Virus record (IMG/VR): IMGVR_UViG_3300044712_000810
Location: 124,001-188,000 of that record
Direction: 5' to 3' (one strand)
DNA: 64,000 nt
Notes under the pieces: generated by a model
Database searches by the model: none
Seen by the model: the letters and a program-made list of their open reading frames with translations, nothing else
What the model was told of the DNA's origin: nothing
Made by a program: the position numbers and the translations under genes
Part shown: in pieces, positions 1 to 64,000 of the stretch
Layout of the letters: each line of letters opens with the position of its first letter
How positions within the stretch are numbered: position 1 is the stretch's first letter

Positions 1-620
1 GCAAGATCATAATATTCAATAGCTTTATCCGGGTTATTTAAATGATAAAGTTCAATATCACCATATAAAATATTTCCAGTCGGTGAATTAGGTTTTTTAC
101 TGAGTATTTGTTCGACAATTAATTGAGCGACATCATATTTTCCAAATTCCATATTAGTTTTAGCTTTATCAATAAGTTCACTCAATTCACCGTGTGGTTC
201 TATAACATTCGATAATTTTTCAACAAGAACATCAACAGAAACTGGTTTAATTACAAAATTTTTAGCACCAAGTTCATGATAAAGTGCTAATATATTTTTA
301 TGAGTCTCTGTAGTAACTATAATGGTTTTAACATTTTTAAAATTTGATGAAATAGTTCCCAAAATTGAAGTTACAAAACTATTTGAAAAAATCATATCAA
401 ACACAAAAATGATATTATTACTATCACATCGTTTAAGTTTTGAATACAAGTCAAGATCATTTGATGCAAATATAATTCGATCTAAAGTTGCACCAATATA
501 CTTAGTTACTGTAATTTTTAATAATTTGAAAAAACTACTATTTTCACCAAGATAAAATATATATCCATTATTTGAATGAAGATAATCGAAAACTGCTTTG
601 TCGTATTTAGTGTTTTTCAT
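1..620 (-). CDS. Receiver-like domain + TPR protein (runs off the window edge; not in ORF track)
   Basis: Manual translation from ATG 620: MKNTKYDK...IFVFDMIF...IIVTTE...ELGAKNFVIKPVSVDVLVEKL (receiver C-terminal KP motif), then TPR-like helices ..KPNSPTGNILYGD..DKAIEYY; open to base 1. Confidence 0.75.
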   Translation of the reverse strand, partial: MKNTKYDKAVFDYLHSNNGYIFYLGENSSFFKLLKITVTKYIGATLDRIIFASNDLDLYSKLKRCDSNNIIFVFDMIFSNSFVTSILGTISSNFKNVKTIIVTTETHKNILALYHELGAKNFVIKPVSVDVLVEKLSNVIEPHGELSELIDKAKTNMEFGKYDVAQLIVEQILSKKPNSPTGNILYGDIELYHLNNPDKAIEYYDL

Positions 621-623
621 CGA

Positions 624-1088
624 TTATCCTCCATCAGTCATTCTACGTAACTCTGTAAGTATATCTCTTACTTTGTCCGCATCTCCATCGATATCTGTAC
701 GACGTCTTGACATTGTTTGATGAGGACTGTGAACATCACCAAGAAAAATACTTTTCTTCAACGTAGACACGTCAGCTTCTATTTCACTAACTTTGCTTAA
801 AATGGTTTGTTGATTTGTAATAATATTATCAACTTTACCTGTTAAAAGTTTCAAATCATCTGAAACTTCTTTGACTTCGCTTTGGTTGTTTTCAACTAAA
901 TGTTTAGTAACCTCAGTATCAACACTTATAGTTCTAACACTTGCTTCGGTTTTATCAAATGTCAATCTCCATCGAAATTTTAATTCGAATATAAGGGCAA
1001 CTAGCGGAGCCATGCAAGTAATCAGAACCCAAGAAATACCTTGCCAAAACGTCACTGAAAATATTTCTTCTTTTATTGGAAATTCCAT
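624..1088 (-). CDS. Membrane-anchored coiled-coil protein
   Basis: N-terminal TM (GISWVLITCMAPLVALIF), heptad-rich C-terminus; tightly packed in operon. Confidence 0.6.
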   Translation of the reverse strand: MEFPIKEEIFSVTFWQGISWVLITCMAPLVALIFELKFRWRLTFDKTEASVRTISVDTEVTKHLVENNQSEVKEVSDDLKLLTGKVDNIITNQQTILSKVSEIEADVSTLKKSIFLGDVHSPHQTMSRRRTDIDGDADKVRDILTELRRMTDGG

Positions 1089-1090
1089 AT

Positions 1091-1420
1091 TTAATTACCC
1101 GCATTACAATTTTTATCAATCTCTGTTAAAATCAATTTATATGCATTTGGCACATGGTCCGATTTTCTCACATAAGTTTGAATTGCCCTTGGCGAATTCA
1201 ATGGATCAGACTTTTTAACACCGGTTAATTTCTCAAATACAATCTCATCAATACATAAATATATTTGTTCAGATTGTGCGGCTCTACTTTTTATTTGATC
1301 GTTAATATTTTTTGTAACTTGTTTACCATGTATACTATAATATAGCACACATATAAATAAACTTAAAATAGTCAATATAGATCCTATGTAACGTGTCATA
1401 TACACTCCATTAGTAAACAA
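1091..1420 (-). CDS. Small membrane-anchored protein
   Basis: One TM segment; overlaps upstream stop. Confidence 0.55.
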   Translation of the reverse strand: MFTNGVYMTRYIGSILTILSLFICVLYYSIHGKQVTKNINDQIKSRAAQSEQIYLCIDEIVFEKLTGVKKSDPLNSPRAIQTYVRKSDHVPNAYKLILTEIDKNCNAGN

Positions 1421-2444
1421 CTATATCATCAGTGAGTATAAGTTTAGAATATCCTAAATAATGAATTCTATTTAAATTCATACTTATAACACTGGTTGTA
1501 TTAAAAACTTGTGGAGTAACCGGTTTTCCATTGACTAATTTAATTAAAATATCACCAGCTTCTTCACCCATTTTTGAAAAAAATGGACCCACACAAGTTG
1601 ATAATCCAATTTTTGCAAATAGTGGATTTATACTAACTTCAAGATGTCTATTATTATGTTTTAATAATTCTTTAATAATTTCTTCTTTGCTTAATGTTTT
1701 CCCAGTCTCAAAGTTAAGTAATCTTTGTGCGGTGAGCATTATTAAACCAGATGGTTTACTTTGTAATTCATTAAGTGCTTTTTTAAATTGATGTAAAGTT
1801 TCACATTTAATAATGACTGGAGTTTCATTCATACTTTTTAAAATATTTCTATATTCATTAGCTATATATGTACTAGTTTCAGAACCATCGTCCGTTATAA
1901 TATAATATTTATCAATAACAACATTATGTTTCTTTAACATTTTAAAATAAGCAGTCATATTTGGAACTTCACATACACCGTATAAATTTTTAAGATTTAA
2001 TTCCGGTCTTTCAGAAATATAATCATTAATTGGTTTATTAACACCTGAAAAAATGACACGATACTTTGAAGACATTGGAATACCAACATATGAAAATGCG
2101 TTATCATCAGTTACATAAATAAAATCAGGTTTATATTTATTTATTTCAGCAATTGCCGTTTGTGATATGGATTTCATAGATTGTGGTGTAGTATTTTTAA
2201 CATTAGTTTCCATATATATAGCTGAGTAATCGATATCAAAGTTTTCATTTAATGCTGCTTTTATAACTTTTTTAAATCCATCATTTTGCGGATCAGTACA
2301 CACATGACCTTCATCATATGAATTAACAATATAAATTTTTAATAGTCTTTTATTTTCAGGATGTACTTGGACTGGTCCAGTCAAAATAATAGCAACGAAA
2401 ATAATAAAACTAAATAATATTTTTGACCAAGACCGAATATTCAT
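1410..2444 (-). CDS. Periplasmic ABC-type substrate-binding-like sensor protein
   Basis: Signal anchor; motifs PDFIYVTDDNA, VIFSGVN, GVCE, KMGEEAG..L.KLVNGKP typical of ABC_sub_bind-like sensory domains. Confidence 0.65.
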   Translation of the reverse strand: MNIRSWSKILFSFIIFVAIILTGPVQVHPENKRLLKIYIVNSYDEGHVCTDPQNDGFKKVIKAALNENFDIDYSAIYMETNVKNTTPQSMKSISQTAIAEINKYKPDFIYVTDDNAFSYVGIPMSSKYRVIFSGVNKPINDYISERPELNLKNLYGVCEVPNMTAYFKMLKKHNVVIDKYYIITDDGSETSTYIANEYRNILKSMNETPVIIKCETLHQFKKALNELQSKPSGLIMLTAQRLLNFETGKTLSKEEIIKELLKHNNRHLEVSINPLFAKIGLSTCVGPFFSKMGEEAGDILIKLVNGKPVTPQVFNTTSVISMNLNRIHYLGYSKLILTDDIVVY

Positions 2445-3082
2445 TATATATCTCCTAAAATTTCCAATATTTTATTTTTTGTTGTTTCGTCAAGAGTTTC
2501 TGCTAACTCTTTAAATTTAGTAATATGAATACTACATCTATTAATTTCAGATAATTGTGTTTCAACATTATCTGCAATCAATACAGTTGCATATGCTATA
2601 CCATCAGCATCATACAATAAACTACATGTAAATTTATAATGAGCTTTTAATGTTTCACAATATAAAATTGATGAAGATCTTTCTTTTTCAATTATACATT
2701 TTTTACGAGGACACTCAGTTGATGATACTTGGCCGAAACCAAAAAAATCATCAACTGTTCTTCCAAGAAAATCTTTATATCTAATATTAAATAATTCTTT
2801 AACTGCTTGGTTTGCACGCATTATGCGCCCGTCTAAATCTGTAATTACGATTAAATATGGTATTGCATCAAACGTATGTTCCCATTCAAGTTTCGCATCA
2901 TAAATCAATTTATTAGTCAGTGATAACTCTTCAAGTGTTTCAGATAATTTATCAACAAGTTCACTAATTTTTGAATTCTTCATATCATTTTCTTCAATTT
3001 GTTTAATATACGTTTGACACGATTCTTCCATTTTAATCATTTCTTCTCTACGTTCATCTGGTGACATATTTATTTTCCTCAA
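2444..3082 (-). CDS. Coiled-coil + PAS domain protein
   Basis: EWEHTFDAIPYLIVITDLDGRIMRANQA...FLGRT..DFFG...CP is a classic PAS signature. Confidence 0.75.
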   Translation of the reverse strand: MRKINMSPDERREEMIKMEESCQTYIKQIEENDMKNSKISELVDKLSETLEELSLTNKLIYDAKLEWEHTFDAIPYLIVITDLDGRIMRANQAVKELFNIRYKDFLGRTVDDFFGFGQVSSTECPRKKCIIEKERSSSILYCETLKAHYKFTCSLLYDADGIAYATVLIADNVETQLSEINRCSIHITKFKELAETLDETTKNKILEILGDI

Positions 3083-3501
3083 CTACCAACAACGGTGTCA
3101 TCTTTTAATAAATTTCGACTTAATAATAATTTGGTTATACAAACTATTATTCTATATTTAATGAGTTCCATTTCATGATGTTTAAAGAAAAAATCATCAG
3201 CACCAAGTTTAATTGCTTTTGAAATATCTTTAAATGAAGTTGAAACTGAACTGACAATAATATAACAGTCTAAGTCACCATCATGACGCATTTTATTTAA
3301 TGCTGGAAGAATATGAAATCCGGTTGTTCCAGGCATAATAAGGTCTAATAAAATGATATCAGGTTTAATTTCATTACATAATTTTAAACATTCTTCGCCA
3401 TTTCTGGCCTCATAAACTTCAAAATCATATAATTCAAGAAGGCCTTTATAGGTTGTTCTTGTCAGCTCGTCATCGTCGACTACTAATATTTTAAATATCA
3501 T
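3079..3501 (-). CDS. Single-domain response regulator (receiver)
   Basis: KILVVDDD...PDIILLDLIMPG..G...GADDFFFK. Confidence 0.85.
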   Translation of the reverse strand: MIFKILVVDDDELTRTTYKGLLELYDFEVYEARNGEECLKLCNEIKPDIILLDLIMPGTTGFHILPALNKMRHDGDLDCYIIVSSVSTSFKDISKAIKLGADDFFFKHHEMELIKYRIIVCITKLLLSRNLLKDDTVVGS

Positions 3502-3513
3502 GACACCCTCAAG

Positions 3514-3696
3514 TTATTGAATATTACGATTATTTTCCTGATTTTGTTTTTGAGCTACTTTAGACATGCCAGACACTTTCTTTAATTCATCCGAATCCTG
3601 TTTACCGCCATCGTTTTTAGATAACTCAGTAACATTGTCATATGGATTCGAAACAATTTCATCATACTCAACTAATACTTTTATAACGGAAATCAT
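3514..3696 (-). CDS. Small protein with MISVIKVLVE leader
   Basis: ORF with RBS; shares N-terminal leader with other late genes. Confidence 0.5.
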   Translation of the reverse strand: MISVIKVLVEYDEIVSNPYDNVTELSKNDGGKQDSDELKKVSGMSKVAQKQNQENNRNIQ

Positions 3697-3706
3697 TATT
3701 ATCTCC

Positions 3707-3967
3707 TTATCTAAGAACTTGTCTTGCTTTTATTTTAGCTCTAGAACCAAGTTTCTTACGCATTCTATCTTTTACTATATTTAATTGTTGACGATAGAAT
3801 TGATATTTCTTATAATCCATTTGATCGGATTTCTTTGCCATGAATACTGTTTCACGACCAGCTAAACGTGAACGTTTTTGAATTGCACCAGATCTAATCA
3901 TACTTGTTTTTACTTCTGCTAATATCATACCAGAAGTAATAGCCTCAAATAAACTATCAAAATTCAT
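3707..3967 (-). CDS. Basic hypothetical protein
   Basis: GGAG RBS; K/R-rich. Confidence 0.6.
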   Translation of the reverse strand: MNFDSLFEAITSGMILAEVKTSMIRSGAIQKRSRLAGRETVFMAKKSDQMDYKKYQFYRQQLNIVKDRMRKKLGSRAKIKARQVLR

Positions 3968-4027
3968 AGTTCCTCCAATAAAATCTGCAATACAGATATG
4001 ACTAAAAATATCTGTATTGCAGACATA

Positions 4028-5863
4028 TTATGCAAAAATATTTTGTTCTAATTCCATATTATGAAGTCTACGACTTAATTCATCAAATGCAATATTTGAT
4101 GTTCCAACATTTACATTTAACCAATTTTTTGGATATGTTGGTGTATATGAAATATGTGCTGCTGATCTGAATAATAGTTTCGATCCATTAACAGATCCTC
4201 CATAAACACCATCAATTATTGTATATGAGTTATTACATTCAACGGATGTCCCACCATTAATAGTTACAGAAAACAAACCATTCGGATTTTGTAAAAGGGG
4301 ATTATTATTTAAATCAAGTGCAATCGGACCTTGGGCATTAATTATCGAACCAGAAAACAGGTTTACTATCCCACCAGTTGCTTCTATTACTGCACGTGTT
4401 GTTTGATTTCCATCAATTGCAAAACTGTGCATTGCGAAGTTTCCACCAGTTATACGAATATTAGGATAATCACCTGAGCAAAAACCTTTAACACCAACAA
4501 GATTAATTACACCATTTGATATGATTAATGGTGAATTTGTAGCAACTGCATTACTATTTAAAGTAATATTGTTTCCATAAAATCCACCACTATTAGTAAC
4601 GGTGCCTTCACACTTAAAATTAGAAACATATGCTTGTGCACTTAATAATGAAACATTACCATTAACAGTAATATCTTTAATTCCAACTTCCACATTAGAT
4701 GCTGTTAAATTGCCATGTATAATAGTAGATGTCTGTCCTAATCCCATAAGTACACAGTTATCATCAATATAAACATCTTCATTATATGTACCCGGCATAA
4801 CAAGTATACAATATGAACCAGACATATAATCAATACATGATGTAATACTTTTAAATGGTTTTGCAACAGTACCATCTGGAGAATATACATCAATACGATT
4901 ACAGTCAACATATCTTAAAGTAGTTGTTTTAATATCTAATGTCGATCTATTTAATTTATAAATAAGATTATCTAATGCATTATATATTGTTGTTGGGACA
5001 GTATTTCCCCATTCCGAAGATGTAGCCGGTGAATAATTAATAGATGCTTTATGTGTTAATTCATCAGCAAGAGTATCAACAGCCTGTGGAATAGTTGTCG
5101 GTAACGGTAATGTCCAATCATTAGGATCAGATGGTATATATTGTAACAAATCCTGTGTTGATGGATTTATAGCAACCCAACTCGATCCATCATTTGATAT
5201 TTCCCATCTGTTTTCAGTCTCATTATATTTAAGACCAACAGTTGGTTGATTTCCACGTTTGACATAAATACCAACATCCTCATATGGAGTTCCACTAATA
5301 AAATCTTTATTAAGAGTAAATGTTGGTGACGGAGTTCCATCAATATCGGCTGTTGTTGATTGTAAATCAATTATTGTTTGTGAATCAACTTTATTATCTA
5401 ATATCGACTGTAAACCAGTAATATTAGATATATTATGTGCATCTGGATTATTTCGACCAATACTATTTGTATGATCAGAAAATGGAGTTTTAAAAAATGG
5501 GCGAACATCAAAAATAGAAGTATCTGTAATTCTATCAGTATCTTGTTCAACAAATATTAATGCTAACGGAAAATCATTTGTTGGAATATCTGGAGGAATC
5601 GGATTTTTAGATTCTGGACCATATGATATTCTTATTTCGCCACCCATGGTTAATGATATAAGTGTCCATCTAGCATTTACAGCTGGTGGAGATATAGTAA
5701 ATGATTGTCCACCAACAAATTCAATATACTTCGTACCGTGATAAAAACCACCATCAGACACTCTAATCTTCATATTTGCTGGTGAATTAGCAGTAACTTT
5801 TAATGTAGCAAAATGAGCATTAGAGCGCCTTAACGTATCACCATATGGAGGTAGCGCTATCAT
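4028..5863 (-). CDS. Virion/tail-associated protein with pectin-lyase-like beta-helix
   Basis: DGTVAKPFKSI...ILVMPGTYNEDV motif followed by N/G/T-rich beta-helix pattern. Confidence 0.65.
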   Translation of the reverse strand: MIALPPYGDTLRRSNAHFATLKVTANSPANMKIRVSDGGFYHGTKYIEFVGGQSFTISPPAVNARWTLISLTMGGEIRISYGPESKNPIPPDIPTNDFPLALIFVEQDTDRITDTSIFDVRPFFKTPFSDHTNSIGRNNPDAHNISNITGLQSILDNKVDSQTIIDLQSTTADIDGTPSPTFTLNKDFISGTPYEDVGIYVKRGNQPTVGLKYNETENRWEISNDGSSWVAINPSTQDLLQYIPSDPNDWTLPLPTTIPQAVDTLADELTHKASINYSPATSSEWGNTVPTTIYNALDNLIYKLNRSTLDIKTTTLRYVDCNRIDVYSPDGTVAKPFKSITSCIDYMSGSYCILVMPGTYNEDVYIDDNCVLMGLGQTSTIIHGNLTASNVEVGIKDITVNGNVSLLSAQAYVSNFKCEGTVTNSGGFYGNNITLNSNAVATNSPLIISNGVINLVGVKGFCSGDYPNIRITGGNFAMHSFAIDGNQTTRAVIEATGGIVNLFSGSIINAQGPIALDLNNNPLLQNPNGLFSVTINGGTSVECNNSYTIIDGVYGGSVNGSKLLFRSAAHISYTPTYPKNWLNVNVGTSNIAFDELSRRLHNMELEQNIFA

Positions 5864-5873
5864 GAATCACCTC

Positions 5874-6350
5874 TTATCTGTAGTCGGCTGTACTTAATTG
5901 TTCTACAACTATTGTACTTGTTCCTTCTACACATTTTATAATAACTTTAGTACAACGACGGAACATAAGTAATATTTCATTAACAACACCACCAATAATA
6001 CTATGTGGATTTGTTGTTTCTGATTCTAAATAAATTTCAAATAAACTATTTGGCGATACGGCAACAAAACGTAACGCACTAGTATGTTCAATATTAATAT
6101 CAATTGTTTCTGTATCACCGGCTGTCATTCCAGTAAATTTATGTGTTGATAATACTGGATTATATAAATCGGTAGTTGGATCAAGCATAAGCATATGTGG
6201 ATAATGTGCTGGATCAATGAAATAATCAATACTTTTTACTTCAGATGATTTAAAAGTATGGTTCATGTATCCAAATACTTTATCAGAATCGTTTTGATAC
6301 TTTGGCATGTATAACACTCCTAGAAATTTAGTGGGGGCATCCCATGACAC
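5874..6350 (-). CDS. Hypothetical protein (start may be ATG 6308)
   Basis: 158-aa ORF in the late operon; GGAG lies 8 nt upstream of ATG 6308. Confidence 0.55.
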   Translation of the reverse strand: MSWDAPTKFLGVLYMPKYQNDSDKVFGYMNHTFKSSEVKSIDYFIDPAHYPHMLMLDPTTDLYNPVLSTHKFTGMTAGDTETIDINIEHTSALRFVAVSPNSLFEIYLESETTNPHSIIGGVVNEILLMFRRCTKVIIKCVEGTSTIVVEQLSTADYR

Positions 6351-6400
6351 CCCCTATTTAAAGAGACCTGTCGCTGGAGGGGTAGTAACCGGTCTCTTCG

Positions 6401-6973
6401 TTACGACAATTTTGAAAAATCATTTCTAACATTATTAACTCTGTTAGCCCATCCACGTAAAAACTCTTTAAGTTTTGGTTTCTTTTCAGCTAAATCATGA
6501 TAAAACTGTAAGCGTTCAAGTAAATATTCATCATCCATATATGATTTATCTTGAATTGCATTATATGCAGCAAGAGTTCCAGGACCAATACGTCCATCAA
6601 CCGCAATATTATTATTGTTATAACGATTAATAACTTTTTGAAGTAAACGTAATCCTGTACCTGGACCAGCATTAACAATCATATCAAACATCGCATATTG
6701 AAGATTGATATTTTCCTCATAACGATCCAAGTCATATTCATCCCAAAAATATTTCTTATATATTTTTATCGCATCTTCTTCTGATAAATTCTTAATATCA
6801 TTTGCATCAATATCGCCATCTTTATCAATATCACCAATTTCTGTATCATGGGTTCCGGCCAAAAATCTTAAACTAATGCCTCGATTAGTTGCTCCGCCGG
6901 GGTCATTAGGATTATTTACCCATCCACCTTCATGAACTAATACTAATGGAATTATTTTGTCAAAGTTTGACAT
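6401..6973 (-). CDS. Endolysin, glycoside hydrolase family 108 + peptidoglycan-binding domain
   Basis: HEGGWVNNPNDPGGATNRGIS catalytic motif; FDMIVNAG, VDGRIGPGTL, FLRGWANRV. Confidence 0.9.
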   Translation of the reverse strand: MSNFDKIIPLVLVHEGGWVNNPNDPGGATNRGISLRFLAGTHDTEIGDIDKDGDIDANDIKNLSEEDAIKIYKKYFWDEYDLDRYEENINLQYAMFDMIVNAGPGTGLRLLQKVINRYNNNNIAVDGRIGPGTLAAYNAIQDKSYMDDEYLLERLQFYHDLAEKKPKLKEFLRGWANRVNNVRNDFSKLS

Positions 6974-6983
6974 AACTTATCTC

Positions 6984-7526
6984 CTATTTAAATCCAAAAA
7001 ATGCAACAGTTGCTATATTAGTTAAAAATAACAATGTTGATAGACCTTTATTCATAAAATTATCAACTTTATGATCATGTCTTTCTTCTCTATATCTATT
7101 TTCACTATCAACCCAAAGATCTCTATATGCTAACGCTTTTAATCTTTCGAGTTCTAAAAATTCTTTATATGCATTAATAGTGTCGATATGTATATTAACT
7201 AATGCTTCTTGTTCCAATACTATGTGTTTATATGTTTTTGTTAATTCAAGTAAAGCTGCAATTTTTCTATATTCATTGAAATCAAACAAAACAACATTCG
7301 CTTGATTTGCATCTTCAGTAAATGAAATTTTATTACCATTAAGAATAGCAAGCTTTCTTTCTGGTCTATCTGGTTTAGGAATATCTTTTAATTTATCCTG
7401 CACATTATACTTTGCAGTTTTTTCAAATTTTAATTCTGGCGGCTTATAAGGTTCAAACTTTGTTGCAGCACAACCAGGTAATAATATAGATAATATTAAC
7501 AAAAACACAACACTTTTACGAATCAT
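6984..7526 (-). CDS. Lipoprotein, o-spanin-like
   Basis: Start reassigned to ATG 7526 (GGAG RBS); MIRKSVVFLLILSILLPGC lipobox; adjacent to endolysin. Confidence 0.55.
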   Translation of the reverse strand: MIRKSVVFLLILSILLPGCAATKFEPYKPPELKFEKTAKYNVQDKLKDIPKPDRPERKLAILNGNKISFTEDANQANVVLFDFNEYRKIAALLELTKTYKHIVLEQEALVNIHIDTINAYKEFLELERLKALAYRDLWVDSENRYREERHDHKVDNFMNKGLSTLLFLTNIATVAFFGFK

Positions 7527-7570
7527 ACTTTCTCCACAAATATATAGAAATAGTTTACTAAGGAGGACAT

Positions 7571-7714
7571 ATGTCCAAAGAACTAACAAAGTTAATAAAA
7601 GACTGGACATTCTATCGAAAGATGGGATATCCAAGAATGGCAGAAGTCATTGATAAAAAAATACGCGAATACTTCAAAAAACACAACATTGAAGTATTAC
7701 CAAGAAAAAGATAG
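7571..7714 (+). CDS. 47-aa basic early peptide inside the lysis cassette
   Basis: Motif TATATAGAAAT at 7541, AGGAGG at 7561, MSKELTKLIKDWTFYRKMGYP... Confidence 0.65.
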   Translation: MSKELTKLIKDWTFYRKMGYPRMAEVIDKKIREYFKKHNIEVLPRKR

Positions 7715-7725
7715 GACTACACATC

Positions 7726-7956
7726 CTACTTTTTCATACCTTCTTTTTTTGCTTGATTTTCCATCTTTTCAAGACGATCATAATAATCAGGTATTTCTGA
7801 TAAATGATCTTTAGCTATTGCTATTGCTACAGTTGGACTATTAGTGTGTTCCTTTTCTATTTTAACACCATGTTTTAATTCTTTATTATTGAAGGTTTTA
7901 TCAGGCACCCTGTCGTGCCTCCCAACATGTTGCAGAGTCTTTATAACACTTATCAT
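7726..7956 (-). CDS. DUF5661-like protein
   Basis: GVKIEKEHT...IAKDHLSEIPDYYDRLEKME matches a family recalled from large viruses. Confidence 0.7.
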   Translation of the reverse strand: MISVIKTLQHVGRHDRVPDKTFNNKELKHGVKIEKEHTNSPTVAIAIAKDHLSEIPDYYDRLEKMENQAKKEGMKK

Positions 7957-8320
7957 ATTTTGTTCCTAAATATTTTAAAATTATTTTACGAATATCACCA
8001 TATGAATATGGTTTAAAAATAATTTCATTAAATCCTGCTTGTTTCATTTCAAATATTGCTTCATCATCAGTAAATGCAGTTTGAGCTATAATCGGAGTTG
8101 AATAATTTGAATCTCTAATAAACTGTGCTATTTCAATTCCGTTTATATTAGGAAGTTGTATATCTAATAAAAATAAATCATATGTATTATTCATTATTTT
8201 ATTAATAGCTTCATAACCATCGTCGCATACATCATAATCCAAACCAAGTTTATCACAAATAGTCATTAAATACATTTCGTTGACTGCATTATCTTCTACT
8301 ATTAATATTCTAGGTCGCAT
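7901..8320 (-). CDS. Response regulator receiver (hybrid-kinase type)
   Basis: RILIVEDNAVN, DLFLLDIQLPNINGIE, PIIAQTA, IIFKPY. Confidence 0.9.
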   Translation of the reverse strand: MRPRILIVEDNAVNEMYLMTICDKLGLDYDVCDDGYEAINKIMNNTYDLFLLDIQLPNINGIEIAQFIRDSNYSTPIIAQTAFTDDEAIFEMKQAGFNEIIFKPYSYGDIRKIILKYLGTKYDKCYKDSATCWEARQGA

Positions 8321-8332
8321 GGACCACCTACT

Positions 8333-9871
8333 TTAGTCAATACGTTCAAATGGCAAAATAACTGAAAATACAGTTCCTTTACCAGGTTCACTACAAACGT
8401 GAATAGACCCTCCCATAAGTTCAATAAAACGAAGACAGATATTTAATCCTAGTCCAGTTCCAACGATAGTTTTAGTAAAACTAGTTTCAACTCTTGAAAA
8501 ACTATCAAAAATTTTATCTTGATATGGAGAAGGAATTCCAATACCGGAGTCTTCAACATTTAATCGAAGTTTATTATTTGATATTAATGATATGTGTAAA
8601 TTAACAAAACCTTTTTCTGTAAATTTAATAGCATTTCCTAATAAATTTATAAGAACTTGTTTAAATTTACTATCATCAATTTTAATAGATTGTGGTATAT
8701 CATCATCAATTTTAATATCAAATGTTAAACCTTTTTCTAATGTTTGTAATGTAACAATATTAGTCACAGATGAAACGCATCTTCTGAATACAGTTGATTT
8801 TGGTTCAAATTTATGAATACCATTTTCTATTTTAGATAAATCTAATATATCTTCAATTAATGCTAATAATGTTTTTGTTGCCTTTTTAGCATTACTTAAA
8901 TATATTTTTTGTTTTTCTAAATCTGTAGTATGAGAAAGTATTTCAATCATACCAAATACACCATTTAATGGTGTTCTAATTTCATGTGACATATTAGCTA
9001 AGAATGTACTTTTAGTTCTATTTGCATATTCAGCATGTTCTTTTGCTATTTGTAATTCTTTTACAGTATTTTGCAATTCATATACACGATCATCAATTAT
9101 TTGAAATAAATCCATTTCACGTTTTATAAGTCGATTTAAAAGATACATTGCTAAAATTAAAATAACAAACGTAAAGAATATAATTAAAATCGTTTTAAAT
9201 AACATATCAGAGAAATGAACTTCAAAATCGAAAATTTCAAAAATCTTACGTTCAGATAAACTTACACCAATAGTTAAATATATATCTGAATTATTTAATT
9301 TAAATGATCTCCAAGAAATATATTCTTTACCAAGATCATGTGACCATATATACCAATCATTACCATTAGTTGAATTTGAAATTCCAGAAAATAAATTATC
9401 AATATTCTTAGCACCACTCCAAATTTGATTTTTGAATACCGTTTTAATGTCATCTTGGTTTGGATGATTTCGATAATCTTTATCATATATAACCATTTCT
9501 GGAGTATACATAAATACATCATTACTATTAAATAGTTGAATATCATCAACAAAATATGGAACAATAAATTCATTTATAATCTTTAAATCAGGACAATCTG
9601 GTCTACTTTTCTTTTTTAATTCAAACTCTAATTGTATATTTTGTTCAATTATTTTTAAAAATTCATTTTCTAATAAATAAATACCATTAACGGCACTTCG
9701 AACTTCCCGATCATTATGTTCAAAATAATAATACACAAAAGTACAAGCTTGTACTATCCATATTACTGGCATTAGGATCTTTAAGATCTGATTTATCATA
9801 CGAATTTTATTTTTCATTTTATATCCTACTTTATAAATCGTCTTTATTCCATCCTTTATTAACGGCATCAT
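8333..9871 (-). CDS. Membrane sensor histidine kinase
   Basis: Two TMs flanking an extracytoplasmic domain; H-box [16 protein letters not shown]-box [15 protein letters not shown]1 [10 protein letters not shown]2 GTGLGL. Confidence 0.93.
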
Positions 9872-10193
9872 CTATTTTTTGATGGTCGGTTTCTTTCATA
9901 ATATTATCTATTTTTGCGGCAGCTTCATCAACAGTTTTACGAATAAGTACTTGTTTCTCAACAGATTGATTTTCTAATCCTTTTATATTCGCTTCTATCT
10001 TTGCTTGTTCCGCTTGAATAGATTCTATCTTTTTCATACCTTCATCTTGTTTTTGCGTATGTAAAATATCTTTTAAATCTGATAATTTTCCAGATTTAAA
10101 CCAATTTAAGATATAAAATCCACCACCAAATAATAATACAGAACCAAATCCATATTTAATTATATTTGTCCAGTCCAACATTTGACCGTCCAT
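9831..10193 (-). CDS. N-terminally anchored coiled-coil protein, i-spanin-like
   Basis: Single N-terminal TM then coiled coil; upstream of lipoprotein and endolysin. Confidence 0.45.
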
Positions 10194-10202
10194 AATAACT
10201 CC

Positions 10203-10406
10203 TTAAACTTTAGTCTCTTGTGGTTTAGTTTTTATAGGTTTGATTTGATTTTTTGTCATATCATGTTTATCTAATGAATCATTATTAACTTGTACATGTA
10301 ATTTATTTCCAGCGTACCCTGGATTATTTTTTAATTTATGATATGGTTTTTTGGTTTTATCATTATCATTTTTAAAAGGTACTAAATTTTCAATTATTGA
10401 AATCAT
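10203..10406 (-). CDS. Small basic protein with MISIIENL leader
   Basis: ORF coupled to upstream gene. Confidence 0.5.
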   Translation of the reverse strand: MISIIENLVPFKNDNDKTKKPYHKLKNNPGYAGNKLHVQVNNDSLDKHDMTKNQIKPIKTKPQETKV

Positions 10407-10783
10407 TATTCACTCTCTTCTTGATGGATGTGACAATGCCGTTCGTCATGTTTTTTATTTTTATATGAACTACAATCCGTCTTAACAAAAAACCAATTAC
10501 TATCCTTCCATTTATTCATTTCAACTCTATAAAAACCATCATCCGTTTCTATTAAAATACTAAACATTCCAATTTTAACAATTTTACCAATATATCCATC
10601 GACTTCAACATAATTTAAAGTTGAAATATTTGAATTAAATCTAAATTGAAAATAACTAACAAGAGTCTCAATTAATGTTTTAGCATATGTAACTAAAAAG
10701 AAAATAACGGCAGTCCATAATACCATTTCAAATAAATCGGCTCGAATGATTTTCATTATTTCAGCATAAATTTTATCTTCCAT
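10406..10783 (-). CDS. MscS-like membrane protein (TM + beta domain)
   Basis: TM then VEVDGYIGKIVKIGMFSILIETDDG resembling the MscS middle beta-domain. Confidence 0.55.
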   Translation of the reverse strand: MEDKIYAEIMKIIRADLFEMVLWTAVIFFLVTYAKTLIETLVSYFQFRFNSNISTLNYVEVDGYIGKIVKIGMFSILIETDDGFYRVEMNKWKDSNWFFVKTDCSSYKNKKHDERHCHIHQEESE

Positions 10784-10846
10784 ATTATTACTCCATTTTT
10801 AATATTATACTTTTTCATATAGAAATGATACTGGCGGAGGTTTTAT

Positions 10847-11578
10847 ATGACAGTGATTCATAAACCGAATCCAATATTAGATTATCAATGTCTAATAGTT
10901 GGTGATGTACACAATGAATTCGGAACATTAAATACACTAATAAATCAACACAAACCAGATTTTTTATTTCAAGTTGGTGATTTTGGTTTTTGGCCAAGAT
11001 TAGTTACACCGAAACAAAGATCATTTGCATGGGCATCTGGAATTAAACGTTATCGAACTATGGATGTAACAGAAATAAAAAATCACAATACTAAAATACA
11101 CTGGTGCGATGGAAATCACGAAGATCATTGGACTTTAAAAATGTTTAGAGAAGATAATCAAGTTGCACCAAATGTGTTTTATCAAAAACGTGGAAGTACA
11201 ATAACTCTTCCGGATGGAAGAAATGTATTATTTATGGGTGGCGCAGATTCTATAGATAAAGATTGTAGAATATTAGGCCGCGATTGGTTTCCAGAAGAAA
11301 TTATAACACAAGCCGATATAGAAAATTTACCAGATATTCAAATCGATATCGTTATATCTCATACATGTCCTGAATGTTTAGTTGCAGACATGTTACCTTA
11401 CAATAGTTTTAAATTTAATGATCCATCGACTCAAGCTCTACAATATGTTCTTGAGAAATATGATCCTCAATATTGGTTCTTTGGTCATTGGCATCACTTT
11501 AAAAGATTTAAACGCGGTTATACAACATTTACATGTTTAAATATGTTACCATGTTCTGGAAGTTGGTGCTACCTTTAA
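10847..11578 (+). CDS. Calcineurin-like metallophosphoesterase
   Basis: GDVH, QVGDFG, DGNHED, ISHTCP, FGHWH motifs. Confidence 0.9.
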   Translation: MTVIHKPNPILDYQCLIVGDVHNEFGTLNTLINQHKPDFLFQVGDFGFWPRLVTPKQRSFAWASGIKRYRTMDVTEIKNHNTKIHWCDGNHEDHWTLKMFREDNQVAPNVFYQKRGSTITLPDGRNVLFMGGADSIDKDCRILGRDWFPEEIITQADIENLPDIQIDIVISHTCPECLVADMLPYNSFKFNDPSTQALQYVLEKYDPQYWFFGHWHHFKRFKRGYTTFTCLNMLPCSGSWCYL

Positions 11579-11623
11579 TATTCATAAATTTCATATAGAA
11601 ATTTATATATTAGGAGGTATACC

Positions 11624-11737
11624 ATGAACACTCTAAATGACTTTCTGTATAAGTTTCCGGAAGTTATCATAATTCCGGCTGGTGTCGTCATCGATGCTAT
11701 CTTGATGTATGGCTTCGTACTGTACATCTGCAAATAA
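11624..11737 (+). CDS. 37-aa hydrophobic peptide
   Basis: Motif at 11592, AGGAGG RBS, MNTLNDFLYKFPEVIIIPAG... Confidence 0.55.
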   Translation: MNTLNDFLYKFPEVIIIPAGVVIDAILMYGFVLYICK

Positions 11738-11780
11738 CACGAACCTGGGGCTGAAATGCCCCAGCTTATTGGAGCTCTTT

Positions 11781-11969
11781 ATGAGTAAAAAGAAAAAGAA
11801 GCCTAATATAAAAGGTAACACCATTATCATCAGTGAAGATGATATTAAAATCCGAAAAAATTCTTGTCCACCAACAAAGAAACACGAGGATAAGAAAAAA
11901 TATAATCGCAAAGAGAAACACAAAGAGGAGGCGTATGGTATATCCATACGCCTCCGTTTTTTTAGTTAG
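11781..11969 (+). CDS. Lysine-rich small protein
   Basis: GGAG RBS; MSKKKKKPNIKG... Confidence 0.45.
   Translation: MSKKKKKPNIKGNTIIISEDDIKIRKNSCPPTKKHEDKKKYNRKEKHKEEAYGISIRLRFFS
11927..11963 (+). terminator. Rho-independent terminator
   Basis: GGAGGCGTATGG/CCATACGCCTCC 12-bp stem plus T-run. Confidence 0.75.
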
Positions 11970-12426
11970 GAATATTCTTAATGTCTTCAACGACATTAAT
12001 TCTTTTTATTTTTTCCACTTTAAATTGCTCACGAACAACAACAACTGTTCCAGTAAGACCTAAATTGAATGTACACCATGCATTAAATAAATTAATTAAT
12101 TCAGCTGATGTTTTACAATTTGGAACAATATGATAAGCTAATGCCGTTGATACAAAAAACGGAAATGCCCACATCCAAATTTTAACAGATGTAACAGATT
12201 CGATAACTTTAGTAAGAACCGAAAACCAATAATCTTTCATTGAAATTTCACTGGTTGATGATTCTAAATTATCTGTCGTGTTTTCAATAACAGCTGGAGT
12301 TGTATCTGATTCTTTAATTACAGTTGTAGTAACTGTATCTGTTTTATTATCTTGTTTAATATCAATCTTAATAGGAGATGGTTGTATTTTTTGAGAATCA
12401 TCATTATCAACTAAATTAGGATCCAT
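11962..12426 (-). CDS. Two-TM membrane protein, possible holin
   Basis: Acidic N-terminus, two hydrophobic segments, basic C-terminus. Confidence 0.45.
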   Translation of the reverse strand: MDPNLVDNDDSQKIQPSPIKIDIKQDNKTDTVTTTVIKESDTTPAVIENTTDNLESSTSEISMKDYWFSVLTKVIESVTSVKIWMWAFPFFVSTALAYHIVPNCKTSAELINLFNAWCTFNLGLTGTVVVVREQFKVEKIKRINVVEDIKNIPN

Positions 12427-12438
12427 AGTATATCTCCA

Positions 12439-13371
12439 TTACATAATAATTTCAATTAATTCAATTGATTCTGTTGTTATAGTTTGATTTGCTTTACCAA
12501 CAACCTTTCCACAGAAACAAGTTTTAATATTGACAATATCAACTGGCATAGCAATACCATCCATACCAGATACTAACATTGTACCTTTTTTGACAGGACC
12601 ATCAACTAAACATTTAACTTTACCAACTCTTGCAATTGCTGGTCCATCAATATCATTATTCATAAGATATGCTGGTGCCTCAGATACAACTCCGAGAACA
12701 CGTGTTGAACATATTTCATTTGACATTTCGCAATCAAATCGATCATCTTCAGAAACTAAAACAACAGTTCCAATAGGTAAGTCTTTTTGTTTGCAAGTAT
12801 ATCTTTCGGCTAAGTCGGCATAACGCGCTTTAGCTGAAATTGCATTGATTTCATTTGCTGAGAAATTACCATCAGCATCACGTCTAACAATTTTATTTGC
12901 GATATTATCTGGTGTAGCATCAACAAGAACATTCAAGTTTGAACTTTGTAAATCTGTAAATGTACATGTACCAGTAGCATCACCAGTCAATGTTAAAATT
13001 GGATCAGGTTTATTTAAAATCTTAGTCCAATCAACACTAGTAATATCAGCATTATCGTGAACGTGTGCATCAGGATCAATAGTTAAATTTAATGTAGCAT
13101 TACCTAAATCTGTAAATGTACATGTGCCGGTAGCACCGCCAACGACAGTTAATGTTGGATCTGGTTTATTTTCAATGTCTTCCCATGATCCAGATGTTTT
13201 ACGCCATTCGGCATGACTATCTGTATTATTATAACAGAAATAAAGTTTACGCCCAGTTTGGATAGATTGATCCACCCATAATTGTCCGACAATAAAACCT
13301 TTACTGCTATCGTCGGTAGCTAATGGCGGTCTATCTGCATAATGTATATGTGGAAAATAGAAATCAGCCAT
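12439..13371 (-). CDS. Tail fibre-like protein with C-terminal peptidase-G2-like chaperone domain
   Basis: W..I.NKPDP repeats; ARYADLAERY...GVVSEAPAYLMN...VGKVKC. Confidence 0.7.
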   Translation of the reverse strand: MADFYFPHIHYADRPPLATDDSSKGFIVGQLWVDQSIQTGRKLYFCYNNTDSHAEWRKTSGSWEDIENKPDPTLTVVGGATGTCTFTDLGNATLNLTIDPDAHVHDNADITSVDWTKILNKPDPILTLTGDATGTCTFTDLQSSNLNVLVDATPDNIANKIVRRDADGNFSANEINAISAKARYADLAERYTCKQKDLPIGTVVLVSEDDRFDCEMSNEICSTRVLGVVSEAPAYLMNNDIDGPAIARVGKVKCLVDGPVKKGTMLVSGMDGIAMPVDIVNIKTCFCGKVVGKANQTITTESIELIEIIM

Positions 13372-13382
13372 ATTTTGATCTC

Positions 13383-15305
13383 CTAAATAATTATTTCAAT
13401 CAGTTTAACTTCTTCATTATCTATACTATCATTCGCATATGCAAAGTGTTTAGTTGTAAGTCCATTTGATGATATTGCAAGTCCATTAAAATGACTTGTT
13501 AATGGTTCACCTTTTTTACATGGTCCATGAACTAAACATTTAACTTTACCAATTCTACCGACAGGAATACCATCAGGACAATTATCATTTAATATAATTC
13601 CAGGATTCTCAGAAACTACTCCAAGAATAGTTTCACAACCAATAGAATCTACCATTTCAATATCATAATTTGGATCACTTGTAACTTTAACAAGTTGACC
13701 TATTTTAACTTTATCTTTACAAGTATATTTTTCAGCTAAGTCTGCATATTGTGCAGTTATAGCAGTTCCTCTAAAATATGTTGAGTATATATTTGCAAAT
13801 TTATATGTCGCAGAGCCAATATCATATACATTACTGATTGTAGGATATGAACTTCCATCTGTTCTAAGAAAACTAGTTGCATGTAAACCATCAACCATAT
13901 CCGCATTTGTATTTGTTGAATTTATAGTGCATGATATCGACACGTTACCCATGTCAGTCATAGTTGCAGAACCAACAACACCACCAGTAAGACTTATAAC
14001 TGGATCAGGCTTATTTAAAATCTTCGACCAATCAATCGAATTTAAAGTGGTGTCATCATGAACATGTGAATTATCTGCAACTGTTGATACTATATTAACG
14101 TTTGAACTACCATCAAAATTAACAGAACCTGAAACATCACCAGATAGTGAAATAGTTCTAGGAACATGTAATTGATTTACAGAACATGTGATAGTAACAT
14201 TACCAACATCAGTCATTGTTCCAGTTCCTGAAACTTCACCTGATAATGTAATAACTGGATCAGGTTTATTTAAAATCTTTGACCAATCAATAGAATCTAA
14301 AGTTGTATTATCATGTCTATGTGAATTATCTGCAACTGTTGATACTATATCAACACTTGAACTACCATCAAAACTTACAAGACCAGAAACATCACCAGAT
14401 AGTGATATATTGACTGGAGTTTGTAACTTTGAAGCAGTTGATGTATTACCAACAAATGAACCAGTAATTGTTTTATTGATCAAAGTTTGTGGAGTGGATG
14501 CATCTATAATTTCTATTTCAGAACCAGCTAATCCACATTTCCAACGATCATTAGATTCATCCCAAATAATTGAAGCGTTTGCTAATGTTCCACGTTCAAC
14601 TTCAATTCCACCATTTTCAATTGGTGAAGAACCTGTATAATTATTATTTAATACAACAATGTTATCATTAATAGTAACAACTTCTGAGTTTACAGTAGTT
14701 GTTGTACCATTAACTATTAAGTTGTTTATTATAAGATCAGCATAATCACTATCAGCTGAATTTCTTAATTCAAGAATACCTGTTGAGTTTTTAAATATTG
14801 GACCACCAGAATCTGAATCGAGATGATATGTTGGACTTGTTGTTCCAGTTAAATTAGTATGATTATGTGAATCATCTATAACTGTACTTACAATATTAAC
14901 GTTTGAACTGCCATCAAAACTTACAATACCAGTTACATCACCAGATAGTGATATATTAACTGGAGTTGTAATCTTTTTAACTACAGTATTAATATTAATA
15001 CTTGTAACATCTGTCATTGTTGCAGAACCAGCAATATCACCACTAAGAGTAACTGTTGGGTCTGGTTTATTTAATACTTTAGACCAATCTATTGAATCTA
15101 AAGTAGTATCATCATGTCTATGTGAGTTATTCGCAATAACACCATGTTCCGGAAGACTATGATCATGAGGACCACCAGCCCAACGACCACCTGGAGTAGA
15201 ACCATCACCAATATACAGTTGACGTGTATCTGTTGTTAATATTGGTTGCCCTTGTTCTGGTATTCTTGTATTTCTTCTACTTGATGGGCCTCTTAAAAAT
15301 TTCAT
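13383..15305 (-). CDS. Tail fibre protein (Mtd-N-like start, repeats, peptidase-G2-like end)
   Basis: LRG...GQPILTTDTRQLYIGDGSTPGG; repeated ISLSGDVSG and DWSKILNKPDP; ADLAEKY. Confidence 0.75.
   Translation of the reverse strand: MKFLRGPSSRRNTRIPEQGQPILTTDTRQLYIGDGSTPGGRWAGGPHDHSLPEHGVIANNSHRHDDTTLDSIDWSKVLNKPDPTVTLSGDIAGSATMTDVTSININTVVKKITTPVNISLSGDVTGIVSFDGSSNVNIVSTVIDDSHNHTNLTGTTSPTYHLDSDSGGPIFKNSTGILELRNSADSDYADLIINNLIVNGTTTTVNSEVVTINDNIVVLNNNYTGSSPIENGGIEVERGTLANASIIWDESNDRWKCGLAGSEIEIIDASTPQTLINKTITGSFVGNTSTASKLQTPVNISLSGDVSGLVSFDGSSSVDIVSTVADNSHRHDNTTLDSIDWSKILNKPDPVITLSGEVSGTGTMTDVGNVTITCSVNQLHVPRTISLSGDVSGSVNFDGSSNVNIVSTVADNSHVHDDTTLNSIDWSKILNKPDPVISLTGGVVGSATMTDMGNVSISCTINSTNTNADMVDGLHATSFLRTDGSSYPTISNVYDIGSATYKFANIYSTYFRGTAITAQYADLAEKYTCKDKVKIGQLVKVTSDPNYDIEMVDSIGCETILGVVSENPGIILNDNCPDGIPVGRIGKVKCLVHGPCKKGEPLTSHFNGLAISSNGLTTKHFAYANDSIDNEEVKLIEIII
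13996..14405. repeat. 155-bp direct repeats within tail fibre gene (13996-14150 and 14251-14405)
   Basis: About 18 mismatches in 155 bp by manual alignment; offset 255 bp (85 codons). Confidence 0.85.
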
Positions 15306-15319
15306 ATATGATTACCTCT

Positions 15320-16795
15320 TTAAAATGTTCCATCATCAATAAGTAATTCAACAGATGCGGAATTTAAGTTATTTAAAGTAACAGCACCTGTGACGGCACC
15401 AATGTAAGTTATTGTTGGGGAAGGAACATTAATTAATTTTGAGAAATCTAATGATGGAATAGTTGCGGTTGTATGTGTATGTGAATCATCAACTACTTGT
15501 GCATTAATTGAAGCAATACCAGTGTTTTCAGCAAATGTACCAGAACCAACAACGTCACCAGTTAATTGAATTTGTAAATTAAGTTGTGGCGCAAGATCTG
15601 TCCATTGAATAGTTCCAAGAGAACAAGATATATTAACATCGGTGGAACCATCAAATAACGTAGATCCCGTAACCATTCCTGATAAATTTATAATTCGTGG
15701 TGTCTTAAATTTACTTGCTGTGGCGGCATTAATATTATGATCACCGGTAAGTAATCCACCATCTGTTGAGGTATGATTATGTTGACCGAGATTATGTGAG
15801 TGATCTGCACGTGCAGTATAATTTAAAACGCCAATTTTACCACTAGTGTTAGATGAAACGTCCCCAGGCATTATATCAAAAAATGCCGGGTTAATTGGTA
15901 ATTCTGAACCTACTATTCCAGATTTCCAAACTTTATCAGCTTCACTCCACATTAATCTTGCTTCTGTTTGACTTCCTCTACGTATATCAATACCAGCATC
16001 TTCACTTGGTGTACCAGATGTAACATTCGAATTCAAAGTAATAAAGTTATCATAAATTTCAACTAATTCAGATTGGACTACGGTCATACCACCTTTAACC
16101 ATTAAGTTCTTACAAACTAAATCACCATAACCGTTGTCGGAAGGATCACGAACTTCAAGAGTTCCACCGGCATTTCGAATAATTACTCCATCCGATGCCA
16201 AATGTAAAAGACCAGGTTTAATGACATTATAGTTATTATATAAATCTGTAAATCTATTGTCAACATATGATTTTACAGCACGTTGTGTTGACAAATAAGA
16301 ATCGCTATTTTCCATAAGATTCTGATTTCCAGAAATAGCATTAACACCAACAACACTTGTGCCTAAATATAATTTACCATCTTGTCCAATTTTAATATCA
16401 GCTGGATATGTTGATGCGCCAGCTTTTAATGTAAATTCACCATCTTGATCTAAACCAATTGATCCGAACACTATATCAAACTTAGAAAAATAAAGTCGAG
16501 AATTTGATATATTATTTGTGTTAATAATCAATTGTGTATCAGTGCTTGCATTGAATTTTAATGGTGATGTTAAATTCCATGTACCTCCAGAAGGAAGTTC
16601 AGTAAAACTAATAGGGGCATTCGCAACATTTATAATCTTGTTATCAAGATCTTCAAGAACACCATTTAAATAGTTTGATGCGAATTTACCATTTGGATCT
16701 ATAACTTTAATGTTTTCATCAAAAAGAATATTTTCCCAATCGGTGTTAGTTTCATTTCTTATTAGAAATTCAATAGGCACGGGAATACCTCCCAT
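15320..16795 (-). CDS. Tail fibre/virion structural protein
   Basis: Shares DNFITLNS..GTPSEDAGIDIRRG and INLSG.VTG motifs with neighbouring fibres. Confidence 0.7.
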   Translation of the reverse strand: MGGIPVPIEFLIRNETNTDWENILFDENIKVIDPNGKFASNYLNGVLEDLDNKIINVANAPISFTELPSGGTWNLTSPLKFNASTDTQLIINTNNISNSRLYFSKFDIVFGSIGLDQDGEFTLKAGASTYPADIKIGQDGKLYLGTSVVGVNAISGNQNLMENSDSYLSTQRAVKSYVDNRFTDLYNNYNVIKPGLLHLASDGVIIRNAGGTLEVRDPSDNGYGDLVCKNLMVKGGMTVVQSELVEIYDNFITLNSNVTSGTPSEDAGIDIRRGSQTEARLMWSEADKVWKSGIVGSELPINPAFFDIMPGDVSSNTSGKIGVLNYTARADHSHNLGQHNHTSTDGGLLTGDHNINAATASKFKTPRIINLSGMVTGSTLFDGSTDVNISCSLGTIQWTDLAPQLNLQIQLTGDVVGSGTFAENTGIASINAQVVDDSHTHTTATIPSLDFSKLINVPSPTITYIGAVTGAVTLNNLNSASVELLIDDGTF

Positions 16796-16800
16796 TCAGA

Positions 16801-17172
16801 CTAGATATTTAATTCAGGTATACTTTGTTTAATAAACGATTTAATTGCTTCACGGCACTTTTCATCAGTGGATACAAATGCTTCAACTTTATTTTTATCG
16901 TCTTTAAATGAAATTCTCACAAAGTTTTCATGATTAATATATACATAACGATTTGTAGCAAATGTAATAGTGGAAACATTTTTAAGTCCACACTTTTTAC
17001 TTTCAATTTTTAAGAAATTATCAAAAGACTTTTTATTTTCAGTAACTTTTACACTAAATTCTGATTTTACTTGAGGTTGAACTATAGTTTCTATTTTTTC
17101 TTCTTCAACATCTAATATCGGTTCTTCAGTCTTTATAAGTTCGACTTTTTCATCTTTCTTTTTTCTTGCCAT
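16801..17172 (-). CDS. Hypothetical protein
   Basis: GGAG RBS; in operon. Confidence 0.6.
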   Translation of the reverse strand: MARKKKDEKVELIKTEEPILDVEEEKIETIVQPQVKSEFSVKVTENKKSFDNFLKIESKKCGLKNVSTITFATNRYVYINHENFVRISFKDDKNKVEAFVSTDEKCREAIKSFIKQSIPELNI

Positions 17173-17189
17173 TATACTTACTCCTAATT

Positions 17190-17393
17190 TTATATTCCCA
17201 ACGAAGGTTTTTGTATAGTCGGGAGTGAAGTTATTGGATTACCAGCTATTGTTTTTCTAATATTACGTTTACCAATTCCTAACATGTTACGTTTTTGATT
17301 AGCCATTGTATTATGAATTGTTTGTTGTGGCGATTGTGGAACTAAATATAGTTCCATCAAACCGGCCATTATTGCACGTTTTAATGAATTCAT
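17190..17393 (-). CDS. Small hypothetical protein
   Basis: ATGA overlap with upstream gene. Confidence 0.5.
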   Translation of the reverse strand: MNSLKRAIMAGLMELYLVPQSPQQTIHNTMANQKRNMLGIGKRNIRKTIAGNPITSLPTIQKPSLGI

Positions 17394-18301
17394 GTTGTCA
17401 CCTGTAAATAAGATAAATTGCCTTCATAATCATAAACTGGTAAACCTATAATATTACCATTTTCATCACGTGTCATAGGAATAGATACTTGAACTCCATC
17501 ATAACGTTCAAATATTAATACATCACCAATGGCCAGAAGTAATGAAATTGGTGTACCATCTTTAAGATACACTAATAGTTTCTTTCCGCTAGGAACGAAT
17601 ACACCTTGATATGAAAATAGCATATTGCCATTAACAGCACGAACATTATATCTATTTTCAGAATACTCAGGTATATCTCCATCATCTTCAAGTAATACAC
17701 CCATATGATGCAAGAGTTCAAATAACGGAGATGATTTTCTATTTCTTACATTATAACTTTTACCGTATATAGTAAAATCTTTTTGTTGTGATAATGTTAA
17801 TGAAATAATATCATTATTAAGATCTTTTAAAAATGATATAACTCCAACAATGGTTCTATCTCTATTTTTATCCCATCCATAATTAATAAATTCTTCATCT
17901 ATTCCAGCATTAACATCTGGTTCACGATGATAACCAATTCTTAATTCAACAGGATTAAATTCAGGAGATTCAGACCATTGATATCTTAAATATATTACTA
18001 AATAACCTTGATCAGAACATTGGGCGACATCAAATGTTAACTCTGTTGTTTCCAATATTTCAACAAGTGTACTATCCTGAATAGCATATCCAGGAAGAAC
18101 TTTGACTGAAATTTCTGTTCCAGTTTTCTTAAGATCTTTAAGAGTCATACCAGATACTATAAAATCATTACCATATGCTTTACATAATGAATTAATTAAA
18201 CGTGATAAATATACGTTACTATCAACCGTATTCCAATCATATAAAGGTTGATTGAACGAATCGATATGTTTTACTTGTGTTGGTGTACTAATTTCAGCCA
18301 T
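17390..18301 (-). CDS. Virion/baseplate-associated protein, paralog 1
   Basis: QVKHIDSFNQ..YLSRLINS..AYGNDFIVSG shared with 18312 and 19621. Confidence 0.65.
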   Translation of the reverse strand: MAEISTPTQVKHIDSFNQPLYDWNTVDSNVYLSRLINSLCKAYGNDFIVSGMTLKDLKKTGTEISVKVLPGYAIQDSTLVEILETTELTFDVAQCSDQGYLVIYLRYQWSESPEFNPVELRIGYHREPDVNAGIDEEFINYGWDKNRDRTIVGVISFLKDLNNDIISLTLSQQKDFTIYGKSYNVRNRKSSPLFELLHHMGVLLEDDGDIPEYSENRYNVRAVNGNMLFSYQGVFVPSGKKLLVYLKDGTPISLLLAIGDVLIFERYDGVQVSIPMTRDENGNIIGLPVYDYEGNLSYLQVTT

Positions 18302-18311
18302 ATCTATTCTC

Positions 18312-19151
18312 CTATACTCTTCTTATCCAAATCGAATGCTGATCCTTAACTTCCGGTTCATCTTGTTGTACTCTAATATTAACATTCGACGTGACAGTAA
18401 TAGAATTATCATCATGACTTAATGAAATATTATCACCAGCTTTTAAGGTCTTTAAATATATAATACCGTCGTATAATTGTTTGATAATATTTTCACCATT
18501 TGGTGTAGTCGGTAAAATACCATGGATATCTGATGCGATGTCAGTAATAAACCGACGCATATATCGATCTAAACCAAATGATTTTTGAATATCATAACCA
18601 TTCTTATAATATTCTTTTTCATAAATATATAAACTTAGATTTGTTGAACTATAAGCCGATGATAATTTTCCATTTCCATCAACAGTAAATTCAATAATAT
18701 CAATAATTGTTCTATATCTACCTGTAAACCATGCATGTGCAGGTTCACCATATGTATTAGAAGTTTTTGATATAAAATCAATTCCAAATCTTAATTGGTT
18801 TCCACCTTGTACATATAAATAGTGCCAATCAGCATATACAACGAATTTACCTTCAGTCGCATGTAAATTTGCGCCTTCATATTCAACTTCAAAATCTTCA
18901 TCAATTAATAATAAAGTTCTATCTTGAATTAATCTTCCGGCTGTTAATTTAACAATAATATTTGTATCCGTATGTGTTACTGTTGTTTCAAGTCCTTGGA
19001 GAACAATATCATTACCAAATGCTTCAAGAATACTATTAAAACCATGTGTAAGATAATATGAAGGTTCTAAATTAAATTCTAAACTTGAAATACGTTGTTG
19101 TGATGGCTCTATTATTCTCTCTTGTTTTGGAGCGAATGTTCTAAAGCTCAT
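18312..19151 (-). CDS. Virion/baseplate-associated protein, paralog 2
   Basis: QERIIEPSQQ..YLTHGFNSILEAFGNDIVLQG. Confidence 0.65.
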   Translation of the reverse strand: MSFRTFAPKQERIIEPSQQRISSLEFNLEPSYYLTHGFNSILEAFGNDIVLQGLETTVTHTDTNIIVKLTAGRLIQDRTLLLIDEDFEVEYEGANLHATEGKFVVYADWHYLYVQGGNQLRFGIDFISKTSNTYGEPAHAWFTGRYRTIIDIIEFTVDGNGKLSSAYSSTNLSLYIYEKEYYKNGYDIQKSFGLDRYMRRFITDIASDIHGILPTTPNGENIIKQLYDGIIYLKTLKAGDNISLSHDDNSITVTSNVNIRVQQDEPEVKDQHSIWIRRV

Positions 19152-19153
19152 TA

Positions 19154-19606
19154 TTATACCTCATTAAATCCTATAAAATATTTATAAAGATTATTTGGTG
19201 TTACACGAGAAAAAAATTTAAAATGTTTAAGAATATCATTAAGTCCACCAAGATATAATGAATATCCAATGATTTCTGTACAAAACCATTTATTTTTATC
19301 TTGAAGATTTAATTTTAAACCAGCAGAAAAAAATACTCCAAGCAAATCATACGGTTTATCATTTTGTGATTCACAAAACTCACGCATTTTAATTTCATCA
19401 AATGGAAAATTTAATTCAATAATATCCCATTTATCATCATATATAATATTTTTAAATCTCGTTCCATCATCACGAATACTTGATGAAAAACTCATACCAT
19501 CACTAAATATTAATTCGACATGCGAATATGGACCCATTGTCCAAATAGATATTAATTTATCAATCCAGTCTCCACGCCAACCTTTATAAAAAGCAAGTTT
19601 AATCAT
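19154..19606 (-). CDS. Permuted papain-like (NlpC/P60-type) amidase
   Basis: GPYSHVELIF (His) ... PYDLLG ... KWFCTEII (Cys) permuted order. Confidence 0.7.
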   Translation of the reverse strand: MIKLAFYKGWRGDWIDKLISIWTMGPYSHVELIFSDGMSFSSSIRDDGTRFKNIIYDDKWDIIELNFPFDEIKMREFCESQNDKPYDLLGVFFSAGLKLNLQDKNKWFCTEIIGYSLYLGGLNDILKHFKFFSRVTPNNLYKYFIGFNEV

Positions 19607-19620
19607 GGTCGGATTGTCCT

Positions 19621-20328
19621 TTATGAATTATTAATATATTCATCCTGTGTTACAGTTTTAAGTACTAAATTACCATTAACTGCACGAATTTTATAAATAT
19701 TACCAAGATATGCAGGCGCTTGACCTTCATCAAATAAATAATAATTAAGACCAGCAATAACACCTTGTAATGGTGAATTTGCAGTATTCTTAATATAATA
19801 TTCTTTACCTTTAACTAAAATTGATTGTCCTGTATAAAATTGATATTTATAAATTTGGTTATTTTGATCTTTCCAAAATCTAATAGCACAAAGAATTGTT
19901 CTATCTCTTTCAAGATCCCAACCATTGTTATAAACAGTTTCACCATCTGCTGATACCCATGACATTCTAAGTTGTGCCATGTTTGGTTCTGGTGTATTAA
20001 TCCATTTCCAATGCATATGGACAATAGCAAAACCAGTATCAGAAAAAAGATTACAATTAATATTCAAAAAAGTATCTTGAGTAATTTCTAATAATGTATC
20101 ATCCTGAATCATAATACCAGGCAAAATAGCAACTGATACTACATTATCAGTACATGATAAGTTTGTACCGTTAAGACCACCAACAACAATATCATTACCA
20201 ATAACTTTTAATACGTTATTAATATTACGAGTAAGATATACACGATGGTCGGAAGAGTTAAAATCAAAAATTCTTTGATTATATGGATCAATATACTTCA
20301 TTTGAGATGGAGTTACTTTATCAATCAT
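19621..20328 (-). CDS. Virion/baseplate-associated protein, paralog 3
   Basis: QMKYIDPYNQ..YLTRNINNVLKVIGNDIVVGG. Confidence 0.65.
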   Translation of the reverse strand: MIDKVTPSQMKYIDPYNQRIFDFNSSDHRVYLTRNINNVLKVIGNDIVVGGLNGTNLSCTDNVVSVAILPGIMIQDDTLLEITQDTFLNINCNLFSDTGFAIVHMHWKWINTPEPNMAQLRMSWVSADGETVYNNGWDLERDRTILCAIRFWKDQNNQIYKYQFYTGQSILVKGKEYYIKNTANSPLQGVIAGLNYYLFDEGQAPAYLGNIYKIRAVNGNLVLKTVTQDEYINNS

Positions 20329-20341
20329 TTTACATCTCCTA

Positions 20342-20620
20342 TTATTGTGATGCTACGCTTGTAACTAAATTTTTACGAACATCAACTATTTGTTTACGCG
20401 TATCATTATATTTTCTATCTGCAATCTTTTTAAAAGTAGACATACCAGTACTATTTGCAAAATCAACCGATTTCTTCATATCTTGTATTTTTTCTCTATG
20501 CATCGGCGCAGATTTAATTAATGCCGCTTTAACAGCAGTTCGCAAAGGATGATCATTTGGAAGGACTTTTTCTTCTAAAACTTCAGTTTCCATAATTATA
20601 ACCCCGTAAATTTTTGACAT
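20342..20620 (-). CDS. Basic hypothetical protein
   Basis: ORF in operon. Confidence 0.55.
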   Translation of the reverse strand: MSKIYGVIIMETEVLEEKVLPNDHPLRTAVKAALIKSAPMHREKIQDMKKSVDFANSTGMSTFKKIADRKYNDTRKQIVDVRKNLVTSVASQ

Positions 20621-21168
20621 GCCGGAATGATTTTTAAAAACTGCTTATAATAAATCATTGATACATTAACTGAATTAAATATAATATAATTTTCTCTATT
20701 ATTCTTTTGAGCGTTTTCACTAAAATTAAAACTACCAGTTCCTATAATTTTTAAATCAGATATTATAAACTTATTATGATGGATTGCAACCTTATCATCA
20801 ACATAAATAATAACACCCATTGAATATAATTTACTAAGTAACTGTGGGACAGTGTATCTTACACTACCAATAAAAACTGATGATTTAGATGATAATAAAC
20901 CTTCATCAATAATCATTGATACTTTTACACCACGATTTAATGCTGCATAAATAGCATTACATATTTTATTATTTGTAAATTGATATGTTGAAATATAAAG
21001 AGAAGATTTCGTATTATTAATTAAATTAACAATCGATTGTTCTATTTCACCTTTAGGTGAGAAATTAATATCTGCAGAAATATTATTTTCTAATTGTGTT
21101 TTTTCTGCAAATATAATTGTTGGTGTTATGCATATTATCAATAAAACTAACCAAAACTTTTTAAACAT
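20596..21168 (-). CDS. PLD-family (Nuc-like) nuclease with signal peptide
   Basis: Single HKD motif HHNKFIISD...GTGSFNFSENA..NRENY; N-terminal signal peptide. Confidence 0.85.
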   Translation of the reverse strand: MFKKFWLVLLIICITPTIIFAEKTQLENNISADINFSPKGEIEQSIVNLINNTKSSLYISTYQFTNNKICNAIYAALNRGVKVSMIIDEGLLSSKSSVFIGSVRYTVPQLLSKLYSMGVIIYVDDKVAIHHNKFIISDLKIIGTGSFNFSENAQKNNRENYIIFNSVNVSMIYYKQFLKIIPACQKFTGL

Positions 21169-21178
21169 ACTTTCTCCA

Positions 21179-21718
21179 TTATGTGATTGATGGAACTGGA
21201 GGTGTTATCCAATTGATACTAATAACTTCTTCTTTTGTTTGAGCGTTATCAATTTGTTGTTGATAATGCCATTTAGCACCAAACAAAGCTTGATAATATA
21301 AACCTACTTGAATAGTCATTGCTTTAAAATAACCAACAGTAACATAATGTGTAATATTATCAAAATCACGAAGTGAAATATATTGGTCGTCAGTCATTTT
21401 TGCCGTATCAATAAGAACTAACATACTTGTCCAGTTACTAATATCCGATGGTTTACAGTCAACTTTAAAACCTAAGAAACAACCACAACCTTCTAATAAA
21501 CATTGTTCATATGATTGTTTAATTATTTCTTTTTGATTTGATTTTGTTAAATTCAATTCAGCATCAACTATTTGTTCCCATGTTGGTTTAACACGTGAAT
21601 CATTCCATATTAATAACTCATATTGAGTCTTAGTATTACTATTTGTTGACCCTGAATATTCAGCTGCTGGGGTTAAATAGTCAATACAAATTGCTAAGTC
21701 ATTAACACTATCAGTCAT
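21179..21718 (-). CDS. Tail fibre assembly-like protein (XkdW/DUF4376-like)
   Basis: LIWNDSRVKPTWEQI; C-terminal IDNAQTKEEVISINW. Confidence 0.6.
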   Translation of the reverse strand: MTDSVNDLAICIDYLTPAAEYSGSTNSNTKTQYELLIWNDSRVKPTWEQIVDAELNLTKSNQKEIIKQSYEQCLLEGCGCFLGFKVDCKPSDISNWTSMLVLIDTAKMTDDQYISLRDFDNITHYVTVGYFKAMTIQVGLYYQALFGAKWHYQQQIDNAQTKEEVISINWITPPVPSIT

Positions 21719-21729
21719 GACTATTTCTC

Positions 21730-23664
21730 CTAATACTTAGTAATATTAATTTGTGAATATATTTCAACATTACCAAAGTTACTTGGCGCTCCAAAACCAG
21801 TTGTATTATAAGTTGTTGCGCAACGATGTTGTAATTCTAATACAGTCGTTTGTGTTAATGTAATCGCAGTATCAATAAATGATCTAGATTGTTCGGCCGA
21901 AGATGTAGTTAATGTTGTTTCGGCTGTTCCATATTCAGATATTGAATCGCCACTAATTGATTGTAATCTACATGTATGTTTACCAACACGAAATGCAGGA
22001 GTAGAGGCTTTAATTAAATAATTGCCTGGTTGTAATGTAATCTGGTTTGTAGTAAGTGTCGCCCAAGTTTGTGAAAGTTTAGTAGTATTTAAAACTCTTG
22101 TTCTCCAAGCACCAGAAGTGAATGTTCCACCACTTGTATTGTTTGGTTGAGTTTCATTAATAATACAAACTTGAACCGCAGCAGTAGTTGCACTTAAAAC
22201 ACCATTACCATCAATAGATAAATTATTTCCAACTTTAATACCACCTAATGTATTTTGAGTTGCAGCAGGTAGTACATAATCGCCAGAATCAATTTGACCT
22301 TGAATAATTGCAATTTGATCATCAACATACTGTTTATTTGCAAACTGATTTAAACTTGTTGGAGCAGATGATGGTCCGAATGGTAAACTTGAGAATGTAT
22401 GAATATCAGTTAATGCTGTATAATAATATGCATTACCTGATGTATTCTTATAAACAACAAAGTCAATCGGTTTAAATTCTGGATTTATTTCAATACGAGA
22501 CATAACAGCAGCAGTACCGGTAGCAATAAAACGAAGACCTTTCGCGTAACCATTCTGATATTGTAATCCTAACCATGGACTCGTTTCATTATAAGTATAA
22601 CCGAAAACAAGACCATTTAAGTTAGTATTAGTTGTAGGATCAGAGTTACGATATACGAAAACATGTGCTTCACCAGTTGTTTGAGTAGTACCACAACCAA
22701 GATATGAATTGTATACAGATTGTGCCCAAAGTGCTTGAGTACTATTTGCTTGACTTGTTTCAAAAGAAACTGCATTAAATCCATTATAACCAAAAATATT
22801 ATTTCTAAATCTTAATTTAGTACCAGCACCATTATTAAAATTAATTAAATCTTGAGTTGTAGTAGTTCCAGTTCCTAATGATAACATTCCTAAAGAACCA
22901 TCATATATTGTGTTACTATTTGTGACGGCCCAAGATTTAGTTACATTATTCCAATAAGGTATTACACCATTGATTGTTGGAATAGGAAGTAAAGGTGAAT
23001 CATACTGATTTTTAAGAAATAATGGAAAATCAGTTTCAACTAATGATGCGCCGTCCAAATAAAAAGTTCCAGTAACACCATTCTTAATTTCAATGTTATA
23101 TCTAATTTGTTTTACAGAAGAACTTGTTACACTGAATTGTACAATTAAATCTTCATATGCATTCACAGTAGTATTATATGCACTTGTATAAACGCCATTA
23201 GTCCATGTTGATCCATTATAAGTATCAACACTTATACGCATTGCAGATGCTACTGATGAACGAACATAAGCTCTTGCACAATATTTACTATCGACCCATA
23301 CATTACAATCAGGATTTACATCTGCTGTTATTCTTATACCTGATGTTGTATACATTGTAGTTATATTTACTTTCAACGATGCAACGCCAGTTCTAACTAT
23401 GGTATTCTCTTGTCCATATGTATGAACACCTGCGGTTCCATCAGTTGTTATAATCCAATTTAAGGGAGTATTTGTACTATCCCATACAGTAAAACTATCA
23501 TTACGAATCACGTTAAAACAACGTGTTTTTTGAATTTGATTCATACGATCTTGAATCGTATAAAATATATCATCAAAAGTTTTATTTGTATAAATATGTT
23601 GTGCCATTACGCTATTTAGTGATAATGGATTTAAATCCATCCACTTTCTTCCAGTCTTTGCCAT
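21730..23664 (-). CDS. Tail fibre/receptor-binding protein with carbohydrate-binding-like domain
   Basis: Start reassigned to ATG 23664 (GGAG RBS); YVLPAAT..TLGGIKVGNNLSIDGNGVLS motif. Confidence 0.65.
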   Translation of the reverse strand: MAKTGRKWMDLNPLSLNSVMAQHIYTNKTFDDIFYTIQDRMNQIQKTRCFNVIRNDSFTVWDSTNTPLNWIITTDGTAGVHTYGQENTIVRTGVASLKVNITTMYTTSGIRITADVNPDCNVWVDSKYCARAYVRSSVASAMRISVDTYNGSTWTNGVYTSAYNTTVNAYEDLIVQFSVTSSSVKQIRYNIEIKNGVTGTFYLDGASLVETDFPLFLKNQYDSPLLPIPTINGVIPYWNNVTKSWAVTNSNTIYDGSLGMLSLGTGTTTTQDLINFNNGAGTKLRFRNNIFGYNGFNAVSFETSQANSTQALWAQSVYNSYLGCGTTQTTGEAHVFVYRNSDPTTNTNLNGLVFGYTYNETSPWLGLQYQNGYAKGLRFIATGTAAVMSRIEINPEFKPIDFVVYKNTSGNAYYYTALTDIHTFSSLPFGPSSAPTSLNQFANKQYVDDQIAIIQGQIDSGDYVLPAATQNTLGGIKVGNNLSIDGNGVLSATTAAVQVCIINETQPNNTSGGTFTSGAWRTRVLNTTKLSQTWATLTTNQITLQPGNYLIKASTPAFRVGKHTCRLQSISGDSISEYGTAETTLTTSSAEQSRSFIDTAITLTQTTVLELQHRCATTYNTTGFGAPSNFGNVEIYSQINITKY

Positions 23665-23841
23665 TTTAAAGCTCCTTGCTTTTTGCCGAAGATTTACTTC
23701 GGATATATCCCACAAGGGAATTTTTGTTTTCTCAATTTTTATATAGAAATATATTAACTATCGTAATGCGGACACCTGAGCAAGTAGGGGGCTGGCGAAT
23801 TGGTCGCCAGTCCTCGAACGCATTTTTTAATGGAGGTAAAA

Positions 23842-24015
23842 ATGCGAGAGTTAATAGCATTGTTTCTATATTTAACATCATCGATACAATTTGCTGCTAA
23901 TTACATAGCAGAAACGTCAAAAGTCAATTTAATTATATATGTATGTCTTGGTATTTATTCATCATGGTCATTAGCAAAACTTAATCAGTTGAAAGAACTT
24001 AACTCTGACGAATAA
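23842..24015 (+). CDS. 57-aa membrane peptide
   Basis: GGAGG RBS; two hydrophobic stretches; followed by terminator. Confidence 0.55.
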   Translation: MRELIALFLYLTSSIQFAANYIAETSKVNLIIYVCLGIYSSWSLAKLNQLKELNSDE

Positions 24016-24017
24016 TT

Positions 24018-24046
24018 GGAGGGGGATTTCTCCCCCTCCGTTTTTT
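24018..24046. terminator. Terminator between convergent genes
   Basis: GGAGGGGGA/TCCCCCTCC stem plus T-run. Confidence 0.75.
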
Positions 24047-24053
24047 ATTGATA

Positions 24054-25862
24054 TTATACAGCTACATTGTACATAACTGTGATATTATCACCGGCTTCGA
24101 TGATACCATCAATTCCCATTGATGCCCATGTAAGTCTATTAGGTGTTGAACCATCCATTTGATAGTCAATACCATAGAATTGGTTAGGAGCATTCTTAAT
24201 AAGAAGAACAACTTGTGATGCAGTTTTTGGTACATTTGCAAGTTGTACATATTTGTTTGTAATATTACTTGCACTAAGAGTAAATGTTTCAACAACATCA
24301 GAATTAGCAGTAGCATTAGTAATAGCAGTTTGCACCCAACTCATTGTTGTTGCACTGCTTGGAGTTGTTGGATCTGCTAAACCTGTAATCTCATAATGGG
24401 TTGCACCATTATATGTATTCCAATTAGATGTAAGCGGTCCAAGAACAACAGAATCGCCCACAAGTTGTGTACCATTACCAGTATTTACACTGAGTACACC
24501 ATCAGTAATTGAAAGACCATCACCTGCAACACCAGAACCAAGACCAATAGCACCAGCAGTAAATACTAAACCACCATTGGCATCAAGGTTGACAGAGATG
24601 TCATTAGATGCAACGACAAGACCTTTAGTTGTATCAACAATCTGTGATGCGTTAACAGATACAGCATCAGCGGTAACTGTAATACCATCGCCAGCACCAA
24701 CAGCCAATGGACCATTGCCGCCAATAAGACCAGCACCAGCAACGGATGGATCGATCTTAACATCGGTTACGGCTCCAGAAGCGATTTCAGTTGAAGTAAT
24801 ACCACCAGCAGATACTTTAAGACCAGCACCACTAAGTGATAATGTTCCACCATCAAGGTCGATTGTAACATTATCTGCTACAATTTCAAGACCGTTACCA
24901 GTATTTACTGATAATGCTGCGCCAGCACCACCACTAAGACCAGCACCAGCAACAGATGCACTAAGTTCAACGCCAGTAATACCAGCTGAAGAAACTTTAA
25001 CACCAGAACCTGTTACTGTAAGTGTTGATCCATCGGCAAGCACTGTAATACTATTTGGGTCAACTTGGATACCGTTACCAGCACCAATATCAATAATATT
25101 ACCATTTTTAGTTAAACCAGCACCAGCAATAATCTGACCAGCACCTGAGAATTGTTCAAATGCTAATTCTGTTGTGTCGATAGTAATAGGATCATCAGTA
25201 ATAAGAACCCAACCAGAGTCATGGTTAATATTACCTTCAGTTACGAATGTGAATGCACCAGCTGTAACTTCAGTTAATGGAGTTCCATCAAAATCAGCTG
25301 CACGAGTAAGAACAGCAGCAGTCGATCCATCACCAGCAACTGACACAACATAAATACCATTTTCAGTGGCATTTGTTTGATCTTTTACTAATACACGGTC
25401 ATTGACTTTAAGTGCAACAGAATCAATTACTAATGCACCATTAGCAGTCATTGTAATTGTTTTACCGGCCAATTCATATGTACCAGCAAGAGTACCAGTT
25501 GTTGTAACTCTAACTGCTGGATGTAAATTAAGACCTTGTGCAACTGTATCTACATATAATTTGTTAGCTGCATCAGTATCAGCAATTGGTGAACCAACAG
25601 ATGTTAATCTATTACCACCCATTGATTGATTACCAGTGTATGGTCTAGATCCATCAGTTTTAATGTAAGATGTTGCTAATTTACTGTCATCAATGTTGCC
25701 AGCAAGCATTGAGTTGGTAATACCACCTGATGTAACATCAAGACCATTATTAGTTCTAATAATGGCACCAGTAGGATTAACTTTAACTTGCAATTCTTTA
25801 CTAGCATTAACTTCTAATGACTGACTATCCTTTTTAATCCATTTACCTTCTACAAGGGCCAT
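24054..25862 (-). CDS. Gly/Ala-rich virion structural (head/tail fibre-like) protein
   Basis: RVLVKDQTNATENGIYVV...LTRAADFD motif; many AGAGL/AGDGI repeats. Confidence 0.75.
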   Translation of the reverse strand: MALVEGKWIKKDSQSLEVNASKELQVKVNPTGAIIRTNNGLDVTSGGITNSMLAGNIDDSKLATSYIKTDGSRPYTGNQSMGGNRLTSVGSPIADTDAANKLYVDTVAQGLNLHPAVRVTTTGTLAGTYELAGKTITMTANGALVIDSVALKVNDRVLVKDQTNATENGIYVVSVAGDGSTAAVLTRAADFDGTPLTEVTAGAFTFVTEGNINHDSGWVLITDDPITIDTTELAFEQFSGAGQIIAGAGLTKNGNIIDIGAGNGIQVDPNSITVLADGSTLTVTGSGVKVSSAGITGVELSASVAGAGLSGGAGAALSVNTGNGLEIVADNVTIDLDGGTLSLSGAGLKVSAGGITSTEIASGAVTDVKIDPSVAGAGLIGGNGPLAVGAGDGITVTADAVSVNASQIVDTTKGLVVASNDISVNLDANGGLVFTAGAIGLGSGVAGDGLSITDGVLSVNTGNGTQLVGDSVVLGPLTSNWNTYNGATHYEITGLADPTTPSSATTMSWVQTAITNATANSDVVETFTLSASNITNKYVQLANVPKTASQVVLLIKNAPNQFYGIDYQMDGSTPNRLTWASMGIDGIIEAGDNITVMYNVAV

Positions 25863-26023
25863 AATATTCTCCTTATGATGTTTTAAATTAAATACATGAC
25901 ATAAATTACCTAAAAATATAAACTATTAAGCATTCGTCAACACCTGTTAGCAAACTAACATTGACTTAACTTTAATAATCAAAAAAGATACATAGAAATT
26001 GTAGTTAAACAAAGGAGGTGAAA

Positions 26024-26272
26024 ATGATCATTTGTCCAGTGTGCCATTCCAGACCAGTCACAAATTCCGATTATAACATGTGTGATGCATGTTACGCCGA
26101 AAGACATCGTGATAACTACGATGACGATGATAAATCCATTTGGGAATCCATTTGCGATTTTTTCAGCTCGATCGGTGATTTCTTTAGTGATCTATTTAGC
26201 GGAATCGGTGATGGATTCGGTGGAGGCGATGGAGGCTGTGACGGTGGCGGAGGTGACGGTGGTGGAGATTAA
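26024..26272 (+). CDS. Cys-rich, Gly/Asp-tailed peptide
   Basis: AGGAGG RBS; CPVC..CDAC; GDGFGGGDGGCDGGGGDGGGD tail. Confidence 0.65.
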   Translation: MIICPVCHSRPVTNSDYNMCDACYAERHRDNYDDDDKSIWESICDFFSSIGDFFSDLFSGIGDGFGGGDGGCDGGGGDGGGD

Positions 26273-26274
26273 CC

Positions 26275-26433
26275 ATGTTCGATAAATTTATCGAATTTAG
26301 TTTTTCACCAGTAGATCCAAAGATTGCCGCATTCATTCTTGGTATAGGTATTGGATTTATACTGGGAATGTATGTAACCGGTAAACTTCTTACTATACTT
26401 GAAAGGAAATCCGATGGCAAGAAAAATGTGTGA
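26275..26433 (+). CDS. 52-aa membrane peptide
   Basis: Manual translation MFDKFIEFSFSPVDPKIAAFILGIGIGFILGMYV... Confidence 0.6.
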   Translation: MFDKFIEFSFSPVDPKIAAFILGIGIGFILGMYVTGKLLTILERKSDGKKNV

Positions 26434-26605
26434 ACACTGTGGAAAGAATCCCGCCGGTGCATATGGTGGACCATGTGCACAATGCGCAAGCAAAAGACCT
26501 GAAAGCCGCGCAGTAATGCCTGGCGTTCCAAGCAACAGGTCCAGATCAACTCCAATTGTCACCGAGTGTGACATTGACGGATGTGATTGTGGAGGTGACG
26601 ACTAA
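26414..26605 (+). CDS. Cys-rich peptide
   Basis: CEHC..CAQC..ECDIDGCDCGGDD. Confidence 0.6.
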   Translation: MARKMCEHCGKNPAGAYGGPCAQCASKRPESRAVMPGVPSNRSRSTPIVTECDIDGCDCGGDD

Positions 26606-26772
26606 TGTCCAACGAAGAACAGAAACGTGACTCTGCCGGTGATGTCGTTGAAGATGTTTTCGATATCGCGGGTGAAGTTCTTGGCGGTATCGGTGAAGTT
26701 GCAAGTGGAGCCGCAGAAGTTGCTGGAGACGTCATCGGTGGCATCGTCGGTGGAATTGCCGACATCTTCTAA
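26605..26772 (+). CDS. 55-aa acidic Gly/Ala/Val-rich amphipathic peptide
   Basis: TAATG overlap, GGAGG RBS; MSNEEQKRDSAGDVVEDVFDIAGEVLGGIGEVASG... Confidence 0.65.
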   Translation: MSNEEQKRDSAGDVVEDVFDIAGEVLGGIGEVASGAAEVAGDVIGGIVGGIADIF

Positions 26773-26783
26773 TGGAGGACAAC

Positions 26784-26846
26784 ATGGATGACTCGATGTG
26801 GTTCCTCTTTATAATATTTATTATACTGTTCATGGCAAACAGTTAA
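26784..26846 (+). CDS. 20-aa hydrophobic peptide
   Basis: GGAGG RBS; MDDSMWFLFIIFIILFMANS; followed by terminator. Confidence 0.45.
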   Translation: MDDSMWFLFIIFIILFMANS

Positions 26847-26850
26847 CAAC

Positions 26851-26868
26851 AAGGCCCTTCGGGGCCTT
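26851..26868. terminator. cUUCGg terminator (identical copies at 51258-51275 and 56188-56205)
   Basis: AAGGCCCTTCGGGGCCTT. Confidence 0.8.
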
Positions 26869-26870
26869 TC

Positions 26871-27491
26871 TTATTGTTTAGAATATAATACATAAATAAC
26901 ATCACCAGTTTGTAAAACTTGTTCTAAGTTATATCCATCCCAACGTAATTTACGATTGTCATCAAGATCAATTGTATAATCAACATCAAGAAGTTGTGTA
27001 GTTCCTCCTGGTATTGCCACTAAAAATTTCATCCGACTAAATGGCACATAATCTAAGTATATCATTTTACTGGTAACCATTTCATTGGTAAGAGTATAAA
27101 TTCTTACTTCAATATTATCACCAGTGTTTCCACCAGTTGGATGATTAGCTAAGTGATCCTGAAACTGTGTATAAAATGTATTTAAGTCTTCAGCACGAAT
27201 AGGTGAACCCTTACCGTAATAAGTAATAGTGACAGGAGTGTTAGATGCTGATGCATGAAAAAATACTTCACAATTTTTATAATTAACGTAAAACTGACCT
27301 TGTTGTGGAGGATAGTTATTTACTCTTGACATATTATTGACAATAGGTGCAGGCGATACTGAACCATCATCTGGTCTTTCTTTTAAATCGATTTTAAATG
27401 GTGAAGAACTCGATACTGTTAATGTTTCCGATATTTGAATAGGATCCCAAGTACCATCTGGTTTGATTCTTAATGGTTGTACAGGTAACAT
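26871..27491 (-). CDS. Virion structural protein
   Basis: C-terminal YTLTNEMVTSKMIYL..LDVDYTI..LRWDGY resembles the C-terminus of 24054-25862. Confidence 0.65.
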   Translation of the reverse strand: MLPVQPLRIKPDGTWDPIQISETLTVSSSSPFKIDLKERPDDGSVSPAPIVNNMSRVNNYPPQQGQFYVNYKNCEVFFHASASNTPVTITYYGKGSPIRAEDLNTFYTQFQDHLANHPTGGNTGDNIEVRIYTLTNEMVTSKMIYLDYVPFSRMKFLVAIPGGTTQLLDVDYTIDLDDNRKLRWDGYNLEQVLQTGDVIYVLYSKQ

Positions 27492-27640
27492 GTCATATTG
27501 CTCCTAATTGATTTGATACTGATTGAATATTGTTTTGATTTTTCTTTGTTTTTCTTCCTTTTGTTGCTTTGAAAGACATGATCTTTTGTGGCCACATTTA
27601 GATCTATATTTTTTAAACGAAGTGCCGCCACAACCTTACA

Positions 27641-27966
27641 AATCATAAGGGAAGGTATGATGTAAATAGTTACATCACATACAGAATTTTAGGAATAATT
27701 CAATCAGTTATTTTTTCTATTTATAATTACTATGTATTTCTCATGTGTTTCAAAAGTATTCCTATGTGAATTGTAAAATGTCTAATTGTAGTAGTTAATC
27801 GCAAAAGGATATCTGTAAGCAATCTAATTTTTCTGGTAGTAACTCTTTAAGAATTACTACTGTTACAAGCTTACACTTATCTTATTTTTTACGAAACATT
27901 CTACTACCTTTCAAAGTATTCGTAAAAACAAGTAAATACACAAGTTTTTACTTTTCCCTTATGATT
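27641..27966 (-). ncRNA. Candidate structured RNA or DNA secondary-structure element
   Basis: 13-bp perfect closing inverted repeat enclosing several hairpins; no ORF. Confidence 0.4.
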
Positions 27967-28170
27967 ACTTTAAGTATTCATTTTTTCATTAAGCATCTAA
28001 TATTTACCATTTTTGCATCTAGTCATCTTGCATTTGCTTCTGACTATTAATAATATACAAATAGTTACGGTTTTACGATCAATCATATACGGCATAAGGG
28101 GTTATATTTTTCCAAAGTGTATTATTTTCGATTATACTGATTGAAATTTTATTTAAGAGAGTTTAATCTA

Positions 28171-28350
28171 TCACTTCTTGAAATTATTTTTTTTGATACT
28201 ATGTAAACTGTCAACTATGGCATTTGTCATTTCATTTCCAGAACAAATACTACATTCCCATTTTGAAGTTTCTAATGTTATATCAGGTTTGTATTTCTGC
28301 CATGTTTGTCTACCACACTTAGAACATTGTTGAAAATTCCAAATAGGCAT
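28171..28350 (-). CDS. 59-aa zinc-ribbon protein
   Basis: Manual translation MPIWNFQQCSKCGR...WECSICSG. Confidence 0.6.
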   Translation of the reverse strand: MPIWNFQQCSKCGRQTWQKYKPDITLETSKWECSICSGNEMTNAIVDSLHSIKKNNFKK

Positions 28351-28406
28351 CTATAATCCTTTTATATTTATTAATATCATATAGAAATAGTAAATCAGGA
28401 GGCACT

Positions 28407-28544
28407 ATGAATAAACCTGAACAACGGCGATTATGGGCTCTTGAGCTTAAACGTACTGGATGGTCAGTTCGTAATATTGCAAAAATGTTACGATACTGTT
28501 ATCTTTTAGACATAAAAGATCAAACCTATTTCGGTTGGTATTAA
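28407..28544 (+). CDS. 45-aa early peptide
   Basis: Motif at 28378, AGGAGG RBS. Confidence 0.6.
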   Translation: MNKPEQRRLWALELKRTGWSVRNIAKMLRYCYLLDIKDQTYFGWY

Positions 28545-28555
28545 GGAGAACTCAT

Positions 28556-28840
28556 ATGCTAATTGAAGAACCGGGTTTTGATATAAAAGTTTTAACCCAA
28601 CAAGAAATTCTGGAATATACTGATAAAGAGTATGAATCAGAATACTACGTTAAATACGATTGTTGTGATCATATGGCAATCAAATATGAACGTGGTCCTG
28701 ATGGGAATTATAAACAATACATTTTGGACGAGAAGAGTGACAAAAAAATCTTCATGTCAGATATACATCATGATGCATTAATCATGAAACTCTGGCGTCA
28801 TGCAAAATACGAAACGTGTAAAGTTTTAATAACAATATAA
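28556..28840 (+). CDS. Hypothetical protein
   Basis: AGGAG RBS. Confidence 0.6.
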   Translation: MLIEEPGFDIKVLTQQEILEYTDKEYESEYYVKYDCCDHMAIKYERGPDGNYKQYILDEKSDKKIFMSDIHHDALIMKLWRHAKYETCKVLITI

Positions 28841-28853
28841 CTGGAGGCACAAC

Positions 28854-29009
28854 ATGCATTTGTTGAGTAAACTTTCACAGTTTGAACTTGTCCTGGTTTC
28901 ACAAAGCATCGCCCTTCTTCTGGGCGTCATTCTCAGCAAGGCATTCAAGCCCAGCTATCAGACGCATGAAGAGTGGCGTCGGGAATACTACGCCAGGAAG
29001 AAAGCTTAA
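28854..29009 (+). CDS. 51-aa membrane peptide
   Basis: GGAGG RBS; terminator 29011-29032 follows. Confidence 0.55.
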   Translation: MHLLSKLSQFELVLVSQSIALLLGVILSKAFKPSYQTHEEWRREYYARKKA

Positions 29010-29010
29010 A

Positions 29011-29040
29011 AAGTGGGGCTTCGGCCCCGCTTAATTTTTT
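29011..29040 (+). terminator. cUUCGg terminator (near-identical at 37881 and 57828)
   Basis: AAGTGGGGCTTCGGCCCCGCTT plus T-run. Confidence 0.8.
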
Positions 29041-29103
29041 TTAATTTTCTCGATTTTGACATAGAAATATTTCATTAGGTGGTGGTATGTATGGAGGCAT
29101 ACC

Positions 29104-29238
29104 ATGTTCTGGATAATTTCATCCCTTCTCCTTATTGGCAGTCTTTCATCTGGCAATAAGGACTGGATCATCTTCGCTTTGATAGTCACATTCGGTTGTG
29201 GCATGATCAGATCGAAGAGAGGTCCACTGAAACTATAA
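29104..29238 (+). CDS. 44-aa membrane peptide
   Basis: GGAGG RBS; hydrophobic. Confidence 0.5.
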   Translation: MFWIISSLLLIGSLSSGNKDWIIFALIVTFGCGMIRSKRGPLKL

Positions 29239-29367
29239 CCCCCGCTTGACTGTGGTAGTCAGGCTTGTTCCAATATCTAACCAGGGCGTAGTGACGTTTA
29301 CTCGTCGGCTCATGTAAATGAGTAACCCGGAAAGTTTTGGAAGGTAAGTGAGAACGCACTTATCTTC
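29239..29367 (+). ncRNA. Candidate small structured RNA
   Basis: GC-elevated intergenic stretch with a three-way-junction-like set of stems and a terminal hairpin. Confidence 0.35.
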
Positions 29368-29419
29368 TTGAATATTTGTTTTTTTTATATAGAAATATAT
29401 AATAAACAAGGAGGCAAAC

Positions 29420-29602
29420 ATGAAAGTTTTCGAAGAGATTTTTAAAGTGGCTGAAGAACAGTTCATGAAAGTCAATAAACCTGTTGAAAAAGGGGATTCG
29501 TTGGAAATTGAAATCCCCAATGTTGAGGATGAAGCTGGTCTTAGGCTGGTCTTTCTCGAGAACGGTTTTGACTACATTGAAGGAATGATGGTGAAGTTAT
29601 GA
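29420..29602 (+). CDS. Hypothetical protein
   Basis: Promoter motif + AGGAGG RBS. Confidence 0.65.
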   Translation: MKVFEEIFKVAEEQFMKVNKPVEKGDSLEIEIPNVEDEAGLRLVFLENGFDYIEGMMVKL

Positions 29603-29931
29603 GACTAAAAGAACCTGAATTCGTCAAGAAGCTCGAAATGTTCGAAAAGGACCTTGCCGAGCTTTGTAAAGTTTACGGAGTCATCTCAGTGGCAGGAATC
29701 CTGTCCATTAAGTTGACAGAAGGTGACATTAACACATTAAAAGAAGCACGTCCTGAAATAGCGGACAAACTCTCGGATCAGGACATGATCGCTTCAGTCC
29801 AACGATTCGAGTACGAAGAAAATCCAGGAAATCTGGATCACATGAAGGCTGAGTCTGTAAGGGCAACATTTACGGAATTGATACAAACGGCGAAAGCACA
29901 AGTTGAAGCCACAAAAGCAACAACGCAATAA
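29599..29931 (+). CDS. Hypothetical protein
   Basis: ATGA coupling. Confidence 0.65.
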   Translation: MRLKEPEFVKKLEMFEKDLAELCKVYGVISVAGILSIKLTEGDINTLKEARPEIADKLSDQDMIASVQRFEYEENPGNLDHMKAESVRATFTELIQTAKAQVEATKATTQ

Positions 29932-29941
29932 GGACGGACAG

Positions 29942-30022
29942 ATGGAATTCATAATGACCTGTCTAGTCTTTGGAGCTGCAGGGTATTTCCTGCGCCTTCT
30001 GGTAGAGAAGGTAAAACGATAA
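29942..30022 (+). CDS. 26-aa membrane peptide
   Basis: MEFIMTCLVFGAAGYFLRLLVEKVKR; GCAA-loop terminator 30025-30044 follows. Confidence 0.45.
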   Translation: MEFIMTCLVFGAAGYFLRLLVEKVKR

Positions 30023-30045
30023 CGGGTGGGCCGCAAGGCCCGCCT

Positions 30046-30474
30046 TTAATGTTTATTTGTTTTAAGTAATAACCATTGTGTTTCATTATTATCTTTACCA
30101 GGATATTTAATAAACGCAAATGTTCCTTTTATTTTTTGACCATTAAAGTTTACTAAAATTTTAGAATCATCCCATGATAATATAGTACAATATCCATAAT
30201 CATATTTAGATACTTTACCTGCACCATAATTTGGTTCACTTATTTCACCTTCAAAATCACCCCATGAAAGATCATGATCCGGTTGCATGAATACTGCAAT
30301 TTTTTGACTTGTATTAAAAATTAAGTTAGTGAGTTTTTTGGTGGCCCAAGATTTATAAACTCCATCTTTTTCAATACGTATATCGTAATGTGTACCCGAT
30401 TTAATAGCATCATGCTTCTGAATTACAAATTGGGGTCCGCCTTTACTTTCTAAAAGAGTAAGAATACTTAACAT
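30046..30474 (-). CDS. Stand-alone LigD 3'-phosphoesterase (PE) domain
   Basis: FVIQKHDA..THYDIRIEKDGVYKSWA; DHDLSWGDFEGEISEPNYGAGKVSKYDYG; start reassigned to MLSILTLLE. Confidence 0.85.
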   Translation of the reverse strand: MLSILTLLESKGGPQFVIQKHDAIKSGTHYDIRIEKDGVYKSWATKKLTNLIFNTSQKIAVFMQPDHDLSWGDFEGEISEPNYGAGKVSKYDYGYCTILSWDDSKILVNFNGQKIKGTFAFIKYPGKDNNETQWLLLKTNKH

Positions 30475-30475
30475 G

Positions 30476-30901
30476 TTATACTCCAAAATTATCTTTAATA
30501 ATTTTTATTTTGTCTTGATCTTTTGGTCTATTTAGTTTTTCATAAAATTTAAGTAATAACTGTGGAGACATAAACATCCAACCACTAATCTTTACTGTAT
30601 GATTTTTAAGTTCATCAAATGACATATTAAACATTTCTATTTTATTAGAAAACTCAAACATATTATCTTGTGTTTTATATATGCTATTTTCCGATTTACT
30701 TACATCGTTGCGTTTTATTAATTCGTTATATATTTTATTTGAAACACATACATCAAGATCTCTATTTGATGGTATTAAGTTTTTAACAACCAATAATGCA
30801 CTTCCACAAAAAACTATATCTGTTTTTGGTATATTAAATTGTTTAACTTTTTCAATATGATTAAGATTAAGTTCGGTTAAAAGAGTAAGAATACTTAACA
30901 T
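30476..30901 (-). CDS. Nucleotidyltransferase-fold protein
   Basis: CGSALLV...RDLDVCV (GS..DxD); C-terminal RPKDQDKI; start reassigned to MLSILTLLTE. Confidence 0.65.
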   Translation of the reverse strand: MLSILTLLTELNLNHIEKVKQFNIPKTDIVFCGSALLVVKNLIPSNRDLDVCVSNKIYNELIKRNDVSKSENSIYKTQDNMFEFSNKIEMFNMSFDELKNHTVKISGWMFMSPQLLLKFYEKLNRPKDQDKIKIIKDNFGV

Positions 30902-31003
30902 GTGATTACTCCAAAAATATTTTATTTTTGTATGTTTTATATAGAAATATTGAATTGACAAGAGATGTAGTATCTCTTATTTATTTTAAAAAGGAGGATA
31001 CGA

Positions 31004-31435
31004 ATGGCAGTTAAATTTGGTGACAGAAGCCTTATTTGTTCAACTGGCAAATCTGTCAGATTCGATGACAACACGGTTTGTGTTGTTGATGCGTTGATGG
31101 CTATTTTGCCACAAATGACTTCGTCAAATGGAGTACGTGTAAGATTGCAACACGCAATGACAAGTGACAAAAGTCTTATTGTCACTACCAGAAAATTTGC
31201 ACCTGGATATAATGGTGCGCCATTTTACACGTGTGATCGACAAAATTTCATGAGGATCGTTGAGTATTGTGTTGCCGAACAACAACAGAAAAACAACGAC
31301 TCTTCAAAACGTGGAAGAGATTTGTATCATGTTGATTGGGAAATCGTATCACAAGTCGAACAGGCATTCGACAAGTGGAATGGAAAAACTTGGTTTCCAC
31401 CAAGACCCATTGACACCGTGATGCGTAAACTCTAG
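31004..31435 (+). CDS. Hypothetical protein (weakly BRO-N-like)
   Basis: AGGAGG RBS; VRF...VCVVDALMAI. Confidence 0.6.
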   Translation: MAVKFGDRSLICSTGKSVRFDDNTVCVVDALMAILPQMTSSNGVRVRLQHAMTSDKSLIVTTRKFAPGYNGAPFYTCDRQNFMRIVEYCVAEQQQKNNDSSKRGRDLYHVDWEIVSQVEQAFDKWNGKTWFPPRPIDTVMRKL

Positions 31436-31520
31436 TCAGAATGGGGGAGTTATGTCTCCCCCATTTTTTTTATTTTTATGTTTTTTATATAGAAATTGTG
31501 ATGTAACAAAAGGAGCATTT

Positions 31521-31739
31521 ATGATTCAGATGGCCACTGTTGATCCATGGCATCAGATTCGACTTGATCTAGAGCTTGTCATTGCGGCCGAAAAAAATTG
31601 GGCTATTCAACATGCTAAAGCAAGAAAACTACCAAGACTCACTGGTAAAAATTCAAGTTCATGTGGTAGGAAGATTCGTAATCTTCCTCATAACCAATTT
31701 CTCGAAGAAGATTTTTACGGCGTTTGTGTCCTTAATTAA
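31521..31739 (+). CDS. Hypothetical protein
   Basis: Promoter motif, AGGAG RBS. Confidence 0.5.
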   Translation: MIQMATVDPWHQIRLDLELVIAAEKNWAIQHAKARKLPRLTGKNSSSCGRKIRNLPHNQFLEEDFYGVCVLN

Positions 31740-31867
31740 TAATAAAGGGCCAAATAGGCCTTTTATTAAATTAAATATTTGTTGTTTTTATATAGAAATA
31801 GTTGTGTGATGTCGAATTATGTTTGGAGAATTTTATTCTTCTAATCAACCTTTAAAAGGAGATGACT

Positions 31868-32545
31868 ATGTCCATCAACAACCTGACGCAGTTCTTCCGA
31901 CCGAACAACAAGATCGTTCCCGTGATCAACGAGGAAACCGGCGAGCCTGTCATCAACGAGAAGACCGGCAAACCTTCCATGACAGTGAAACACGGCGAAC
32001 CCAAGGGCGCTTTCTACGGCTTCACCAAGGACGGCAAGATCAACATCGGTTGGTCTCTGTGCAACAACCACGACCGTTTCTGCAGGAACACGGCGATTCA
32101 GATCGCCAAAACCCGCGCCGAAGCCTTCGCCAAGATGAACGTCCTGGAAGTGCCTCACAGCATGGCCGATCAGTTCACCAGGTTCCTCGACCGCTGCAAA
32201 CGCTGCTTCGACACCAGTGAGCTGAACCTGCCCAGGGTCATCTTCAAAAAGTCGATGATTACCACCGGCAGCAAGTTCCTCGACAACGTTCTGAAGAAGG
32301 CAATCAAGATGTTCGCCAAGGGTGATATCGAAGGTTCCTTCAACGTCATGTTCGAGGACGATCTCATCATGTCCATGTTCCACAACATCCAGGAAAACAA
32401 CATGGACGGATATCGCATGTACATGCAGTATATCCTGGCCCAGTACAGCATTGTTCCCGAAGAGTTCGATGCCAAGATTCGTGAGTACCAGATGAGCAAA
32501 TATAATCTGGGCCATATGCTCAAGCAGCCCGAAGTCGAAGCTTAA
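31868..32545 (+). CDS. Hypothetical protein with C-ending (host-like) codon usage
   Basis: Promoter, RBS, terminator; strong NNC bias. Confidence 0.75.
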   Translation: MSINNLTQFFRPNNKIVPVINEETGEPVINEKTGKPSMTVKHGEPKGAFYGFTKDGKINIGWSLCNNHDRFCRNTAIQIAKTRAEAFAKMNVLEVPHSMADQFTRFLDRCKRCFDTSELNLPRVIFKKSMITTGSKFLDNVLKKAIKMFAKGDIEGSFNVMFEDDLIMSMFHNIQENNMDGYRMYMQYILAQYSIVPEEFDAKIREYQMSKYNLGHMLKQPEVEA

Positions 32546-32630
32546 TCTTTAAATGGGGGTGTTATGCACCCCCAATACTTTTATTTTTGTTGTTTTAATA
32601 TAGAAATTGTAATGTAACAAGGAGGCACAT

Positions 32631-33131
32631 ATGTGCATACAAATAAAAGAATATGAAGTTGATACAAACATCGGCTTTAAAATTCTTGGAAGAACTGATG
32701 GAATTTTACACAGTCCATTCAAGAATGCAGGATGTTGGGATCGTGACCATCCATTTGTAATAGGTGAATTTATGAAACCTGAGGAATTTTCATATCAGGA
32801 ATTCATTGGAGACCAACAACCTGGATGGCATATATATCTTGAAAACCCTTTAACCGATGACCATTCAACTTTCAAAGATGCTGGTCTTTCTAGCTATATT
32901 AGTGGGAAGACAATCATAGCGAATGAAGCTATTGAAATACGAATGGTTGAATTTCGCGGAGTTCGTCAAACAGGATTTTTCGGAATATGTCGAGAACGGT
33001 TAAGATGTGTGGTCGCATCCGAGATGAAAATCCTTCATAAGATCCACGAATTTAAAGTCAGCGAATTTAGATTCGTACATGGTGATATGATGGATCGGCT
33101 TCATGAATGGCAACGCAACAAGGCCGCATAA
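32631..33131 (+). CDS. Hypothetical protein
   Basis: Promoter, AGGAGG, terminator. Confidence 0.7.
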   Translation: MCIQIKEYEVDTNIGFKILGRTDGILHSPFKNAGCWDRDHPFVIGEFMKPEEFSYQEFIGDQQPGWHIYLENPLTDDHSTFKDAGLSSYISGKTIIANEAIEIRMVEFRGVRQTGFFGICRERLRCVVASEMKILHKIHEFKVSEFRFVHGDMMDRLHEWQRNKAA

Positions 33132-33160
33132 CACTCCACGTAGGAACCACTGCGTGGTTC

Positions 33161-33619
33161 TTACTTGTGTGCCAACTCAAGTGCTTTTATTACTGATTTA
33201 TTATGTGCGTCGATAGATTTTTCATGTGACTTAATTAAATGTTTTGTTATTTCAGGTGGATTTGCTGGATTACGTATGGCTTGTTGTATTTGACTAAGAC
33301 GTTCTTTATGTGATTGTGCAATAGCCATATGATGTTGTGATAATGCTTGATTATTTTCTTTTTGTAATTGTTCTTTTTGTAATCTTTCTTGTTCTTTTGC
33401 TTGTTTTTCAGCTTCTCTTTGTTGTTCTTTTTGTTTACGTTCTTGTTCTTTTAATTTACGTTCAGCTTCACGTTCTTTCTTTTCTTTATCACGTAATGCT
33501 TTTTCTTTAGCTCTTTCTTTTTCTTTTTGTTTCTTTTCACGCTCACGCATTTTTTGTTCACGTTTTGATTTTTTACTGTTTGTTTCACTTTCTTCGAGGA
33601 TTGTATAAATACTAATCAT
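33161..33619 (-). CDS. E/K/R/Q-rich coiled-coil protein with MISIYTILEE leader
   Basis: GGAG RBS; low-complexity charged helix. Confidence 0.65.
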   Translation of the reverse strand: MISIYTILEESETNSKKSKREQKMREREKKQKEKERAKEKALRDKEKKEREAERKLKEQERKQKEQQREAEKQAKEQERLQKEQLQKENNQALSQHHMAIAQSHKERLSQIQQAIRNPANPPEITKHLIKSHEKSIDAHNKSVIKALELAHK

Positions 33620-33687
33620 TATATTCTCCAAATTAATTTGGTTTTTATACTTTTTATATAGAAATATTAAATAAACAAGGAGGAAAC

Positions 33688-33972
33688 ATGTATCCGACTC
33701 TTGAAGACTGGCACATCACTAAACGTGATGGTTTTAGATTTCCCTGTTTAAGAGGAAAAGTTTTTAATCATCCAACATCTCATTTGAATGGTAAAGTAAT
33801 CGATACTTCACCAATATTACAAATAACACCAAACAAAGATATAGCTAGAACTGAATCTAGACTATATAAACTTGGGCGGTATGATGCTGTTACCCAATTA
33901 AAAACATTGGTTGAATTTCCAGATCTTGAGGAGGAAATTCTCACATTACCATATGTTAAAATTGATGACTAA
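33688..33972 (+). CDS. Hypothetical phage protein
   Basis: LEDWHI..LRGKVFNHP..GKVIDTSPI..ARTESRLYKLG is a recurring phage small-protein pattern. Confidence 0.7.
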   Translation: MYPTLEDWHITKRDGFRFPCLRGKVFNHPTSHLNGKVIDTSPILQITPNKDIARTESRLYKLGRYDAVTQLKTLVEFPDLEEEILTLPYVKIDD

Positions 33973-33974
33973 AC

Positions 33975-33996
33975 AAGGGGAGGATACCCTCCCCTT
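33975..33996. terminator. Bidirectional terminator
   Basis: AAGGGGAGG-ATAC-CCTCCCCTT between convergent genes. Confidence 0.75.
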
Positions 33997-34001
33997 TCTT
34001 A

Positions 34002-35198
34002 TTATAATATACTATTACGAACCATATCAGCTATTGGGCCTCTTGAGTTCTTACCTTTAAGTACTATATGTCCGTATGTTGGTTGACCTTTAAATGCGCG
34101 AACAGTCCAGTTAAGACCGTTATTACTTTCATTAAGTATTGGCGCATCTATTTGTTCAACGTCACCGAGACATACTACACGAACATTTTCACCCATACGT
34201 GATAATATAACTTTCATTTCTTGTCTAGAGAAGTTCTGACATTCGTCAACAATTACAAATGCATTGTCAATGTTCATACCACGAATATAGTTTAATGGTA
34301 AGAACTCAAAAAACTTTTTATTGAATTCTAAATCAGGTGCTTTTGGATCATGAAATAGTTTATTTGCAGGACGAAGATCATGCAGTTTAAGAACTAAATC
34401 ATGAATTGCACGTGCATATGGTTCAACTTTTTCATCAACATTACCAGGTAAGAAACCAAGTTTTTCACTACCAACATCAATGTGATGTTTTAATATAAAT
34501 ATTTTTTTGAATTTTTTCTTTTCGAGAACCCAATATAATGCGGTTGCTAATGCAATAAAAGTTTTACCATAACCTGCACTTGATTGAATACTTACTAAAT
34601 CAAGTTTTTCATTTAATAACAATTCCATTGCTGCGTTCTGATATGGTGTTTTTGGTTTTACAGTCCATATTGCATTTTCATAATCTATTGCTTTTTCTTT
34701 ACTACTATCCCAGTACTTTAATTTACCATCCACCCAATAGAAACAATTATTAATATATGTTTCTGTATTTATATCAATGAATCCAGTATATAACTGTGAT
34801 TCCGATTTATATGGATGACTATCCTTAAAGTCTTGTGTTTCAATACCAAGTTTAATGGCCTTAAACTTTAAAATGCGATCATTGGTTACGAATATGAATG
34901 GTTCGCCAAGATCTTTATTCTCTTGTAAAAATGAGACCATATCATTCAGTATTTTATTATCTTTCTTACTTGTTGACTTATAGTCTATGACTATGATTTC
35001 GTTTTGAAACTTAATTAGTTCGTCTGTAACCTCTTTAATTATATGAGAAATGCGTGGGTTTTTCTTTAATCCATCGAGTTCTTCGATTGTTTCAGCAGAC
35101 AAATAAATGTCATTCTCTGAACCGTTTCTAAGAATTTCAATAGATTTAGGATTATCAATAAGTACGCTTGTGTCAACACAGTAACTTTTTTTAGACAT
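34002..35198 (-). CDS. phoH: PIN-domain + PhoH ATPase
   Basis: YCVDTSVLID (PIN); Walker A SSAGYGKT; YIRGMNIDNAFVIVDECQN; GDVEQID. Confidence 0.92.
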   Translation of the reverse strand: MSKKSYCVDTSVLIDNPKSIEILRNGSENDIYLSAETIEELDGLKKNPRISHIIKEVTDELIKFQNEIIVIDYKSTSKKDNKILNDMVSFLQENKDLGEPFIFVTNDRILKFKAIKLGIETQDFKDSHPYKSESQLYTGFIDINTETYINNCFYWVDGKLKYWDSSKEKAIDYENAIWTVKPKTPYQNAAMELLLNEKLDLVSIQSSAGYGKTFIALATALYWVLEKKKFKKIFILKHHIDVGSEKLGFLPGNVDEKVEPYARAIHDLVLKLHDLRPANKLFHDPKAPDLEFNKKFFEFLPLNYIRGMNIDNAFVIVDECQNFSRQEMKVILSRMGENVRVVCLGDVEQIDAPILNESNNGLNWTVRAFKGQPTYGHIVLKGKNSRGPIADMVRNSIL

Positions 35199-35344
35199 AT
35201 AAAGGCCTTTTGTTAAATTTTTATCACAATCCCAGTACGCCTAATCCTGATCATGATATTTTTTTGGGTTATAAAATCTCCAATCTTTTTCACCAATTTT
35301 TTTTAATTCTTCAATTTTATTTTTAATATATTGTTTATGTTCTT

Positions 35345-36136
35345 CTAAATCTTCATCACAACTGGAACCGAGAATTCTTTCAGATCCATTAGAATTGGAG
35401 TCCATGTATAACGTCCTTTTTCATCAATGTCAAAAACAGTCATACCAAAATCAACAAGACCAGAACATTTACGAACTCCGTATTTACTCCCTGGTCCTTG
35501 AAGAGCTGGTAATGTTATTGCCAACCAATCTGCGCCACCACAGAATGTATGATAATGGACGTGTGATCTTAATATAATGTCTGCCTTAGGTGCACCATCA
35601 TGATATGACCAAAGCATATTCCACAAACGATCTTTTGCTATTGCTGTATGTCTAGCTTGTGGACTACTACTAGATCCTATATGATGTTTTACATCGAAAA
35701 TTTTTCCATTGCAATCCATCCATTCATGTCCACCTATGGTGGCATTTAATGATCTTGCAATACTTTCTTCTGCATCTTCTCCATCTGGACTTACATGATA
35801 TGGTGTTCCAAAAGTCATTGCAATTCTTTTGGCTTTTGCAACTTCAATTGATTGTACCGCCATATCACACTGAGTTTGTATAGATGAAGATACAAGTTCA
35901 GTACCACCTGATCTTTCACCTTTACCTTCTATACTATCTCCATTAACAATTAACAAATCAATTGGTCCAAGATCCGTTATTTTATTAACATACCAGTTCC
36001 ACATATGTTTTTGAATCTTTGCAATCCTATCACGCTTCGGATATTTGCCATCACTGTCTGTCCACTGAAAACTCGGTGGTGTAAGACCAACATAATGGCC
36101 ACTATGTAGATCTCCTATTGCAACTATTCTTTTCAC
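35345..36136 (-). CDS. Calcineurin-like phosphoesterase
   Basis: IGDLHSGH, VNGDSIEG, GTPYH, VKHH, RSHVHY. Confidence 0.8.
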   Translation of the reverse strand: MKRIVAIGDLHSGHYVGLTPPSFQWTDSDGKYPKRDRIAKIQKHMWNWYVNKITDLGPIDLLIVNGDSIEGKGERSGGTELVSSSIQTQCDMAVQSIEVAKAKRIAMTFGTPYHVSPDGEDAEESIARSLNATIGGHEWMDCNGKIFDVKHHIGSSSSPQARHTAIAKDRLWNMLWSYHDGAPKADIILRSHVHYHTFCGGADWLAITLPALQGPGSKYGVRKCSGLVDFGMTVFDIDEKGRYTWTPILMDLKEFSVPVVMKI

Positions 36137-36284
36137 AAAGAAACTCCTGTTTTTGTTATTTTACAGTACTACACACGCCTTCAAAAGAATTTTAATATTC
36201 AATTTACTCATATAGAAATATAATATATAGTATACAGTAGTATACAAAAAATTACTATGCCCCAAAAGGGCAAAGGGGTTCAAA

Positions 36285-36911
36285 ATGAACGTCATTCGCA
36301 CTGCCCTTCTGGGCATGGCTATGGTACTGGTCTTTATGACCGGAAGCGCTTTCGCGCAATTTGAGGACTTGTTCCTCAAGCAAACTGAAACCATCCCTCA
36401 GGAAGGTGCCTTTGCCAAGAGTGGGTGGGGCGGCAGCATCAACACCGGTTCTTCCGGAGTTGCATACTCCGGAGACTTCAACGCCGTAAAGGCTGCGATT
36501 AAGACTCCTCAACAGGCGTCTGCCTACATGGCTGAAAATTTCACCTATGGGTGGGATACTCGCTATGGTGGCTTCAAGTCCACTCCTCCGGCAGAGGTGA
36601 ACTCCACGAAGTGGGGTTCATGCAAGGAATTCACATCGTTCTTCGATGCGGTTTTGGCTGATGACGGAATCCAGGTCCAACCAGTGATGGTGAGATATGG
36701 CTCTGGAGACTCGTCGTATCATATCATGTCGGTTGCGACTTACAACGGAGGTGCATACCTTCAGAGTAACCAGGACATCTGGTCTGTTGGCAGCAACCAG
36801 CAGATCATTGATCTGGCAAGTGGCAACCTGCCCGGCGGCGTCATTCCCTTCAAGGGAGGTGGCGAGATGATCAGGTATTACCCGCAGGGTACTACCAACT
36901 TCACACCGTAA
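36285..36911 (+). CDS. Secreted transglutaminase/cysteine-protease-like protein
   Basis: Signal peptide ending SAFA; WGSCKEFTSFF (Cys), YHIMSV (His); GC-richer codons. Confidence 0.55.
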   Translation: MNVIRTALLGMAMVLVFMTGSAFAQFEDLFLKQTETIPQEGAFAKSGWGGSINTGSSGVAYSGDFNAVKAAIKTPQQASAYMAENFTYGWDTRYGGFKSTPPAEVNSTKWGSCKEFTSFFDAVLADDGIQVQPVMVRYGSGDSSYHIMSVATYNGGAYLQSNQDIWSVGSNQQIIDLASGNLPGGVIPFKGGGEMIRYYPQGTTNFTP

Positions 36912-37001
36912 CCTTAATAAGGGGCGCGCTCGTAAGGGCGCCTCTTCTTTTTAGTTATTTGAAGATTTCATATAGAAATATTAAAATAACAAGGAGGCAT
37001 C

Positions 37002-37229
37002 ATGCAACCCATTTTAGTGAAGAAAGTGCAATTCAAGAAGACACATTTAGGTGTCGTCGTTTCTGCAACTTCCAAAAGCGATCTTCAAGTTGAAGGAACT
37101 GTTCGTGAAATTGACTACGCGTATAGACGCATAACTCTCTTAGGTGGCACAGTTCTCACAGCAACAAACGATGTTAAGGAATACACATTCCTTGATCTGT
37201 TGATGGTTCCGTTGTTCCTTAATGGTTAA
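37002..37229 (+). CDS. Hypothetical protein
   Basis: Promoter + AGGAGG. Confidence 0.65.
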   Translation: MQPILVKKVQFKKTHLGVVVSATSKSDLQVEGTVREIDYAYRRITLLGGTVLTATNDVKEYTFLDLLMVPLFLNG

Positions 37230-37272
37230 CACATATTCCCGAAGTCCTTCGGGACTTTGGTTAGGAGGTTAA

Positions 37273-37878
37273 ATGAACGTCGAATTTGATTTGGGTTGGA
37301 TTATCGGCAGCATCATTGTAATATATTTCGTTAAGGATTTTCTACTTGAATTGCTTGAAGATATTGTTAATATTTTCAGAAGGAAGCCTGAACCAGTTCC
37401 AACATATATACCACGTTTAAAAGTTCCAACATTTCCACAATGGCCAGATCTTCCAAGAGATATGTCGCCCGGTGTATGGACATCTACAACAACTACAACC
37501 GAACGTGAGTTCGAAGCTGGAGAAAAATATATGGCATTGCACATTGTTCATCAAGACTACAGTGGACAAGATTTTGAAGGAACAGTATTTGATGGATGCA
37601 TTTTCGAATATGTCACGTTTCGTGAATGTGACTGTCGAAATGTAAACTTCATCAACTGTCAATTCAACAATGTGTATTTTCCTGAATCTGACTTGGAAGG
37701 TGCACAGTTTATCAACTGTAATGGACCAGTTGATTATTCCGAAGCAACTGATACAAGAAATATGGTTATTAAAACCATAGAAACTTCCAATTTGGAACCC
37801 ACAAAGAAAGTAACGAGGCCCAGGCTTGTCAGGCCCAGACCTCCTAAGAAAAAGATAAGACTCAGTTTCGAGAAGTAA
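37273..37878 (+). CDS. Membrane-anchored pentapeptide-repeat protein
   Basis: N-terminal TM; DYSGQDFEGTVFDGCIFEYVTFRECDCRNVNFINCQFNNVYF..SDLEGAQF. Confidence 0.8.
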   Translation: MNVEFDLGWIIGSIIVIYFVKDFLLELLEDIVNIFRRKPEPVPTYIPRLKVPTFPQWPDLPRDMSPGVWTSTTTTTEREFEAGEKYMALHIVHQDYSGQDFEGTVFDGCIFEYVTFRECDCRNVNFINCQFNNVYFPESDLEGAQFINCNGPVDYSEATDTRNMVIKTIETSNLEPTKKVTRPRLVRPRPPKKKIRLSFEK

Positions 37879-37904
37879 TAAGTGGGGCTTCGGCCCCATT
37901 TTTA

Positions 37905-38051
37905 TTATAACTTTTTAACTTTATCAACTGCTTGATCGATTGCACTTTCAGCTTTTTGTTCAGCAACTTGTACTATTTTTTTATTACTATATTTCTTATA
38001 AATAACTAAACCAATAAGAACACCAGCTGTGATAATGATTAATTCCCACAT
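37905..38051 (-). CDS. 48-aa membrane peptide
   Basis: Manual translation MWELIIITAGVLIGLVIYKKY...; GGAG RBS. Confidence 0.55.
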   Translation of the reverse strand: MWELIIITAGVLIGLVIYKKYSNKKIVQVAEQKAESAIDQAVDKVKKL

Positions 38052-38061
38052 ATTAATCTCC

Positions 38062-38886
38062 TTAATAATCTTTAAGATGTTTTGATGAAAAACTTAATGC
38101 TAATTCCGCTTCTTTTAATTCAGGCTTCAATTCAAGAACACGTCGCATACATCTTCTTGAATCTTCCCAATGACCTAATTCAATATGAATACGTCCTAGA
38201 TTAAACCATAGTGCATAATTGTTTGGTTCTATTTCAATTGCTTGATTATATAATTCAATAGCACGATCATGCTTTTTTGTTTTTCTTAACACTTGACCTA
38301 ACCTAGAATAATTATGAACAGCAGTAGGATTTAATTCAATACAACGTTCTAAAAATGTTATTGATTCTATATGTCCACTTTTAAATAATACATCCGCCAT
38401 TTCATTAATAGTATCATAATCATCAGGATATTCATTTAGTAGTTTTGTAAACTGTGATAATGCCCCATCAAATTTACGTGTTTCATATAATCTTTTTGCT
38501 TTAGTCAATCGATTCATCTTTTCCATACATTCAAAAATCATTTCTTCATCTTGTTGTTTATTATATAATTCATTAAGTTTAGGGGGCAAAGATCTTAAAA
38601 CGTTAAACATTTCATGTTCTTTACCGTATTTATAATCAAAAATTATATTTAATTGTTTAATATATTTATTAAGTGATATTAAATGTATTGCTCTTTCAAA
38701 TAGTTCTTGAAATTCTTTTCGTTCTTGTATAAACATTTCTTTATTTAATTTAGAAAATACATATAAACTAAATATGACTTGTTTTATTATGACTTCTATA
38801 TTTTTTTCACGTACAGTAGCAGTAATATTTAATAAATATCCTTTTGCCGTTTTAATTAAGTTTCGTGGGTTTTTATCATTGTCCAT
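38062..38886 (-). CDS. TPR protein
   Basis: HNYSRLGQVLRKTKKHDRAIELYNQAIEIEPNNYALWFNLGRIHIELG. Confidence 0.85.
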   Translation of the reverse strand: MDNDKNPRNLIKTAKGYLLNITATVREKNIEVIIKQVIFSLYVFSKLNKEMFIQERKEFQELFERAIHLISLNKYIKQLNIIFDYKYGKEHEMFNVLRSLPPKLNELYNKQQDEEMIFECMEKMNRLTKAKRLYETRKFDGALSQFTKLLNEYPDDYDTINEMADVLFKSGHIESITFLERCIELNPTAVHNYSRLGQVLRKTKKHDRAIELYNQAIEIEPNNYALWFNLGRIHIELGHWEDSRRCMRRVLELKPELKEAELALSFSSKHLKDY

Positions 38887-38913
38887 GTTTACCCTTTTAA
38901 TATTCTAAATTTT

Positions 38914-38924
38914 CATATAGAAAT
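38914..38924 (+). promoter_or_regulatory. Phage promoter motif driving the gene + RNA unit
   Basis: TTTTAATATT-N9-CATATAGAAAT. Confidence 0.7.
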
Positions 38925-39002
38925 AGTATTAGTGTACGACGAAGGTCGTAGCAAACTCATTTGTTTGTTTATTTTATTGTAAAACTCAAGGAGAACAATA
39001 CC

Positions 39003-39755
39003 GTGGCAAAACTACACGAACTACTGGCAGCTGAAAAAGACGTTAAGACCAAATCACAAAAACTCGTGATCGAAGCAAAAGACACATTCGGCAAGAAGCA
39101 TGATCACTTCACCGGCTTTACAAAGACGTATAAGCCGAAGAATGATGAAGACGCTTATGAAGCTGAAGCACTCAGCGAATCAAAAGAAATGGTTACGACC
39201 GTTGGTCGTAAACTGAATTATCTTCTTGCAAACATGGTTGATGCCATTGATATTGCATATCAGAAAGATTTGACGAACAGAGTGGCAAAAGCAGATATTA
39301 CCGTTGATGGCATTGTCATCGCATCGGACGTACCTGCAACCACACTGTTGCATCTTGAAGATCAGCTTCGCGAACTTCGTGATGTCTGTGACAAGATCCC
39401 GACACTGAAGCCTGGTATCAAGTGGGTGCTCGATGCATCTCTTGGTGAAGGCGTCTATGTCACTGAAAAGCCTGAGGTGAAAATCCGTACAAAGAAGCAA
39501 ACTGTTTACAAGACTGTCGCCCAGGCCACCGACAAACACGCCGCACAAGTTGTGGCTGAAATGCAAGATGTGAACATCGGTAAGTATGAAGAAATTCATA
39601 CTTCCGGTATGATCACTCCTGCAGATAAATCAAAACAAATGGATAAGATCGAGAAACTCATCGCAGCCGTCAAAAGGGCTCGTGCTCGTGCAAACGAACA
39701 GGAAGTCGCTTCTGGCGAGATTGCAAAGAAGCTTTTCGATTATATTACGCAGTAA
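39003..39755 (+). CDS. Uncharacterised 250-aa helical protein upstream of the tRNA-mimic RNA
   Basis: GTG start with AAGGAG RBS; MAKLHELLAAE...QKDLTNRVAKADITVDG...VPATTLLHLEDQL...AVKRARARANEQEV. Confidence 0.8.
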   Translation: MAKLHELLAAEKDVKTKSQKLVIEAKDTFGKKHDHFTGFTKTYKPKNDEDAYEAEALSESKEMVTTVGRKLNYLLANMVDAIDIAYQKDLTNRVAKADITVDGIVIASDVPATTLLHLEDQLRELRDVCDKIPTLKPGIKWVLDASLGEGVYVTEKPEVKIRTKKQTVYKTVAQATDKHAAQVVAEMQDVNIGKYEEIHTSGMITPADKSKQMDKIEKLIAAVKRARARANEQEVASGEIAKKLFDYITQ

Positions 39756-39813
39756 TCGCTTAACAGCGTTACAAATATGGCCAAACTCATTGTGACTGCC
39801 AAGTAATACTCAG

Positions 39814-39890
39814 AGAGGAGACTGCGGTTCGAATCCGCACCGGATGCCCAAAAAACATCATCCGGTCGTCTAGCGGCTTAGGATGCCTCT
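39814..39890 (+). ncRNA. Permuted tRNA-like module 1
   Basis: AGAGG-AGAC-TGCGG TTCGAAT CCGCA-CCGGATG-C-CCA-(8 nt)-CATCCGG-TC-GTCT AGCGGCTTA GGAT-G-CCTCT. Confidence 0.85.
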
Positions 39891-39990
39891 TAACCTAACT
39901 TGGTTCAATCTCAAATTCAAATTCAAATTATTGGCCAACAAGCTGAAAGGCTTAAAAGAAACTATTTCAAAATTGGTTCGACCGACCATC

Positions 39991-40087
39991 GCTCAGGCGC
40001 GGGTTCAAATCCCGTGGGGACCTCCAAAATGCTGGGAGTTTATATTCCTAGTATTCTGGGTCCCCTAGTTCAGTGGTAGAACGGAGT
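39991..40087 (+). ncRNA. Permuted tRNA-like module 2
   Basis: GCTC-AGGC-GCGGG TTCAAAT CCCGT-GGGGACC-T-CCA-(32 nt hairpin)-GGTCCCC-TA-GTTC AGTGGTA GAAC-G-GAGT. Confidence 0.85.
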
Positions 40088-40160
40088 CATTAAACTTACT
40101 TCGGAAGAACGCAATACTGAAATGTTTTGCCAAATATCTCAAAGATATTACCCAACAATA

Positions 40161-40198
40161 GGGGGTCGCGCAGGGTAGCGCGGCCTCCACCATTTTTT
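40161..40198 (+). terminator. Terminator hairpin that doubles as a tRNA-Ala-like minihelix
   Basis: GGGGGTCGCGC-AGGGTA-GCGCGGCCTCC-ACCA-TTTTTT. Confidence 0.75.
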
Positions 40199-40242
40199 AT
40201 TTATCCAAGTTTCATATAGAAATATAACCTGTAGGAGGGACT

Positions 40243-40455
40243 ATGGACACATCAAAATTTAAGATTTCGTACATGATCAACGGCCTTCCGGTTTACGATG
40301 TTAGATCTGGTGAAACACATGAGTTGTGGAAAACTGGTCGTAACTGTAAGAATATTGGGCTTACTGAAAGTGAAGCCCACAACGTATTAGATCAACAATT
40401 TAAAGGAATTTCATCCGAACAATTCGACGAGTTCTGGGAAGGTTACCACAACTAG
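40243..40455 (+). CDS. Hypothetical protein
   Basis: Promoter + AGGAGG. Confidence 0.65.
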   Translation: MDTSKFKISYMINGLPVYDVRSGETHELWKTGRNCKNIGLTESEAHNVLDQQFKGISSEQFDEFWEGYHN

Positions 40456-40464
40456 GAGACGTTC

Positions 40465-40749
40465 ATGCGCTGGGAAAAAACAGGACACATGTCTGAACAA
40501 CTTCGAATTACACCAACAATGGTGGTTGAAGTTTTTCAAGGTACTGTTCAATGCAGTTCCGCAACATGGGTTGGAGTAAAATTCTGCGATAAATTAATTA
40601 AAGATGGCGGAACATTCGAAGAAGCCAAAAGATTCGCAGAAGCGTGGATTAAACATGAAATTGCCAGAGCTGTAGAATCCGTTAAAATAATGGAAGCCCC
40701 TGGAGAACATATACCTGTTGTAAATGTTCTCTATCGGCCAGAAGATTAA
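40465..40749 (+). CDS. Hypothetical protein
   Basis: GGAG RBS; terminator follows. Confidence 0.65.
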   Translation: MRWEKTGHMSEQLRITPTMVVEVFQGTVQCSSATWVGVKFCDKLIKDGGTFEEAKRFAEAWIKHEIARAVESVKIMEAPGEHIPVVNVLYRPED

Positions 40750-40771
40750 CAGTGGGGGCGAGAGCCCCCAT

Positions 40772-41692
40772 TTACTTTATTTTTGCTTCATTTCTATTAA
40801 AACTTTGTAATTCAGTTCTTGATACTTCCATTGCTTTAAGACCTAATACTGATAAACTCTTAACCGGTATAAATCCGCCTGATATTTTATTTGGTGCCAA
40901 GTCAATATTGACTCGACCTGGAACACGTTTATGTGCTATTGAATACTTCTTAAGCATATCAGGAGTATTAATCATATACATTAATTTGTCTTTAATTTCA
41001 TTTATTCTCATTTGTTTCTTAAACAGAATTTGAATATGAAATCCAGTTTTACCAGTGAATACAATACGTGCAGATTCAACATCCGAATACTTTATTACAT
41101 AATCATAAATATCTTCGGCTGCTTTCTTATTATTTTCAAAGTTATCACTATCAATGTCCAAAAGTCCAAACCATTCACGTTCACCCATTTCACAATGAAT
41201 ACTTAGGGTTCGGCCGGAGATCTTATTTTCGTAGTTTGAACTGTTAAGTTTTATATATCCTGATGGTGATTCAGAATCTTTTCGTTTAACAATTGTTGAA
41301 TTCAATTCAGGAACTATAAAAAATATTAAGTTTCTATTATTGGTTTCATCAATTATTTCTTTTTTGTGTTTCATATAATAATCATGAACATCTTTTTGAG
41401 TCAAACCAGATGGATAAAATTCATTTTTAACTATTACAGTATCTGGATTTTCTAATTGTTTTGTTTGTGGTAATATTTCTTGTATTCTTCCTACTTGCCC
41501 ATCTTCTAATCTTACTTTAATACCACGTGTATGTTGTGATTTGCTTGTGAGAATATCTTTAACTATGCCGGTTGTTAATTTACCTGTAGGTTGATCTTTC
41601 TTTAATACTATATTTACTTTAATACCAGGCTTAATATTCGCTCTATAAAAATTATCGCTTTCGAACATGTTTGTCATACATAGTGAAAACAT
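40772..41692 (-). CDS. YwbE-like domain fused to LigD-type primase-polymerase (AEP) domain
   Basis: N-term IKPGIKVNIVLKKDQPTGKLTTGIVKDILT..HTRGIKVRLEDGQVGRIQEI; C-term LTQKDVHDYY, LLDIDSD, FTGKTGFHIQI. Confidence 0.8.
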   Translation of the reverse strand: MFSLCMTNMFESDNFYRANIKPGIKVNIVLKKDQPTGKLTTGIVKDILTSKSQHTRGIKVRLEDGQVGRIQEILPQTKQLENPDTVIVKNEFYPSGLTQKDVHDYYMKHKKEIIDETNNRNLIFFIVPELNSTIVKRKDSESPSGYIKLNSSNYENKISGRTLSIHCEMGEREWFGLLDIDSDNFENNKKAAEDIYDYVIKYSDVESARIVFTGKTGFHIQILFKKQMRINEIKDKLMYMINTPDMLKKYSIAHKRVPGRVNIDLAPNKISGGFIPVKSLSVLGLKAMEVSRTELQSFNRNEAKIK

Positions 41693-41943
41693 TGAATATT
41701 CTCCATTTTGATATAGAAATTTTATTTATGAAGGAGGTAAAATTGTGCAACAAAAACTAGGGGTGGTGCCCTATGTTAGTTGAACGTTTTTACGCGGGAG
41801 AGAAATCAGTGAGTAAATGTTGGATTCTAATATTTGTCATTTTGGCACTGATCTCATTTCAAGATGCATGGTTATTGAAACTTATATTCCATTAACGCCA
41901 TATTAAAAATATATTACGGAGATGCATGGGCGTCTCCGTTTAT

Positions 41944-42171
41944 TTATATGTTTCCACACATTCTTTTAAATGTGTCACATTCGGCTTTACTTAAGAAACA
42001 ACACGGTGTTGACATGAACCATTTTCGACCAGGACAATAAAATTTATTTAAATATGGGAAATTACAACATTCTGTTATTAACTTTATTTTTTTATTTCCA
42101 AAGATAATATGTTCATTCGTCTCTTGTATTTCCCACAACATATGAATTCGTCCTAAGTATTTTATACACAC
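41944..42171 (-). CDS. Small Cys-rich protein
   Basis: ORF with several Cys; coupled to upstream gene. Confidence 0.45.
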   Translation of the reverse strand: MCIKYLGRIHMLWEIQETNEHIIFGNKKIKLITECCNFPYLNKFYCPGRKWFMSTPCCFLSKAECDTFKRMCGNI

Positions 42172-42313
42172 GTTTAGTTCTTAATAAAGCGGCTCTCTCA
42201 ATTTTTTCTTCATCCCAATCTGGATGTTCTTCTGAAACTTTTTTATGTATTTTATTAAATAAAGTTTCAAAGATTTCTTTTTCGGTTATTTTATCTTCCA
42301 TAATAACCTCCAT
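42113..42313 (-). CDS. Hypothetical protein
   Basis: GGAGG RBS. Confidence 0.55.
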   Translation of the reverse strand: MEVIMEDKITEKEIFETLFNKIHKKVSEEHPDWDEEKIERAALLRTKRVYKILRTNSYVVGNTRDE

Positions 42314-42387
42314 ATATAATGTTATATTTTAATAATTTGGTTATTTATATAGAAATAGTCAATTAAAACAGTCCAAGGAGGACGTTA

Positions 42388-42567
42388 TGATTCATACGTT
42401 AATTGATAATATTGAAAAGGCATTCGCATCAATTCCAACCGCAGCAGCCGATAAAGATTTATTGGATGACTATGAACTTTTACTTGATATGCAAATTGGT
42501 ATCGTTGAAAAAGACGATATTGTTATTTATGCAATAAAGGAAAAGTTCCATGCCAATTACAATTAAT
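42388..42567 (+). CDS. 59-aa protein
   Basis: Promoter at 42346, AGGAGG RBS, MIHTLIDNIEKAF... Confidence 0.55.
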
Positions 42568-42942
42568 GCCAAATTTAAACCTGGTCAAAAAGTAAGAATT
42601 AATCTTGGTGAAGATGGATCTTTTGTTGCAACCATTGATGGTGTAGCAATAAACAAAGATCGTATATTCTATTGCGTATCTGCCGGTGGCATACGATTAT
42701 ATACAATTGAAGAAAAAGTCATTGAAGATCTTTATTTTGGTGACAATAATAAAATGATAAGTCAGATCTTCGAGCACATTGCATTTGATTGGACATTTGA
42801 CGATGTTCCCCGTATAATGGGTAAAGAAAATATTGATATTGCCCAACGCTTATATGAATTTCAAGATATTATGACAGTTCGTGAGTTAACAGAAGAAGAA
42901 CAACATGAACTTAATAGATTATATTTGGAATACGCTTGTTAA
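42550..42942 (+). CDS. Hypothetical protein
   Basis: SH3-like N-terminus KFKPGQKVRI; helical C-terminus. Confidence 0.65.
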   Translation: MPITINAKFKPGQKVRINLGEDGSFVATIDGVAINKDRIFYCVSAGGIRLYTIEEKVIEDLYFGDNNKMISQIFEHIAFDWTFDDVPRIMGKENIDIAQRLYEFQDIMTVRELTEEEQHELNRLYLEYAC

Positions 42943-43270
42943 TGATTGGTCATTTTTTGTAATATATTTTATAGTAAGTATAATTGCAAGAATTATAGGA
43001 TCATTTGTATTTGAATTTAACACATCATTATATAATTTGCGTAAATTTTTAATGAATATTAAATGTATCATCAATCCACAATTTAAAGAAATGGTTGATT
43101 TAGTTGAAACTATTCTTAAATTTATACGTAATTATGAATATCATGATGATAATGATAAAAGGTCAATACATTATAAAGTCCGACAAATACGATATGATTT
43201 ACTAGCATATCGAGAATATACTGAAGAAGATAAATTATTTCTTCAGAAACTACTACTGGAGTTGCTATGA
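42905..43270 (+). CDS. Membrane protein ending LQKLLLELL
   Basis: TM segment + shared C-terminal motif. Confidence 0.6.
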   Translation: MNLIDYIWNTLVNDWSFFVIYFIVSIIARIIGSFVFEFNTSLYNLRKFLMNIKCIINPQFKEMVDLVETILKFIRNYEYHDDNDKRSIHYKVRQIRYDLLAYREYTEEDKLFLQKLLLELL

Positions 43271-43473
43271 AAAAAATCAAAAGACTTAATAGTAATGCAA
43301 ATAGAAAAGAATTATCTTCAATTTTAGATTTATTTAATATCTCTATTGTTAGATATATGACGATCGATGATCTTCGTGAATTACGTAGACTTGATCATGT
43401 TGTAAATAAATTTAAATTTGTATCGTATATAAATGTAATAGCAGGACAAAAACTTCTTACGAGATGTTTATGA
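43267..43473 (+). CDS. Small protein, QKL-tail family
   Basis: ATGA coupling; ends GQKLLTRCL. Confidence 0.6.
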   Translation: MKKIKRLNSNANRKELSSILDLFNISIVRYMTIDDLRELRRLDHVVNKFKFVSYINVIAGQKLLTRCL

Positions 43474-43667
43474 CAATATTCTTTAATCCTGAAGATGATA
43501 AAGAAATATATTCACAAGTTGTTGGATTGTTATATCCAATGTTATATTATCGTGATCATATGACGGATGAAGATTCTCAAATGTGTTATGATTTAGCTGC
43601 TCATCGTTGGTTACAAACTGAAGAAGATTTGTTAACCGCCCAAAAGTTGGTTATAAAGTATATATGA
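43464..43667 (+). CDS. Small protein, QKL-tail family
   Basis: Ends AQKLVIKYI. Confidence 0.6.
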   Translation: MFMTIFFNPEDDKEIYSQVVGLLYPMLYYRDHMTDEDSQMCYDLAAHRWLQTEEDLLTAQKLVIKYI

Positions 43668-43834
43668 CTAGACGAGAACAATTTCGGGCACTTATATTTG
43701 AAATAGAGAAAATAAAATCAACATTGTCTACTGAAGATCAAATTTGGTTTAATCGATTTCGGTGGACAAGACGCCATCGACTTCTCAATTCACATTTAGT
43801 TAAACTCCAAAAATTACTTATAAAGTATATATGA
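43664..43834 (+). CDS. 56-aa protein, QKL-tail family (not in ORF track)
   Basis: MTRREQFRAL...LQKLLIKYI; ATGA overlaps at both ends. Confidence 0.65.
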   Translation: MTRREQFRALIFEIEKIKSTLSTEDQIWFNRFRWTRRHRLLNSHLVKLQKLLIKYI

Positions 43835-44025
43835 CAAACCGAGAACAGCTTCGAGTATTAAGAGATGAATTATATAAGATATATAAACAAATGGATGATA
43901 AAGATAAAAATACTTTTGATGATCTTGATCGGTTATTTCCATATATATGGTTAACTGGTCAACTTCCTAAAGTTAGAAAAGAACATATAATCAAAGCTCA
44001 AAAAATACTTATAAAGCATATTTAG
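43831..44025 (+). CDS. Small protein, QKL-tail family
   Basis: MTNREQLRVL...AQKILIKHI. Confidence 0.65.
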   Translation: MTNREQLRVLRDELYKIYKQMDDKDKNTFDDLDRLFPYIWLTGQLPKVRKEHIIKAQKILIKHI

Positions 44026-44380
44026 TTAGTATTTCATCAACTTTGTTAATATCTTTAATATTAATTTCAAGAAGCGCAATGTTGTTATTAAGACAATAAG
44101 CGCGCTTAATTTCATCACGCATTTTAGTAGTTTCATGAACTCGTTTAGCCTTTGCATATTTGTTAACAGGTTTAAAATGGTGTTGTCCTTGAAATTCGAT
44201 AAGTAGATTCTTTTCTGGAATATAGAAATCGAATCTTAATGGATTACCATTTTCACTTAATAAATCTGGAAATGTTTTCTCTTTAGTATATTCAATATTA
44301 TTCAATTCAAGAAAACATCCGACTGCAAATTCGCCTTTACTAGCACGTTTACCGTTTAAGAAATATCGTTTCTTACGCAT
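44009..44380 (-). CDS. PD-(D/E)XK (DUF559/Vsr-like) nuclease
   Basis: LRFDFYIPEKNLLIEFQGQHHF...D..K...C..NNIALLEI. Confidence 0.8.
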   Translation of the reverse strand: MRKKRYFLNGKRASKGEFAVGCFLELNNIEYTKEKTFPDLLSENGNPLRFDFYIPEKNLLIEFQGQHHFKPVNKYAKAKRVHETTKMRDEIKRAYCLNNNIALLEINIKDINKVDEILTKYAL

Positions 44381-44399
44381 TGTTACTCCTGGAGGATTA

Positions 44400-44648
44400 A
44401 TGACACAATATGATATATTGGTTGGTCATTGTCAAGACATATATAAACTATATATAATTCATTGTAAACATTTACAAAAGTTAAGTAAGAATCCAGATAA
44501 TTTCATTCCACCCGATTATATACTTAAATATTTATTACGGGCATTATTACTCGTAAGTAATAAAACATTATCAGATTATACCCAAAGAATTAATTTCGCA
44601 ATTAAAACTAAGATAGAACTTCAAAAAATAGTGATACCAGAGTTATGA
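44400..44648 (+). CDS. Small protein ending ELQKIVIPEL
   Basis: GGAGG RBS. Confidence 0.6.
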   Translation: MTQYDILVGHCQDIYKLYIIHCKHLQKLSKNPDNFIPPDYILKYLLRALLLVSNKTLSDYTQRINFAIKTKIELQKIVIPEL

Positions 44649-44902
44649 ATATAAGCGATCACATGATAAATGCATTCAGATTAACATTTGCTACATATTT
44701 ACAACTATGGTCATCATGTGAAGAAATCGTTTATAAAGATATTAATGATCATTGTGAATTGATATTAGATTATCAATCACCAGATGAATTCAAACGCCAA
44801 TATTTAGTTCAATGTAAAAATGATGTTGATGTTCAATTATTAATAAATGATATACAACATGAATTGCAAAAAATACAAAAATTTGCAATAATAAAACTAT
44901 GA
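44645..44902 (+). CDS. Small protein ending LQKIQKFAIIKL
   Basis: ATGA coupling. Confidence 0.6.
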   Translation: MNISDHMINAFRLTFATYLQLWSSCEEIVYKDINDHCELILDYQSPDEFKRQYLVQCKNDVDVQLLINDIQHELQKIQKFAIIKL

Positions 44903-44933
44903 GTTGGGGAGGATATACCTCCCCAATTTTTTA

Positions 44934-45218
44934 TTATAAACCTAATCTTCTTTTAACTAATTCATTTGTCATTTCACGTGCTGTGCCTGATTTAACTGGT
45001 GGAATTTCACGGACATTACGCGGTGTTCCATCTTCATGTGTTGTGACTGCCTTTTCAGAACCTCCGGGCATTCCAACTAATTTACTTAAATCGCCCGATA
45101 CTCTTTCTGTACCATCAAACTTGTCTTTAGCAGCTTTTGCCGCATTTTTAAGTACTCCACCAACAGTACCCATAGTGTCATCATCAATTTGTTCGATGAT
45201 TTTGATAATACTTAACAT
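44934..45218 (-). CDS. Small protein with MLSIIKIIEQ leader
   Basis: Isolated minus-strand gene between terminator and promoter motif. Confidence 0.65.
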   Translation of the reverse strand: MLSIIKIIEQIDDDTMGTVGGVLKNAAKAAKDKFDGTERVSGDLSKLVGMPGGSEKAVTTHEDGTPRNVREIPPVKSGTAREMTNELVKRRLGL

Positions 45219-45302
45219 GACATCCCCATTTTAATATTTAAAGGTTTAATATAGAAATATACAAACACAGCAGTTGTTAAACTTATAAAGAAAGGAGACA
45301 AA

Positions 45303-45497
45303 ATGACACTCGACGAAGCAATCGAGAAAGTGTCAAACAGAATCGAATTTAACAAGGCAAGAGGATACGATTGTGTACTCATATGGCATCCAGAAATTCC
45401 ATATGAACATAAAGCGAATATTATTAACCATTTTACAACTATGGGTATCACTTGTCTTGGTGGACCCAATAGCGTTAAGTTCATTTGGGAGGTCTAA
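45303..45497 (+). CDS. Hypothetical protein
   Basis: Promoter + AGGAG. Confidence 0.6.
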   Translation: MTLDEAIEKVSNRIEFNKARGYDCVLIWHPEIPYEHKANIINHFTTMGITCLGGPNSVKFIWEV

Positions 45498-45791
45498 ATG
45501 CCACTTATGGTAGTCCCACAAACAATGGGAACAATTTCATCTGACAATGTCAATTTGTTGCATCATAATATTATATTGATTGGAAGATCAACCAGAGCAA
45601 AGTATGTTTTGGCCGGAGATCTTGACAATTCTATAATCAATATGATTCGACTCAGTGACATGTATTGTTTTAAAAAAATAAACAAAAAAGATTTGAATGT
45701 CGAATTGTGTGAAATGAATATTGATTATGAAATCTATGTTACTCGCAAGTTCAATGATGATCTTGTTGAATTTATTATGGAAAACTACTGA
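45498..45791 (+). CDS. Hypothetical protein
   Basis: GGAGG RBS. Confidence 0.6.
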   Translation: MPLMVVPQTMGTISSDNVNLLHHNIILIGRSTRAKYVLAGDLDNSIINMIRLSDMYCFKKINKKDLNVELCEMNIDYEIYVTRKFNDDLVEFIMENY

Positions 45792-45840
45792 TCAAACAAT
45801 GTCGACTTGTTTGATTTAAACTAATCTCCGGAAATTAGTA

Positions 45841-45867
45841 AGTGGGGGAAGATATACTTCCCCCACT
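45841..45867. terminator. Bidirectional terminator
   Basis: AGTGGGGGAAG-ATATA-CTTCCCCCACT. Confidence 0.75.
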
Positions 45868-45878
45868 CATTTTTATTG

Positions 45879-46550
45879 TTACAATATTTGATTTAATAAA
45901 TCTGCCCAGATTTTATATCCATCAGGATTCAAGTGAACACCTTCAAGTGATAATTCGGGTTTAAGTTCCCAACCATTTGTTAATATATTAATATACTGAA
46001 TCAATTTAATTCTATCACCATGAATAGTACTTAAATTGTTTTGAATAGTGGCTAAACCATTATTAATAATAGCTAACCATTCAGGAGTACGTCCACCAAT
46101 CATTGTTGGCACTAATGAATTACAAACTGGTAAGATTTGATTTAGTATTACACGACAATTTGGAATATTTAAGAATACGTTTGTAATATTTGTTATTTCA
46201 GGAAGTATTGCATTAATACTTGCTCTTGAATTCCATCCTAAGTTATTAGAACCAATACTCATAATTACTGTACTTGGTTGTAAAGCAACGAAGTATGGCA
46301 TAAGATCTACTACGCCATTTGTTAAGTCGCCTCCAATACCACGATTAATGGTAGGAACTTTTAGAAACTTTGCATTATCAGTTGGTCCTCCCCAAAGTTC
46401 TGCATGTGAATCACCAATTATAATAACACCATTCTGTGGAACGGATTCATTTGCAAATTGCACTTTGAGTTGATTATGGTGATCTGAAAGAGGAGGCATA
46501 CCAACATTTTTACCTTTACCGATATTTAAAGTAACTGATGAAAGATCCAT
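45879..46550 (-). CDS. SGNH/GDSL hydrolase
   Basis: IIIGDSHAE, INRGIGGD, SIGSNN, EGVHLNPDGY; start reassigned to ATG 46550. Confidence 0.85.
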   Translation of the reverse strand: MDLSSVTLNIGKGKNVGMPPLSDHHNQLKVQFANESVPQNGVIIIGDSHAELWGGPTDNAKFLKVPTINRGIGGDLTNGVVDLMPYFVALQPSTVIMSIGSNNLGWNSRASINAILPEITNITNVFLNIPNCRVILNQILPVCNSLVPTMIGGRTPEWLAIINNGLATIQNNLSTIHGDRIKLIQYINILTNGWELKPELSLEGVHLNPDGYKIWADLLNQIL

Positions 46551-46619
46551 AAATAACTCCTTTAAAATTTTTACTTTTAAACATTTAATATAGAAATATA
46601 AACATAACAAGGAGGCAAC

Positions 46620-46934
46620 ATGTGGACACAAAACGTTACAGTTGATTTTATAAGTAATAGACTTGTAAAAACAACTATTGAAACAGTTGAGGCACAACCT
46701 ACTGAAGTTAACTTTTCAGCAGCGTTGACTAACATGACAGATGTGTGTATTGAAACTACATCTGATCAAAAGTTTATAAAAGCTATCGACAATGGCAAAT
46801 ACGTCATTGTCGATTCACACGGCATCGTGTTGGACAGTGGTGATCATAAATCCACGTTGGAATATCTTGAAACAGCACGTAAAGATCCAACAACGACGAC
46901 GATTACCTTTTGTACAAGATTGCCAAATCACTAA
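46620..46934 (+). CDS. Hypothetical protein
   Basis: Promoter + AGGAGG. Confidence 0.65.
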   Translation: MWTQNVTVDFISNRLVKTTIETVEAQPTEVNFSAALTNMTDVCIETTSDQKFIKAIDNGKYVIVDSHGIVLDSGDHKSTLEYLETARKDPTTTTITFCTRLPNH

Positions 46935-47021
46935 AAACCATTCTACTATCGTAGTATAAGGTTTTTAAAAGTGACCGAAAGTCCCAAAGGGGATTAACAA
47001 AAATACGAATGGAGGACGAAA

Positions 47022-47354
47022 GTGAACAAGACTTTTCGTATGGTTTTGATCGCAATTGGCATAGTTATCGCACAGTTAACTGTGATCGTCGGGTCATATC
47101 AAATGGGTTCCGCAATGCGGCATCAGTTGATATATAATGAGGCCGTCGATTACGATGATTGGCGTACACAACATGCTGTGTCTTTCATCAATATCGCACT
47201 TAAAGATTTTCCTCAGCTTGCTTGTGTATTTAAAGATAAACAAGCAATAACATACCCATCGATTATTGAGTTTTATAAGGCTCTTGAAAAAGAACGTTTG
47301 TTGATGGTTGATAAAAAGATTAAAGACCTTAACTGTAATCAAGGAGGCAACTGA
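47022..47354 (+). CDS. Membrane-anchored protein, paralog of next gene
   Basis: TM; FPQLACVF...ITYPSIIEFYKAL. Confidence 0.65.
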   Translation: MNKTFRMVLIAIGIVIAQLTVIVGSYQMGSAMRHQLIYNEAVDYDDWRTQHAVSFINIALKDFPQLACVFKDKQAITYPSIIEFYKALEKERLLMVDKKIKDLNCNQGGN

Positions 47355-47776
47355 TGGGAGATGATGGACCGATCGAATTGAAAAAGGAAGACAATAAAAG
47401 TAAGTTTGGAATAGCAACCAAACTTGCGATTGCTGTCCTGATTTTCGGCATCTTGTATGCTATTGTCTATGTGTCTAAGGCACGTGGATATAATATCGGA
47501 TACGCCGAAGGTTATGCAGCAATTAAGAAAGAAGCAATTAAACCCGATGTTAGACAATACACATCGGAGAATGATAAAGAGATTTCTGGAGTAGAGTATT
47601 CACTGCTCCAGTATAAACTGGATCGATATCCAGAGTTTAAGTGTATTCTCGTCAATAACGAAAATCCTGGCATCATCACGAAAAAGATGTACCGGCAATA
47701 CGAAGATGCAATCCGTGATAAAGAAGCGGATGTATTAAGACAAAAACTTGAAAGAATCAAAACTGACTGCCCTTAG
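47354..47776 (+). CDS. Membrane-anchored protein
   Basis: TM; YPEFKCIL...PGIITKKMYRQYEDAI. Confidence 0.65.
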   Translation: MGDDGPIELKKEDNKSKFGIATKLAIAVLIFGILYAIVYVSKARGYNIGYAEGYAAIKKEAIKPDVRQYTSENDKEISGVEYSLLQYKLDRYPEFKCILVNNENPGIITKKMYRQYEDAIRDKEADVLRQKLERIKTDCP

Positions 47777-47886
47777 TCAGATTACATATTGGGTCATTAG
47801 TCGAAAGACTGGTGGCCCATTCTTTTTATTTTCTCATTTTTCACATACAAATAATATAGTATACTAGACGATATGGAGGCAATACC

Positions 47887-48123
47887 ATGAGTACATTAAC
47901 ATTACCAAAATTGGGTGAGTTGGCTGAAGATCCACGTTGTGCATCGATTATAAGACTTATACACACTGCACAATGTGAAAAACATTACATTAATGGATTA
48001 TATGGTGGGCATAAACGACAGTCCGCCGATCATTATAAAATGTATAAAAGTCGCAAAAGAAGATTTGTTGAGTTGTGTACTAAAATTAATGACTTTCTGA
48101 CTCAAAATAATATTAAGATTTAA
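47887..48123 (+). CDS. Hypothetical protein
   Basis: GGAGG RBS. Confidence 0.6.
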   Translation: MSTLTLPKLGELAEDPRCASIIRLIHTAQCEKHYINGLYGGHKRQSADHYKMYKSRKRRFVELCTKINDFLTQNNIKI

Positions 48124-48227
48124 ATATTAGTATTTCACAGGCTGAGAAATCGGCCTGTTTCTTTTTTTTTATATTCGGATTATATATATAGAAATATTAC
48201 AGTGTATTTAACAATTAACAGGAGCTT

Positions 48228-49721
48228 ATGCATGTGAATGTGTTCGGTGAAACTCTTTTTGATATCTACAAACTCAAAAGTCCGAGCAGATATTATGCAC
48301 CATCAGATTTTAAATGCGCATTAAGAGAAAAATTAGCTGATCATGTTCCAGTCTTTGATGATTGTAATGATTTGAATTGGATGAAAAGAACTGGATATGA
48401 ATCATTTAATAGAAGAGCAGATCTTATATATGATCAGTATGATAACTTTATCACGTATGATCCTGCAAAACCATTAACTGTATTTGCATTTGAATTTTAT
48501 AATAATGGTGATTTTAATATATTTAGTGAGATTACAGATATCCTTGATTTTGATATAGATCTTAATGATATTAATGATGATGATTTCGAATTTGATAAAT
48601 TTAAACCATTCATATTCAGCGCAGTTATTGGTTGGGTATATGATGGTTTCATGAAACGTAATGTGTCATTCAATATTTCTGAATTGTCAAAATATATGCC
48701 AGTGTATGATCCTATTGCTATGTTATTCGATATGCATGAAATATGGAAAGATTATAATCAAACTGAAATTTGTAGTTATTTAGAGATTGATGAAGATAAT
48801 AAAAAATATCATGAAATTTGGAAAGAATATACGGAAATCAAAGAATGTAGATCAAAATCATACAAGGAACGCGGCGTTTGTAGCGCTTGTCATTTATATA
48901 ACTGTGATGAACATCCTTATTACTATATGGAAAGATGTGAAAATAAAAACACAGACGAGTGCATCGACTGTGATGATATTGATAACTGTATATATCGCAA
49001 AGATAAATTTCTTGATGATTTTTATAATAAATATGCTAAGAATAATGAGGATGATATGTCCGAATCAAAATCCAAAAATGGTCTTTGTGAAATATGTGGA
49101 AGTGAATTGAGTAGTAAAGTTTCTACATTCACAGACATCAATAATAATACACATGCAACATGCATAACATTTTGTGAACCATGTTCGTCGGCTTCCACAA
49201 AAGCCAAAGAAACAATAAACATTAAATGCAACAAATGTGGCGGAGATAGAGTTGCGACAAGGGACAACAAAGGTCGTCGATCACTATACTGTCACAATTG
49301 CGATAATGACGAATACTTCAACAAACACAACAACACTAACACTCAGGAGGAAGTCACCATGGCCGGTAAGATCAAAGAAGCAGCTACCAAGAACGTTGCC
49401 GATCTGAAGGACGCTGCAATCGACGTGGCCCAGATCACCGCTGCAAAGCAGGTCAACAAGCTGATCACTGTCGCTCTCAAGAAGAAGGCTCCAATCTTCC
49501 TCAAGTCCTACATGGACGAACCCATGATCCAGGCTGCTCTCGGCGTCGTCGTGACCGCCATGATCGAGCAGTACAAGCCCAACGAGATGACCGCGCGTCT
49601 GGCTTACGCCAGCAAGCAAGCCATGTTTCTGGAACTTGGCGAAACCCTCAACATCGACGGCATCATCAACGAAGCTCTTGCCGCCTTCACCGGCGAAAAG
49701 ATCAACATCGAAAAGAGCTAA
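48228..49721 (+). CDS. Composite Cys-rich ORF with internal in-frame starts (49056, 49359)
   Basis: Multiple CxxC pairs; RBS+ATG at 49056 and 49359; abrupt codon-usage shift at 49359. Confidence 0.65.
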   Translation: MHVNVFGETLFDIYKLKSPSRYYAPSDFKCALREKLADHVPVFDDCNDLNWMKRTGYESFNRRADLIYDQYDNFITYDPAKPLTVFAFEFYNNGDFNIFSEITDILDFDIDLNDINDDDFEFDKFKPFIFSAVIGWVYDGFMKRNVSFNISELSKYMPVYDPIAMLFDMHEIWKDYNQTEICSYLEIDEDNKKYHEIWKEYTEIKECRSKSYKERGVCSACHLYNCDEHPYYYMERCENKNTDECIDCDDIDNCIYRKDKFLDDFYNKYAKNNEDDMSESKSKNGLCEICGSELSSKVSTFTDINNNTHATCITFCEPCSSASTKAKETINIKCNKCGGDRVATRDNKGRRSLYCHNCDNDEYFNKHNNTNTQEEVTMAGKIKEAATKNVADLKDAAIDVAQITAAKQVNKLITVALKKKAPIFLKSYMDEPMIQAALGVVVTAMIEQYKPNEMTARLAYASKQAMFLELGETLNIDGIINEALAAFTGEKINIEKS

Positions 49722-49724
49722 GCT

Positions 49725-50186
49725 GTGGCAGGCTTTCCTGAAAAGTATAGCACTTCCAATAGTCGTCTTAATCTTAAGAAGACGGATGCGGAAGCTCATC
49801 CAATCAAACGTGTTACTTATATAGACACAGAGTCAGGATATCAACTTTCCCTGTGGAGTAGCTCATCCGTATACGTACGGTGTGAACCTCCATTTCCTTC
49901 GGGATATGAAAATAAGGACTATGATACTCATCGTCCTAATAGCAAAGAAAGAAAATCAGCAATTATCGCTGAACTTCTGACACTCAAAGGTGTCACAGAA
50001 ATTACATCGTATGAAGGAATTCGTACTTTGGATTTCAATCTTACACGATATGCAGATGCAGATAAACTCATCGGTGAAATTATCGAGATATTCTCGAAAC
50101 ACTACAAACCAATGAGTTTCTATAAAAAAGAAGAACCATGCGAATGTTGCGGACAAACCTGGAAAGGTGGCAAAAGACGCTGGTAA
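49725..50186 (+). CDS. Hypothetical protein with C-terminal CECCG
   Basis: ORF; GAAA-loop terminator at ~50197 follows. Confidence 0.6.
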   Translation: MAGFPEKYSTSNSRLNLKKTDAEAHPIKRVTYIDTESGYQLSLWSSSSVYVRCEPPFPSGYENKDYDTHRPNSKERKSAIIAELLTLKGVTEITSYEGIRTLDFNLTRYADADKLIGEIIEIFSKHYKPMSFYKKEEPCECCGQTWKGGKRRW

Positions 50187-50272
50187 TATAAATTTTAGGG
50201 GGTCGAAAGACCCCCGCTATTTTTTTTATTTTCTTTAATTACATATAGAAATTGACGTATTAAAACTAACAC

Positions 50273-50983
50273 ATGGAGGTTATGTTCAACATGCCAGTTA
50301 TGACATCTGACACTACTGTAATTAAACATGAGATTTTTAATTACACAGTAAACAACTTACTGGATAAAACATATAAATACTACGTTGATTTGAATTCTGG
50401 ACCTGGATATGACAGATGGAAAAGAGCATTGTCTCCAATCATGACATTGGAAGCAGCCATTCGCAATGGCATTAAGTCGCTTAGATGTTTTCTTTGTGAA
50501 ATTGACGAAGATGCACAAAAAAAACTTCATCAACATACACAAGCATATCCTTACCACATTCGGATTCTTCCTGATCAGAAAGAAATCGTCGAGTATAACA
50601 TACCCAAAGTTCGGGGTCTGGTATATTCAGATGATAACGGCATCGCTGATTTTAATTTGTTGCATGAAATGTCGAAAAATCCTAAACTGGATATTTTGAT
50701 TCATTTGCAACACGTTTCAATTGCGCGAATTGCCGGAAGAAAAACCATACGAAACAAACATGAAAAGAAAGAGGCATTAGTTTACCTCGACATGTTGAAT
50801 CGTAAACATTGGTACATTCGCTATTTTGGCCCACGGGTCATGGTGTTTGGAACCAATGTTAAAACGAACAACTTGAGTAAGTATTATCACTTCCAAAGTG
50901 AAGTTGGACAAATACTGTTTAAGAAATTGAACAGCAAGAATGCTACGGCCGAAGATTATAAACTCCTCGATCAAGTGGCATAG
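50273..50983 (+). CDS. TcmP-like SAM-dependent methyltransferase fold protein
   Basis: TVIKHEIF, YYVDLNSGPG, SPIMTLEAA, FLCEID motifs. Confidence 0.55.
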   Translation: MEVMFNMPVMTSDTTVIKHEIFNYTVNNLLDKTYKYYVDLNSGPGYDRWKRALSPIMTLEAAIRNGIKSLRCFLCEIDEDAQKKLHQHTQAYPYHIRILPDQKEIVEYNIPKVRGLVYSDDNGIADFNLLHEMSKNPKLDILIHLQHVSIARIAGRKTIRNKHEKKEALVYLDMLNRKHWYIRYFGPRVMVFGTNVKTNNLSKYYHFQSEVGQILFKKLNSKNATAEDYKLLDQVA

Positions 50984-50988
50984 GAGGC

Positions 50989-51246
50989 ATGATGAGAGAG
51001 TTGAAGAGTGATGAAGAGTTGTATGAACTTGCATCTTTAAAAGGTGTAATCGGCGTTCCAACACAACCAACATGGGAACCATTTGCAGTTTCTTTCGATC
51101 AAAAGAAGCAATGGATCACCATCTACATGCCAAAAAAAGGACCACATTTCATTGGTCTTGAGAAACTTGATCTTGATCGGATGAAAGACATTTTGTCCGA
51201 TAAACGTGATAACTGGCCTTACTACAGGCTCTTTTACATGGAGTAA
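50989..51246 (+). CDS. Hypothetical protein
   Basis: AGGAGG RBS. Confidence 0.6.
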   Translation: MMRELKSDEELYELASLKGVIGVPTQPTWEPFAVSFDQKKQWITIYMPKKGPHFIGLEKLDLDRMKDILSDKRDNWPYYRLFYME

Positions 51247-51322
51247 TCAAGATAGTAAAGGCCCTTCGGGGCCTTACTTTTTATTTTTATATTCTTAAAT
51301 TTTATATAGAAATATACTTTAC

Positions 51323-51430
51323 AGGAGGTAGGAAACTATCCTCCTACTGGAGCCGCAACAGGATAATTGCGGTAGGTCGAGGAGAAATTCTCGGTCGGAG
51401 GGCGGGCATGGTCCCGCCCTCTCTTTTTAA
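51323..51430 (+). ncRNA. Four-hairpin structured leader or sRNA ending in a terminator
   Basis: Two GAAA-loop hairpins, a 6-bp hairpin and a 9-bp GC hairpin with T-run directly after promoter 51303. Confidence 0.55.
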
Positions 51431-51447
51431 TTTTAAAGGAGAATACC

Positions 51448-51882
51448 ATGGCTAATCAGAACATGCTTGAGAATGCAATTCGTATTGCAGTAACAGCACA
51501 TGCTGGACAATTTGACAAGGGTGGGAATCCTTATATTCTTCATCCTCTTCATGTTATGGAACAGATGGATACCGAAGAAGAGAAAGTCGTTGCAGTTCTT
51601 CATGATGTTATTGAAGATACAAATATGGATGAAGATACACTTAGAGCGGCTGGCATTTCGGATGTATGTCTGGATGCAATTAAGTTGCTTACAAAAAAGC
51701 CTGATACTGAATATCAGAAGTATATAATTAATATTAAACGTAATGAAATTGCACGGAAAGTTAAGCTTGCAGACATGCGGCATAACTCTGATCTTACTCG
51801 CATTCATGTCATCGAAGAAAAACATCTCAAGATGATTAAGAAGTATCACTGGGCAACACTCGTTTTACGTGGGGAGGCATGA
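51448..51882 (+). CDS. Small alarmone hydrolase-like HD protein (Mesh1/SpoT HD family)
   Basis: AHAGQFDKGGNPYILHPLHV, AVLHDVIEDT, VKLADMRHN. Confidence 0.85.
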   Translation: MANQNMLENAIRIAVTAHAGQFDKGGNPYILHPLHVMEQMDTEEEKVVAVLHDVIEDTNMDEDTLRAAGISDVCLDAIKLLTKKPDTEYQKYIINIKRNEIARKVKLADMRHNSDLTRIHVIEEKHLKMIKKYHWATLVLRGEA

Positions 51883-52099
51883 TATGCGTTATTTGTTAGT
51901 ATTACTTGTATTGTTTTCACTTTCTGGTTGTAATGAAGATGCAACCAGACGTGATTGCATTAAACGAATGACAGAAGCAATGTCAATTGAAAGTAATACC
52001 AAGACACTTATTGGTAGTGATATTAAATACAGACCACTTACAGATGAAGATCGTAAGTGGATCATGCAATCTTGTGAAGGAAAGAAGGATGGCAAATAA
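51869..52099 (+). CDS. Small lipoprotein
   Basis: MRYLLVLLVLFSLSGC lipobox. Confidence 0.6.
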   Translation: MGRHDMRYLLVLLVLFSLSGCNEDATRRDCIKRMTEAMSIESNTKTLIGSDIKYRPLTDEDRKWIMQSCEGKKDGK

Positions 52100-52260
52100 T
52101 TGTCAGAAGTTAATTATAACTAAATTTTTATGTATGAATCCATATGATGATAAATGTGATGGATATTTTAGTACAAATGAAGATGGTAAATGTTCAAGTT
52201 GTTATATTGAACTTGAACTGTCCAAATGCTGTAATAAAAAGATGATGGAGGAGGCAACTA

Positions 52261-52827
52261 TTGCTGGCAGCAAAAGTGTGTAATCATTGTTTTGATTACG
52301 CAACACGTCATAATATTGACGTTAGTGATATTTATGAAGTATATGATCTTATGAAATCATATATGAAAAAGAAAACTATGATGCTCAAGAAGTTTAAGAT
52401 CTTCGAGCAAATAAACTATGGAAATGATTCCGATATTAAGTTAGTTAAGATACATCAAGAGAATTACTTTGATAAAACACGTTTAAAGATACTTCGTAAA
52501 CTTCGTAAGTTATACCCAATAACGGTGTTATACTTACTTCGTGATGGTGAAATATATAATAACATATGTTTTGCATTATTTGCAAGACTTGGTGGAAATG
52601 ATTATATCGATGGATTGAAAAATATGTATGTTAAGTATGTTAAATTAGATATACACACCACATATAAACTTAAGAAAATTTCCATTATACGTGAACATAA
52701 TATTAAAAAGATGAAAATATTAACACCAGAAAGATACATAGAACTTGCAACAGCAATGAACTTTAAGTTAATTAAGTTTCGTGAGCATATTGAGAACTGT
52801 TTACACGGAGACTGCTATGACATATGA
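52261..52827 (+). CDS. Hypothetical protein
   Basis: GGAGG RBS; 188-aa ORF. Confidence 0.55.
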   Translation: MLAAKVCNHCFDYATRHNIDVSDIYEVYDLMKSYMKKKTMMLKKFKIFEQINYGNDSDIKLVKIHQENYFDKTRLKILRKLRKLYPITVLYLLRDGEIYNNICFALFARLGGNDYIDGLKNMYVKYVKLDIHTTYKLKKISIIREHNIKKMKILTPERYIELATAMNFKLIKFREHIENCLHGDCYDI

Positions 52828-53128
52828 TATTCCTGATATTATACATAGAAAATGGCAAACACAAGTCGAATTCCATTGTGATAAATGTGAATTATTGACT
52901 ATATATCATATGAATAATAATGATGATTTAATAACAGTAGAATGTGAACATTGTAAAAATAAATATTCATTTTGTATTCCACCATATAATAAATGGATGT
53001 ATAATAGATGTGAAAATTATACACATACAAAGTTCTGCCGTGATAATAACTTATTTACGGCCGAAGGTTATGAATCATTTCATAATGTTCAACTATCAGA
53101 AGAAATTAAAAGGAGGTTCTTTAAGTGA
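52781..53128 (+). CDS. Zinc-ribbon protein (start likely MTYDIPD)
   Basis: CDKC..CEHC pairs. Confidence 0.55.
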   Translation: MSILRTVYTETAMTYDIPDIIHRKWQTQVEFHCDKCELLTIYHMNNNDDLITVECEHCKNKYSFCIPPYNKWMYNRCENYTHTKFCRDNNLFTAEGYESFHNVQLSEEIKRRFFK

Positions 53129-53523
53129 CATATAAGAAAGCACACAGATGGTATCGTATTTTAACAGATACACTATCAAAGGATTTCCCATTCAGAGAGT
53201 ATCTATTGATATCCTTGCAAAATGATTTAGCAAAATGGCATGAACGAGGTAATAAACTCAATCGGCCTAATAAAAAAACATCAGCAATATTACAGTATAT
53301 TGATAATGTTAAAATGAATATAGAACAATATAAAATTATTGAAGTGTATGATAATATTTTGAGAAAAACATCGGGATTAGATTCGATAAAAAAATGTGAG
53401 GAATGGTCAGTAGTTCAAGCTAAGTTTGGTATTAATGAATATGTCGAAATGTTTGGACTGAATGGTCCTATATTAAAGCAGTATTCTGCTGAATTACAGA
53501 AACTCGCAATAGTGTATATATGA
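53125..53523 (+). CDS. Hypothetical protein ending LQKLAIVYI
   Basis: GGAGG RBS, GTGA overlap. Confidence 0.6.
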   Translation: MTYKKAHRWYRILTDTLSKDFPFREYLLISLQNDLAKWHERGNKLNRPNKKTSAILQYIDNVKMNIEQYKIIEVYDNILRKTSGLDSIKKCEEWSVVQAKFGINEYVEMFGLNGPILKQYSAELQKLAIVYI

Positions 53524-53882
53524 AAAAGAAGAAGAAAACATTTAAGATATCATTAAGGATACTTAAACGTAATAATAAAATTTATATAATGATTCCTGAT
53601 AGTTTATGCAAATGTGGGTTCTATATAATTAAAGATGATATATCACAATATGATACTTGGCTTAATATAATATCAACAAAAGAATCAAAAGATAATCAAA
53701 TATGTTCACTGATGAGAAATATTGCATCACAAATATCAAAATTAGGAGTTGAAAATTGCGAAGGGATTCTTAATGATCTTATGTATGATCTAAATAGATT
53801 TGAAATAACATTAGATGAACGTATTGCCAAACTTATGGCAATACAAAATCAACTTAATAACAAAGAAAGACCCGGAGGTTAA
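53520..53882 (+). CDS. Hypothetical protein with ERIAKLMAIQN motif
   Basis: ATGA coupling. Confidence 0.6.
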   Translation: MKKKKKTFKISLRILKRNNKIYIMIPDSLCKCGFYIIKDDISQYDTWLNIISTKESKDNQICSLMRNIASQISKLGVENCEGILNDLMYDLNRFEITLDERIAKLMAIQNQLNNKERPGG

Positions 53883-54059
53883 GTCATGTCACTCACACTG
53901 GCACTCGAAGTTAATGAAGACAATGAACCTATTGTCAAGATTGTGGATGGTCGTGAGTGGGATACTCTCGAGTATCTCATTCGCACTCAAGATGAAGTTA
54001 ATGAAGAAATGGAAATGCCATTAGAAGAACGTATTGCCAAACTTATGGCAATACAAAAT
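53817..54059. repeat. 33-bp identical direct repeat (53817-53849, 54027-54059) containing a 9-bp inverted repeat
   Basis: GAAC-GTATTGCCA-AACTTA-TGGCAATAC-AAAAT twice, 210 bp apart. Confidence 0.9.
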
Positions 54060-54128
54060 ACTCTTAATGTCATGTCCGATGAACTTCAAGAAAAGATAAG
54101 AGATCTTCGTGATCAATCCACTTCCTAG
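53886..54128 (+). CDS. Acidic protein with ERIAKLMAIQN motif
   Basis: GGAGG RBS. Confidence 0.65.
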   Translation: MSLTLALEVNEDNEPIVKIVDGREWDTLEYLIRTQDEVNEEMEMPLEERIAKLMAIQNTLNVMSDELQEKIRDLRDQSTS

Positions 54129-54411
54129 AAAAGATCGTAAAGTTGATGCATTTAGAGAATGGACTTATATATCAATTAAGTTCAATCAATATGTTACTGT
54201 AACTGCAACGATATATAAAAATCATAGAAGAAAAGATACTCTACAAGTAGCTTGTAGAAATACAAAAAAGAAACATAAAGAAAATATGCCTTATACACCA
54301 TATAAAGAAATTAAAAAACCATTGAAGTTTTTTATGACAGTAGTATTTAGAAACTTAACATCAAGACAACAGAAGTTAGTGACTAAAGCACTATTGGAGT
54401 ATGTCATATGA
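54109..54411 (+). CDS. Hypothetical protein
   Basis: Coupled ORF. Confidence 0.55.
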   Translation: MINPLPRKDRKVDAFREWTYISIKFNQYVTVTATIYKNHRRKDTLQVACRNTKKKHKENMPYTPYKEIKKPLKFFMTVVFRNLTSRQQKLVTKALLEYVI

Positions 54412-54701
54412 TTGTAGGAACTTTTCCTGGTAAAATGCCTATTAATTACATTGAAGTAATTGCAGAAGATGGAACTATATATGCAATCAATAAAGATAAT
54501 GGCGCAATATACATTAAGAAATATGTAATTGATGTTGATAATGATAGTAATCGTATGCGTGGGCGTCCCGCAGTGGATGGACCAGGAAGATTTGAATACA
54601 AACAAGTATTACCAAATAAATTTTTGAATACTGTATTGCCGAATATTAAGGATGAAGATCTTAAACTTGAAGTTACTAAGATAATCGTGAGGAATATATA
54701 G
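54408..54701 (+). CDS. Small protein ending DEDLKLEVTKIIVRNI
   Basis: C-terminus matches the 58-63.6 kb array motif. Confidence 0.6.
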   Translation: MIVGTFPGKMPINYIEVIAEDGTIYAINKDNGAIYIKKYVIDVDNDSNRMRGRPAVDGPGRFEYKQVLPNKFLNTVLPNIKDEDLKLEVTKIIVRNI

Positions 54702-54708
54702 GTGCATT

Positions 54709-54900
54709 ATGGCATCAAAACGTCATCAAAGAAGAAGACAATGTGGTAATAAACGTAAATATGATACGCCAGATCAAGCATTTTATATGATGAATCACAT
54801 CTTCGGTGGTAATAGTGGTATATACAAATGTCCATTTTGTAATAAATGGCATATTGGACGTACACCGAGAAAGAGATTACAATGGAAAGATGCAATATAA
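54709..54900 (+). CDS. Small zinc-finger-like protein
   Basis: QC..KRKY...YKCPFCNKWHIG. Confidence 0.65.
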   Translation: MASKRHQRRRQCGNKRKYDTPDQAFYMMNHIFGGNSGIYKCPFCNKWHIGRTPRKRLQWKDAI

Positions 54901-55276
54901 CATCATTTCAAGTTATAGTTGATAAAATAACTTGTTACATTCAAATCAATAATGAAGATTATCAAATTATACTTAATAAAGTATATAAATTTTTACCTAG
55001 TAATAAACTTAAATGGGAAATTATAGATTTTGATAAGTTTATAGATATGATTGATATGTGCGATTCATCTAAAGAAAAAACAGAATTGTTAAGATATCTA
55101 ATTGAAAACATTTAGGAGGTACACGTGAGAGTAACAGTTGGCGCAAGCAAATCAGTGAAGATCAAAGAGTTTTCACTGAATGGAATTGCTGATGCACTAA
55201 TCAAGTTATTTACAAACGGTTTAAGACTTCGTGTTCATGTAGGACAGACTGTCTTAAACACAACAAAGAAAAAGAA

Positions 55277-55477
55277 ATGCCGTCTTACGAAGTAAGAATT
55301 CCATTTAAAGAAACAGGTGACATGGTCACTTATGTTGATGCGGATGATGAACAAGATGCAATCAACAAAGGATATGAAAAGATCAAACGTGGTTGTCCAC
55401 ATGCAAAGAAAGATGCTATAGTCGAGAAAGCCAAAACAAAGGAGGTTCCACCTTGGCCAGAGAAAAAGTCAAAATAA
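55277..55477 (+). CDS. Hypothetical protein
   Basis: ORF in + operon. Confidence 0.5.
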   Translation: MPSYEVRIPFKETGDMVTYVDADDEQDAINKGYEKIKRGCPHAKKDAIVEKAKTKEVPPWPEKKSK

Positions 55478-55609
55478 CTGATTTCCTGTCAAAAGATGAA
55501 ATTGAAAATCTTATGCAAATTGCAAGAAAGAAAGATAAAAATAACAATCCTCATTGTGAACATTGTGAAGATCTTCGTGATATCATTGATATCCAAACAA
55601 AGATAATTC

Positions 55610-56005
55610 ATGGTCTTTTGGAGATCGTCAATGCTGATAATACATGATAACTGGTTGAAGTTTCTTGAATGGGGTGAAGACAATGGCATCAAAGTCTTTA
55701 TTGACTTTGATGAAGAATCAACACTCAGATTGTGTTTTGAAGATCCCATATTTGGTGGTCATGTAATTAGTACCATGACACTTGATGAATTTGTTGATTG
55801 TGAATCTGAGGATTGGACACAACTCATTGAACATCTTCCAGGTATGCATCCTGATATACAAAAGGCAAGATATGCATATTTGGACAATGAGGAAATAAAG
55901 AAAATCCTTCTGAAGTTATCATCATTATCTTCAGATGCACTTCAAACAATCAAACAAAAAATAAAGGAAATGGAAGATGGCAAAAGCCAGAGTTCTAAAG
56001 ATTGA
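55610..56005 (+). CDS. Hypothetical protein
   Basis: ORF in + operon. Confidence 0.55.
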   Translation: MVFWRSSMLIIHDNWLKFLEWGEDNGIKVFIDFDEESTLRLCFEDPIFGGHVISTMTLDEFVDCESEDWTQLIEHLPGMHPDIQKARYAYLDNEEIKKILLKLSSLSSDALQTIKQKIKEMEDGKSQSSKD

Positions 56006-56183
56006 TGATTTTGAATACATTGTAGTCATTGGACGCAGTTATACAAAAATCATTAATACAACAACAAAAAGAACTAAAATAGTTCACCATGATGAAATGA
56101 CCGGTGGACCAATAAACGATAAAGATCACTATTGTGTAAAACCAAGTGATATTCGCAAATACATCGAAGAACATCGATTGTAA
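55977..56183 (+). CDS. Hypothetical phage protein
   Basis: Ends VKPSDIRKYIEEHRL; terminator follows. Confidence 0.6.
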   Translation: MAKARVLKIDDFEYIVVIGRSYTKIINTTTKRTKIVHHDEMTGGPINDKDHYCVKPSDIRKYIEEHRL

Positions 56184-56266
56184 TACAAAGGCCCTTCGGG
56201 GCCTTATTTTTTATTGTATTATCTCGTATTTGACATAGAAATACTTATTATAAGGAGGATAAAACC

Positions 56267-56533
56267 ATGGGTAAAAGTCTGATTAATGCTATCGTAGAAA
56301 TGATGACTTGCATACCAGTTGGGTCTGATGGATATTCCATCAGGCAAACACTGAGTGGGTATCTTCATAAACTACAATGTTCGCGTTATGATGACGAAAC
56401 CATTAACGACCTGTATTGGGATGTGGCTGGAGATTTGTTAGATCAACTTCCTGAAGACATGGCAACCTATAACAGGTGGCAACGTGACGTATGTACTAAA
56501 TGGGCATGTGTAATGTCCACTGTAAGTCATTAA
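56267..56533 (+). CDS. Hypothetical protein
   Basis: Promoter + AGGAGG. Confidence 0.65.
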   Translation: MGKSLINAIVEMMTCIPVGSDGYSIRQTLSGYLHKLQCSRYDDETINDLYWDVAGDLLDQLPEDMATYNRWQRDVCTKWACVMSTVSH

Positions 56534-56540
56534 GGAGGTA

Positions 56541-56828
56541 TTGATGAACATTGATGTATTAAAACAACAACTGTCTGATATAATGGTTAACATTCCACCA
56601 GAAGCTGAACAAGGTGAAACATTAAAGAATTCACTATCGTGTGTCATTAAGGCATTTGAGGAAAACGTTGTTAAGTTAACTCCAAATGAATTATACGAAA
56701 TTATAACTACCATCATCATTGATGGTACAGCTACATGTGATCACGAAGCATGGAGACGAAATATCGTCTATGCATGGTCGATGATTTACCCAATTATAAA
56801 CATTGAAAAGATTGAAAGGATTCATTAA
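56541..56828 (+). CDS. Hypothetical protein
   Basis: AGGAGG RBS. Confidence 0.6.
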   Translation: MMNIDVLKQQLSDIMVNIPPEAEQGETLKNSLSCVIKAFEENVVKLTPNELYEIITTIIIDGTATCDHEAWRRNIVYAWSMIYPIINIEKIERIH

Positions 56829-56939
56829 TGTCTAACTGCATTTAAACAACAAAGAGGATTAACAACCCTCTTTGCAATGCACTTTTTTTGCAATATTTAA
56901 CTATATCATATAGAAATATTTACTAATAAAGGAGGCAGT

Positions 56940-57317
56940 ATGAACCCGCTTCAAACTTTAGTTGATATGTTTAGTGATGATATATGCATCACTGAATTGG
57001 AAAGAGTATTGTCTGAAAACTATATGACTAAAACTTTAGTCATCGTTGAAGACGAACAACAACTCGATGATATTTACAAAACGTTTAGTGAAACATCTAA
57101 ACAAGATTTTAAAGAATATGTTAAATTTGTTACACAACACAATTCAACATGGGACGTTAATGATCATATAACATTGGTCATTGCTTATCTCCCAACAATT
57201 TTAACAGGTCCTGTCAGTATTGTTGGGCTACGTAATTATTTGCGTGGCTATCTTGGACATTGCGCTTTTGAATTGATCGTTGCAACTCCGGCACCTGTAA
57301 TTGACTATCAAATTTAG
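56940..57317 (+). CDS. Hypothetical protein
   Basis: Promoter + AGGAGG. Confidence 0.65.
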   Translation: MNPLQTLVDMFSDDICITELERVLSENYMTKTLVIVEDEQQLDDIYKTFSETSKQDFKEYVKFVTQHNSTWDVNDHITLVIAYLPTILTGPVSIVGLRNYLRGYLGHCAFELIVATPAPVIDYQI

Positions 57318-57543
57318 GAAGGTGTATATGTCTCATGGACCTTTCCAACTTTTCATCGATGGTGTTGCACAATATCCATGGCATCTTGGCCTTGGTTATA
57401 CACAACATGTTGTGGATGATCTAAAGAAAGAACATAAAGACAAAGGAATTGAGCTTCCTTACTATGTTCTGGATCATGCCACCGGCAATAAACTCTTTCA
57501 ACATCCTTCGCCATTTGCGAAGATGGAGGTGAAACATGAGTAA
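57301..57543 (+). CDS. Hypothetical protein
   Basis: ORF in + operon. Confidence 0.55.
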   Translation: MTIKFRKVYMSHGPFQLFIDGVAQYPWHLGLGYTQHVVDDLKKEHKDKGIELPYYVLDHATGNKLFQHPSPFAKMEVKHE

Positions 57544-57823
57544 TAATCGAATAACTACTATGCTCACATTGGTACTTGTATTGATTCTCATGTTCGTTAT
57601 TCCATGCCTTAATAACGTTCGATTCGAACAAAAGGTATATGCTTTATGCATACTTATCTTCTGTGGACTTATAACACTTGGTCTTTCAATTCTCGATGAG
57701 ATAAAAATTCTTCGCGATGAATTCACAAAAGATCAAAAGGAACGTAAACGGCGATACGAACGATCGGTTAAGATGTCTTTTAGGCCGATGCGTGATCCTG
57801 ATGATCCGCTTCCGAGCAAATAA
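57536..57823 (+). CDS. Two-TM membrane protein
   Basis: GGAGG RBS; terminator follows. Confidence 0.6.
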   Translation: MSNNRITTMLTLVLVLILMFVIPCLNNVRFEQKVYALCILIFCGLITLGLSILDEIKILRDEFTKDQKERKRRYERSVKMSFRPMRDPDDPLPSK

Positions 57824-57890
57824 AGTAAGGGGCTTCGGCCCCTGCTTTTCTTTTTTACACAATAAGAAAAGGCCTTTCGGCCTTTCCGAC

Positions 57891-58085
57891 CTACTCGTCA
57901 ATATCACCTGCCAGTTCATCAAGAGTCGGCAGTTTCCTGGCACGAATACCGGGTGTATGCTCAGTTGTGCCTGTTACACGGTTAAAACTTCTTACCGTAT
58001 AGTGCTCTTTAGTTTCCACATCACTTAGTGGCAAGTTAGTATCATCAACTAACTTGTTTTTAGGTTCATAAACTTCTTTTGACAT
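57891..58085 (-). CDS. Hypothetical protein
   Basis: Minus-strand promoter motif at 58114-58124 + AGGAGG. Confidence 0.65.
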   Translation of the reverse strand: MSKEVYEPKNKLVDDTNLPLSDVETKEHYTVRSFNRVTGTTEHTPGIRARKLPTLDELAGDIDE

Positions 58086-58166
58086 AATGCCTCCTTAAAG
58101 TTACTAATAATATATTTCTATATGATATATTTAAATATACAATAAAAAATGGCCTTTCGGCCATTA

Positions 58167-58547
58167 CTAAACTTTTTCAATAACCAATTTCATTATTTTA
58201 TGTTTTAGCTCTTCGCACCACACCGACTTTATAATAGTATAATAAGTAGCATATAATCCACCAGGTAAATCTTTTAAGAAATATGTAACTAATTTTTTAT
58301 TCATATAGTTAATAACAACGATTGCATGATCATCGTCATTATCCAAATCTTTCATTGGATCATACATTTCATAATTTTCAACAGCAATACCTAATTTATG
58401 TAATATATGAGATTTATAAAACATATCATTAATATCATGTTCTTTATTATATTCTCGTAAATCTGTATAATTTAAATCAGGATCATCTTCACGATATACT
58501 TTTAAATATGTCATAACAAGTTTATAATCATCTTTTGTTGGTTTCAC
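58167..58547 (-). CDS. Array-family protein (..ELKHKIMKLVIEKV)
   Basis: Shared C-terminal motif. Confidence 0.65.
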   Translation of the reverse strand: MKPTKDDYKLVMTYLKVYREDDPDLNYTDLREYNKEHDINDMFYKSHILHKLGIAVENYEMYDPMKDLDNDDDHAIVVINYMNKKLVTYFLKDLPGGLYATYYTIIKSVWCEELKHKIMKLVIEKV

Positions 58548-58837
58548 AAGTTCTCCAGTACAAGTTTCTGCATTTTACATTTCATATCATCATCAAAGAA
58601 AGCCATAATAACATGTGTGAAATTTTGATGTAAATCACTTGTTTTATATAATGGGAATAAACCATTCTTATATTTAAATATGATATAATTTCCATCCTTA
58701 CTTGTTGAATAAATGTTTATATTTAATGCGTTATATACCGGTATGCAATGAATTGCCGAAGTATCTAAAAACAATTTAATAAGATCATACATGTCTTTGT
58801 CTTGTTTCATAATAATCCCTAAAAATAACGGCCCCAT
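58544..58837 (-). CDS. Array-family protein (..FDDDMKCKMQKLVLENL)
   Basis: Shared C-terminal motif. Confidence 0.65.
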   Translation of the reverse strand: MGPLFLGIIMKQDKDMYDLIKLFLDTSAIHCIPVYNALNINIYSTSKDGNYIIFKYKNGLFPLYKTSDLHQNFTHVIMAFFDDDMKCKMQKLVLENL

Positions 58838-58852
58838 ATAGGGGCCGAAGAT

Positions 58853-59434
58853 TTAGTTAAGGAGTGCACCCTCAGGTGCATCCAAAATTTCTTTTTTCCA
58901 TTCAGCAATCGCTGCGAGTTCTTCCGCTTTGTCTTCTTCGGAAACGCCTTCTTCGAAGACAGGATCGAGAACAGCAAGAACCATTTTGCGAATGCTTTTT
59001 GGCAGTTGTTTCAGGTATTCAGCCTGAACATCCAGATTGGGAATACTGTTCAAACGAGAAACAATCTCGGTAAGAAGCTCTTCCACTTCGGGATCACGTT
59101 CTTGACCAGGATGATCACAGGCATAAATATTTTCACCAAGATCATCAAGTTTTTCATAGGTGACAGATTTGCAGTTCTCGATATCTTTTTCCGTAACGGT
59201 ACGAATAAGAATGTTATCGAGATAAATCTCATCACCAACTTCAAGAGGATCCATCATCATCATAGGGAACATCGCCATCTCAATCATCATGTCTTGTTCG
59301 GACAGACCACGACCGATGAAATCATTCCTGATATCATCCTGAATCACATCAGGAGTAAAGATGATCTTGTTGCCGACCTGTTCACCATTGCGCTTAAAAA
59401 CAATTTCCTGAGTGTTCTCGAGAATATCGTCCAT
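58853..59434 (-). CDS. Acidic hypothetical protein with host-like codon usage
   Basis: 193-aa ORF; GAGG RBS. Confidence 0.7.
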   Translation of the reverse strand: MDDILENTQEIVFKRNGEQVGNKIIFTPDVIQDDIRNDFIGRGLSEQDMMIEMAMFPMMMMDPLEVGDEIYLDNILIRTVTEKDIENCKSVTYEKLDDLGENIYACDHPGQERDPEVEELLTEIVSRLNSIPNLDVQAEYLKQLPKSIRKMVLAVLDPVFEEGVSEEDKAEELAAIAEWKKEILDAPEGALLN

Positions 59435-59473
59435 AATTCCCTCAAAGAAGAGATAATCCCTTCTGGTTAGAGA

Positions 59474-59695
59474 TTAATCGCGAACCATGGCTTGAATTGC
59501 CATGTATTGAATTGTATGTGTGTGATGAATTGACTCAATCGTGTCTGCCATTAGCCGATGCTTAATGAACTGTGGTCCACCTTGTGGAAGATATCCATGT
59601 TCAAGAAGCTCATCAACTTTCTTTTGAAGTTGATCTGTTAAATCAGCAATATTTGCTGAAGGACCAACTCGAACAACTTTGTATTCGTACATCAT
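59474..59695 (-). CDS. DUF1737-like small protein
   Basis: YKVV...LQKKVDELLEHGYLPQGGP...QAMVR. Confidence 0.65.
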   Translation of the reverse strand: MMYEYKVVRVGPSANIADLTDQLQKKVDELLEHGYLPQGGPQFIKHRLMADTIESIHHTHTIQYMAIQAMVRD

Positions 59696-59859
59696 TCCTC
59701 CATTATTGTTTGTAGAATGAAATCATATCTACAAGTATAAATATTGTAATTATGATTAAACTTCCCCATGCACTCAACAGTAACACTGCAAATCCATCAA
59801 GATGTTTGACCATAATCATTCCTCCATTTTCAATATTTCTATATGAAATGTTTAATAAT

Positions 59860-59881
59860 AAAAAAAAGTCCCATGTGGGAC
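59860..59881 (-). terminator. Terminator closing the 14-gene array operon
   Basis: GTCCC-ATGT-GGGAC with A-run on the + strand. Confidence 0.65.
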
Positions 59882-59882
59882 C

Positions 59883-60152
59883 TTAAAGGTGTTTAATTAA
59901 TATTTTTTGTATTTCTTCTCTCATGCCATAGTCCATAAATTCAAAAATTACATCTTTTAATGTAACACATTCTGTTACATTTTTACGTCTGAACCATATT
60001 TCATAGTCTTTAAATTTAATTGATATAATATGCGTTTTATCACCACGCCATACACATTCTGTTTGTATATAATTTATAAGTTCATCAATTAATACATTTT
60101 TATGATTATTCGATTGCATCAATTCATATAGTTCTAGATCTCCGGGTTTCAT
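59883..60152 (-). CDS. Array-family protein
   Basis: Ends FMDYGMREEIQKILIKHL. Confidence 0.7.
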   Translation of the reverse strand: MKPGDLELYELMQSNNHKNVLIDELINYIQTECVWRGDKTHIISIKFKDYEIWFRRKNVTECVTLKDVIFEFMDYGMREEIQKILIKHL

Positions 60153-60406
60153 AAGTGTTCAATTAATGCTTTAAGCATTTTAAGTTTCATATCCTCATCA
60201 AAGAAAGGATCTATTATTGAATGAAAGTTTGTAGTTGGTACAACTTCATGATCTTTATATCTATAAATCATTCGTTCATTCATTGCATCCCATTCCCATT
60301 TTATATTCAATAAATTATGCCAATCAGGATATTTACTTGATCTTAATCCAAATGCATAATAGAATTGATCTATTATCTTATAATCTTCATCACTAATACG
60401 TGTCAT
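60149..60406 (-). CDS. Array-family protein
   Basis: Ends FFDEDMKLKMLKALIEHL. Confidence 0.7.
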   Translation of the reverse strand: MTRISDEDYKIIDQFYYAFGLRSSKYPDWHNLLNIKWEWDAMNERMIYRYKDHEVVPTTNFHSIIDPFFDEDMKLKMLKALIEHL

Positions 60407-60660
60407 ATATTCTCCACTATAAATTTCTTTAAGTTAAGTTCCATATCATCGTCAAGCATTTCTTTTACTATATTTTTACCATCAAAGTCATCATAATAAA
60501 CTTTAGATCTTAAACCTTTATATTCATATCCAATATATCTTTCCTCAGTGTCTTTATCCATCATTTGATATATATTAATTCCTAAATAATTTAATAACAA
60601 TCTTCTACCATTAGATAATCTAAATGCTATATCAAGTAATTCTTTTTGTTCATCTGTCAT
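60403..60660 (-). CDS. Array-family protein
   Basis: Ends MLDDDMELNLKKFIVENI. Confidence 0.7.
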   Translation of the reverse strand: MTDEQKELLDIAFRLSNGRRLLLNYLGINIYQMMDKDTEERYIGYEYKGLRSKVYYDDFDGKNIVKEMLDDDMELNLKKFIVENI

Positions 60661-60929
60661 AGTTGTTCCAACAAATACTTTTGCATGTTCACCCGAAGAT
60701 CTTCATCCCAGAAATGTCGGAATGCATTGCGTAATCCTTTTTTATATGGAATTCCATTTTCATGTTTATGTAATTGACCTTTATATTCATATAAGTTACC
60801 TTGAATGACTCCCTGGTGAATTATAAAGAAGTATTTAATGCCAATTTTTTTACATACATCTTCAGTCGATTCTAATTTGTCAGAAACTGAAATGTATGTT
60901 CTCATTAGTTGAAAGTCTGAACGAGTCAT
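60657..60929 (-). CDS. Array-family protein
   Basis: Ends FWDEDLRVNMQKYLLEQL. Confidence 0.7.
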   Translation of the reverse strand: MTRSDFQLMRTYISVSDKLESTEDVCKKIGIKYFFIIHQGVIQGNLYEYKGQLHKHENGIPYKKGLRNAFRHFWDEDLRVNMQKYLLEQL

Positions 60930-60937
60930 ATCTCTCC

Positions 60938-61225
60938 TTATATGTTTTGTATTATGTACTTCTGTATTAGAAGTGCCAACTCATCATCAACAAGTTTACA
61001 AATACATGACGCAATATAACTTATATAAAACTCATCATTAAGTCCATTTCTATATTCACGAAGTGTATCAACAAATTTAAATTTATAAGTTTTATTCTTA
61101 TATGTTAATGACCAATAATCTTCTAAATGATCATAATCCAAATCAAATAATGAATTCACGAAAAACTCATCACTGTTTTTATGAACTAAATTGCAATAAG
61201 TATAGACTAGATCATAATGTTTCAT
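60938..61225 (-). CDS. Array-family protein
   Basis: Ends LVDDELALLIQKYIIQNI. Confidence 0.7.
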   Translation of the reverse strand: MKHYDLVYTYCNLVHKNSDEFFVNSLFDLDYDHLEDYWSLTYKNKTYKFKFVDTLREYRNGLNDEFYISYIASCICKLVDDELALLIQKYIIQNI

Positions 61226-61479
61226 ATTAGGTCAAGTACTTCACGTTGGATTTTTATCTTTATGTCATCATCCCAAAAGTATTTAATGACTGCACGTTTA
61301 ATAGTCATAGATCTTTTGACCGATCCTTTCTTGATTTCATCTCTGTGTATGCCGTGTCGTTTATAGTAAAATGTCTTATTCGCAGTATTATATTCAATAC
61401 CAAGATCTTCTAATAATCTGGTATTGTTTCGTTTATATAAGAACGTATTAAGCATTTGACATTCAACAACAGTTAACAC
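61222..61479 (-). CDS. Array-family protein
   Basis: Ends FWDDDIKIKIQREVLDLI. Confidence 0.7.
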   Translation of the reverse strand: MLTVVECQMLNTFLYKRNNTRLLEDLGIEYNTANKTFYYKRHGIHRDEIKKGSVKRSMTIKRAVIKYFWDDDIKIKIQREVLDLI

Positions 61480-61748
61480 TACAACTCCTCCAAAATGATT
61501 CTTTGTATTTTAAGTTCTAAATCAAAATCCATAAGTGTTTCCATATTTTTAAGAAATGCTTTTTGTGAATATGAGAATACTGATTCAATTTCATAATCTT
61601 TATAATTTAATCTATCAGTATATCCTCTAATATCAAGACTATATTCAGCTCTTTCACATTCAATTCCAAGTTTTTCATACAACTCGCCTGTTTGAGTTTT
61701 ACCATGATATAGTATTAATAAATTCTTTTGCATTTCATTTAAACTCAT
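61479..61748 (-). CDS. Array-family protein
   Basis: Ends LMDFDLELKIQRIILEEL. Confidence 0.7.
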   Translation of the reverse strand: MSLNEMQKNLLILYHGKTQTGELYEKLGIECERAEYSLDIRGYTDRLNYKDYEIESVFSYSQKAFLKNMETLMDFDLELKIQRIILEEL

Positions 61749-62038
61749 AAAACCTCCACTAATATTTTTTGTATTGCTATCCGCATATCATCATCCAGTG
61801 CTTGTAATATTAAATCACCCATAAAAAGTATATCTCTTTCTCTAGTAATATTATACAATACATAATGCATATATACATTATCTTTATATTTTACATAAAA
61901 TACTTTTGATTCGTCATTATTATTCCAATCTGTATCATAATCACAATCAAATCCTATATTTGAAAAGAATCCATCCAATTCATTATCTGAATGATATTCA
62001 GCATACATAGTTACAAGTGCAATATCGGCTTCGATCAT
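61745..62038 (-). CDS. Array-family protein
   Basis: Ends ALDDDMRIAIQKILVEVL. Confidence 0.7.
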   Translation of the reverse strand: MIEADIALVTMYAEYHSDNELDGFFSNIGFDCDYDTDWNNNDESKVFYVKYKDNVYMHYVLYNITRERDILFMGDLILQALDDDMRIAIQKILVEVL

Positions 62039-62328
62039 ACTAACTCAATAATATACTTTTGCATTTCAAGTCGCATGTCTTCATCAAACAAAACCTCCAA
62101 AGCAGGATACATGTCACGGTGAAAATCAAAGAATGCTCGTGCATGTGGAATATAAACTCGATGTTTATATTTAATTTGATCACCAATACACACATATTCT
62201 TTATTAAATCTATATTTGTATTTGATTTTAAATCGTTCAAATAATTCACGTCTTGATATTAATCTGTTGTCATATATTAACTCAACAAATATATTTATTA
62301 ATTTACGATCATCTGCATTATCTGTCAT
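62035..62328 (-). CDS. Array-family protein
   Basis: Ends LFDEDMRLEMQKYIIELV. Confidence 0.7.
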   Translation of the reverse strand: MTDNADDRKLINIFVELIYDNRLISRRELFERFKIKYKYRFNKEYVCIGDQIKYKHRVYIPHARAFFDFHRDMYPALEVLFDEDMRLEMQKYIIELV

Positions 62329-62606
62329 ACTCGTTCAACCACATATTTCATCATATTAAGATACATATCATCATCCATAAGTGTTAATATTATATTAGAT
62401 AAAGTTGGTGGATTTTGCATTTCAGTTCCACGTTCAATAACTTTATCATTATACTTGTATACTGTGACTTCACCAAGATCTTCTTCATCATAAACACTTC
62501 GTTTAATTCCTAATGGAATAAATAGCTTTATATTAAAATACCCTGGTCTTTCTTTACTTCTAAAGAAATTCATATATGTAGTTAATAGTTGTTCTCTGTT
62601 TGTCAT
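62325..62606 (-). CDS. Array-family protein
   Basis: Ends LMDDDMYLNMMKYVVERV. Confidence 0.7.
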   Translation of the reverse strand: MTNREQLLTTYMNFFRSKERPGYFNIKLFIPLGIKRSVYDEEDLGEVTVYKYNDKVIERGTEMQNPPTLSNIILTLMDDDMYLNMMKYVVERV

Positions 62607-62842
62607 ATTAACTCCAGTAACAGTTTTTGATACTGAACTAACAAATCAGGATCTTTAAATGCCTTAACAATAGCAGATACATCTTCAATGGTTAGATGTT
62701 TATTAACCATGCGATATTCATAATTGGAATCACGTTTATAAAATCTAACTTTACCAACTTTATATTTATACATATCCATTCTAATATTTAACGCATTAAT
62801 AATCCAATACGACCAACCATCTAAATTTGTTTCAGGAGCCAT
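62603..62842 (-). CDS. Array-family protein
   Basis: Ends FKDPDLLVQYQKLLLELI. Confidence 0.65.
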   Translation of the reverse strand: MAPETNLDGWSYWIINALNIRMDMYKYKVGKVRFYKRDSNYEYRMVNKHLTIEDVSAIVKAFKDPDLLVQYQKLLLELI

Positions 62843-63111
62843 TTGTTGTACCTTATAGTTAGTTGTTCATCATCAAACTTACGTATTAGTATCCATAAGT
62901 TATATAAGTCATTAGGAAATTGTCGTTTAATAACAATCTTACCATAGTGTTTAGTCCATGCATTATCGGATGGGCCGGAATATTTAAATTGATATTTAGT
63001 TACGACTTTTCTATGTAAGTCATACGTATCTACTGATTTGAATTCACTATATGTTATATTTAATTCAAACAAAATTTGTGACATTCGATGAAATGTAATA
63101 TGTTTATTCAT
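62821..63111 (-). CDS. Array-family protein
   Basis: Ends FDDEQLTIRYNKWLLKQI. Confidence 0.65.
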   Translation of the reverse strand: MNKHITFHRMSQILFELNITYSEFKSVDTYDLHRKVVTKYQFKYSGPSDNAWTKHYGKIVIKRQFPNDLYNLWILIRKFDDEQLTIRYNKWLLKQI

Positions 63112-63359
63112 ACAAGTAACAACAATATTTTTTGATATTGAATTTTTAGATCAATATTATCAAATTCATTCACAATAGATTCAATATCTTCTAAACATGT
63201 TACATATTCTTTACGAATTACTTCTTTATTTTTAAATGAAAATTTATATCCATCATCAAAGTTATGATACATATGAGTTTTTATCTTTAACCCATCAAGT
63301 ATCATACGAAACCGTTTGGTTGAATAAAGAATCATTACCGATTTGCCAAGAAGGTTCAT
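63108..63359 (-). CDS. Array-family protein
   Basis: Ends FDNIDLKIQYQKILLLLV. Confidence 0.7.
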   Translation of the reverse strand: MNLLGKSVMILYSTKRFRMILDGLKIKTHMYHNFDDGYKFSFKNKEVIRKEYVTCLEDIESIVNEFDNIDLKIQYQKILLLLV

Positions 63360-63589
63360 ATAAGCTCCAGTAGAAGTCGTTGATATGCGATTGTTAGTTC
63401 TTCATCGTTGATAAATTCAACGATATCGGCAAGTCCATCAATAGTTACTGGGGCAGTACCCATGATACCAATGCGTTTACCTTTATAAAATATAGCAGAA
63501 GTCGGTGTGACTTTATCATTTTCATAAATTGTAGACATTTTGATATTATTATCACGAGTAAATTTAATAAGACAATCAAAAGGATTCAT
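63356..63589 (-). CDS. First gene of the array operon
   Basis: Start reassigned to ATG 63589 (GGAGG RBS, promoter 63615-63625); ends INDEELTIAYQRLLLELI. Confidence 0.7.
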   Translation of the reverse strand: MNPFDCLIKFTRDNNIKMSTIYENDKVTPTSAIFYKGKRIGIMGTAPVTIDGLADIVEFINDEELTIAYQRLLLELI

Positions 63590-63647
63590 TTTATCCTCCT
63601 TAATACACCAAACTATTTCTATATGAAAAGTTATAAAACTAAAAAAT

Positions 63648-63678
63648 GGGCTATACGAGATCTTAGCCCGTATAGCCC
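63648..63678 (-). terminator. Terminator upstream of the array promoter
   Basis: GGGCTATACG/CGTATAGCCC 10-bp stem with A-run. Confidence 0.7.
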
Positions 63679-63689
63679 AATAAAAAAAC

Positions 63690-64000
63690 TTATTTTGGAT
63701 ATGTACTCTTAACAAAATCTACTTTTGCAATTAAGTCTTCCATATCTTTACCAATATTGATATTCTGTGATTTAAGTACTTTAAATCCTTTTATGATTGC
63801 ATCCAATTGTTCACCAAAGTATTCATATGAAATATTACGTAACTCTTGATAATTAGTTTTAATAAAATCTGGATCGGCAATAACTGGGACTGGATCCCCA
63901 ATCATAATATGATAACGTTCAGTTGTAATTGGTGGTATTGGTAAACCATGTTGTTTATCTATAACATCAACTATTGGCGTATCATATTTAAAGTTATCTG
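63690..64000 (-). CDS. Hypothetical protein (probably starts beyond the window edge)
   Basis: ORF track 63690-63905; the frame appears to continue toward the window end. Confidence 0.45.
   Translation of the reverse strand, partial: DNFKYDTPIVDVIDKQHGLPIPPITTERYHIMIGDPVPVIADPDFIKTNYQELRNISYEYFGEQLDAIIKGFKVLKSQNINIGKDMEDLIAKVDFVKSTYPK

What the first reader, a model, noticed from the sequence alone, without database searches (positions are those of the whole stretch)
39840..40065. Both permuted modules encode an internal discriminator-CCA, suggesting processing into two-piece, chargeable tRNA mimics
Seen: CCGGATG-C-CCA (39840-39850) then an 8-nt A-rich linker; GGGGACC-T-CCA (40016-40026) then a 32-nt linker that folds on its own (AATGCTGGGAG/TTCCTAGTATT). 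CCA at exactly positions 74-76 in both copies is unlikely by chance. Established: permuted tmRNA precursors are cut by RNase P and 3'-trimmed to excise such a linker. Inference: mature products may be nicked tRNAs with free CCA ends and discriminators C73 and U73, able to be aminoacylated or to act as uncharged-tRNA signals.
Basis: partly seen in the sequence, partly recalled or inferred. Interest (0 to 1): 0.72.

Follow-up and report, generated by a model that had tools for sequence, protein, structure and literature searches.

The report
Phage tRNA mimics with internal CCA
Two tRNA-shaped RNAs of a jumbo phage, built in swapped order like bacterial YrlA Y RNAs, carry a conserved internal CCA and belong to a widespread, undescribed phage RNA family that always follows one gene of unknown function.

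Summary
Two modules (39814-39890 and 39993-40087, + strand) each read T arm, 3' acceptor strand, discriminator, CCA, linker, 5' acceptor strand, D arm. Both modules recur after the same neighbouring gene (DUF7873) in related phages, acceptor stems change by compensatory substitutions, and CCA is kept in 11 of 12 modules of the window's clade and 21 of 30 family-wide.

The architecture is not tmRNA-like. It matches YrlA-type Y RNAs: a tRNA-like head on a long stem. Mycobacterium smegmatis YrlA is already known to be cut by RNase P and to carry a CCA tail (PMC4201824). So processing into pieces with a free CCA is plausible, but it is not shown here; public runs gave no RNA-end data. Aminoacylation cannot be judged.

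These RNAs fail two YrlA membership criteria. They lack the Rsr-binding motif. They are not linked to Ro60, which only 2 of 10 complete carrier genomes encode. The constant partner is DUF7873 (19 of 19 lineages), often inside tRNA clusters. No Rfam family and no paper I found covers them. Because CCA is absent in some lineages, a free CCA end cannot be the family's core function.

The parts
38961..39755 (+). DUF7873 gene (264 aa from the first TTG; homologs are about 250 aa), the invariable upstream neighbour of the RNA locus
   Evidence: Pfam PF25283, 248 bits. Homologs in 19 of 19 lineages examined are followed on the same strand by at least one permuted tRNA-like module. AF2 model pLDDT 92, with no informative structural match.
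39779..39784 (+). 5' copy of the self-complementary GGCCAA/TTGGCC box; 5' strand of the outer stem of unit 1
   Evidence: Pairs with 39930-39935 in the MFE folds and in the consensus fold. L018 shows the compensating variant GGCCCA/TGGGCC. A conserved ACATAAAT-like element lies just upstream in relatives.
39814..39850 (+). Module 1, 3' half: anticodon-stem 3' strand AGAGG (39814-18), variable AGAC, T arm 39823-39839, acceptor 3' strand 39840-46, discriminator C 39847, CCA 39848-50
   Evidence: Covariance model R1 scores the module 58.1 bits. T-stem and acceptor pairs covary.
39851..39858 (+). Module 1 linker AAAAACAT, with U at -1; predicted to be removed if RNase P and 3' exonucleases act
   Evidence: A-rich and 7-9 nt long in the close relatives that keep CCA; replaced by a 31-nt hairpin in L018. 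A variant contig in a public run has one extra A and keeps CCA.
39859..39890 (+). Module 1, 5' half: acceptor 5' strand 39859-65, U8 C9, D arm 39868-39884 (tRNA-Glu-like TCGTCTAGCGG), G26, anticodon-stem 5' strand CCTCT 39886-90
   Evidence: U8, G10, A14 and G19 are invariant in 21 of 21 modules.
39904..39935 (+). Single-stranded A-rich tract with CAAAUU hexamer repeats, then the 3' TTGGCC box (39930-35) that closes unit 1
   Evidence: periodic conservation T.AA..T.AA..T.AA; outer stem.
39949..39992 (+). Unit 2 basal stem, 5' strand (includes AUUG-GUUC)
   Evidence: Pairs with 40088-40132 in the MFE fold. A long basal stem forms in all six close lineages; in the four closest (window, L013, L016, L018) the 3' strand carries a single bulged G.
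39993..40026 (+). Module 2, 3' half: anticodon-stem 3' strand GCTC, variable AGGC, T arm 39999-40015, acceptor 3' strand 40016-22, discriminator U 40023, CCA 40024-26
   Evidence: R1 scores the module 78.7 bits. Rfam YrlA gives a partial match of 27.7 bits. U-CCA is invariant in six lineages.
40027..40058 (+). Module 2 linker: A, a 12-bp hairpin rich in G.U pairs, then CU and G(-1), which can pair with U73
   Evidence: In the consensus fold the hairpin pairs covary and the U73.G-1 pair is 6 of 6.
40059..40087 (+). Module 2, 5' half: acceptor 5' strand 40059-65, U8 A9, D arm GTTC-AGTGGTA-GAAC 40068-82, G26, anticodon-stem 5' strand GAGT
40088..40132 (+). Unit 2 basal stem, 3' strand (GAAC-G-CAAU with a bulged G)
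40161..40198 (+). Intrinsic terminator: 11-bp stem, AGGGTA loop, T run
   Evidence: Stem and loop are conserved in L013 and L016. The ACCA that follows the stem in the window is not conserved there.

Best explanation
The 39.77-40.20 kb intergenic region encodes a noncoding RNA locus on the + strand. It holds two tandem units, each a tRNA-shaped head on a long imperfect stem, and ends at an intrinsic terminator. Each head is a circularly permuted tRNA: anticodon-stem strand, T arm, acceptor 3' strand, N73-CCA, linker, acceptor 5' strand, D arm, anticodon-stem strand. This is the architecture of YrlA-type bacterial Y RNAs. Shown here: the structure, its covariation, retention of every nucleotide that builds the tRNA elbow, conservation of CCA in this clade, and obligate linkage to the DUF7873 gene rather than to Ro60. 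Inferred: host RNase P cuts 5' of 39859 and of 40059 (or 40058), and 3' exonucleases trim the linker back to CCA, as for ordinary tRNA precursors and as shown for M. smegmatis YrlA. The base-paired pieces would then stay together, with a tRNA-like CCA end that resists exonucleases. More speculative: the RNA acts with the DUF7873 protein as a tRNA-mimicking particle in phage tRNA metabolism or in conflicts with the host over tRNA. That core role depends on the tRNA elbow, not on the CCA end.
For: Anatomy and coordinates. The YrlA model is the best Rfam match to module 2 (27.7 bits). It reaches 29-38 bits, partly full length, on homologs in phages FBKp24, RHph_Y65 and TM16, which equals the 36.2 bits of the Rsr-adjacent Y RNA in this genome. 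Covariation over 21 modules: 94% of cells paired against 60% in shuffles, score 0.916 against 0.264, and all 12 T-stem and acceptor pairs change on both sides. U8, G10, A14, G19, T54, C56, A58 and R15:Y48 are present in 21 of 21. CCA: 11 of 12 in the window's clade and 21 of 30 overall. In four modules of the isolate phages (RHph_Y65, FBKp24, D472, TM16) the CCA is kept and paired with a TGG in the linker. DUF7873 linkage: 19 of 19 lineages, including phages of Rhizobium, Klebsiella, Vibrio, Ralstonia, Gordonia, Arthrobacter and cyanobacteria. Precedent for RNase P cleavage and a CCA tail in a YrlA RNA: PMC4201824. Fold z-score of the locus: -5.3.
Against: There is no transcript or RNA-end evidence; the only public runs were contigs and probably DNA. 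The GNCGAAN0-1G Rsr motif is not conserved. Ro60 is encoded in only 2 of 10 complete carrier genomes, so these are not Y RNAs in the strict sense. CCA is missing from 9 of 30 modules, and some acceptor stems simply continue as closed helices (L021, RSL1), so cleavage cannot be universal. The Y73 discriminators (C, U) differ from the R73 that I recall E. coli RNase P favouring (own knowledge, not tested). DUF7873 has no recognisable fold or motif, so a partnership rests on gene adjacency only.
Confidence: 0.6

Rival explanations
1. They are genuine Y RNAs. They bind the phage's (or the host's) Ro60/Rsr through their basal stems and tether it to an exoribonuclease, like YrlA.
For: The architecture is the same and the YrlA model hits below threshold. 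This phage encodes Ro60 (vWA_Ro60 50 bits and TROVE 28 bits) and RtcB. The module 2 basal stem has a bulged helix in the four closest lineages. In RHph_Y65 Ro60 lies about 5.5 kb downstream on the same strand.
Against: The locus is 124 kb from the Ro60 gene. That gene has its own array of six Y-RNA-like genes with a shared stem motif (5' GGTA...TTCAACG, 3' AGTCCT), which modules 1 and 2 lack. GNCGAAN0-1G is absent. Eight of 10 complete carrier genomes have no Ro60.
Confidence: 0.15
2. They are true permuted tRNA genes. The two ends are ligated (for example by RtcB) into a circle that is then opened at the acceptor end, giving a functional decoding tRNA, as in Cyanidioschyzon merolae.
For: The halves are in 3'-then-5' order with the break at the anticodon loop. 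CCA is encoded. RtcB is present in the genome and sits directly upstream of DUF7873 in L013.
Against: The flanks form long imperfect stems of about 25 bp rather than a 7-nt anticodon loop, and I saw no bulge-helix-bulge motif in the folds (no dedicated search was run). No conserved anticodon is evident. The genome has no tRNA-splicing endonuclease. Some family members have closed acceptor hairpins that could never yield a 3' end. RtcB is absent from 2 of 4 isolates tested.
Confidence: 0.05
3. They are two-piece (permuted) tmRNA genes or relics of them.
For: The T arm, acceptor, CCA, linker, acceptor order is that of permuted ssrA. Two-piece tmRNA models give 24-25 bit partial hits on homologs.
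Against: ARAGORN finds no tmRNA in the window or the genome. On modules 1 and 2 the tmRNA models match only the 18-nt T arm. None of the DUF7873-linked modules has G3:U70. The units are far shorter than a tmRNA (170-185 nt against the 213-374-position Rfam tmRNA models) and I saw no tag reading frame or pseudoknots, though I ran no dedicated search. A full D arm and an anticodon-stem equivalent are present.
Confidence: 0.02
4. They are decaying scars of tRNA gene rearrangement within a tRNA-rich phage genome, with no function. The CCA is simply inherited.
For: 31 of 32 tRNA genes of this phage encode CCA. DUF7873 often sits inside tRNA clusters. The modules resemble tRNA-Glu and tRNA-His weakly.
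Against: Compensatory changes occur at every stem pair. Tertiary-contact nucleotides are invariant across phages of three bacterial phyla. Linkage to one gene is conserved in 19 of 19 lineages. A conserved terminator and conserved flanking stems are present.
Confidence: 0.03

Closest known systems
YrlA-type bacterial Y RNAs (Rfam RF02553), especially M. smegmatis YrlA (Chen et al. 2014, PMC4201824)
   Same: A tRNA-like domain in permuted order (T arm, acceptor-like stem, D arm) sits on a long stem formed by the RNA's two ends, with the tRNA tertiary nucleotides conserved. The M. smegmatis member has a 7-bp acceptor stem, is cut by RNase P, and ends in CCA. Members occur in phages. This phage also carries Rsr-linked examples, one of them with A-CCA.
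   Different: No GNCGAAN0-1G motif. Not within 4 kb of Ro60, and most carrier phages have no Ro60. Always downstream of DUF7873 instead. The full CCA is genome-encoded, whereas in M. smegmatis only C is encoded and CA is added. Two units are often in tandem. Scores are far below Rfam's gathering threshold (28-38 bits against 69).
Two-piece (circularly permuted) tmRNA of alpha-proteobacteria, cyanobacteria and some beta-proteobacteria
   Same: The gene order is acceptor 3' strand, CCA, intervening loop, acceptor 5' strand.
   Different: No mRNA-like domain, tag frame or pseudoknots, and no G3:U70 alanine identity. A full D arm and an anticodon-stem equivalent are present. Not found by ARAGORN or the Rfam tmRNA models.
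Permuted tRNA genes of Cyanidioschyzon merolae and some other algae and archaea
   Same: The 3' half lies upstream of the 5' half, joined through the acceptor end.
   Different: Those give decoding tRNAs through a circular intermediate made by the splicing endonuclease at a bulge-helix-bulge motif. Here there is no such enzyme, no such motif seen, and no anticodon loop.

Membership tests
YrlA / bacterial Y RNA | tRNA-like domain with T arm, acceptor-like stem and D arm in that order | tested here: met
   Partial YrlA model match of 27.7 bits on module 2 and 29-38 bits on homologs, all below the gathering score of 69.
YrlA / bacterial Y RNA | GNCGAAN0-1G motif near the 5' end (presumed Rsr/Ro60 contact) | tested here: not met
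   No such motif in either unit. The window's GGUUCGA in unit 2 is not conserved in homologs (GGUGUCU, GGUUUCU, GGUAUCC).
YrlA / bacterial Y RNA | Encoded within about 4 kb of the Ro60 gene on the same strand | tested here: not met
   Ro60 is at genome 37.4-39.0 kb and the locus at 163.8 kb. Eight of 10 complete carrier genomes lack TROVE.
YrlA / bacterial Y RNA | Bound by Ro60/Rsr | not testable with these tools
   Needs immunoprecipitation.
Two-piece tmRNA | Alanine identity G3:U70 with A73-CCA | tested here: not met
   The 3:70 pairs are C-G, A-U, G-C or U-A in all DUF7873-linked modules; discriminators are C and U.
Two-piece tmRNA | Tag reading frame with resume codon, and pseudoknots | tested here: not met
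   ARAGORN finds no tmRNA. Rfam tmRNA models match only the T arm. I ran no separate tag-frame or pseudoknot search.
Permuted tRNA gene (decoding tRNA via a circular intermediate) | Bulge-helix-bulge motif at the termini and a splicing endonuclease | tested here: not met
   Long imperfect stems instead, by inspection of the folds. No PF01974 in the genome.
Permuted tRNA gene (decoding tRNA via a circular intermediate) | A 7-nt anticodon loop restored on joining the ends | tested here: not met
   The flanks extend 25 bp or more beyond the 4-6 bp anticodon-stem equivalent, and no conserved anticodon is seen.
RNase P substrate (tRNA-precursor-like) | 7-bp acceptor stem coaxial with a 5-bp T stem, T loop, 3' NCCA, single-stranded leader | tested here: met
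   Position -1 is U in module 1 and a conserved G in module 2. Actual cleavage was not tested.
Aminoacylatable tRNA mimic | Free 3' CCA end plus identity elements for a synthetase | not testable with these tools
   No end data. No anticodon, no G3:U70 and no long variable arm. Module 2 has G-1/U73, which only loosely recalls tRNA-His.

The most novel reading that the evidence does not exclude
DUF7873 and the permuted tRNA-like RNA(s) that follow it form a previously unrecognised ribonucleoprotein, independent of Ro60 and widespread in phages of Proteobacteria, Actinobacteria and Cyanobacteria. In many lineages RNase P nicks the RNA to expose a genuine CCA end. The particle would act as a tRNA decoy or tRNA-handling factor in conflicts with the host over tRNA.
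Probability: 0.25. Interest if true: 0.85.

Novelty: new variant of a known kind. Interest (0 to 1): 0.66.

Why it matters
tRNA mimicry by Y RNAs has so far been tied to Ro60. Here the same RNA design is tied to a different, uncharacterised protein family in many phages that have no Ro60, usually inside their tRNA gene clusters. That points to a second, unexplored use of tRNA-shaped RNAs by viruses. The family is invisible to tRNA finders and to Rfam. In Klebsiella phage FBKp24 it was annotated as a bogus suppressor tRNA. Natural variants with and without CCA can serve as built-in controls.

Tried and rejected
1. blastn and megablast of the locus and of 20 kb around it against isolate phages: no match.
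2. Exact and gapped DNA pattern scans of viral and metagenome contigs for the module cores: nothing found; one scan failed on pattern syntax.
3. The search for related loci with the DUF7873 protein alone: nothing. Relatives came instead from the protein search plus contig look-ups.
4. Public sequencing runs: only Logan contigs were available. The 'RNA' run is flagged as probably DNA, and the short pieces appear equally in DNA runs. This gives no evidence on transcription or RNA ends.
5. 'Alanine minihelix' idea: the window's terminator reads GGGGGUC...GGCCUCC-ACCA, with G3:U70. The ACCA is not conserved in L013, L016 or L020, so I rejected it as chance.
6. The window's GGUUCGA in unit 2 resembles the vertebrate Ro60 contact GGUCCGA, but it is not conserved in homologs. 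Rejected.
7. DUF7873 function: PDB sequence search, PHROGs, PADLOC, Foldseek against PDB and AFDB, VIA-align wide search and the ESM atlas gave only uncharacterised relatives. The best match is 3kdq, of unknown function, at Z 8.7.
8. Literature: nothing for 'DUF7873', and nothing relevant for 'permuted tRNA' with 'phage'.
9. The genome search could not reach the metagenomic contigs L013 and L021-L023, so Ro60 co-occurrence was tested only on complete isolate genomes.
10. ORFs overlapping the locus (39883-40068, 39900-40079, 40065-40193 on the minus strand): judged spurious, because linker lengths differ by non-multiples of 3 between homologs and the conservation pattern is compensatory.

Full report
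**1. The observation.**
The window is part of a 314,837-bp phage genome with terminal repeats (window = genome 124,001-188,000).
- Module 1: TGCGG-TTCGAAT-CCGCA (T arm, 39823-39), CCGGATG (39840-46), C, CCA (39848-50), AAAAACAT, CATCCGG (39859-65), then U8-C9 and a tRNA-Glu-like D arm.
- Module 2: GCGGG-TTCAAAT-CCCGT (39999-40015), GGGGACC (40016-22), U, CCA (40024-26), a 32-nt linker with its own hairpin, GGTCCCC (40059-65), then U8-A9 and GTTC-AGTGGTA-GAAC.

In both modules a short stem equivalent to the anticodon stem joins the sequence before the T arm to the sequence after the D arm (AGAGG/CCTCT; GCTC/GAGT). So each module is a tRNA circularly permuted at the anticodon loop. ARAGORN and Rfam at gathering thresholds see nothing. 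The locus as a whole folds far better than shuffles (z = -5.3) and ends in an intrinsic terminator at 40161-40198.

**2. What kind of RNA it is.**
With relaxed thresholds the best Rfam match is YrlA, the bacterial 'Y RNA-like' family (27.7 bits on module 2). YrlA's tRNA-like domain has the same order: T arm, closed acceptor-like stem, D arm. A genome-wide scan for such modules found a third one at genome 39,661. It lies next to a 540-aa protein that passes Pfam's cut-offs for the Ro60 vWA and TROVE domains, among ordinary tRNAs and close to RtcB. That region holds six Y-RNA-like genes with a shared stem motif (5' GGTA...TTCAACG, 3' AGTCCT). Two of them carry tRNA-like modules, one with A-UCA and one with A-CCA plus a linker of about 85 nt. 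So this phage has a classical Ro60/Y RNA system elsewhere. The finding's two modules share its head but not its stem motif.

**3. The literature precedent.**
Chen et al. 2014 (PMC4201824) define YrlA by three things: a 5' GNCGAAN0-1G motif, the tRNA-like domain, and a position within 4 kb of Ro60. They also showed that M. smegmatis YrlA, the member with a 7-bp acceptor stem, is cleaved by RNase P in vitro and in vivo. Its 5' half acquires CA to end in CCA, and both halves remain bound to Rsr. They raised possible aminoacylation themselves. Salmonella YrlA and Deinococcus Yrn1 are not cleaved.

**4.
The upstream gene (38961-39755) is a DUF7873 protein (248 bits). I fetched contigs for its homologs and annotated isolate phages. 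Every one of 19 lineages has a gene-free gap of 300-580 nt after DUF7873, and the gap holds one or two permuted tRNA-like modules on the same strand.

In the window's own clade (DUF7873 at least 53% identical) the acceptor stems are completely different yet always complementary:
- Module 1: CCGGATG, ACCCTGC, ACCCGGC, ACCCGTG, GGGGAGC.
- Module 2: GGGGACC, AGGGCCC, AGGGACC, GGGGGCC, ATCCCCC.

CCA is kept in 11 of 12 of these modules. In module 2, U73, the G at -1 and the linker hairpin are also kept.

I built a covariance model of the T arm, acceptor stem and D stem (R1). It scores true modules at 44-80 bits and junctions between tandem tRNA genes at 39.5 bits or less. On 21 modules aligned to it:
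- 94% of cells pair, against 60% in shuffles, and the covariation score is 0.916 against 0.264.
- All 12 T-stem and acceptor pairs show changes on both sides. The alignment is model-fitted, which favours the structure somewhat.
- U8, G10, A14, G19, T54, C56, A58 and the R15:Y48 pair are present in 21 of 21.
- C74 and C75 are each present in 20 of 21, while the discriminator is U7/A6/C5/G3.

Across all 30 well-formed modules CCA is present in 21. It is absent in L020 module 1, both L021 modules, both RSL1 modules, Fryberger, one Racecar module and both PA-SR01 modules. In several of these the acceptor helix simply continues as a closed hairpin. In four modules of the isolate phages (RHph_Y65, FBKp24, D472, TM16) the CCA is retained and pairs with a TGG in the linker.

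**5. A caveat on 'chance'.**
31 of 32 ordinary tRNA genes of this phage encode CCA. The modules probably arose from phage tRNA genes, for example by tandem duplication and loss of the outer halves, so they would inherit a CCA. Presence alone is weak evidence. Persistence while every neighbouring base pair turned over is the real sign of selection. That selection is specific to some lineages, not family-wide.

**6. Not Ro60-linked.**
The locus lies 124 kb from the phage's Ro60 gene. Of 10 complete genomes that carry the DUF7873-RNA locus, only two encode a TROVE protein: this phage and Rhizobium phage RHph_Y65. GNCGAAN0-1G is absent, and the one similar-looking string in the window is not conserved. 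Two of the three sequence-level YrlA criteria therefore fail, so I do not file these RNAs as YrlA members, although they are built like them.

The constant partner is DUF7873. Its model is confident (pLDDT 92), but no structural or profile search gave a functional hint. Its neighbourhoods are tRNA clusters (RHph_Y65, Phendrix, Racecar). In metagenomic relatives they include RtcB, NAMPT/NMNAT-like, NADAR and Tad4 genes. That fits RNA repair or host-conflict regions but does not prove it.

**7. Other anatomy.**
- Unit 1 is closed by two copies of the self-complementary box TTGGCC/GGCCAA (39779-84 and 39930-35), with a compensating variant in L018.
- The 3' side of unit 1 has a conserved A-rich tract with 6-nt periodicity (CAAAUU repeated), and related CAAACU-type repeats lie at the 5' end of distant family members. 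I have no explanation for these repeats.
- Unit 2 sits on a stem of about 25 bp; in the four closest lineages that stem carries a single bulged G on its 3' strand.
- The terminator stem and loop are conserved, but the ACCA after it in the window is not.

**8. Mechanism.**
- Shown: structure, strand, conservation and gene linkage.
- Inferred from established tRNA and YrlA biology: each module offers RNase P a 12-bp acceptor/T-stem stack, a T loop, NCCA and a single-stranded or hairpin leader. U at -1 in module 1 is, as I recall, the preferred base. G at -1 opposite U73 in module 2 loosely recalls tRNA-His.

Cleavage at 39858/39859 and 40058/40059, followed by exonuclease trimming of the A-rich trailers back to CCA, would turn one transcript into three base-paired pieces with two tRNA-like heads. 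I could not test this. The only public runs containing the locus are assembled contigs, present equally in DNA libraries. The genome has no CCA-adding enzyme and no tRNA-splicing endonuclease of its own. Charging cannot be assessed.

**9. Verdict.**
The broader result is an undescribed, widespread family of phage tRNA mimics tied to DUF7873. No Rfam family reaches threshold on them, and in phage FBKp24 one module was annotated as a spurious 'tRNA-Sup-TTA'.

Noticed in passing
Own genome C1:39,030-40,000 (L012:6030-7000): Downstream of the phage Ro60 gene lies an array of six Y-RNA-like genes with a shared stem motif (5' TTG.AAGGTA...TTCAACG, 3' AGTCCT...TTTT), interleaved with tRNA-Met, tRNA-Asp and tRNA-Tyr. 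Two of the six carry permuted tRNA-like modules. One has A-CCA and a linker of about 85 nt (T arm at L012:6167-6183). The other has a tmRNA-like acceptor (G3:U70, A73) but UCA instead of CCA (L012:6662-6735).
   Followed up: partly
window 39904-39929; also L026:~3340-3375 and L027:~3455-3480: Conserved A-rich tracts with 6-nt periodicity: CAAAUU repeated after module 1, and CAAACU/UAAACU-type repeats at the 5' end of distant family members. They are predicted to be single-stranded. They might be a protein-binding platform; I have no explanation.
   Followed up: no
L025:3536-3615 (Klebsiella phage vB_KpM_FBKp24, MW394391): The record's 'tRNA-Sup-TTA' is a miscall. It spans a flanking hairpin plus the T arm and 3' acceptor strand of the second permuted module. 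A promoter is annotated between the DUF7873 stop codon and the first module (L025:3320-3351).
   Followed up: partly
L013:650-4756; L019:3149-3697; L022:9540-9914: In metagenomic relatives DUF7873 is flanked by RtcB, NAMPT and an NMNAT-like gene (L013), by NADAR (L019, L020) or by Tad4 (L022). These gene families, as I recall, are linked to RNA repair, NAD salvage and counter-defence.
   Followed up: no
window 40161-40195: The terminator hairpin reads like an alanine minihelix (G3:U70, A73, CCA). The ACCA is not conserved in relatives, so this is probably coincidence.
   Followed up: yes
L042:2270-2760 (Pseudanabaena phage PA-SR01): About 500 nt that look like unannotated coding sequence sit between DUF7873 and the two modules. 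They may be an inserted mobile gene.
   Followed up: no
Own genome C1:290747-290821: ARAGORN calls a tRNA with anticodon CUA (labelled Pyl), which would be a possible amber suppressor among the phage's 32 tRNAs.
   Followed up: no
window 38062-38886 (-), 37273-37878 (+), 40772-41692 (-): Neighbouring genes encode a TPR-repeat protein, a pentapeptide-repeat protein and a protein with a DUF2196 domain.
   Followed up: no

What the first reader, a model, noticed from the sequence alone, without database searches (positions are those of the whole stretch)
58167..63625. Sixteen small proteins with divergent N-termini and one conserved C-terminal helix (hxDxD(M/L)xxx(I/M/Y)QKhhhExh-COOH)
Seen: 14 genes from one promoter (63615) to one terminator (59860), mostly coupled by ATGA overlaps, plus 2 more at 58167-58837. 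They are mostly 79-126 aa, have low N-terminal similarity apart from a frequent Y.YK strand, and share a near-invariant terminal ~18 aa. Related tails occur at 54408 and in the 55115-ending ORF. Inference: a library of adaptors in which variable heads recognise different targets (e.g. host defence proteins) while the constant tail docks on one hub, such as a protease, secretion or packaging machine, or a partner.
Basis: partly seen in the sequence, partly recalled or inferred. Interest (0 to 1): 0.62.

Follow-up and report, generated by a model that had tools for sequence, protein, structure and literature searches.

The report
Shared C-terminal hairpin on phage proteins
A 315-kb soil jumbo phage carries 44 diverged copies of one small, previously unseen protein domain, and the same 30-residue C-terminal helical hairpin also ends about 30 unrelated proteins, which suggests a portable tag for a shared but still unknown partner.

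Summary
The 16 genes are intact, mostly ATGA-coupled, and bracketed by a promoter-like motif and terminator hairpins. They belong to a 44-member paralogue family (17 in the window) in a 314,837-bp phage record with terminal repeats. No Pfam, PHROG, PDB or fold match was found. Only two foreign relatives appeared among 1.84 billion representatives.

Heads-only HMMs recover about half of the other array's members with no decoys. AlphaFold2 (pLDDT 94) gives one compact α-α-β-β-β-α-α domain whose last helix is the tail.

Genome-wide the idea revives. The same tail sits at the exact C-terminus of about 31 further proteins in at least 10 head groups, with no detectable head similarity. That makes 74 of roughly 530 ORFs. 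One head is DUF7448, and 119 homologues elsewhere lack the tail. The motif is almost never internal and is absent from 86 T4 early ORFs.

Part of the last four residues reflects an embedded Shine-Dalgarno and start codon for the next gene. The conserved Q-K and acidic turn are under protein-level selection.

Best reading: a portable C-terminal α-hairpin giving a shared interaction. The partner is not identified.

The parts
63614..63623 (-). Promoter-like motif TATAGAAATA (extended TTTCATATAGAAATA[TG]T), about 25 nt upstream of the first array gene
   Evidence: There are 61 copies in the genome against about 5 expected. It also precedes primase, topoisomerase II and ATPase genes, so an early/middle class is inferred.
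63647..63679 (-). Terminator-like hairpin closing the upstream unit, just before the array promoter
   Evidence: 13-bp stem, T-run
63356..63589 (-). Family member 1 (77 aa from the ATG at 63589). Divergent subfamily with tail Y-Q-R-L-L-L-E-L-I.
63108..63359 (-). Family member 2 (83 aa)
62821..63111 (-). Family member 3 (96 aa). Its best paralogue is in array 2 (45% identity).
62603..62842 (-). Family member 4 (79 aa)
62325..62606 (-). Family member 5 (93 aa)
62035..62328 (-). Family member 6 (97 aa)
61745..62038 (-). Family member 7 (97 aa)
61479..61748 (-). Family member 8 (89 aa)
61222..61479 (-). Family member 9 (85 aa, GTG start)
60938..61225 (-). Family member 10 (95 aa)
60657..60929 (-). 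Family member 11 (90 aa), the protein that was modelled. Elements: H3-19, H22-28, E32-38, E41-49, E52-57, H62-73, H76-89.
60403..60660 (-). Family member 12 (85 aa)
60149..60406 (-). Family member 13 (85 aa)
59883..60152 (-). Family member 14 (89 aa), last gene of the 14-gene unit
59865..59884 (-). Terminator-like hairpin ending the 14-gene unit
58853..59695 (-). Two intervening non-family genes (73 aa and 193 aa) with no family hits
58544..58810 (-). Family member 15 (88 aa from the internal ATG)
58167..58547 (-). Family member 16 (126 aa, GTG start), followed by a terminator-like hairpin at 58165-58148
54408..54701 (+). Family member 17 (97 aa), on the opposite strand
   Evidence: E 6.6e-9
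42905..44648 (+). Group E: five short helical proteins (56-121 aa) with a different head and the same C-terminal tail. Coordinates: 42905-43270, 43464-43667, 43664-43834, 43831-44025, 44400-44648.

Best explanation
SHOWN. The 16 genes belong to a 44-copy, old and highly diverged lineage-specific expansion of one small cytoplasmic α+β domain (α-α-β-β-β-α-α, about 85 aa). It sits in a 315-kb rhizosphere jumbo phage. The conserved tail is the last helix of a C-terminal helix-turn-helix hairpin (H3, an acidic D-[DE]-[DE] turn, then H4). The same hairpin occurs at the exact C-terminus of about 31 other proteins of this phage, with heads that show no detectable similarity. These heads include an all-β DUF7448 domain, long coiled-coils, Cys-rich domains and short helical proteins. 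In total this is 74 of roughly 530 ORFs. The hairpin is therefore a portable module, not just a family trait. The last four residues (h-E-x-[ILV]) are additionally shaped by the overlapping Shine-Dalgarno sequence and ATG of the next cistron.

INFERRED. The module gives its carriers one shared interaction. Either they dock on a common host or phage partner, or they assemble with each other. The diversified heads, expressed from early/middle-type promoters, supply different specificities such as host take-over or counter-defence targets. The partner is unknown.
For: - Family size and significance. Heads are homologous.
- Single-domain model with pLDDT 94.4, in which the tail is H76-89.
- A tail-only PSSM scores >=5 at 20 non-family C-termini against 0.08 expected from 78,311 internal windows. 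Iteration gives 70 carriers, or 74 in union with the family.
- hhalign: heads are unrelated (probability at most 2%), and only the last 15-27 residues align, in register with the C-terminus.
- The DUF7448 head scores E 2e-30 (Pfam) and 6e-42 (PHROG), and the tail lies outside the match. The 119 foreign DUF7448 homologues have a median tail score of -30 and a maximum of 0.4, against 7.1 for the phage's own copy.
- The DUF7448+tail model is an all-β head plus H121-135 and H138-151.
- The motif is C-terminal in 68 (+2) cases, against about 10 weak internal windows.
- T4 control: 0 of 86 ORFs.
- Synonymous usage at Q(-8) and K(-7) is close to genome-wide, so selection acts on the protein.
- 52 ATGA-coupled genes without the tail lack Q-K, and 30 uncoupled tail genes keep it.
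- The tail is kept in diverged foreign arrays with 28-41% identity.
- Paralogues are at most 51% identical, all have open frames (one has an altered end), and the two arrays are interleaved.
- The promoter motif is shared with replication genes.
- No TM segment or signal peptide.
Against: - No partner was found, and the one complex prediction gave no verdict.
- In the family model the tail helix is packed inside its own domain. Its conserved polar residues could be purely helix-stabilising: Asp N-cap and a K(-7)/E(-3) i,i+4 pair. This is inference.
- Small groups of 2-7 sequences give profile comparison little power, so very remote common ancestry of all tail-bearing groups is not excluded.
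- Exclusive C-terminal placement could reflect how the module spreads, by 3'-end recombination at gene junctions, rather than a need for a free C-terminus.
- Only one complete genome exists, with no host and no expression data.
Confidence: 0.45

Rival explanations
1. Purely structural module. The hairpin is a stable folding nucleus or cap with no common partner. It is shared because all carriers descend from one very old superfamily, or because 3'-end recombination between neighbouring coupled genes spreads it.
For: - The tail is helix 4 of a compact domain.
- The hydrophobic pattern covers two faces of the helix, as expected for a core helix, and Asp N-cap and K/E i,i+4 features are classic helix stabilisers (inference).
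- Family heads are homologous.
- Arrays of coupled genes favour unequal crossing-over.
Against: - The tail is appended to a DUF7448 β-domain that is complete and widespread without it (3,208 homologues).
- It occurs on coiled-coil and Cys-rich heads with no profile similarity.
- Q(-8) and K(-7) are conserved in 50 and 64 of 70 carriers across all groups by protein-level selection. That is more than packing requires.
- It is never internal.
Confidence: 0.3
2. Shared C-terminal turnover or recognition tag. The tail is read by a host protease or chaperone (Clp, Lon or FtsH type), so that many early/middle proteins are removed or handled on one schedule, or so that bound targets are delivered for degradation.
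For: - Strict placement at the free C-terminus with a hydrophobic last residue.
- Early/middle-type promoters.
- Soluble cytoplasmic proteins.
- Concept known from ssrA tags and SspB-type adaptor tails (own knowledge).
Against: - Known degrons and adaptor tails are short and unstructured. This one is an 18-30-aa predicted helix packed in a domain.
- The terminal I/L/V is largely forced by the NTA-TGA overlap with the next ATG.
- No phage ClpP, Clp AAA+ or PDZ protein was found.
Confidence: 0.1
3. Dual-coding by-product. The tail is conserved because its DNA carries the Shine-Dalgarno sequence and start codon of the next cistron.
For: - The phage uses SD (61% of large ORFs against 3.5% at random positions).
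- In the 43 minus-strand family members, codon -4 is CTG/TTG/GTG in 20 of 43, against 5-10% genome-wide.
- Glu at -3 is GAG in 12 of 24 family members and 19 of 37 across all 74 carriers, against 12% genome-wide.
- In the family, the last codon is NTA in 33 of 43, followed by TGA.
- Glu at -3 occurs in 35 of 62 genes followed by a start, against 2 of 12 operon-terminal genes (p=0.024).
Against: - It explains only the last four residues.
- Q(-8), K(-7) and the acidic turn show free synonymous variation and persist in uncoupled and terminal genes.
- 52 coupled genes, including an 11-gene array, lack the motif.
- The simple ATGA-coupled versus uncoupled codon contrast was not significant.
Confidence: 0.05
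4. Recognition sequence for a phage modifying enzyme. The constant tail is a follower or core peptide read by one of the phage's radical-SAM enzymes, as in libraries of RiPP precursors.
For: - A radical-SAM/SPASM gene lies between the two arrays.
- At least six further radical-SAM genes occur elsewhere in the genome.
- Tens of small paralogues sharing one constant region resemble prochlorosin-type precursor libraries (own knowledge).
Against: - Carriers are predicted to be stably folded domains with the tail in the core.
- There is no RRE-like N-terminal domain in the SPASM enzyme, whose radical-SAM domain starts at residue 31.
- There is no conserved Cys or aromatic residue in the tail.
- Tail genes are scattered over 150 kb.
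Confidence: 0.03

Closest known systems
T4 capsid targeting sequence (CTS) on internal proteins and Alt (PMC3012670)
   Same: A short constant terminal peptide is shared by otherwise unrelated phage proteins and directs them to one partner.
   Different: The CTS is N-terminal, about 10 residues long, cleaved off by the prohead protease, and sits on late, packaged proteins. Here the element is a C-terminal helical hairpin of about 30 aa, on 74 proteins, with early/middle-type promoters and no known partner.
Poxvirus ankyrin/PRANC (F-box-like) multigene families (PMC9414399, PMC4353913)
   Same: A large DNA virus carries a multigene family in which a short C-terminal helical motif is the constant docking element and the rest varies.
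   Different: That is a eukaryotic ubiquitin-ligase hub with ankyrin heads. No F-box or PRANC match was found here, and this is a bacterial virus.
Zinc-ribbon expansion (~35 copies) of Bacillus phage G (PMC7824862)
   Same: A lineage-specific expansion of a small protein in a jumbo phage. The review copies 'unprecedented'.
   Different: Different fold. The expansion here is larger (44 copies), and its conserved element is shared with other head types.
SspB-type protease adaptors with a C-terminal ClpX-binding tail (own knowledge)
   Same: A variable substrate-binding body with a constant C-terminal docking peptide.
   Different: That tail is a short flexible peptide after a linker. Here it is a structured helix, and no Clp component is encoded by the phage.
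DUF7448 (PF24240) / phrog_2650
   Same: One tail carrier (genome 282551-283009) is a bona fide member (E 2.3e-30 and 6e-42).
   Different: The 119 best homologues elsewhere end differently and lack the hairpin.

Membership tests
Any Pfam-A or PHROG family (44-member family) | Profile match above threshold | tested here: not met
   Ten members scanned. Best Pfam E 0.021 and best PHROG E 6e-4 on a 33-residue stretch, none above cut-off. The PDB sequence profile gave E 0.58.
Any known fold (44-member family) | Structural match clearly above background | tested here: not met
   Foldseek PDB and BFVD best E 0.087-0.093. ESM Atlas TM <0.5. VIA wide best Z 5.2, below the tool's stated background of 7-8. 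A missing match does not prove a new fold.
DUF7448 (PF24240), for the protein at genome 282551-283009 | Full-length domain match above the gathering score | tested here: met
   105.5 bits against a cut-off of 27, residues 4-113. The tail lies outside the match.
T4-type capsid targeting sequence | N-terminal position, removal by the prohead protease, late expression | tested here: not met
   The motif is C-terminal in 68 (+2) cases. The promoter motif is shared with replication genes. Cleavage is not testable here.
F-box / PRANC adaptors | F-box-like profile match at the C-terminus | tested here: not met
   No such Pfam hit in 30 tail carriers scanned.
RiPP precursor library | Short unstructured precursor; maturase with a recognition element next to the precursors; modifiable conserved residues | tested here: not met
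   Folded domain with pLDDT 94. The SPASM enzyme has no N-terminal extension for an RRE. No conserved Cys or aromatic residue in the tail. Modification itself is not testable here.
Helix-turn-helix DNA-binding proteins | HTH profile match; basic recognition helix | tested here: not met
   No HTH family hit. The turn is acidic (D-[DE]-[DE]) and pI is heterogeneous, median 5.9. DNA binding itself was not tested.

The most novel reading that the evidence does not exclude
A phage-wide C-terminal address tag. About 14% of the proteome of a jumbo phage, with at least 10 head types showing no detectable similarity, carries one roughly 30-aa α-hairpin at the free C-terminus. The hairpin routes or docks these proteins to a single host or phage hub, and the 44-copy family acts as a diversified adaptor library. 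This would be a bacterial-virus counterpart of F-box/PRANC or CTS systems that has not been described.
Probability: 0.3. Interest if true: 0.85.

Novelty: new variant of a known kind. Interest (0 to 1): 0.68.

Why it matters
If the hairpin is a docking tag, it defines a single point through which a giant phage coordinates dozens of small early/middle proteins. It is also a simple handle, as a peptide or a fusion, to pull out the partner and to assign function to some 74 orphan genes at once.

Even on the conservative reading, this is the largest tandem expansion of a small protein seen by me in a phage: 44 copies, against the ~35 called unprecedented in PMC7824862. The domain has no fold match and almost no relatives in public data. 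It is also a clear example of amino-acid conservation partly imposed by overlapping translation signals.

Tried and rejected
- Pfam and PHROG scans of family members gave nothing. Scans of other tail groups found only DUF7448.
- Megablast of the array against 50,697 phage records found no match.
With a tighter alignment it found no confirmed relative in IMG/VR or JGI metagenomes. Confirmation by tblastn of one 88-aa sequence is a weak test.
- The word-based protein search returned only self hits.
- The large profile search was used because the claim rests on absence of relatives. It gave 41 own and 2 foreign hits.
- Foldseek PDB and BFVD, ESM Atlas and VIA wide gave no usable match for the family model. 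Foldseek PDB gave none for the DUF7448+tail model.
- The ESM feature search gave nothing. The PDB sequence profile gave nothing.
- Complex prediction, DUF7448+tail protein against a family member: no answer (0.26 against a mark of 0.32). This is not evidence either way.
- Phage-encoded hub candidates ClpP, Clp AAA_2, PDZ_2 and sigma70 region 2 were not found.
- The sigma-70 promoter scan was not enriched over shuffles.
- The terminase is only about 25% identical to T4-like, Flavobacterium-phage and an uncultured 484-kb phage, so no close relative is known.
- Only one run holds the DNA, a rhizosphere metagenome that is probably the source, and no RNA is available.
- The codon contrast between ATGA-coupled and other tail genes was not significant. 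After separating true operon-terminal genes, only Glu at -3 differed (p=0.024).
- Literature searches found nothing comparable.


Full report
CONTEXT. The window is bases 124001-188000 of a 314,837-bp virus record with direct terminal repeats, rated complete. GC content is about 0.26-0.42, and the window holds no tRNA. The large terminase is only about 25% identical to T4-like, Flavobacterium-phage and an uncultured 484-kb phage terminase, and no closer relative was found. The only public run that holds the array is a rhizosphere metagenome, probably the source sample, with no RNA data. The phage uses Shine-Dalgarno sites: 61% of large ORFs have one, against 3.5% of random positions.

THE OBSERVATION. 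All 16 ORFs are present on the minus strand. Fourteen run from 63589 to 59883, and ten of their 13 junctions are ATGA overlaps. The run is preceded by the motif TATAGAAATA at 63614-63623 and by a terminator-like hairpin of the upstream unit at 63679-63647. It is closed by a hairpin at 59884-59865. Two non-family genes follow (59695-58853), then a hairpin at 58847-58829. Then come the last two members (58810-58167) and a hairpin at 58165-58148. An iterated HMM over every ORF of at least 40 aa in the genome finds 44 members (E 1e-7 to 1e-22). Seventeen lie in the window, including 54408-54701 on the plus strand. Twenty-seven lie in a second minus-strand array at genome 197388-205059. The ORF ending at 55115 is not significant.

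ARE THE HEADS UNRELATED? No. With the last 24 residues removed, an HMM built from array-2 heads finds 9 of 17 array-1 heads at E<1e-3. The reciprocal search finds 8 of 27. None of 585 decoy ORFs passes in either direction. Mean pairwise identity is 17% in the head, 12% in helix 3 and 36% in the tail.

AlphaFold2 with the 43-paralogue alignment gives a confident single domain (pLDDT 94.4, pTM 0.80). Its elements are H3-19, H22-28, E32-38, E41-49, E52-57, H62-73 and H76-89. The frequent Y.YK is in the β-sheet. The acidic D-x-D is the turn between helices 3 and 4, and the conserved tail is helix 4.

The family is old and diverged. The closest pair is 51% identical, and typical best matches are 25-45%. 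The best paralogue lies in the same array for only 24 of 44. One member (genome 199195-199503) has lost the canonical end and runs on for 19 residues.

IS IT KNOWN? No Pfam, PHROG or PDB-sequence match was found. Foldseek against PDB and BFVD, the ESM Atlas and a Foldseek-independent scan of 48,161 chains give nothing above background. The best Z is 5.2, where the tool's typical background best is 7-8. A missing match does not prove a new fold.

The word-based search of 5.8 billion proteins returned only this genome's own proteins. Because the claim rests on absence, the profile search of 1.84 billion representatives was run. It gave 43 hits, of which 41 are own and 2 foreign. The two foreign proteins lie on contigs of 518 and 717 bp from two ENA assemblies. 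On each contig they are flanked by further family ORFs, joined at 4-nt overlaps. All five ORFs on these contigs match the family HMM but are only 28-41% identical to any member here. Distant relatives of this phage therefore carry their own diversified arrays and keep the tail.

THE TAIL IS WIDER THAN THE FAMILY. Relaxed HMM hits showed similar C-termini on other ORFs. A PSSM of the last 18 residues scores >=5 at the C-terminus of 20 non-family genes. From 78,311 internal windows, 0.08 would be expected. Iteration gives 70 carriers, and the union with the family gives 74 of roughly 530 non-overlapping ORFs.

Across all 70 carriers the conserved positions are:
- K at -7 in 64, and Q at -8 in 50.
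- Hydrophobic residues at -13, -11, -9, -6, -5, -4 and -1.
- E at -3 in 35.
- D/E at -16 to -14.

The 31 extra carriers fall into at least 10 groups:
- long coiled-coil proteins of 105-225 aa (genome 231970-234768);
- Cys-rich proteins of about 95 aa (283010-284672);
- proteins of about 170 aa (296477-297520);
- short helical proteins of 56-121 aa, inside the window at 42905-44648;
- several others.

Profile-profile comparison finds no similarity between their heads and the family heads (probability at most 2%). On full length it aligns only the last 15-27 residues, in register with the C-terminus. These groups are small, so the power of this test is limited.

THE DECISIVE CASE. The protein at genome 282551-283009 (152 aa) is a DUF7448 domain (Pfam E 2.3e-30, residues 4-113; phrog_2650 E 6e-42). 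It is followed by about 32 residues that end in the tail. DUF7448 has 3,208 homologues in the large database. The best 119 foreign ones have a median C-terminal tail score of -30 and a maximum of 0.4, against 7.1 for the phage's own copy scored leave-one-out. AlphaFold2 with that alignment gives an all-β head (residues 1-116, pLDDT >90). Two helices follow, H121-135 and H138-151, with pLDDT 85-63. This is the same helix-turn-helix hairpin as H3-H4 of the family. The shared unit is thus a portable α-hairpin of about 30 aa, added in this phage lineage to a domain that is complete without it elsewhere.

CONTROLS.
- Position: 68 exact C-terminal hits, plus 2 with one extra residue, against about 10 weak internal windows (scores 8-12) in roughly 80,000.
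- Another AT-rich phage rich in small coupled early genes: none of 86 ORFs in T4 bases 1-50000 scores >=0 (maximum -5.2), against 88 of 520 here.
- Coupling: 52 ATGA-coupled genes without the tail show no Q-K. Among them is a separate 11-gene array at genome 205676-208258 that has a conserved N-terminus instead. Thirty tail genes that are not ATGA-coupled keep K(-7) in 90% and Q(-8) in 67%.

DUAL CODING. In the 43 minus-strand family members, the codon at -4 is CTG, TTG or GTG in 20, against 5-10% genome-wide. Glu at -3 is GAG in 12 of 24 there, and in 19 of 37 across all carriers, against 12% genome-wide. In the family the last codon is NTA in 33 of 43, followed by TGA. This places GGAG or GGAA five to six bases before the ATG of the next gene. 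Glu at -3 is present in 35 of 62 carriers that are followed by a start within 12 nt, but in only 2 of 12 operon-terminal carriers (p=0.024). The cruder ATGA versus non-ATGA contrast was not significant. By contrast, Q(-8) is CAG in 24% (17% genome-wide) and K(-7) is AAG in 31% (23% genome-wide). These residues are therefore held at the protein level. The overlay explains h-E-x-[ILV] and the fixed distance to the stop, not the rest of the motif.

EXPRESSION CLASS (inferred). TATAGAAATA occurs 61 times against about 5 expected. It sits 7-60 nt upstream of many operons, including those for DNA primase, topoisomerase II large subunit, an RNA-binding protein and an ATPase. It precedes array 1 and occurs inside array 2. 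The start of array 2 has a near-consensus TTGTCA-N17-TATAAT. This points to early/middle rather than late expression. The carriers have no TM segment or signal peptide, and their pI is heterogeneous.

MECHANISM.
Shown: one expanded single-domain family; a portable C-terminal hairpin on heads with no detectable similarity; protein-level selection on Q-K and the acidic turn; a translational overlay on the last four residues.
Inferred: the hairpin confers a shared interaction, and the heads diversify specificity.
The structural rival remains serious. The helix is packed in its own domain in the family model. Asp at the helix start and the K(-7)/E(-3) pair are ordinary helix stabilisers, which is my inference from general helix chemistry.

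No partner was found. There is no phage ClpP, Clp AAA+, PDZ or sigma70-r2. The single complex prediction gave no verdict and is not used as evidence. A radical-SAM/SPASM gene lies between the arrays, and six more radical-SAM genes lie elsewhere. Nothing else links them to the tail.

COMPARISON AND NOVELTY. Conceptually nearest are the N-terminal capsid targeting sequence of T4 internal proteins (PMC3012670) and the C-terminal PRANC/F-box motif of poxvirus ankyrin families (PMC9414399, PMC4353913). Both are constant terminal elements on variable bodies. Membership in either is not met. As an expansion, this one exceeds the ~35-copy zinc-ribbon family of Bacillus phage G that PMC7824862 calls unprecedented. 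Literature searches found no description of a C-terminal module shared across a phage proteome. I rate it a new variant of a known kind (a constant terminal module plus a lineage-specific expansion), with a 0.3 chance that it is a true address-tag system.

LIMITS. There is one complete metagenomic genome, an unknown host and no expression or interaction data. 

Noticed in passing
L008:17676-19000 and L012:1-1258 (genome 205676-208258, minus strand): A third ATGA-coupled array of 11 small paralogues (72-97 aa). They share a conserved N-terminus (M-N-x-L-E-[QR]-x-V-x-x-L-L) and an h-K-I C-terminal end, and have no Q-K tail. This is a second, separate expansion next to array 2.
   Followed up: partly
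L008:3087-4337 (genome 191087-192337); L012:8961-18941 (genome 215961-225941): At least seven radical-SAM genes in one phage. One, with a SPASM domain, lies between the two tail arrays. Six more lie in a minus-strand cluster, four of them blastp paralogues. This is unusual for a phage, and their substrate is unknown.
   Followed up: partly
L008:124-3085 and L008:4883-9328 (genome 188124-191085, 192883-197328): Three paralogous tail-collar fibre proteins (PF07484, phrog_523/17517) and three paralogues of about 490 aa with no family hit sit between the two arrays, on the same strand.
   Followed up: partly
genome-wide; in the window e.g. 63614-63623 (-), 59834-59843 (-), 58113-58122 (-), 42348-42357 (+): The motif TATAGAAATA (extended TTTCATATAGAAATA[TG]T) occurs 61 times against about 5 expected. 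It lies upstream of replication genes and many small-gene operons. It is a likely phage-specific promoter class that resembles, but differs from, the T4 late TATAAATA.
   Followed up: partly
window 8333-9871 (-); window 34002-35198 (-); window 48228-49721 (+): A phage-encoded histidine kinase (HisKA + HATPase_c), a PIN-PhoH fusion and a DUF7566 protein.
   Followed up: no
window 4028-5863, 12439-13371, 13383-15305, 15320-16795 (-) and genome 114578, 118021, 213224, 225952: An eight-member paralogue family of large proteins (245-737 aa) with no Pfam hit for the four scanned. There is also a five-member family that includes window 24054-25862 and 26871-27491.
   Followed up: no
L008:11195-11503 (genome 199195-199503, minus strand): One family member has a truncated tail motif followed by a 19-residue basic extension that overlaps the next gene by 23 nt. 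It is the only member with a broken canonical end.
   Followed up: no
L012:1255-1485 (genome 208255-208485, minus strand): A 76-aa Cys-rich protein heads the third array. The tail-bearing group C (genome 283010-284672) is also Cys-rich and may bind zinc. Neither has a family hit.
   Followed up: no
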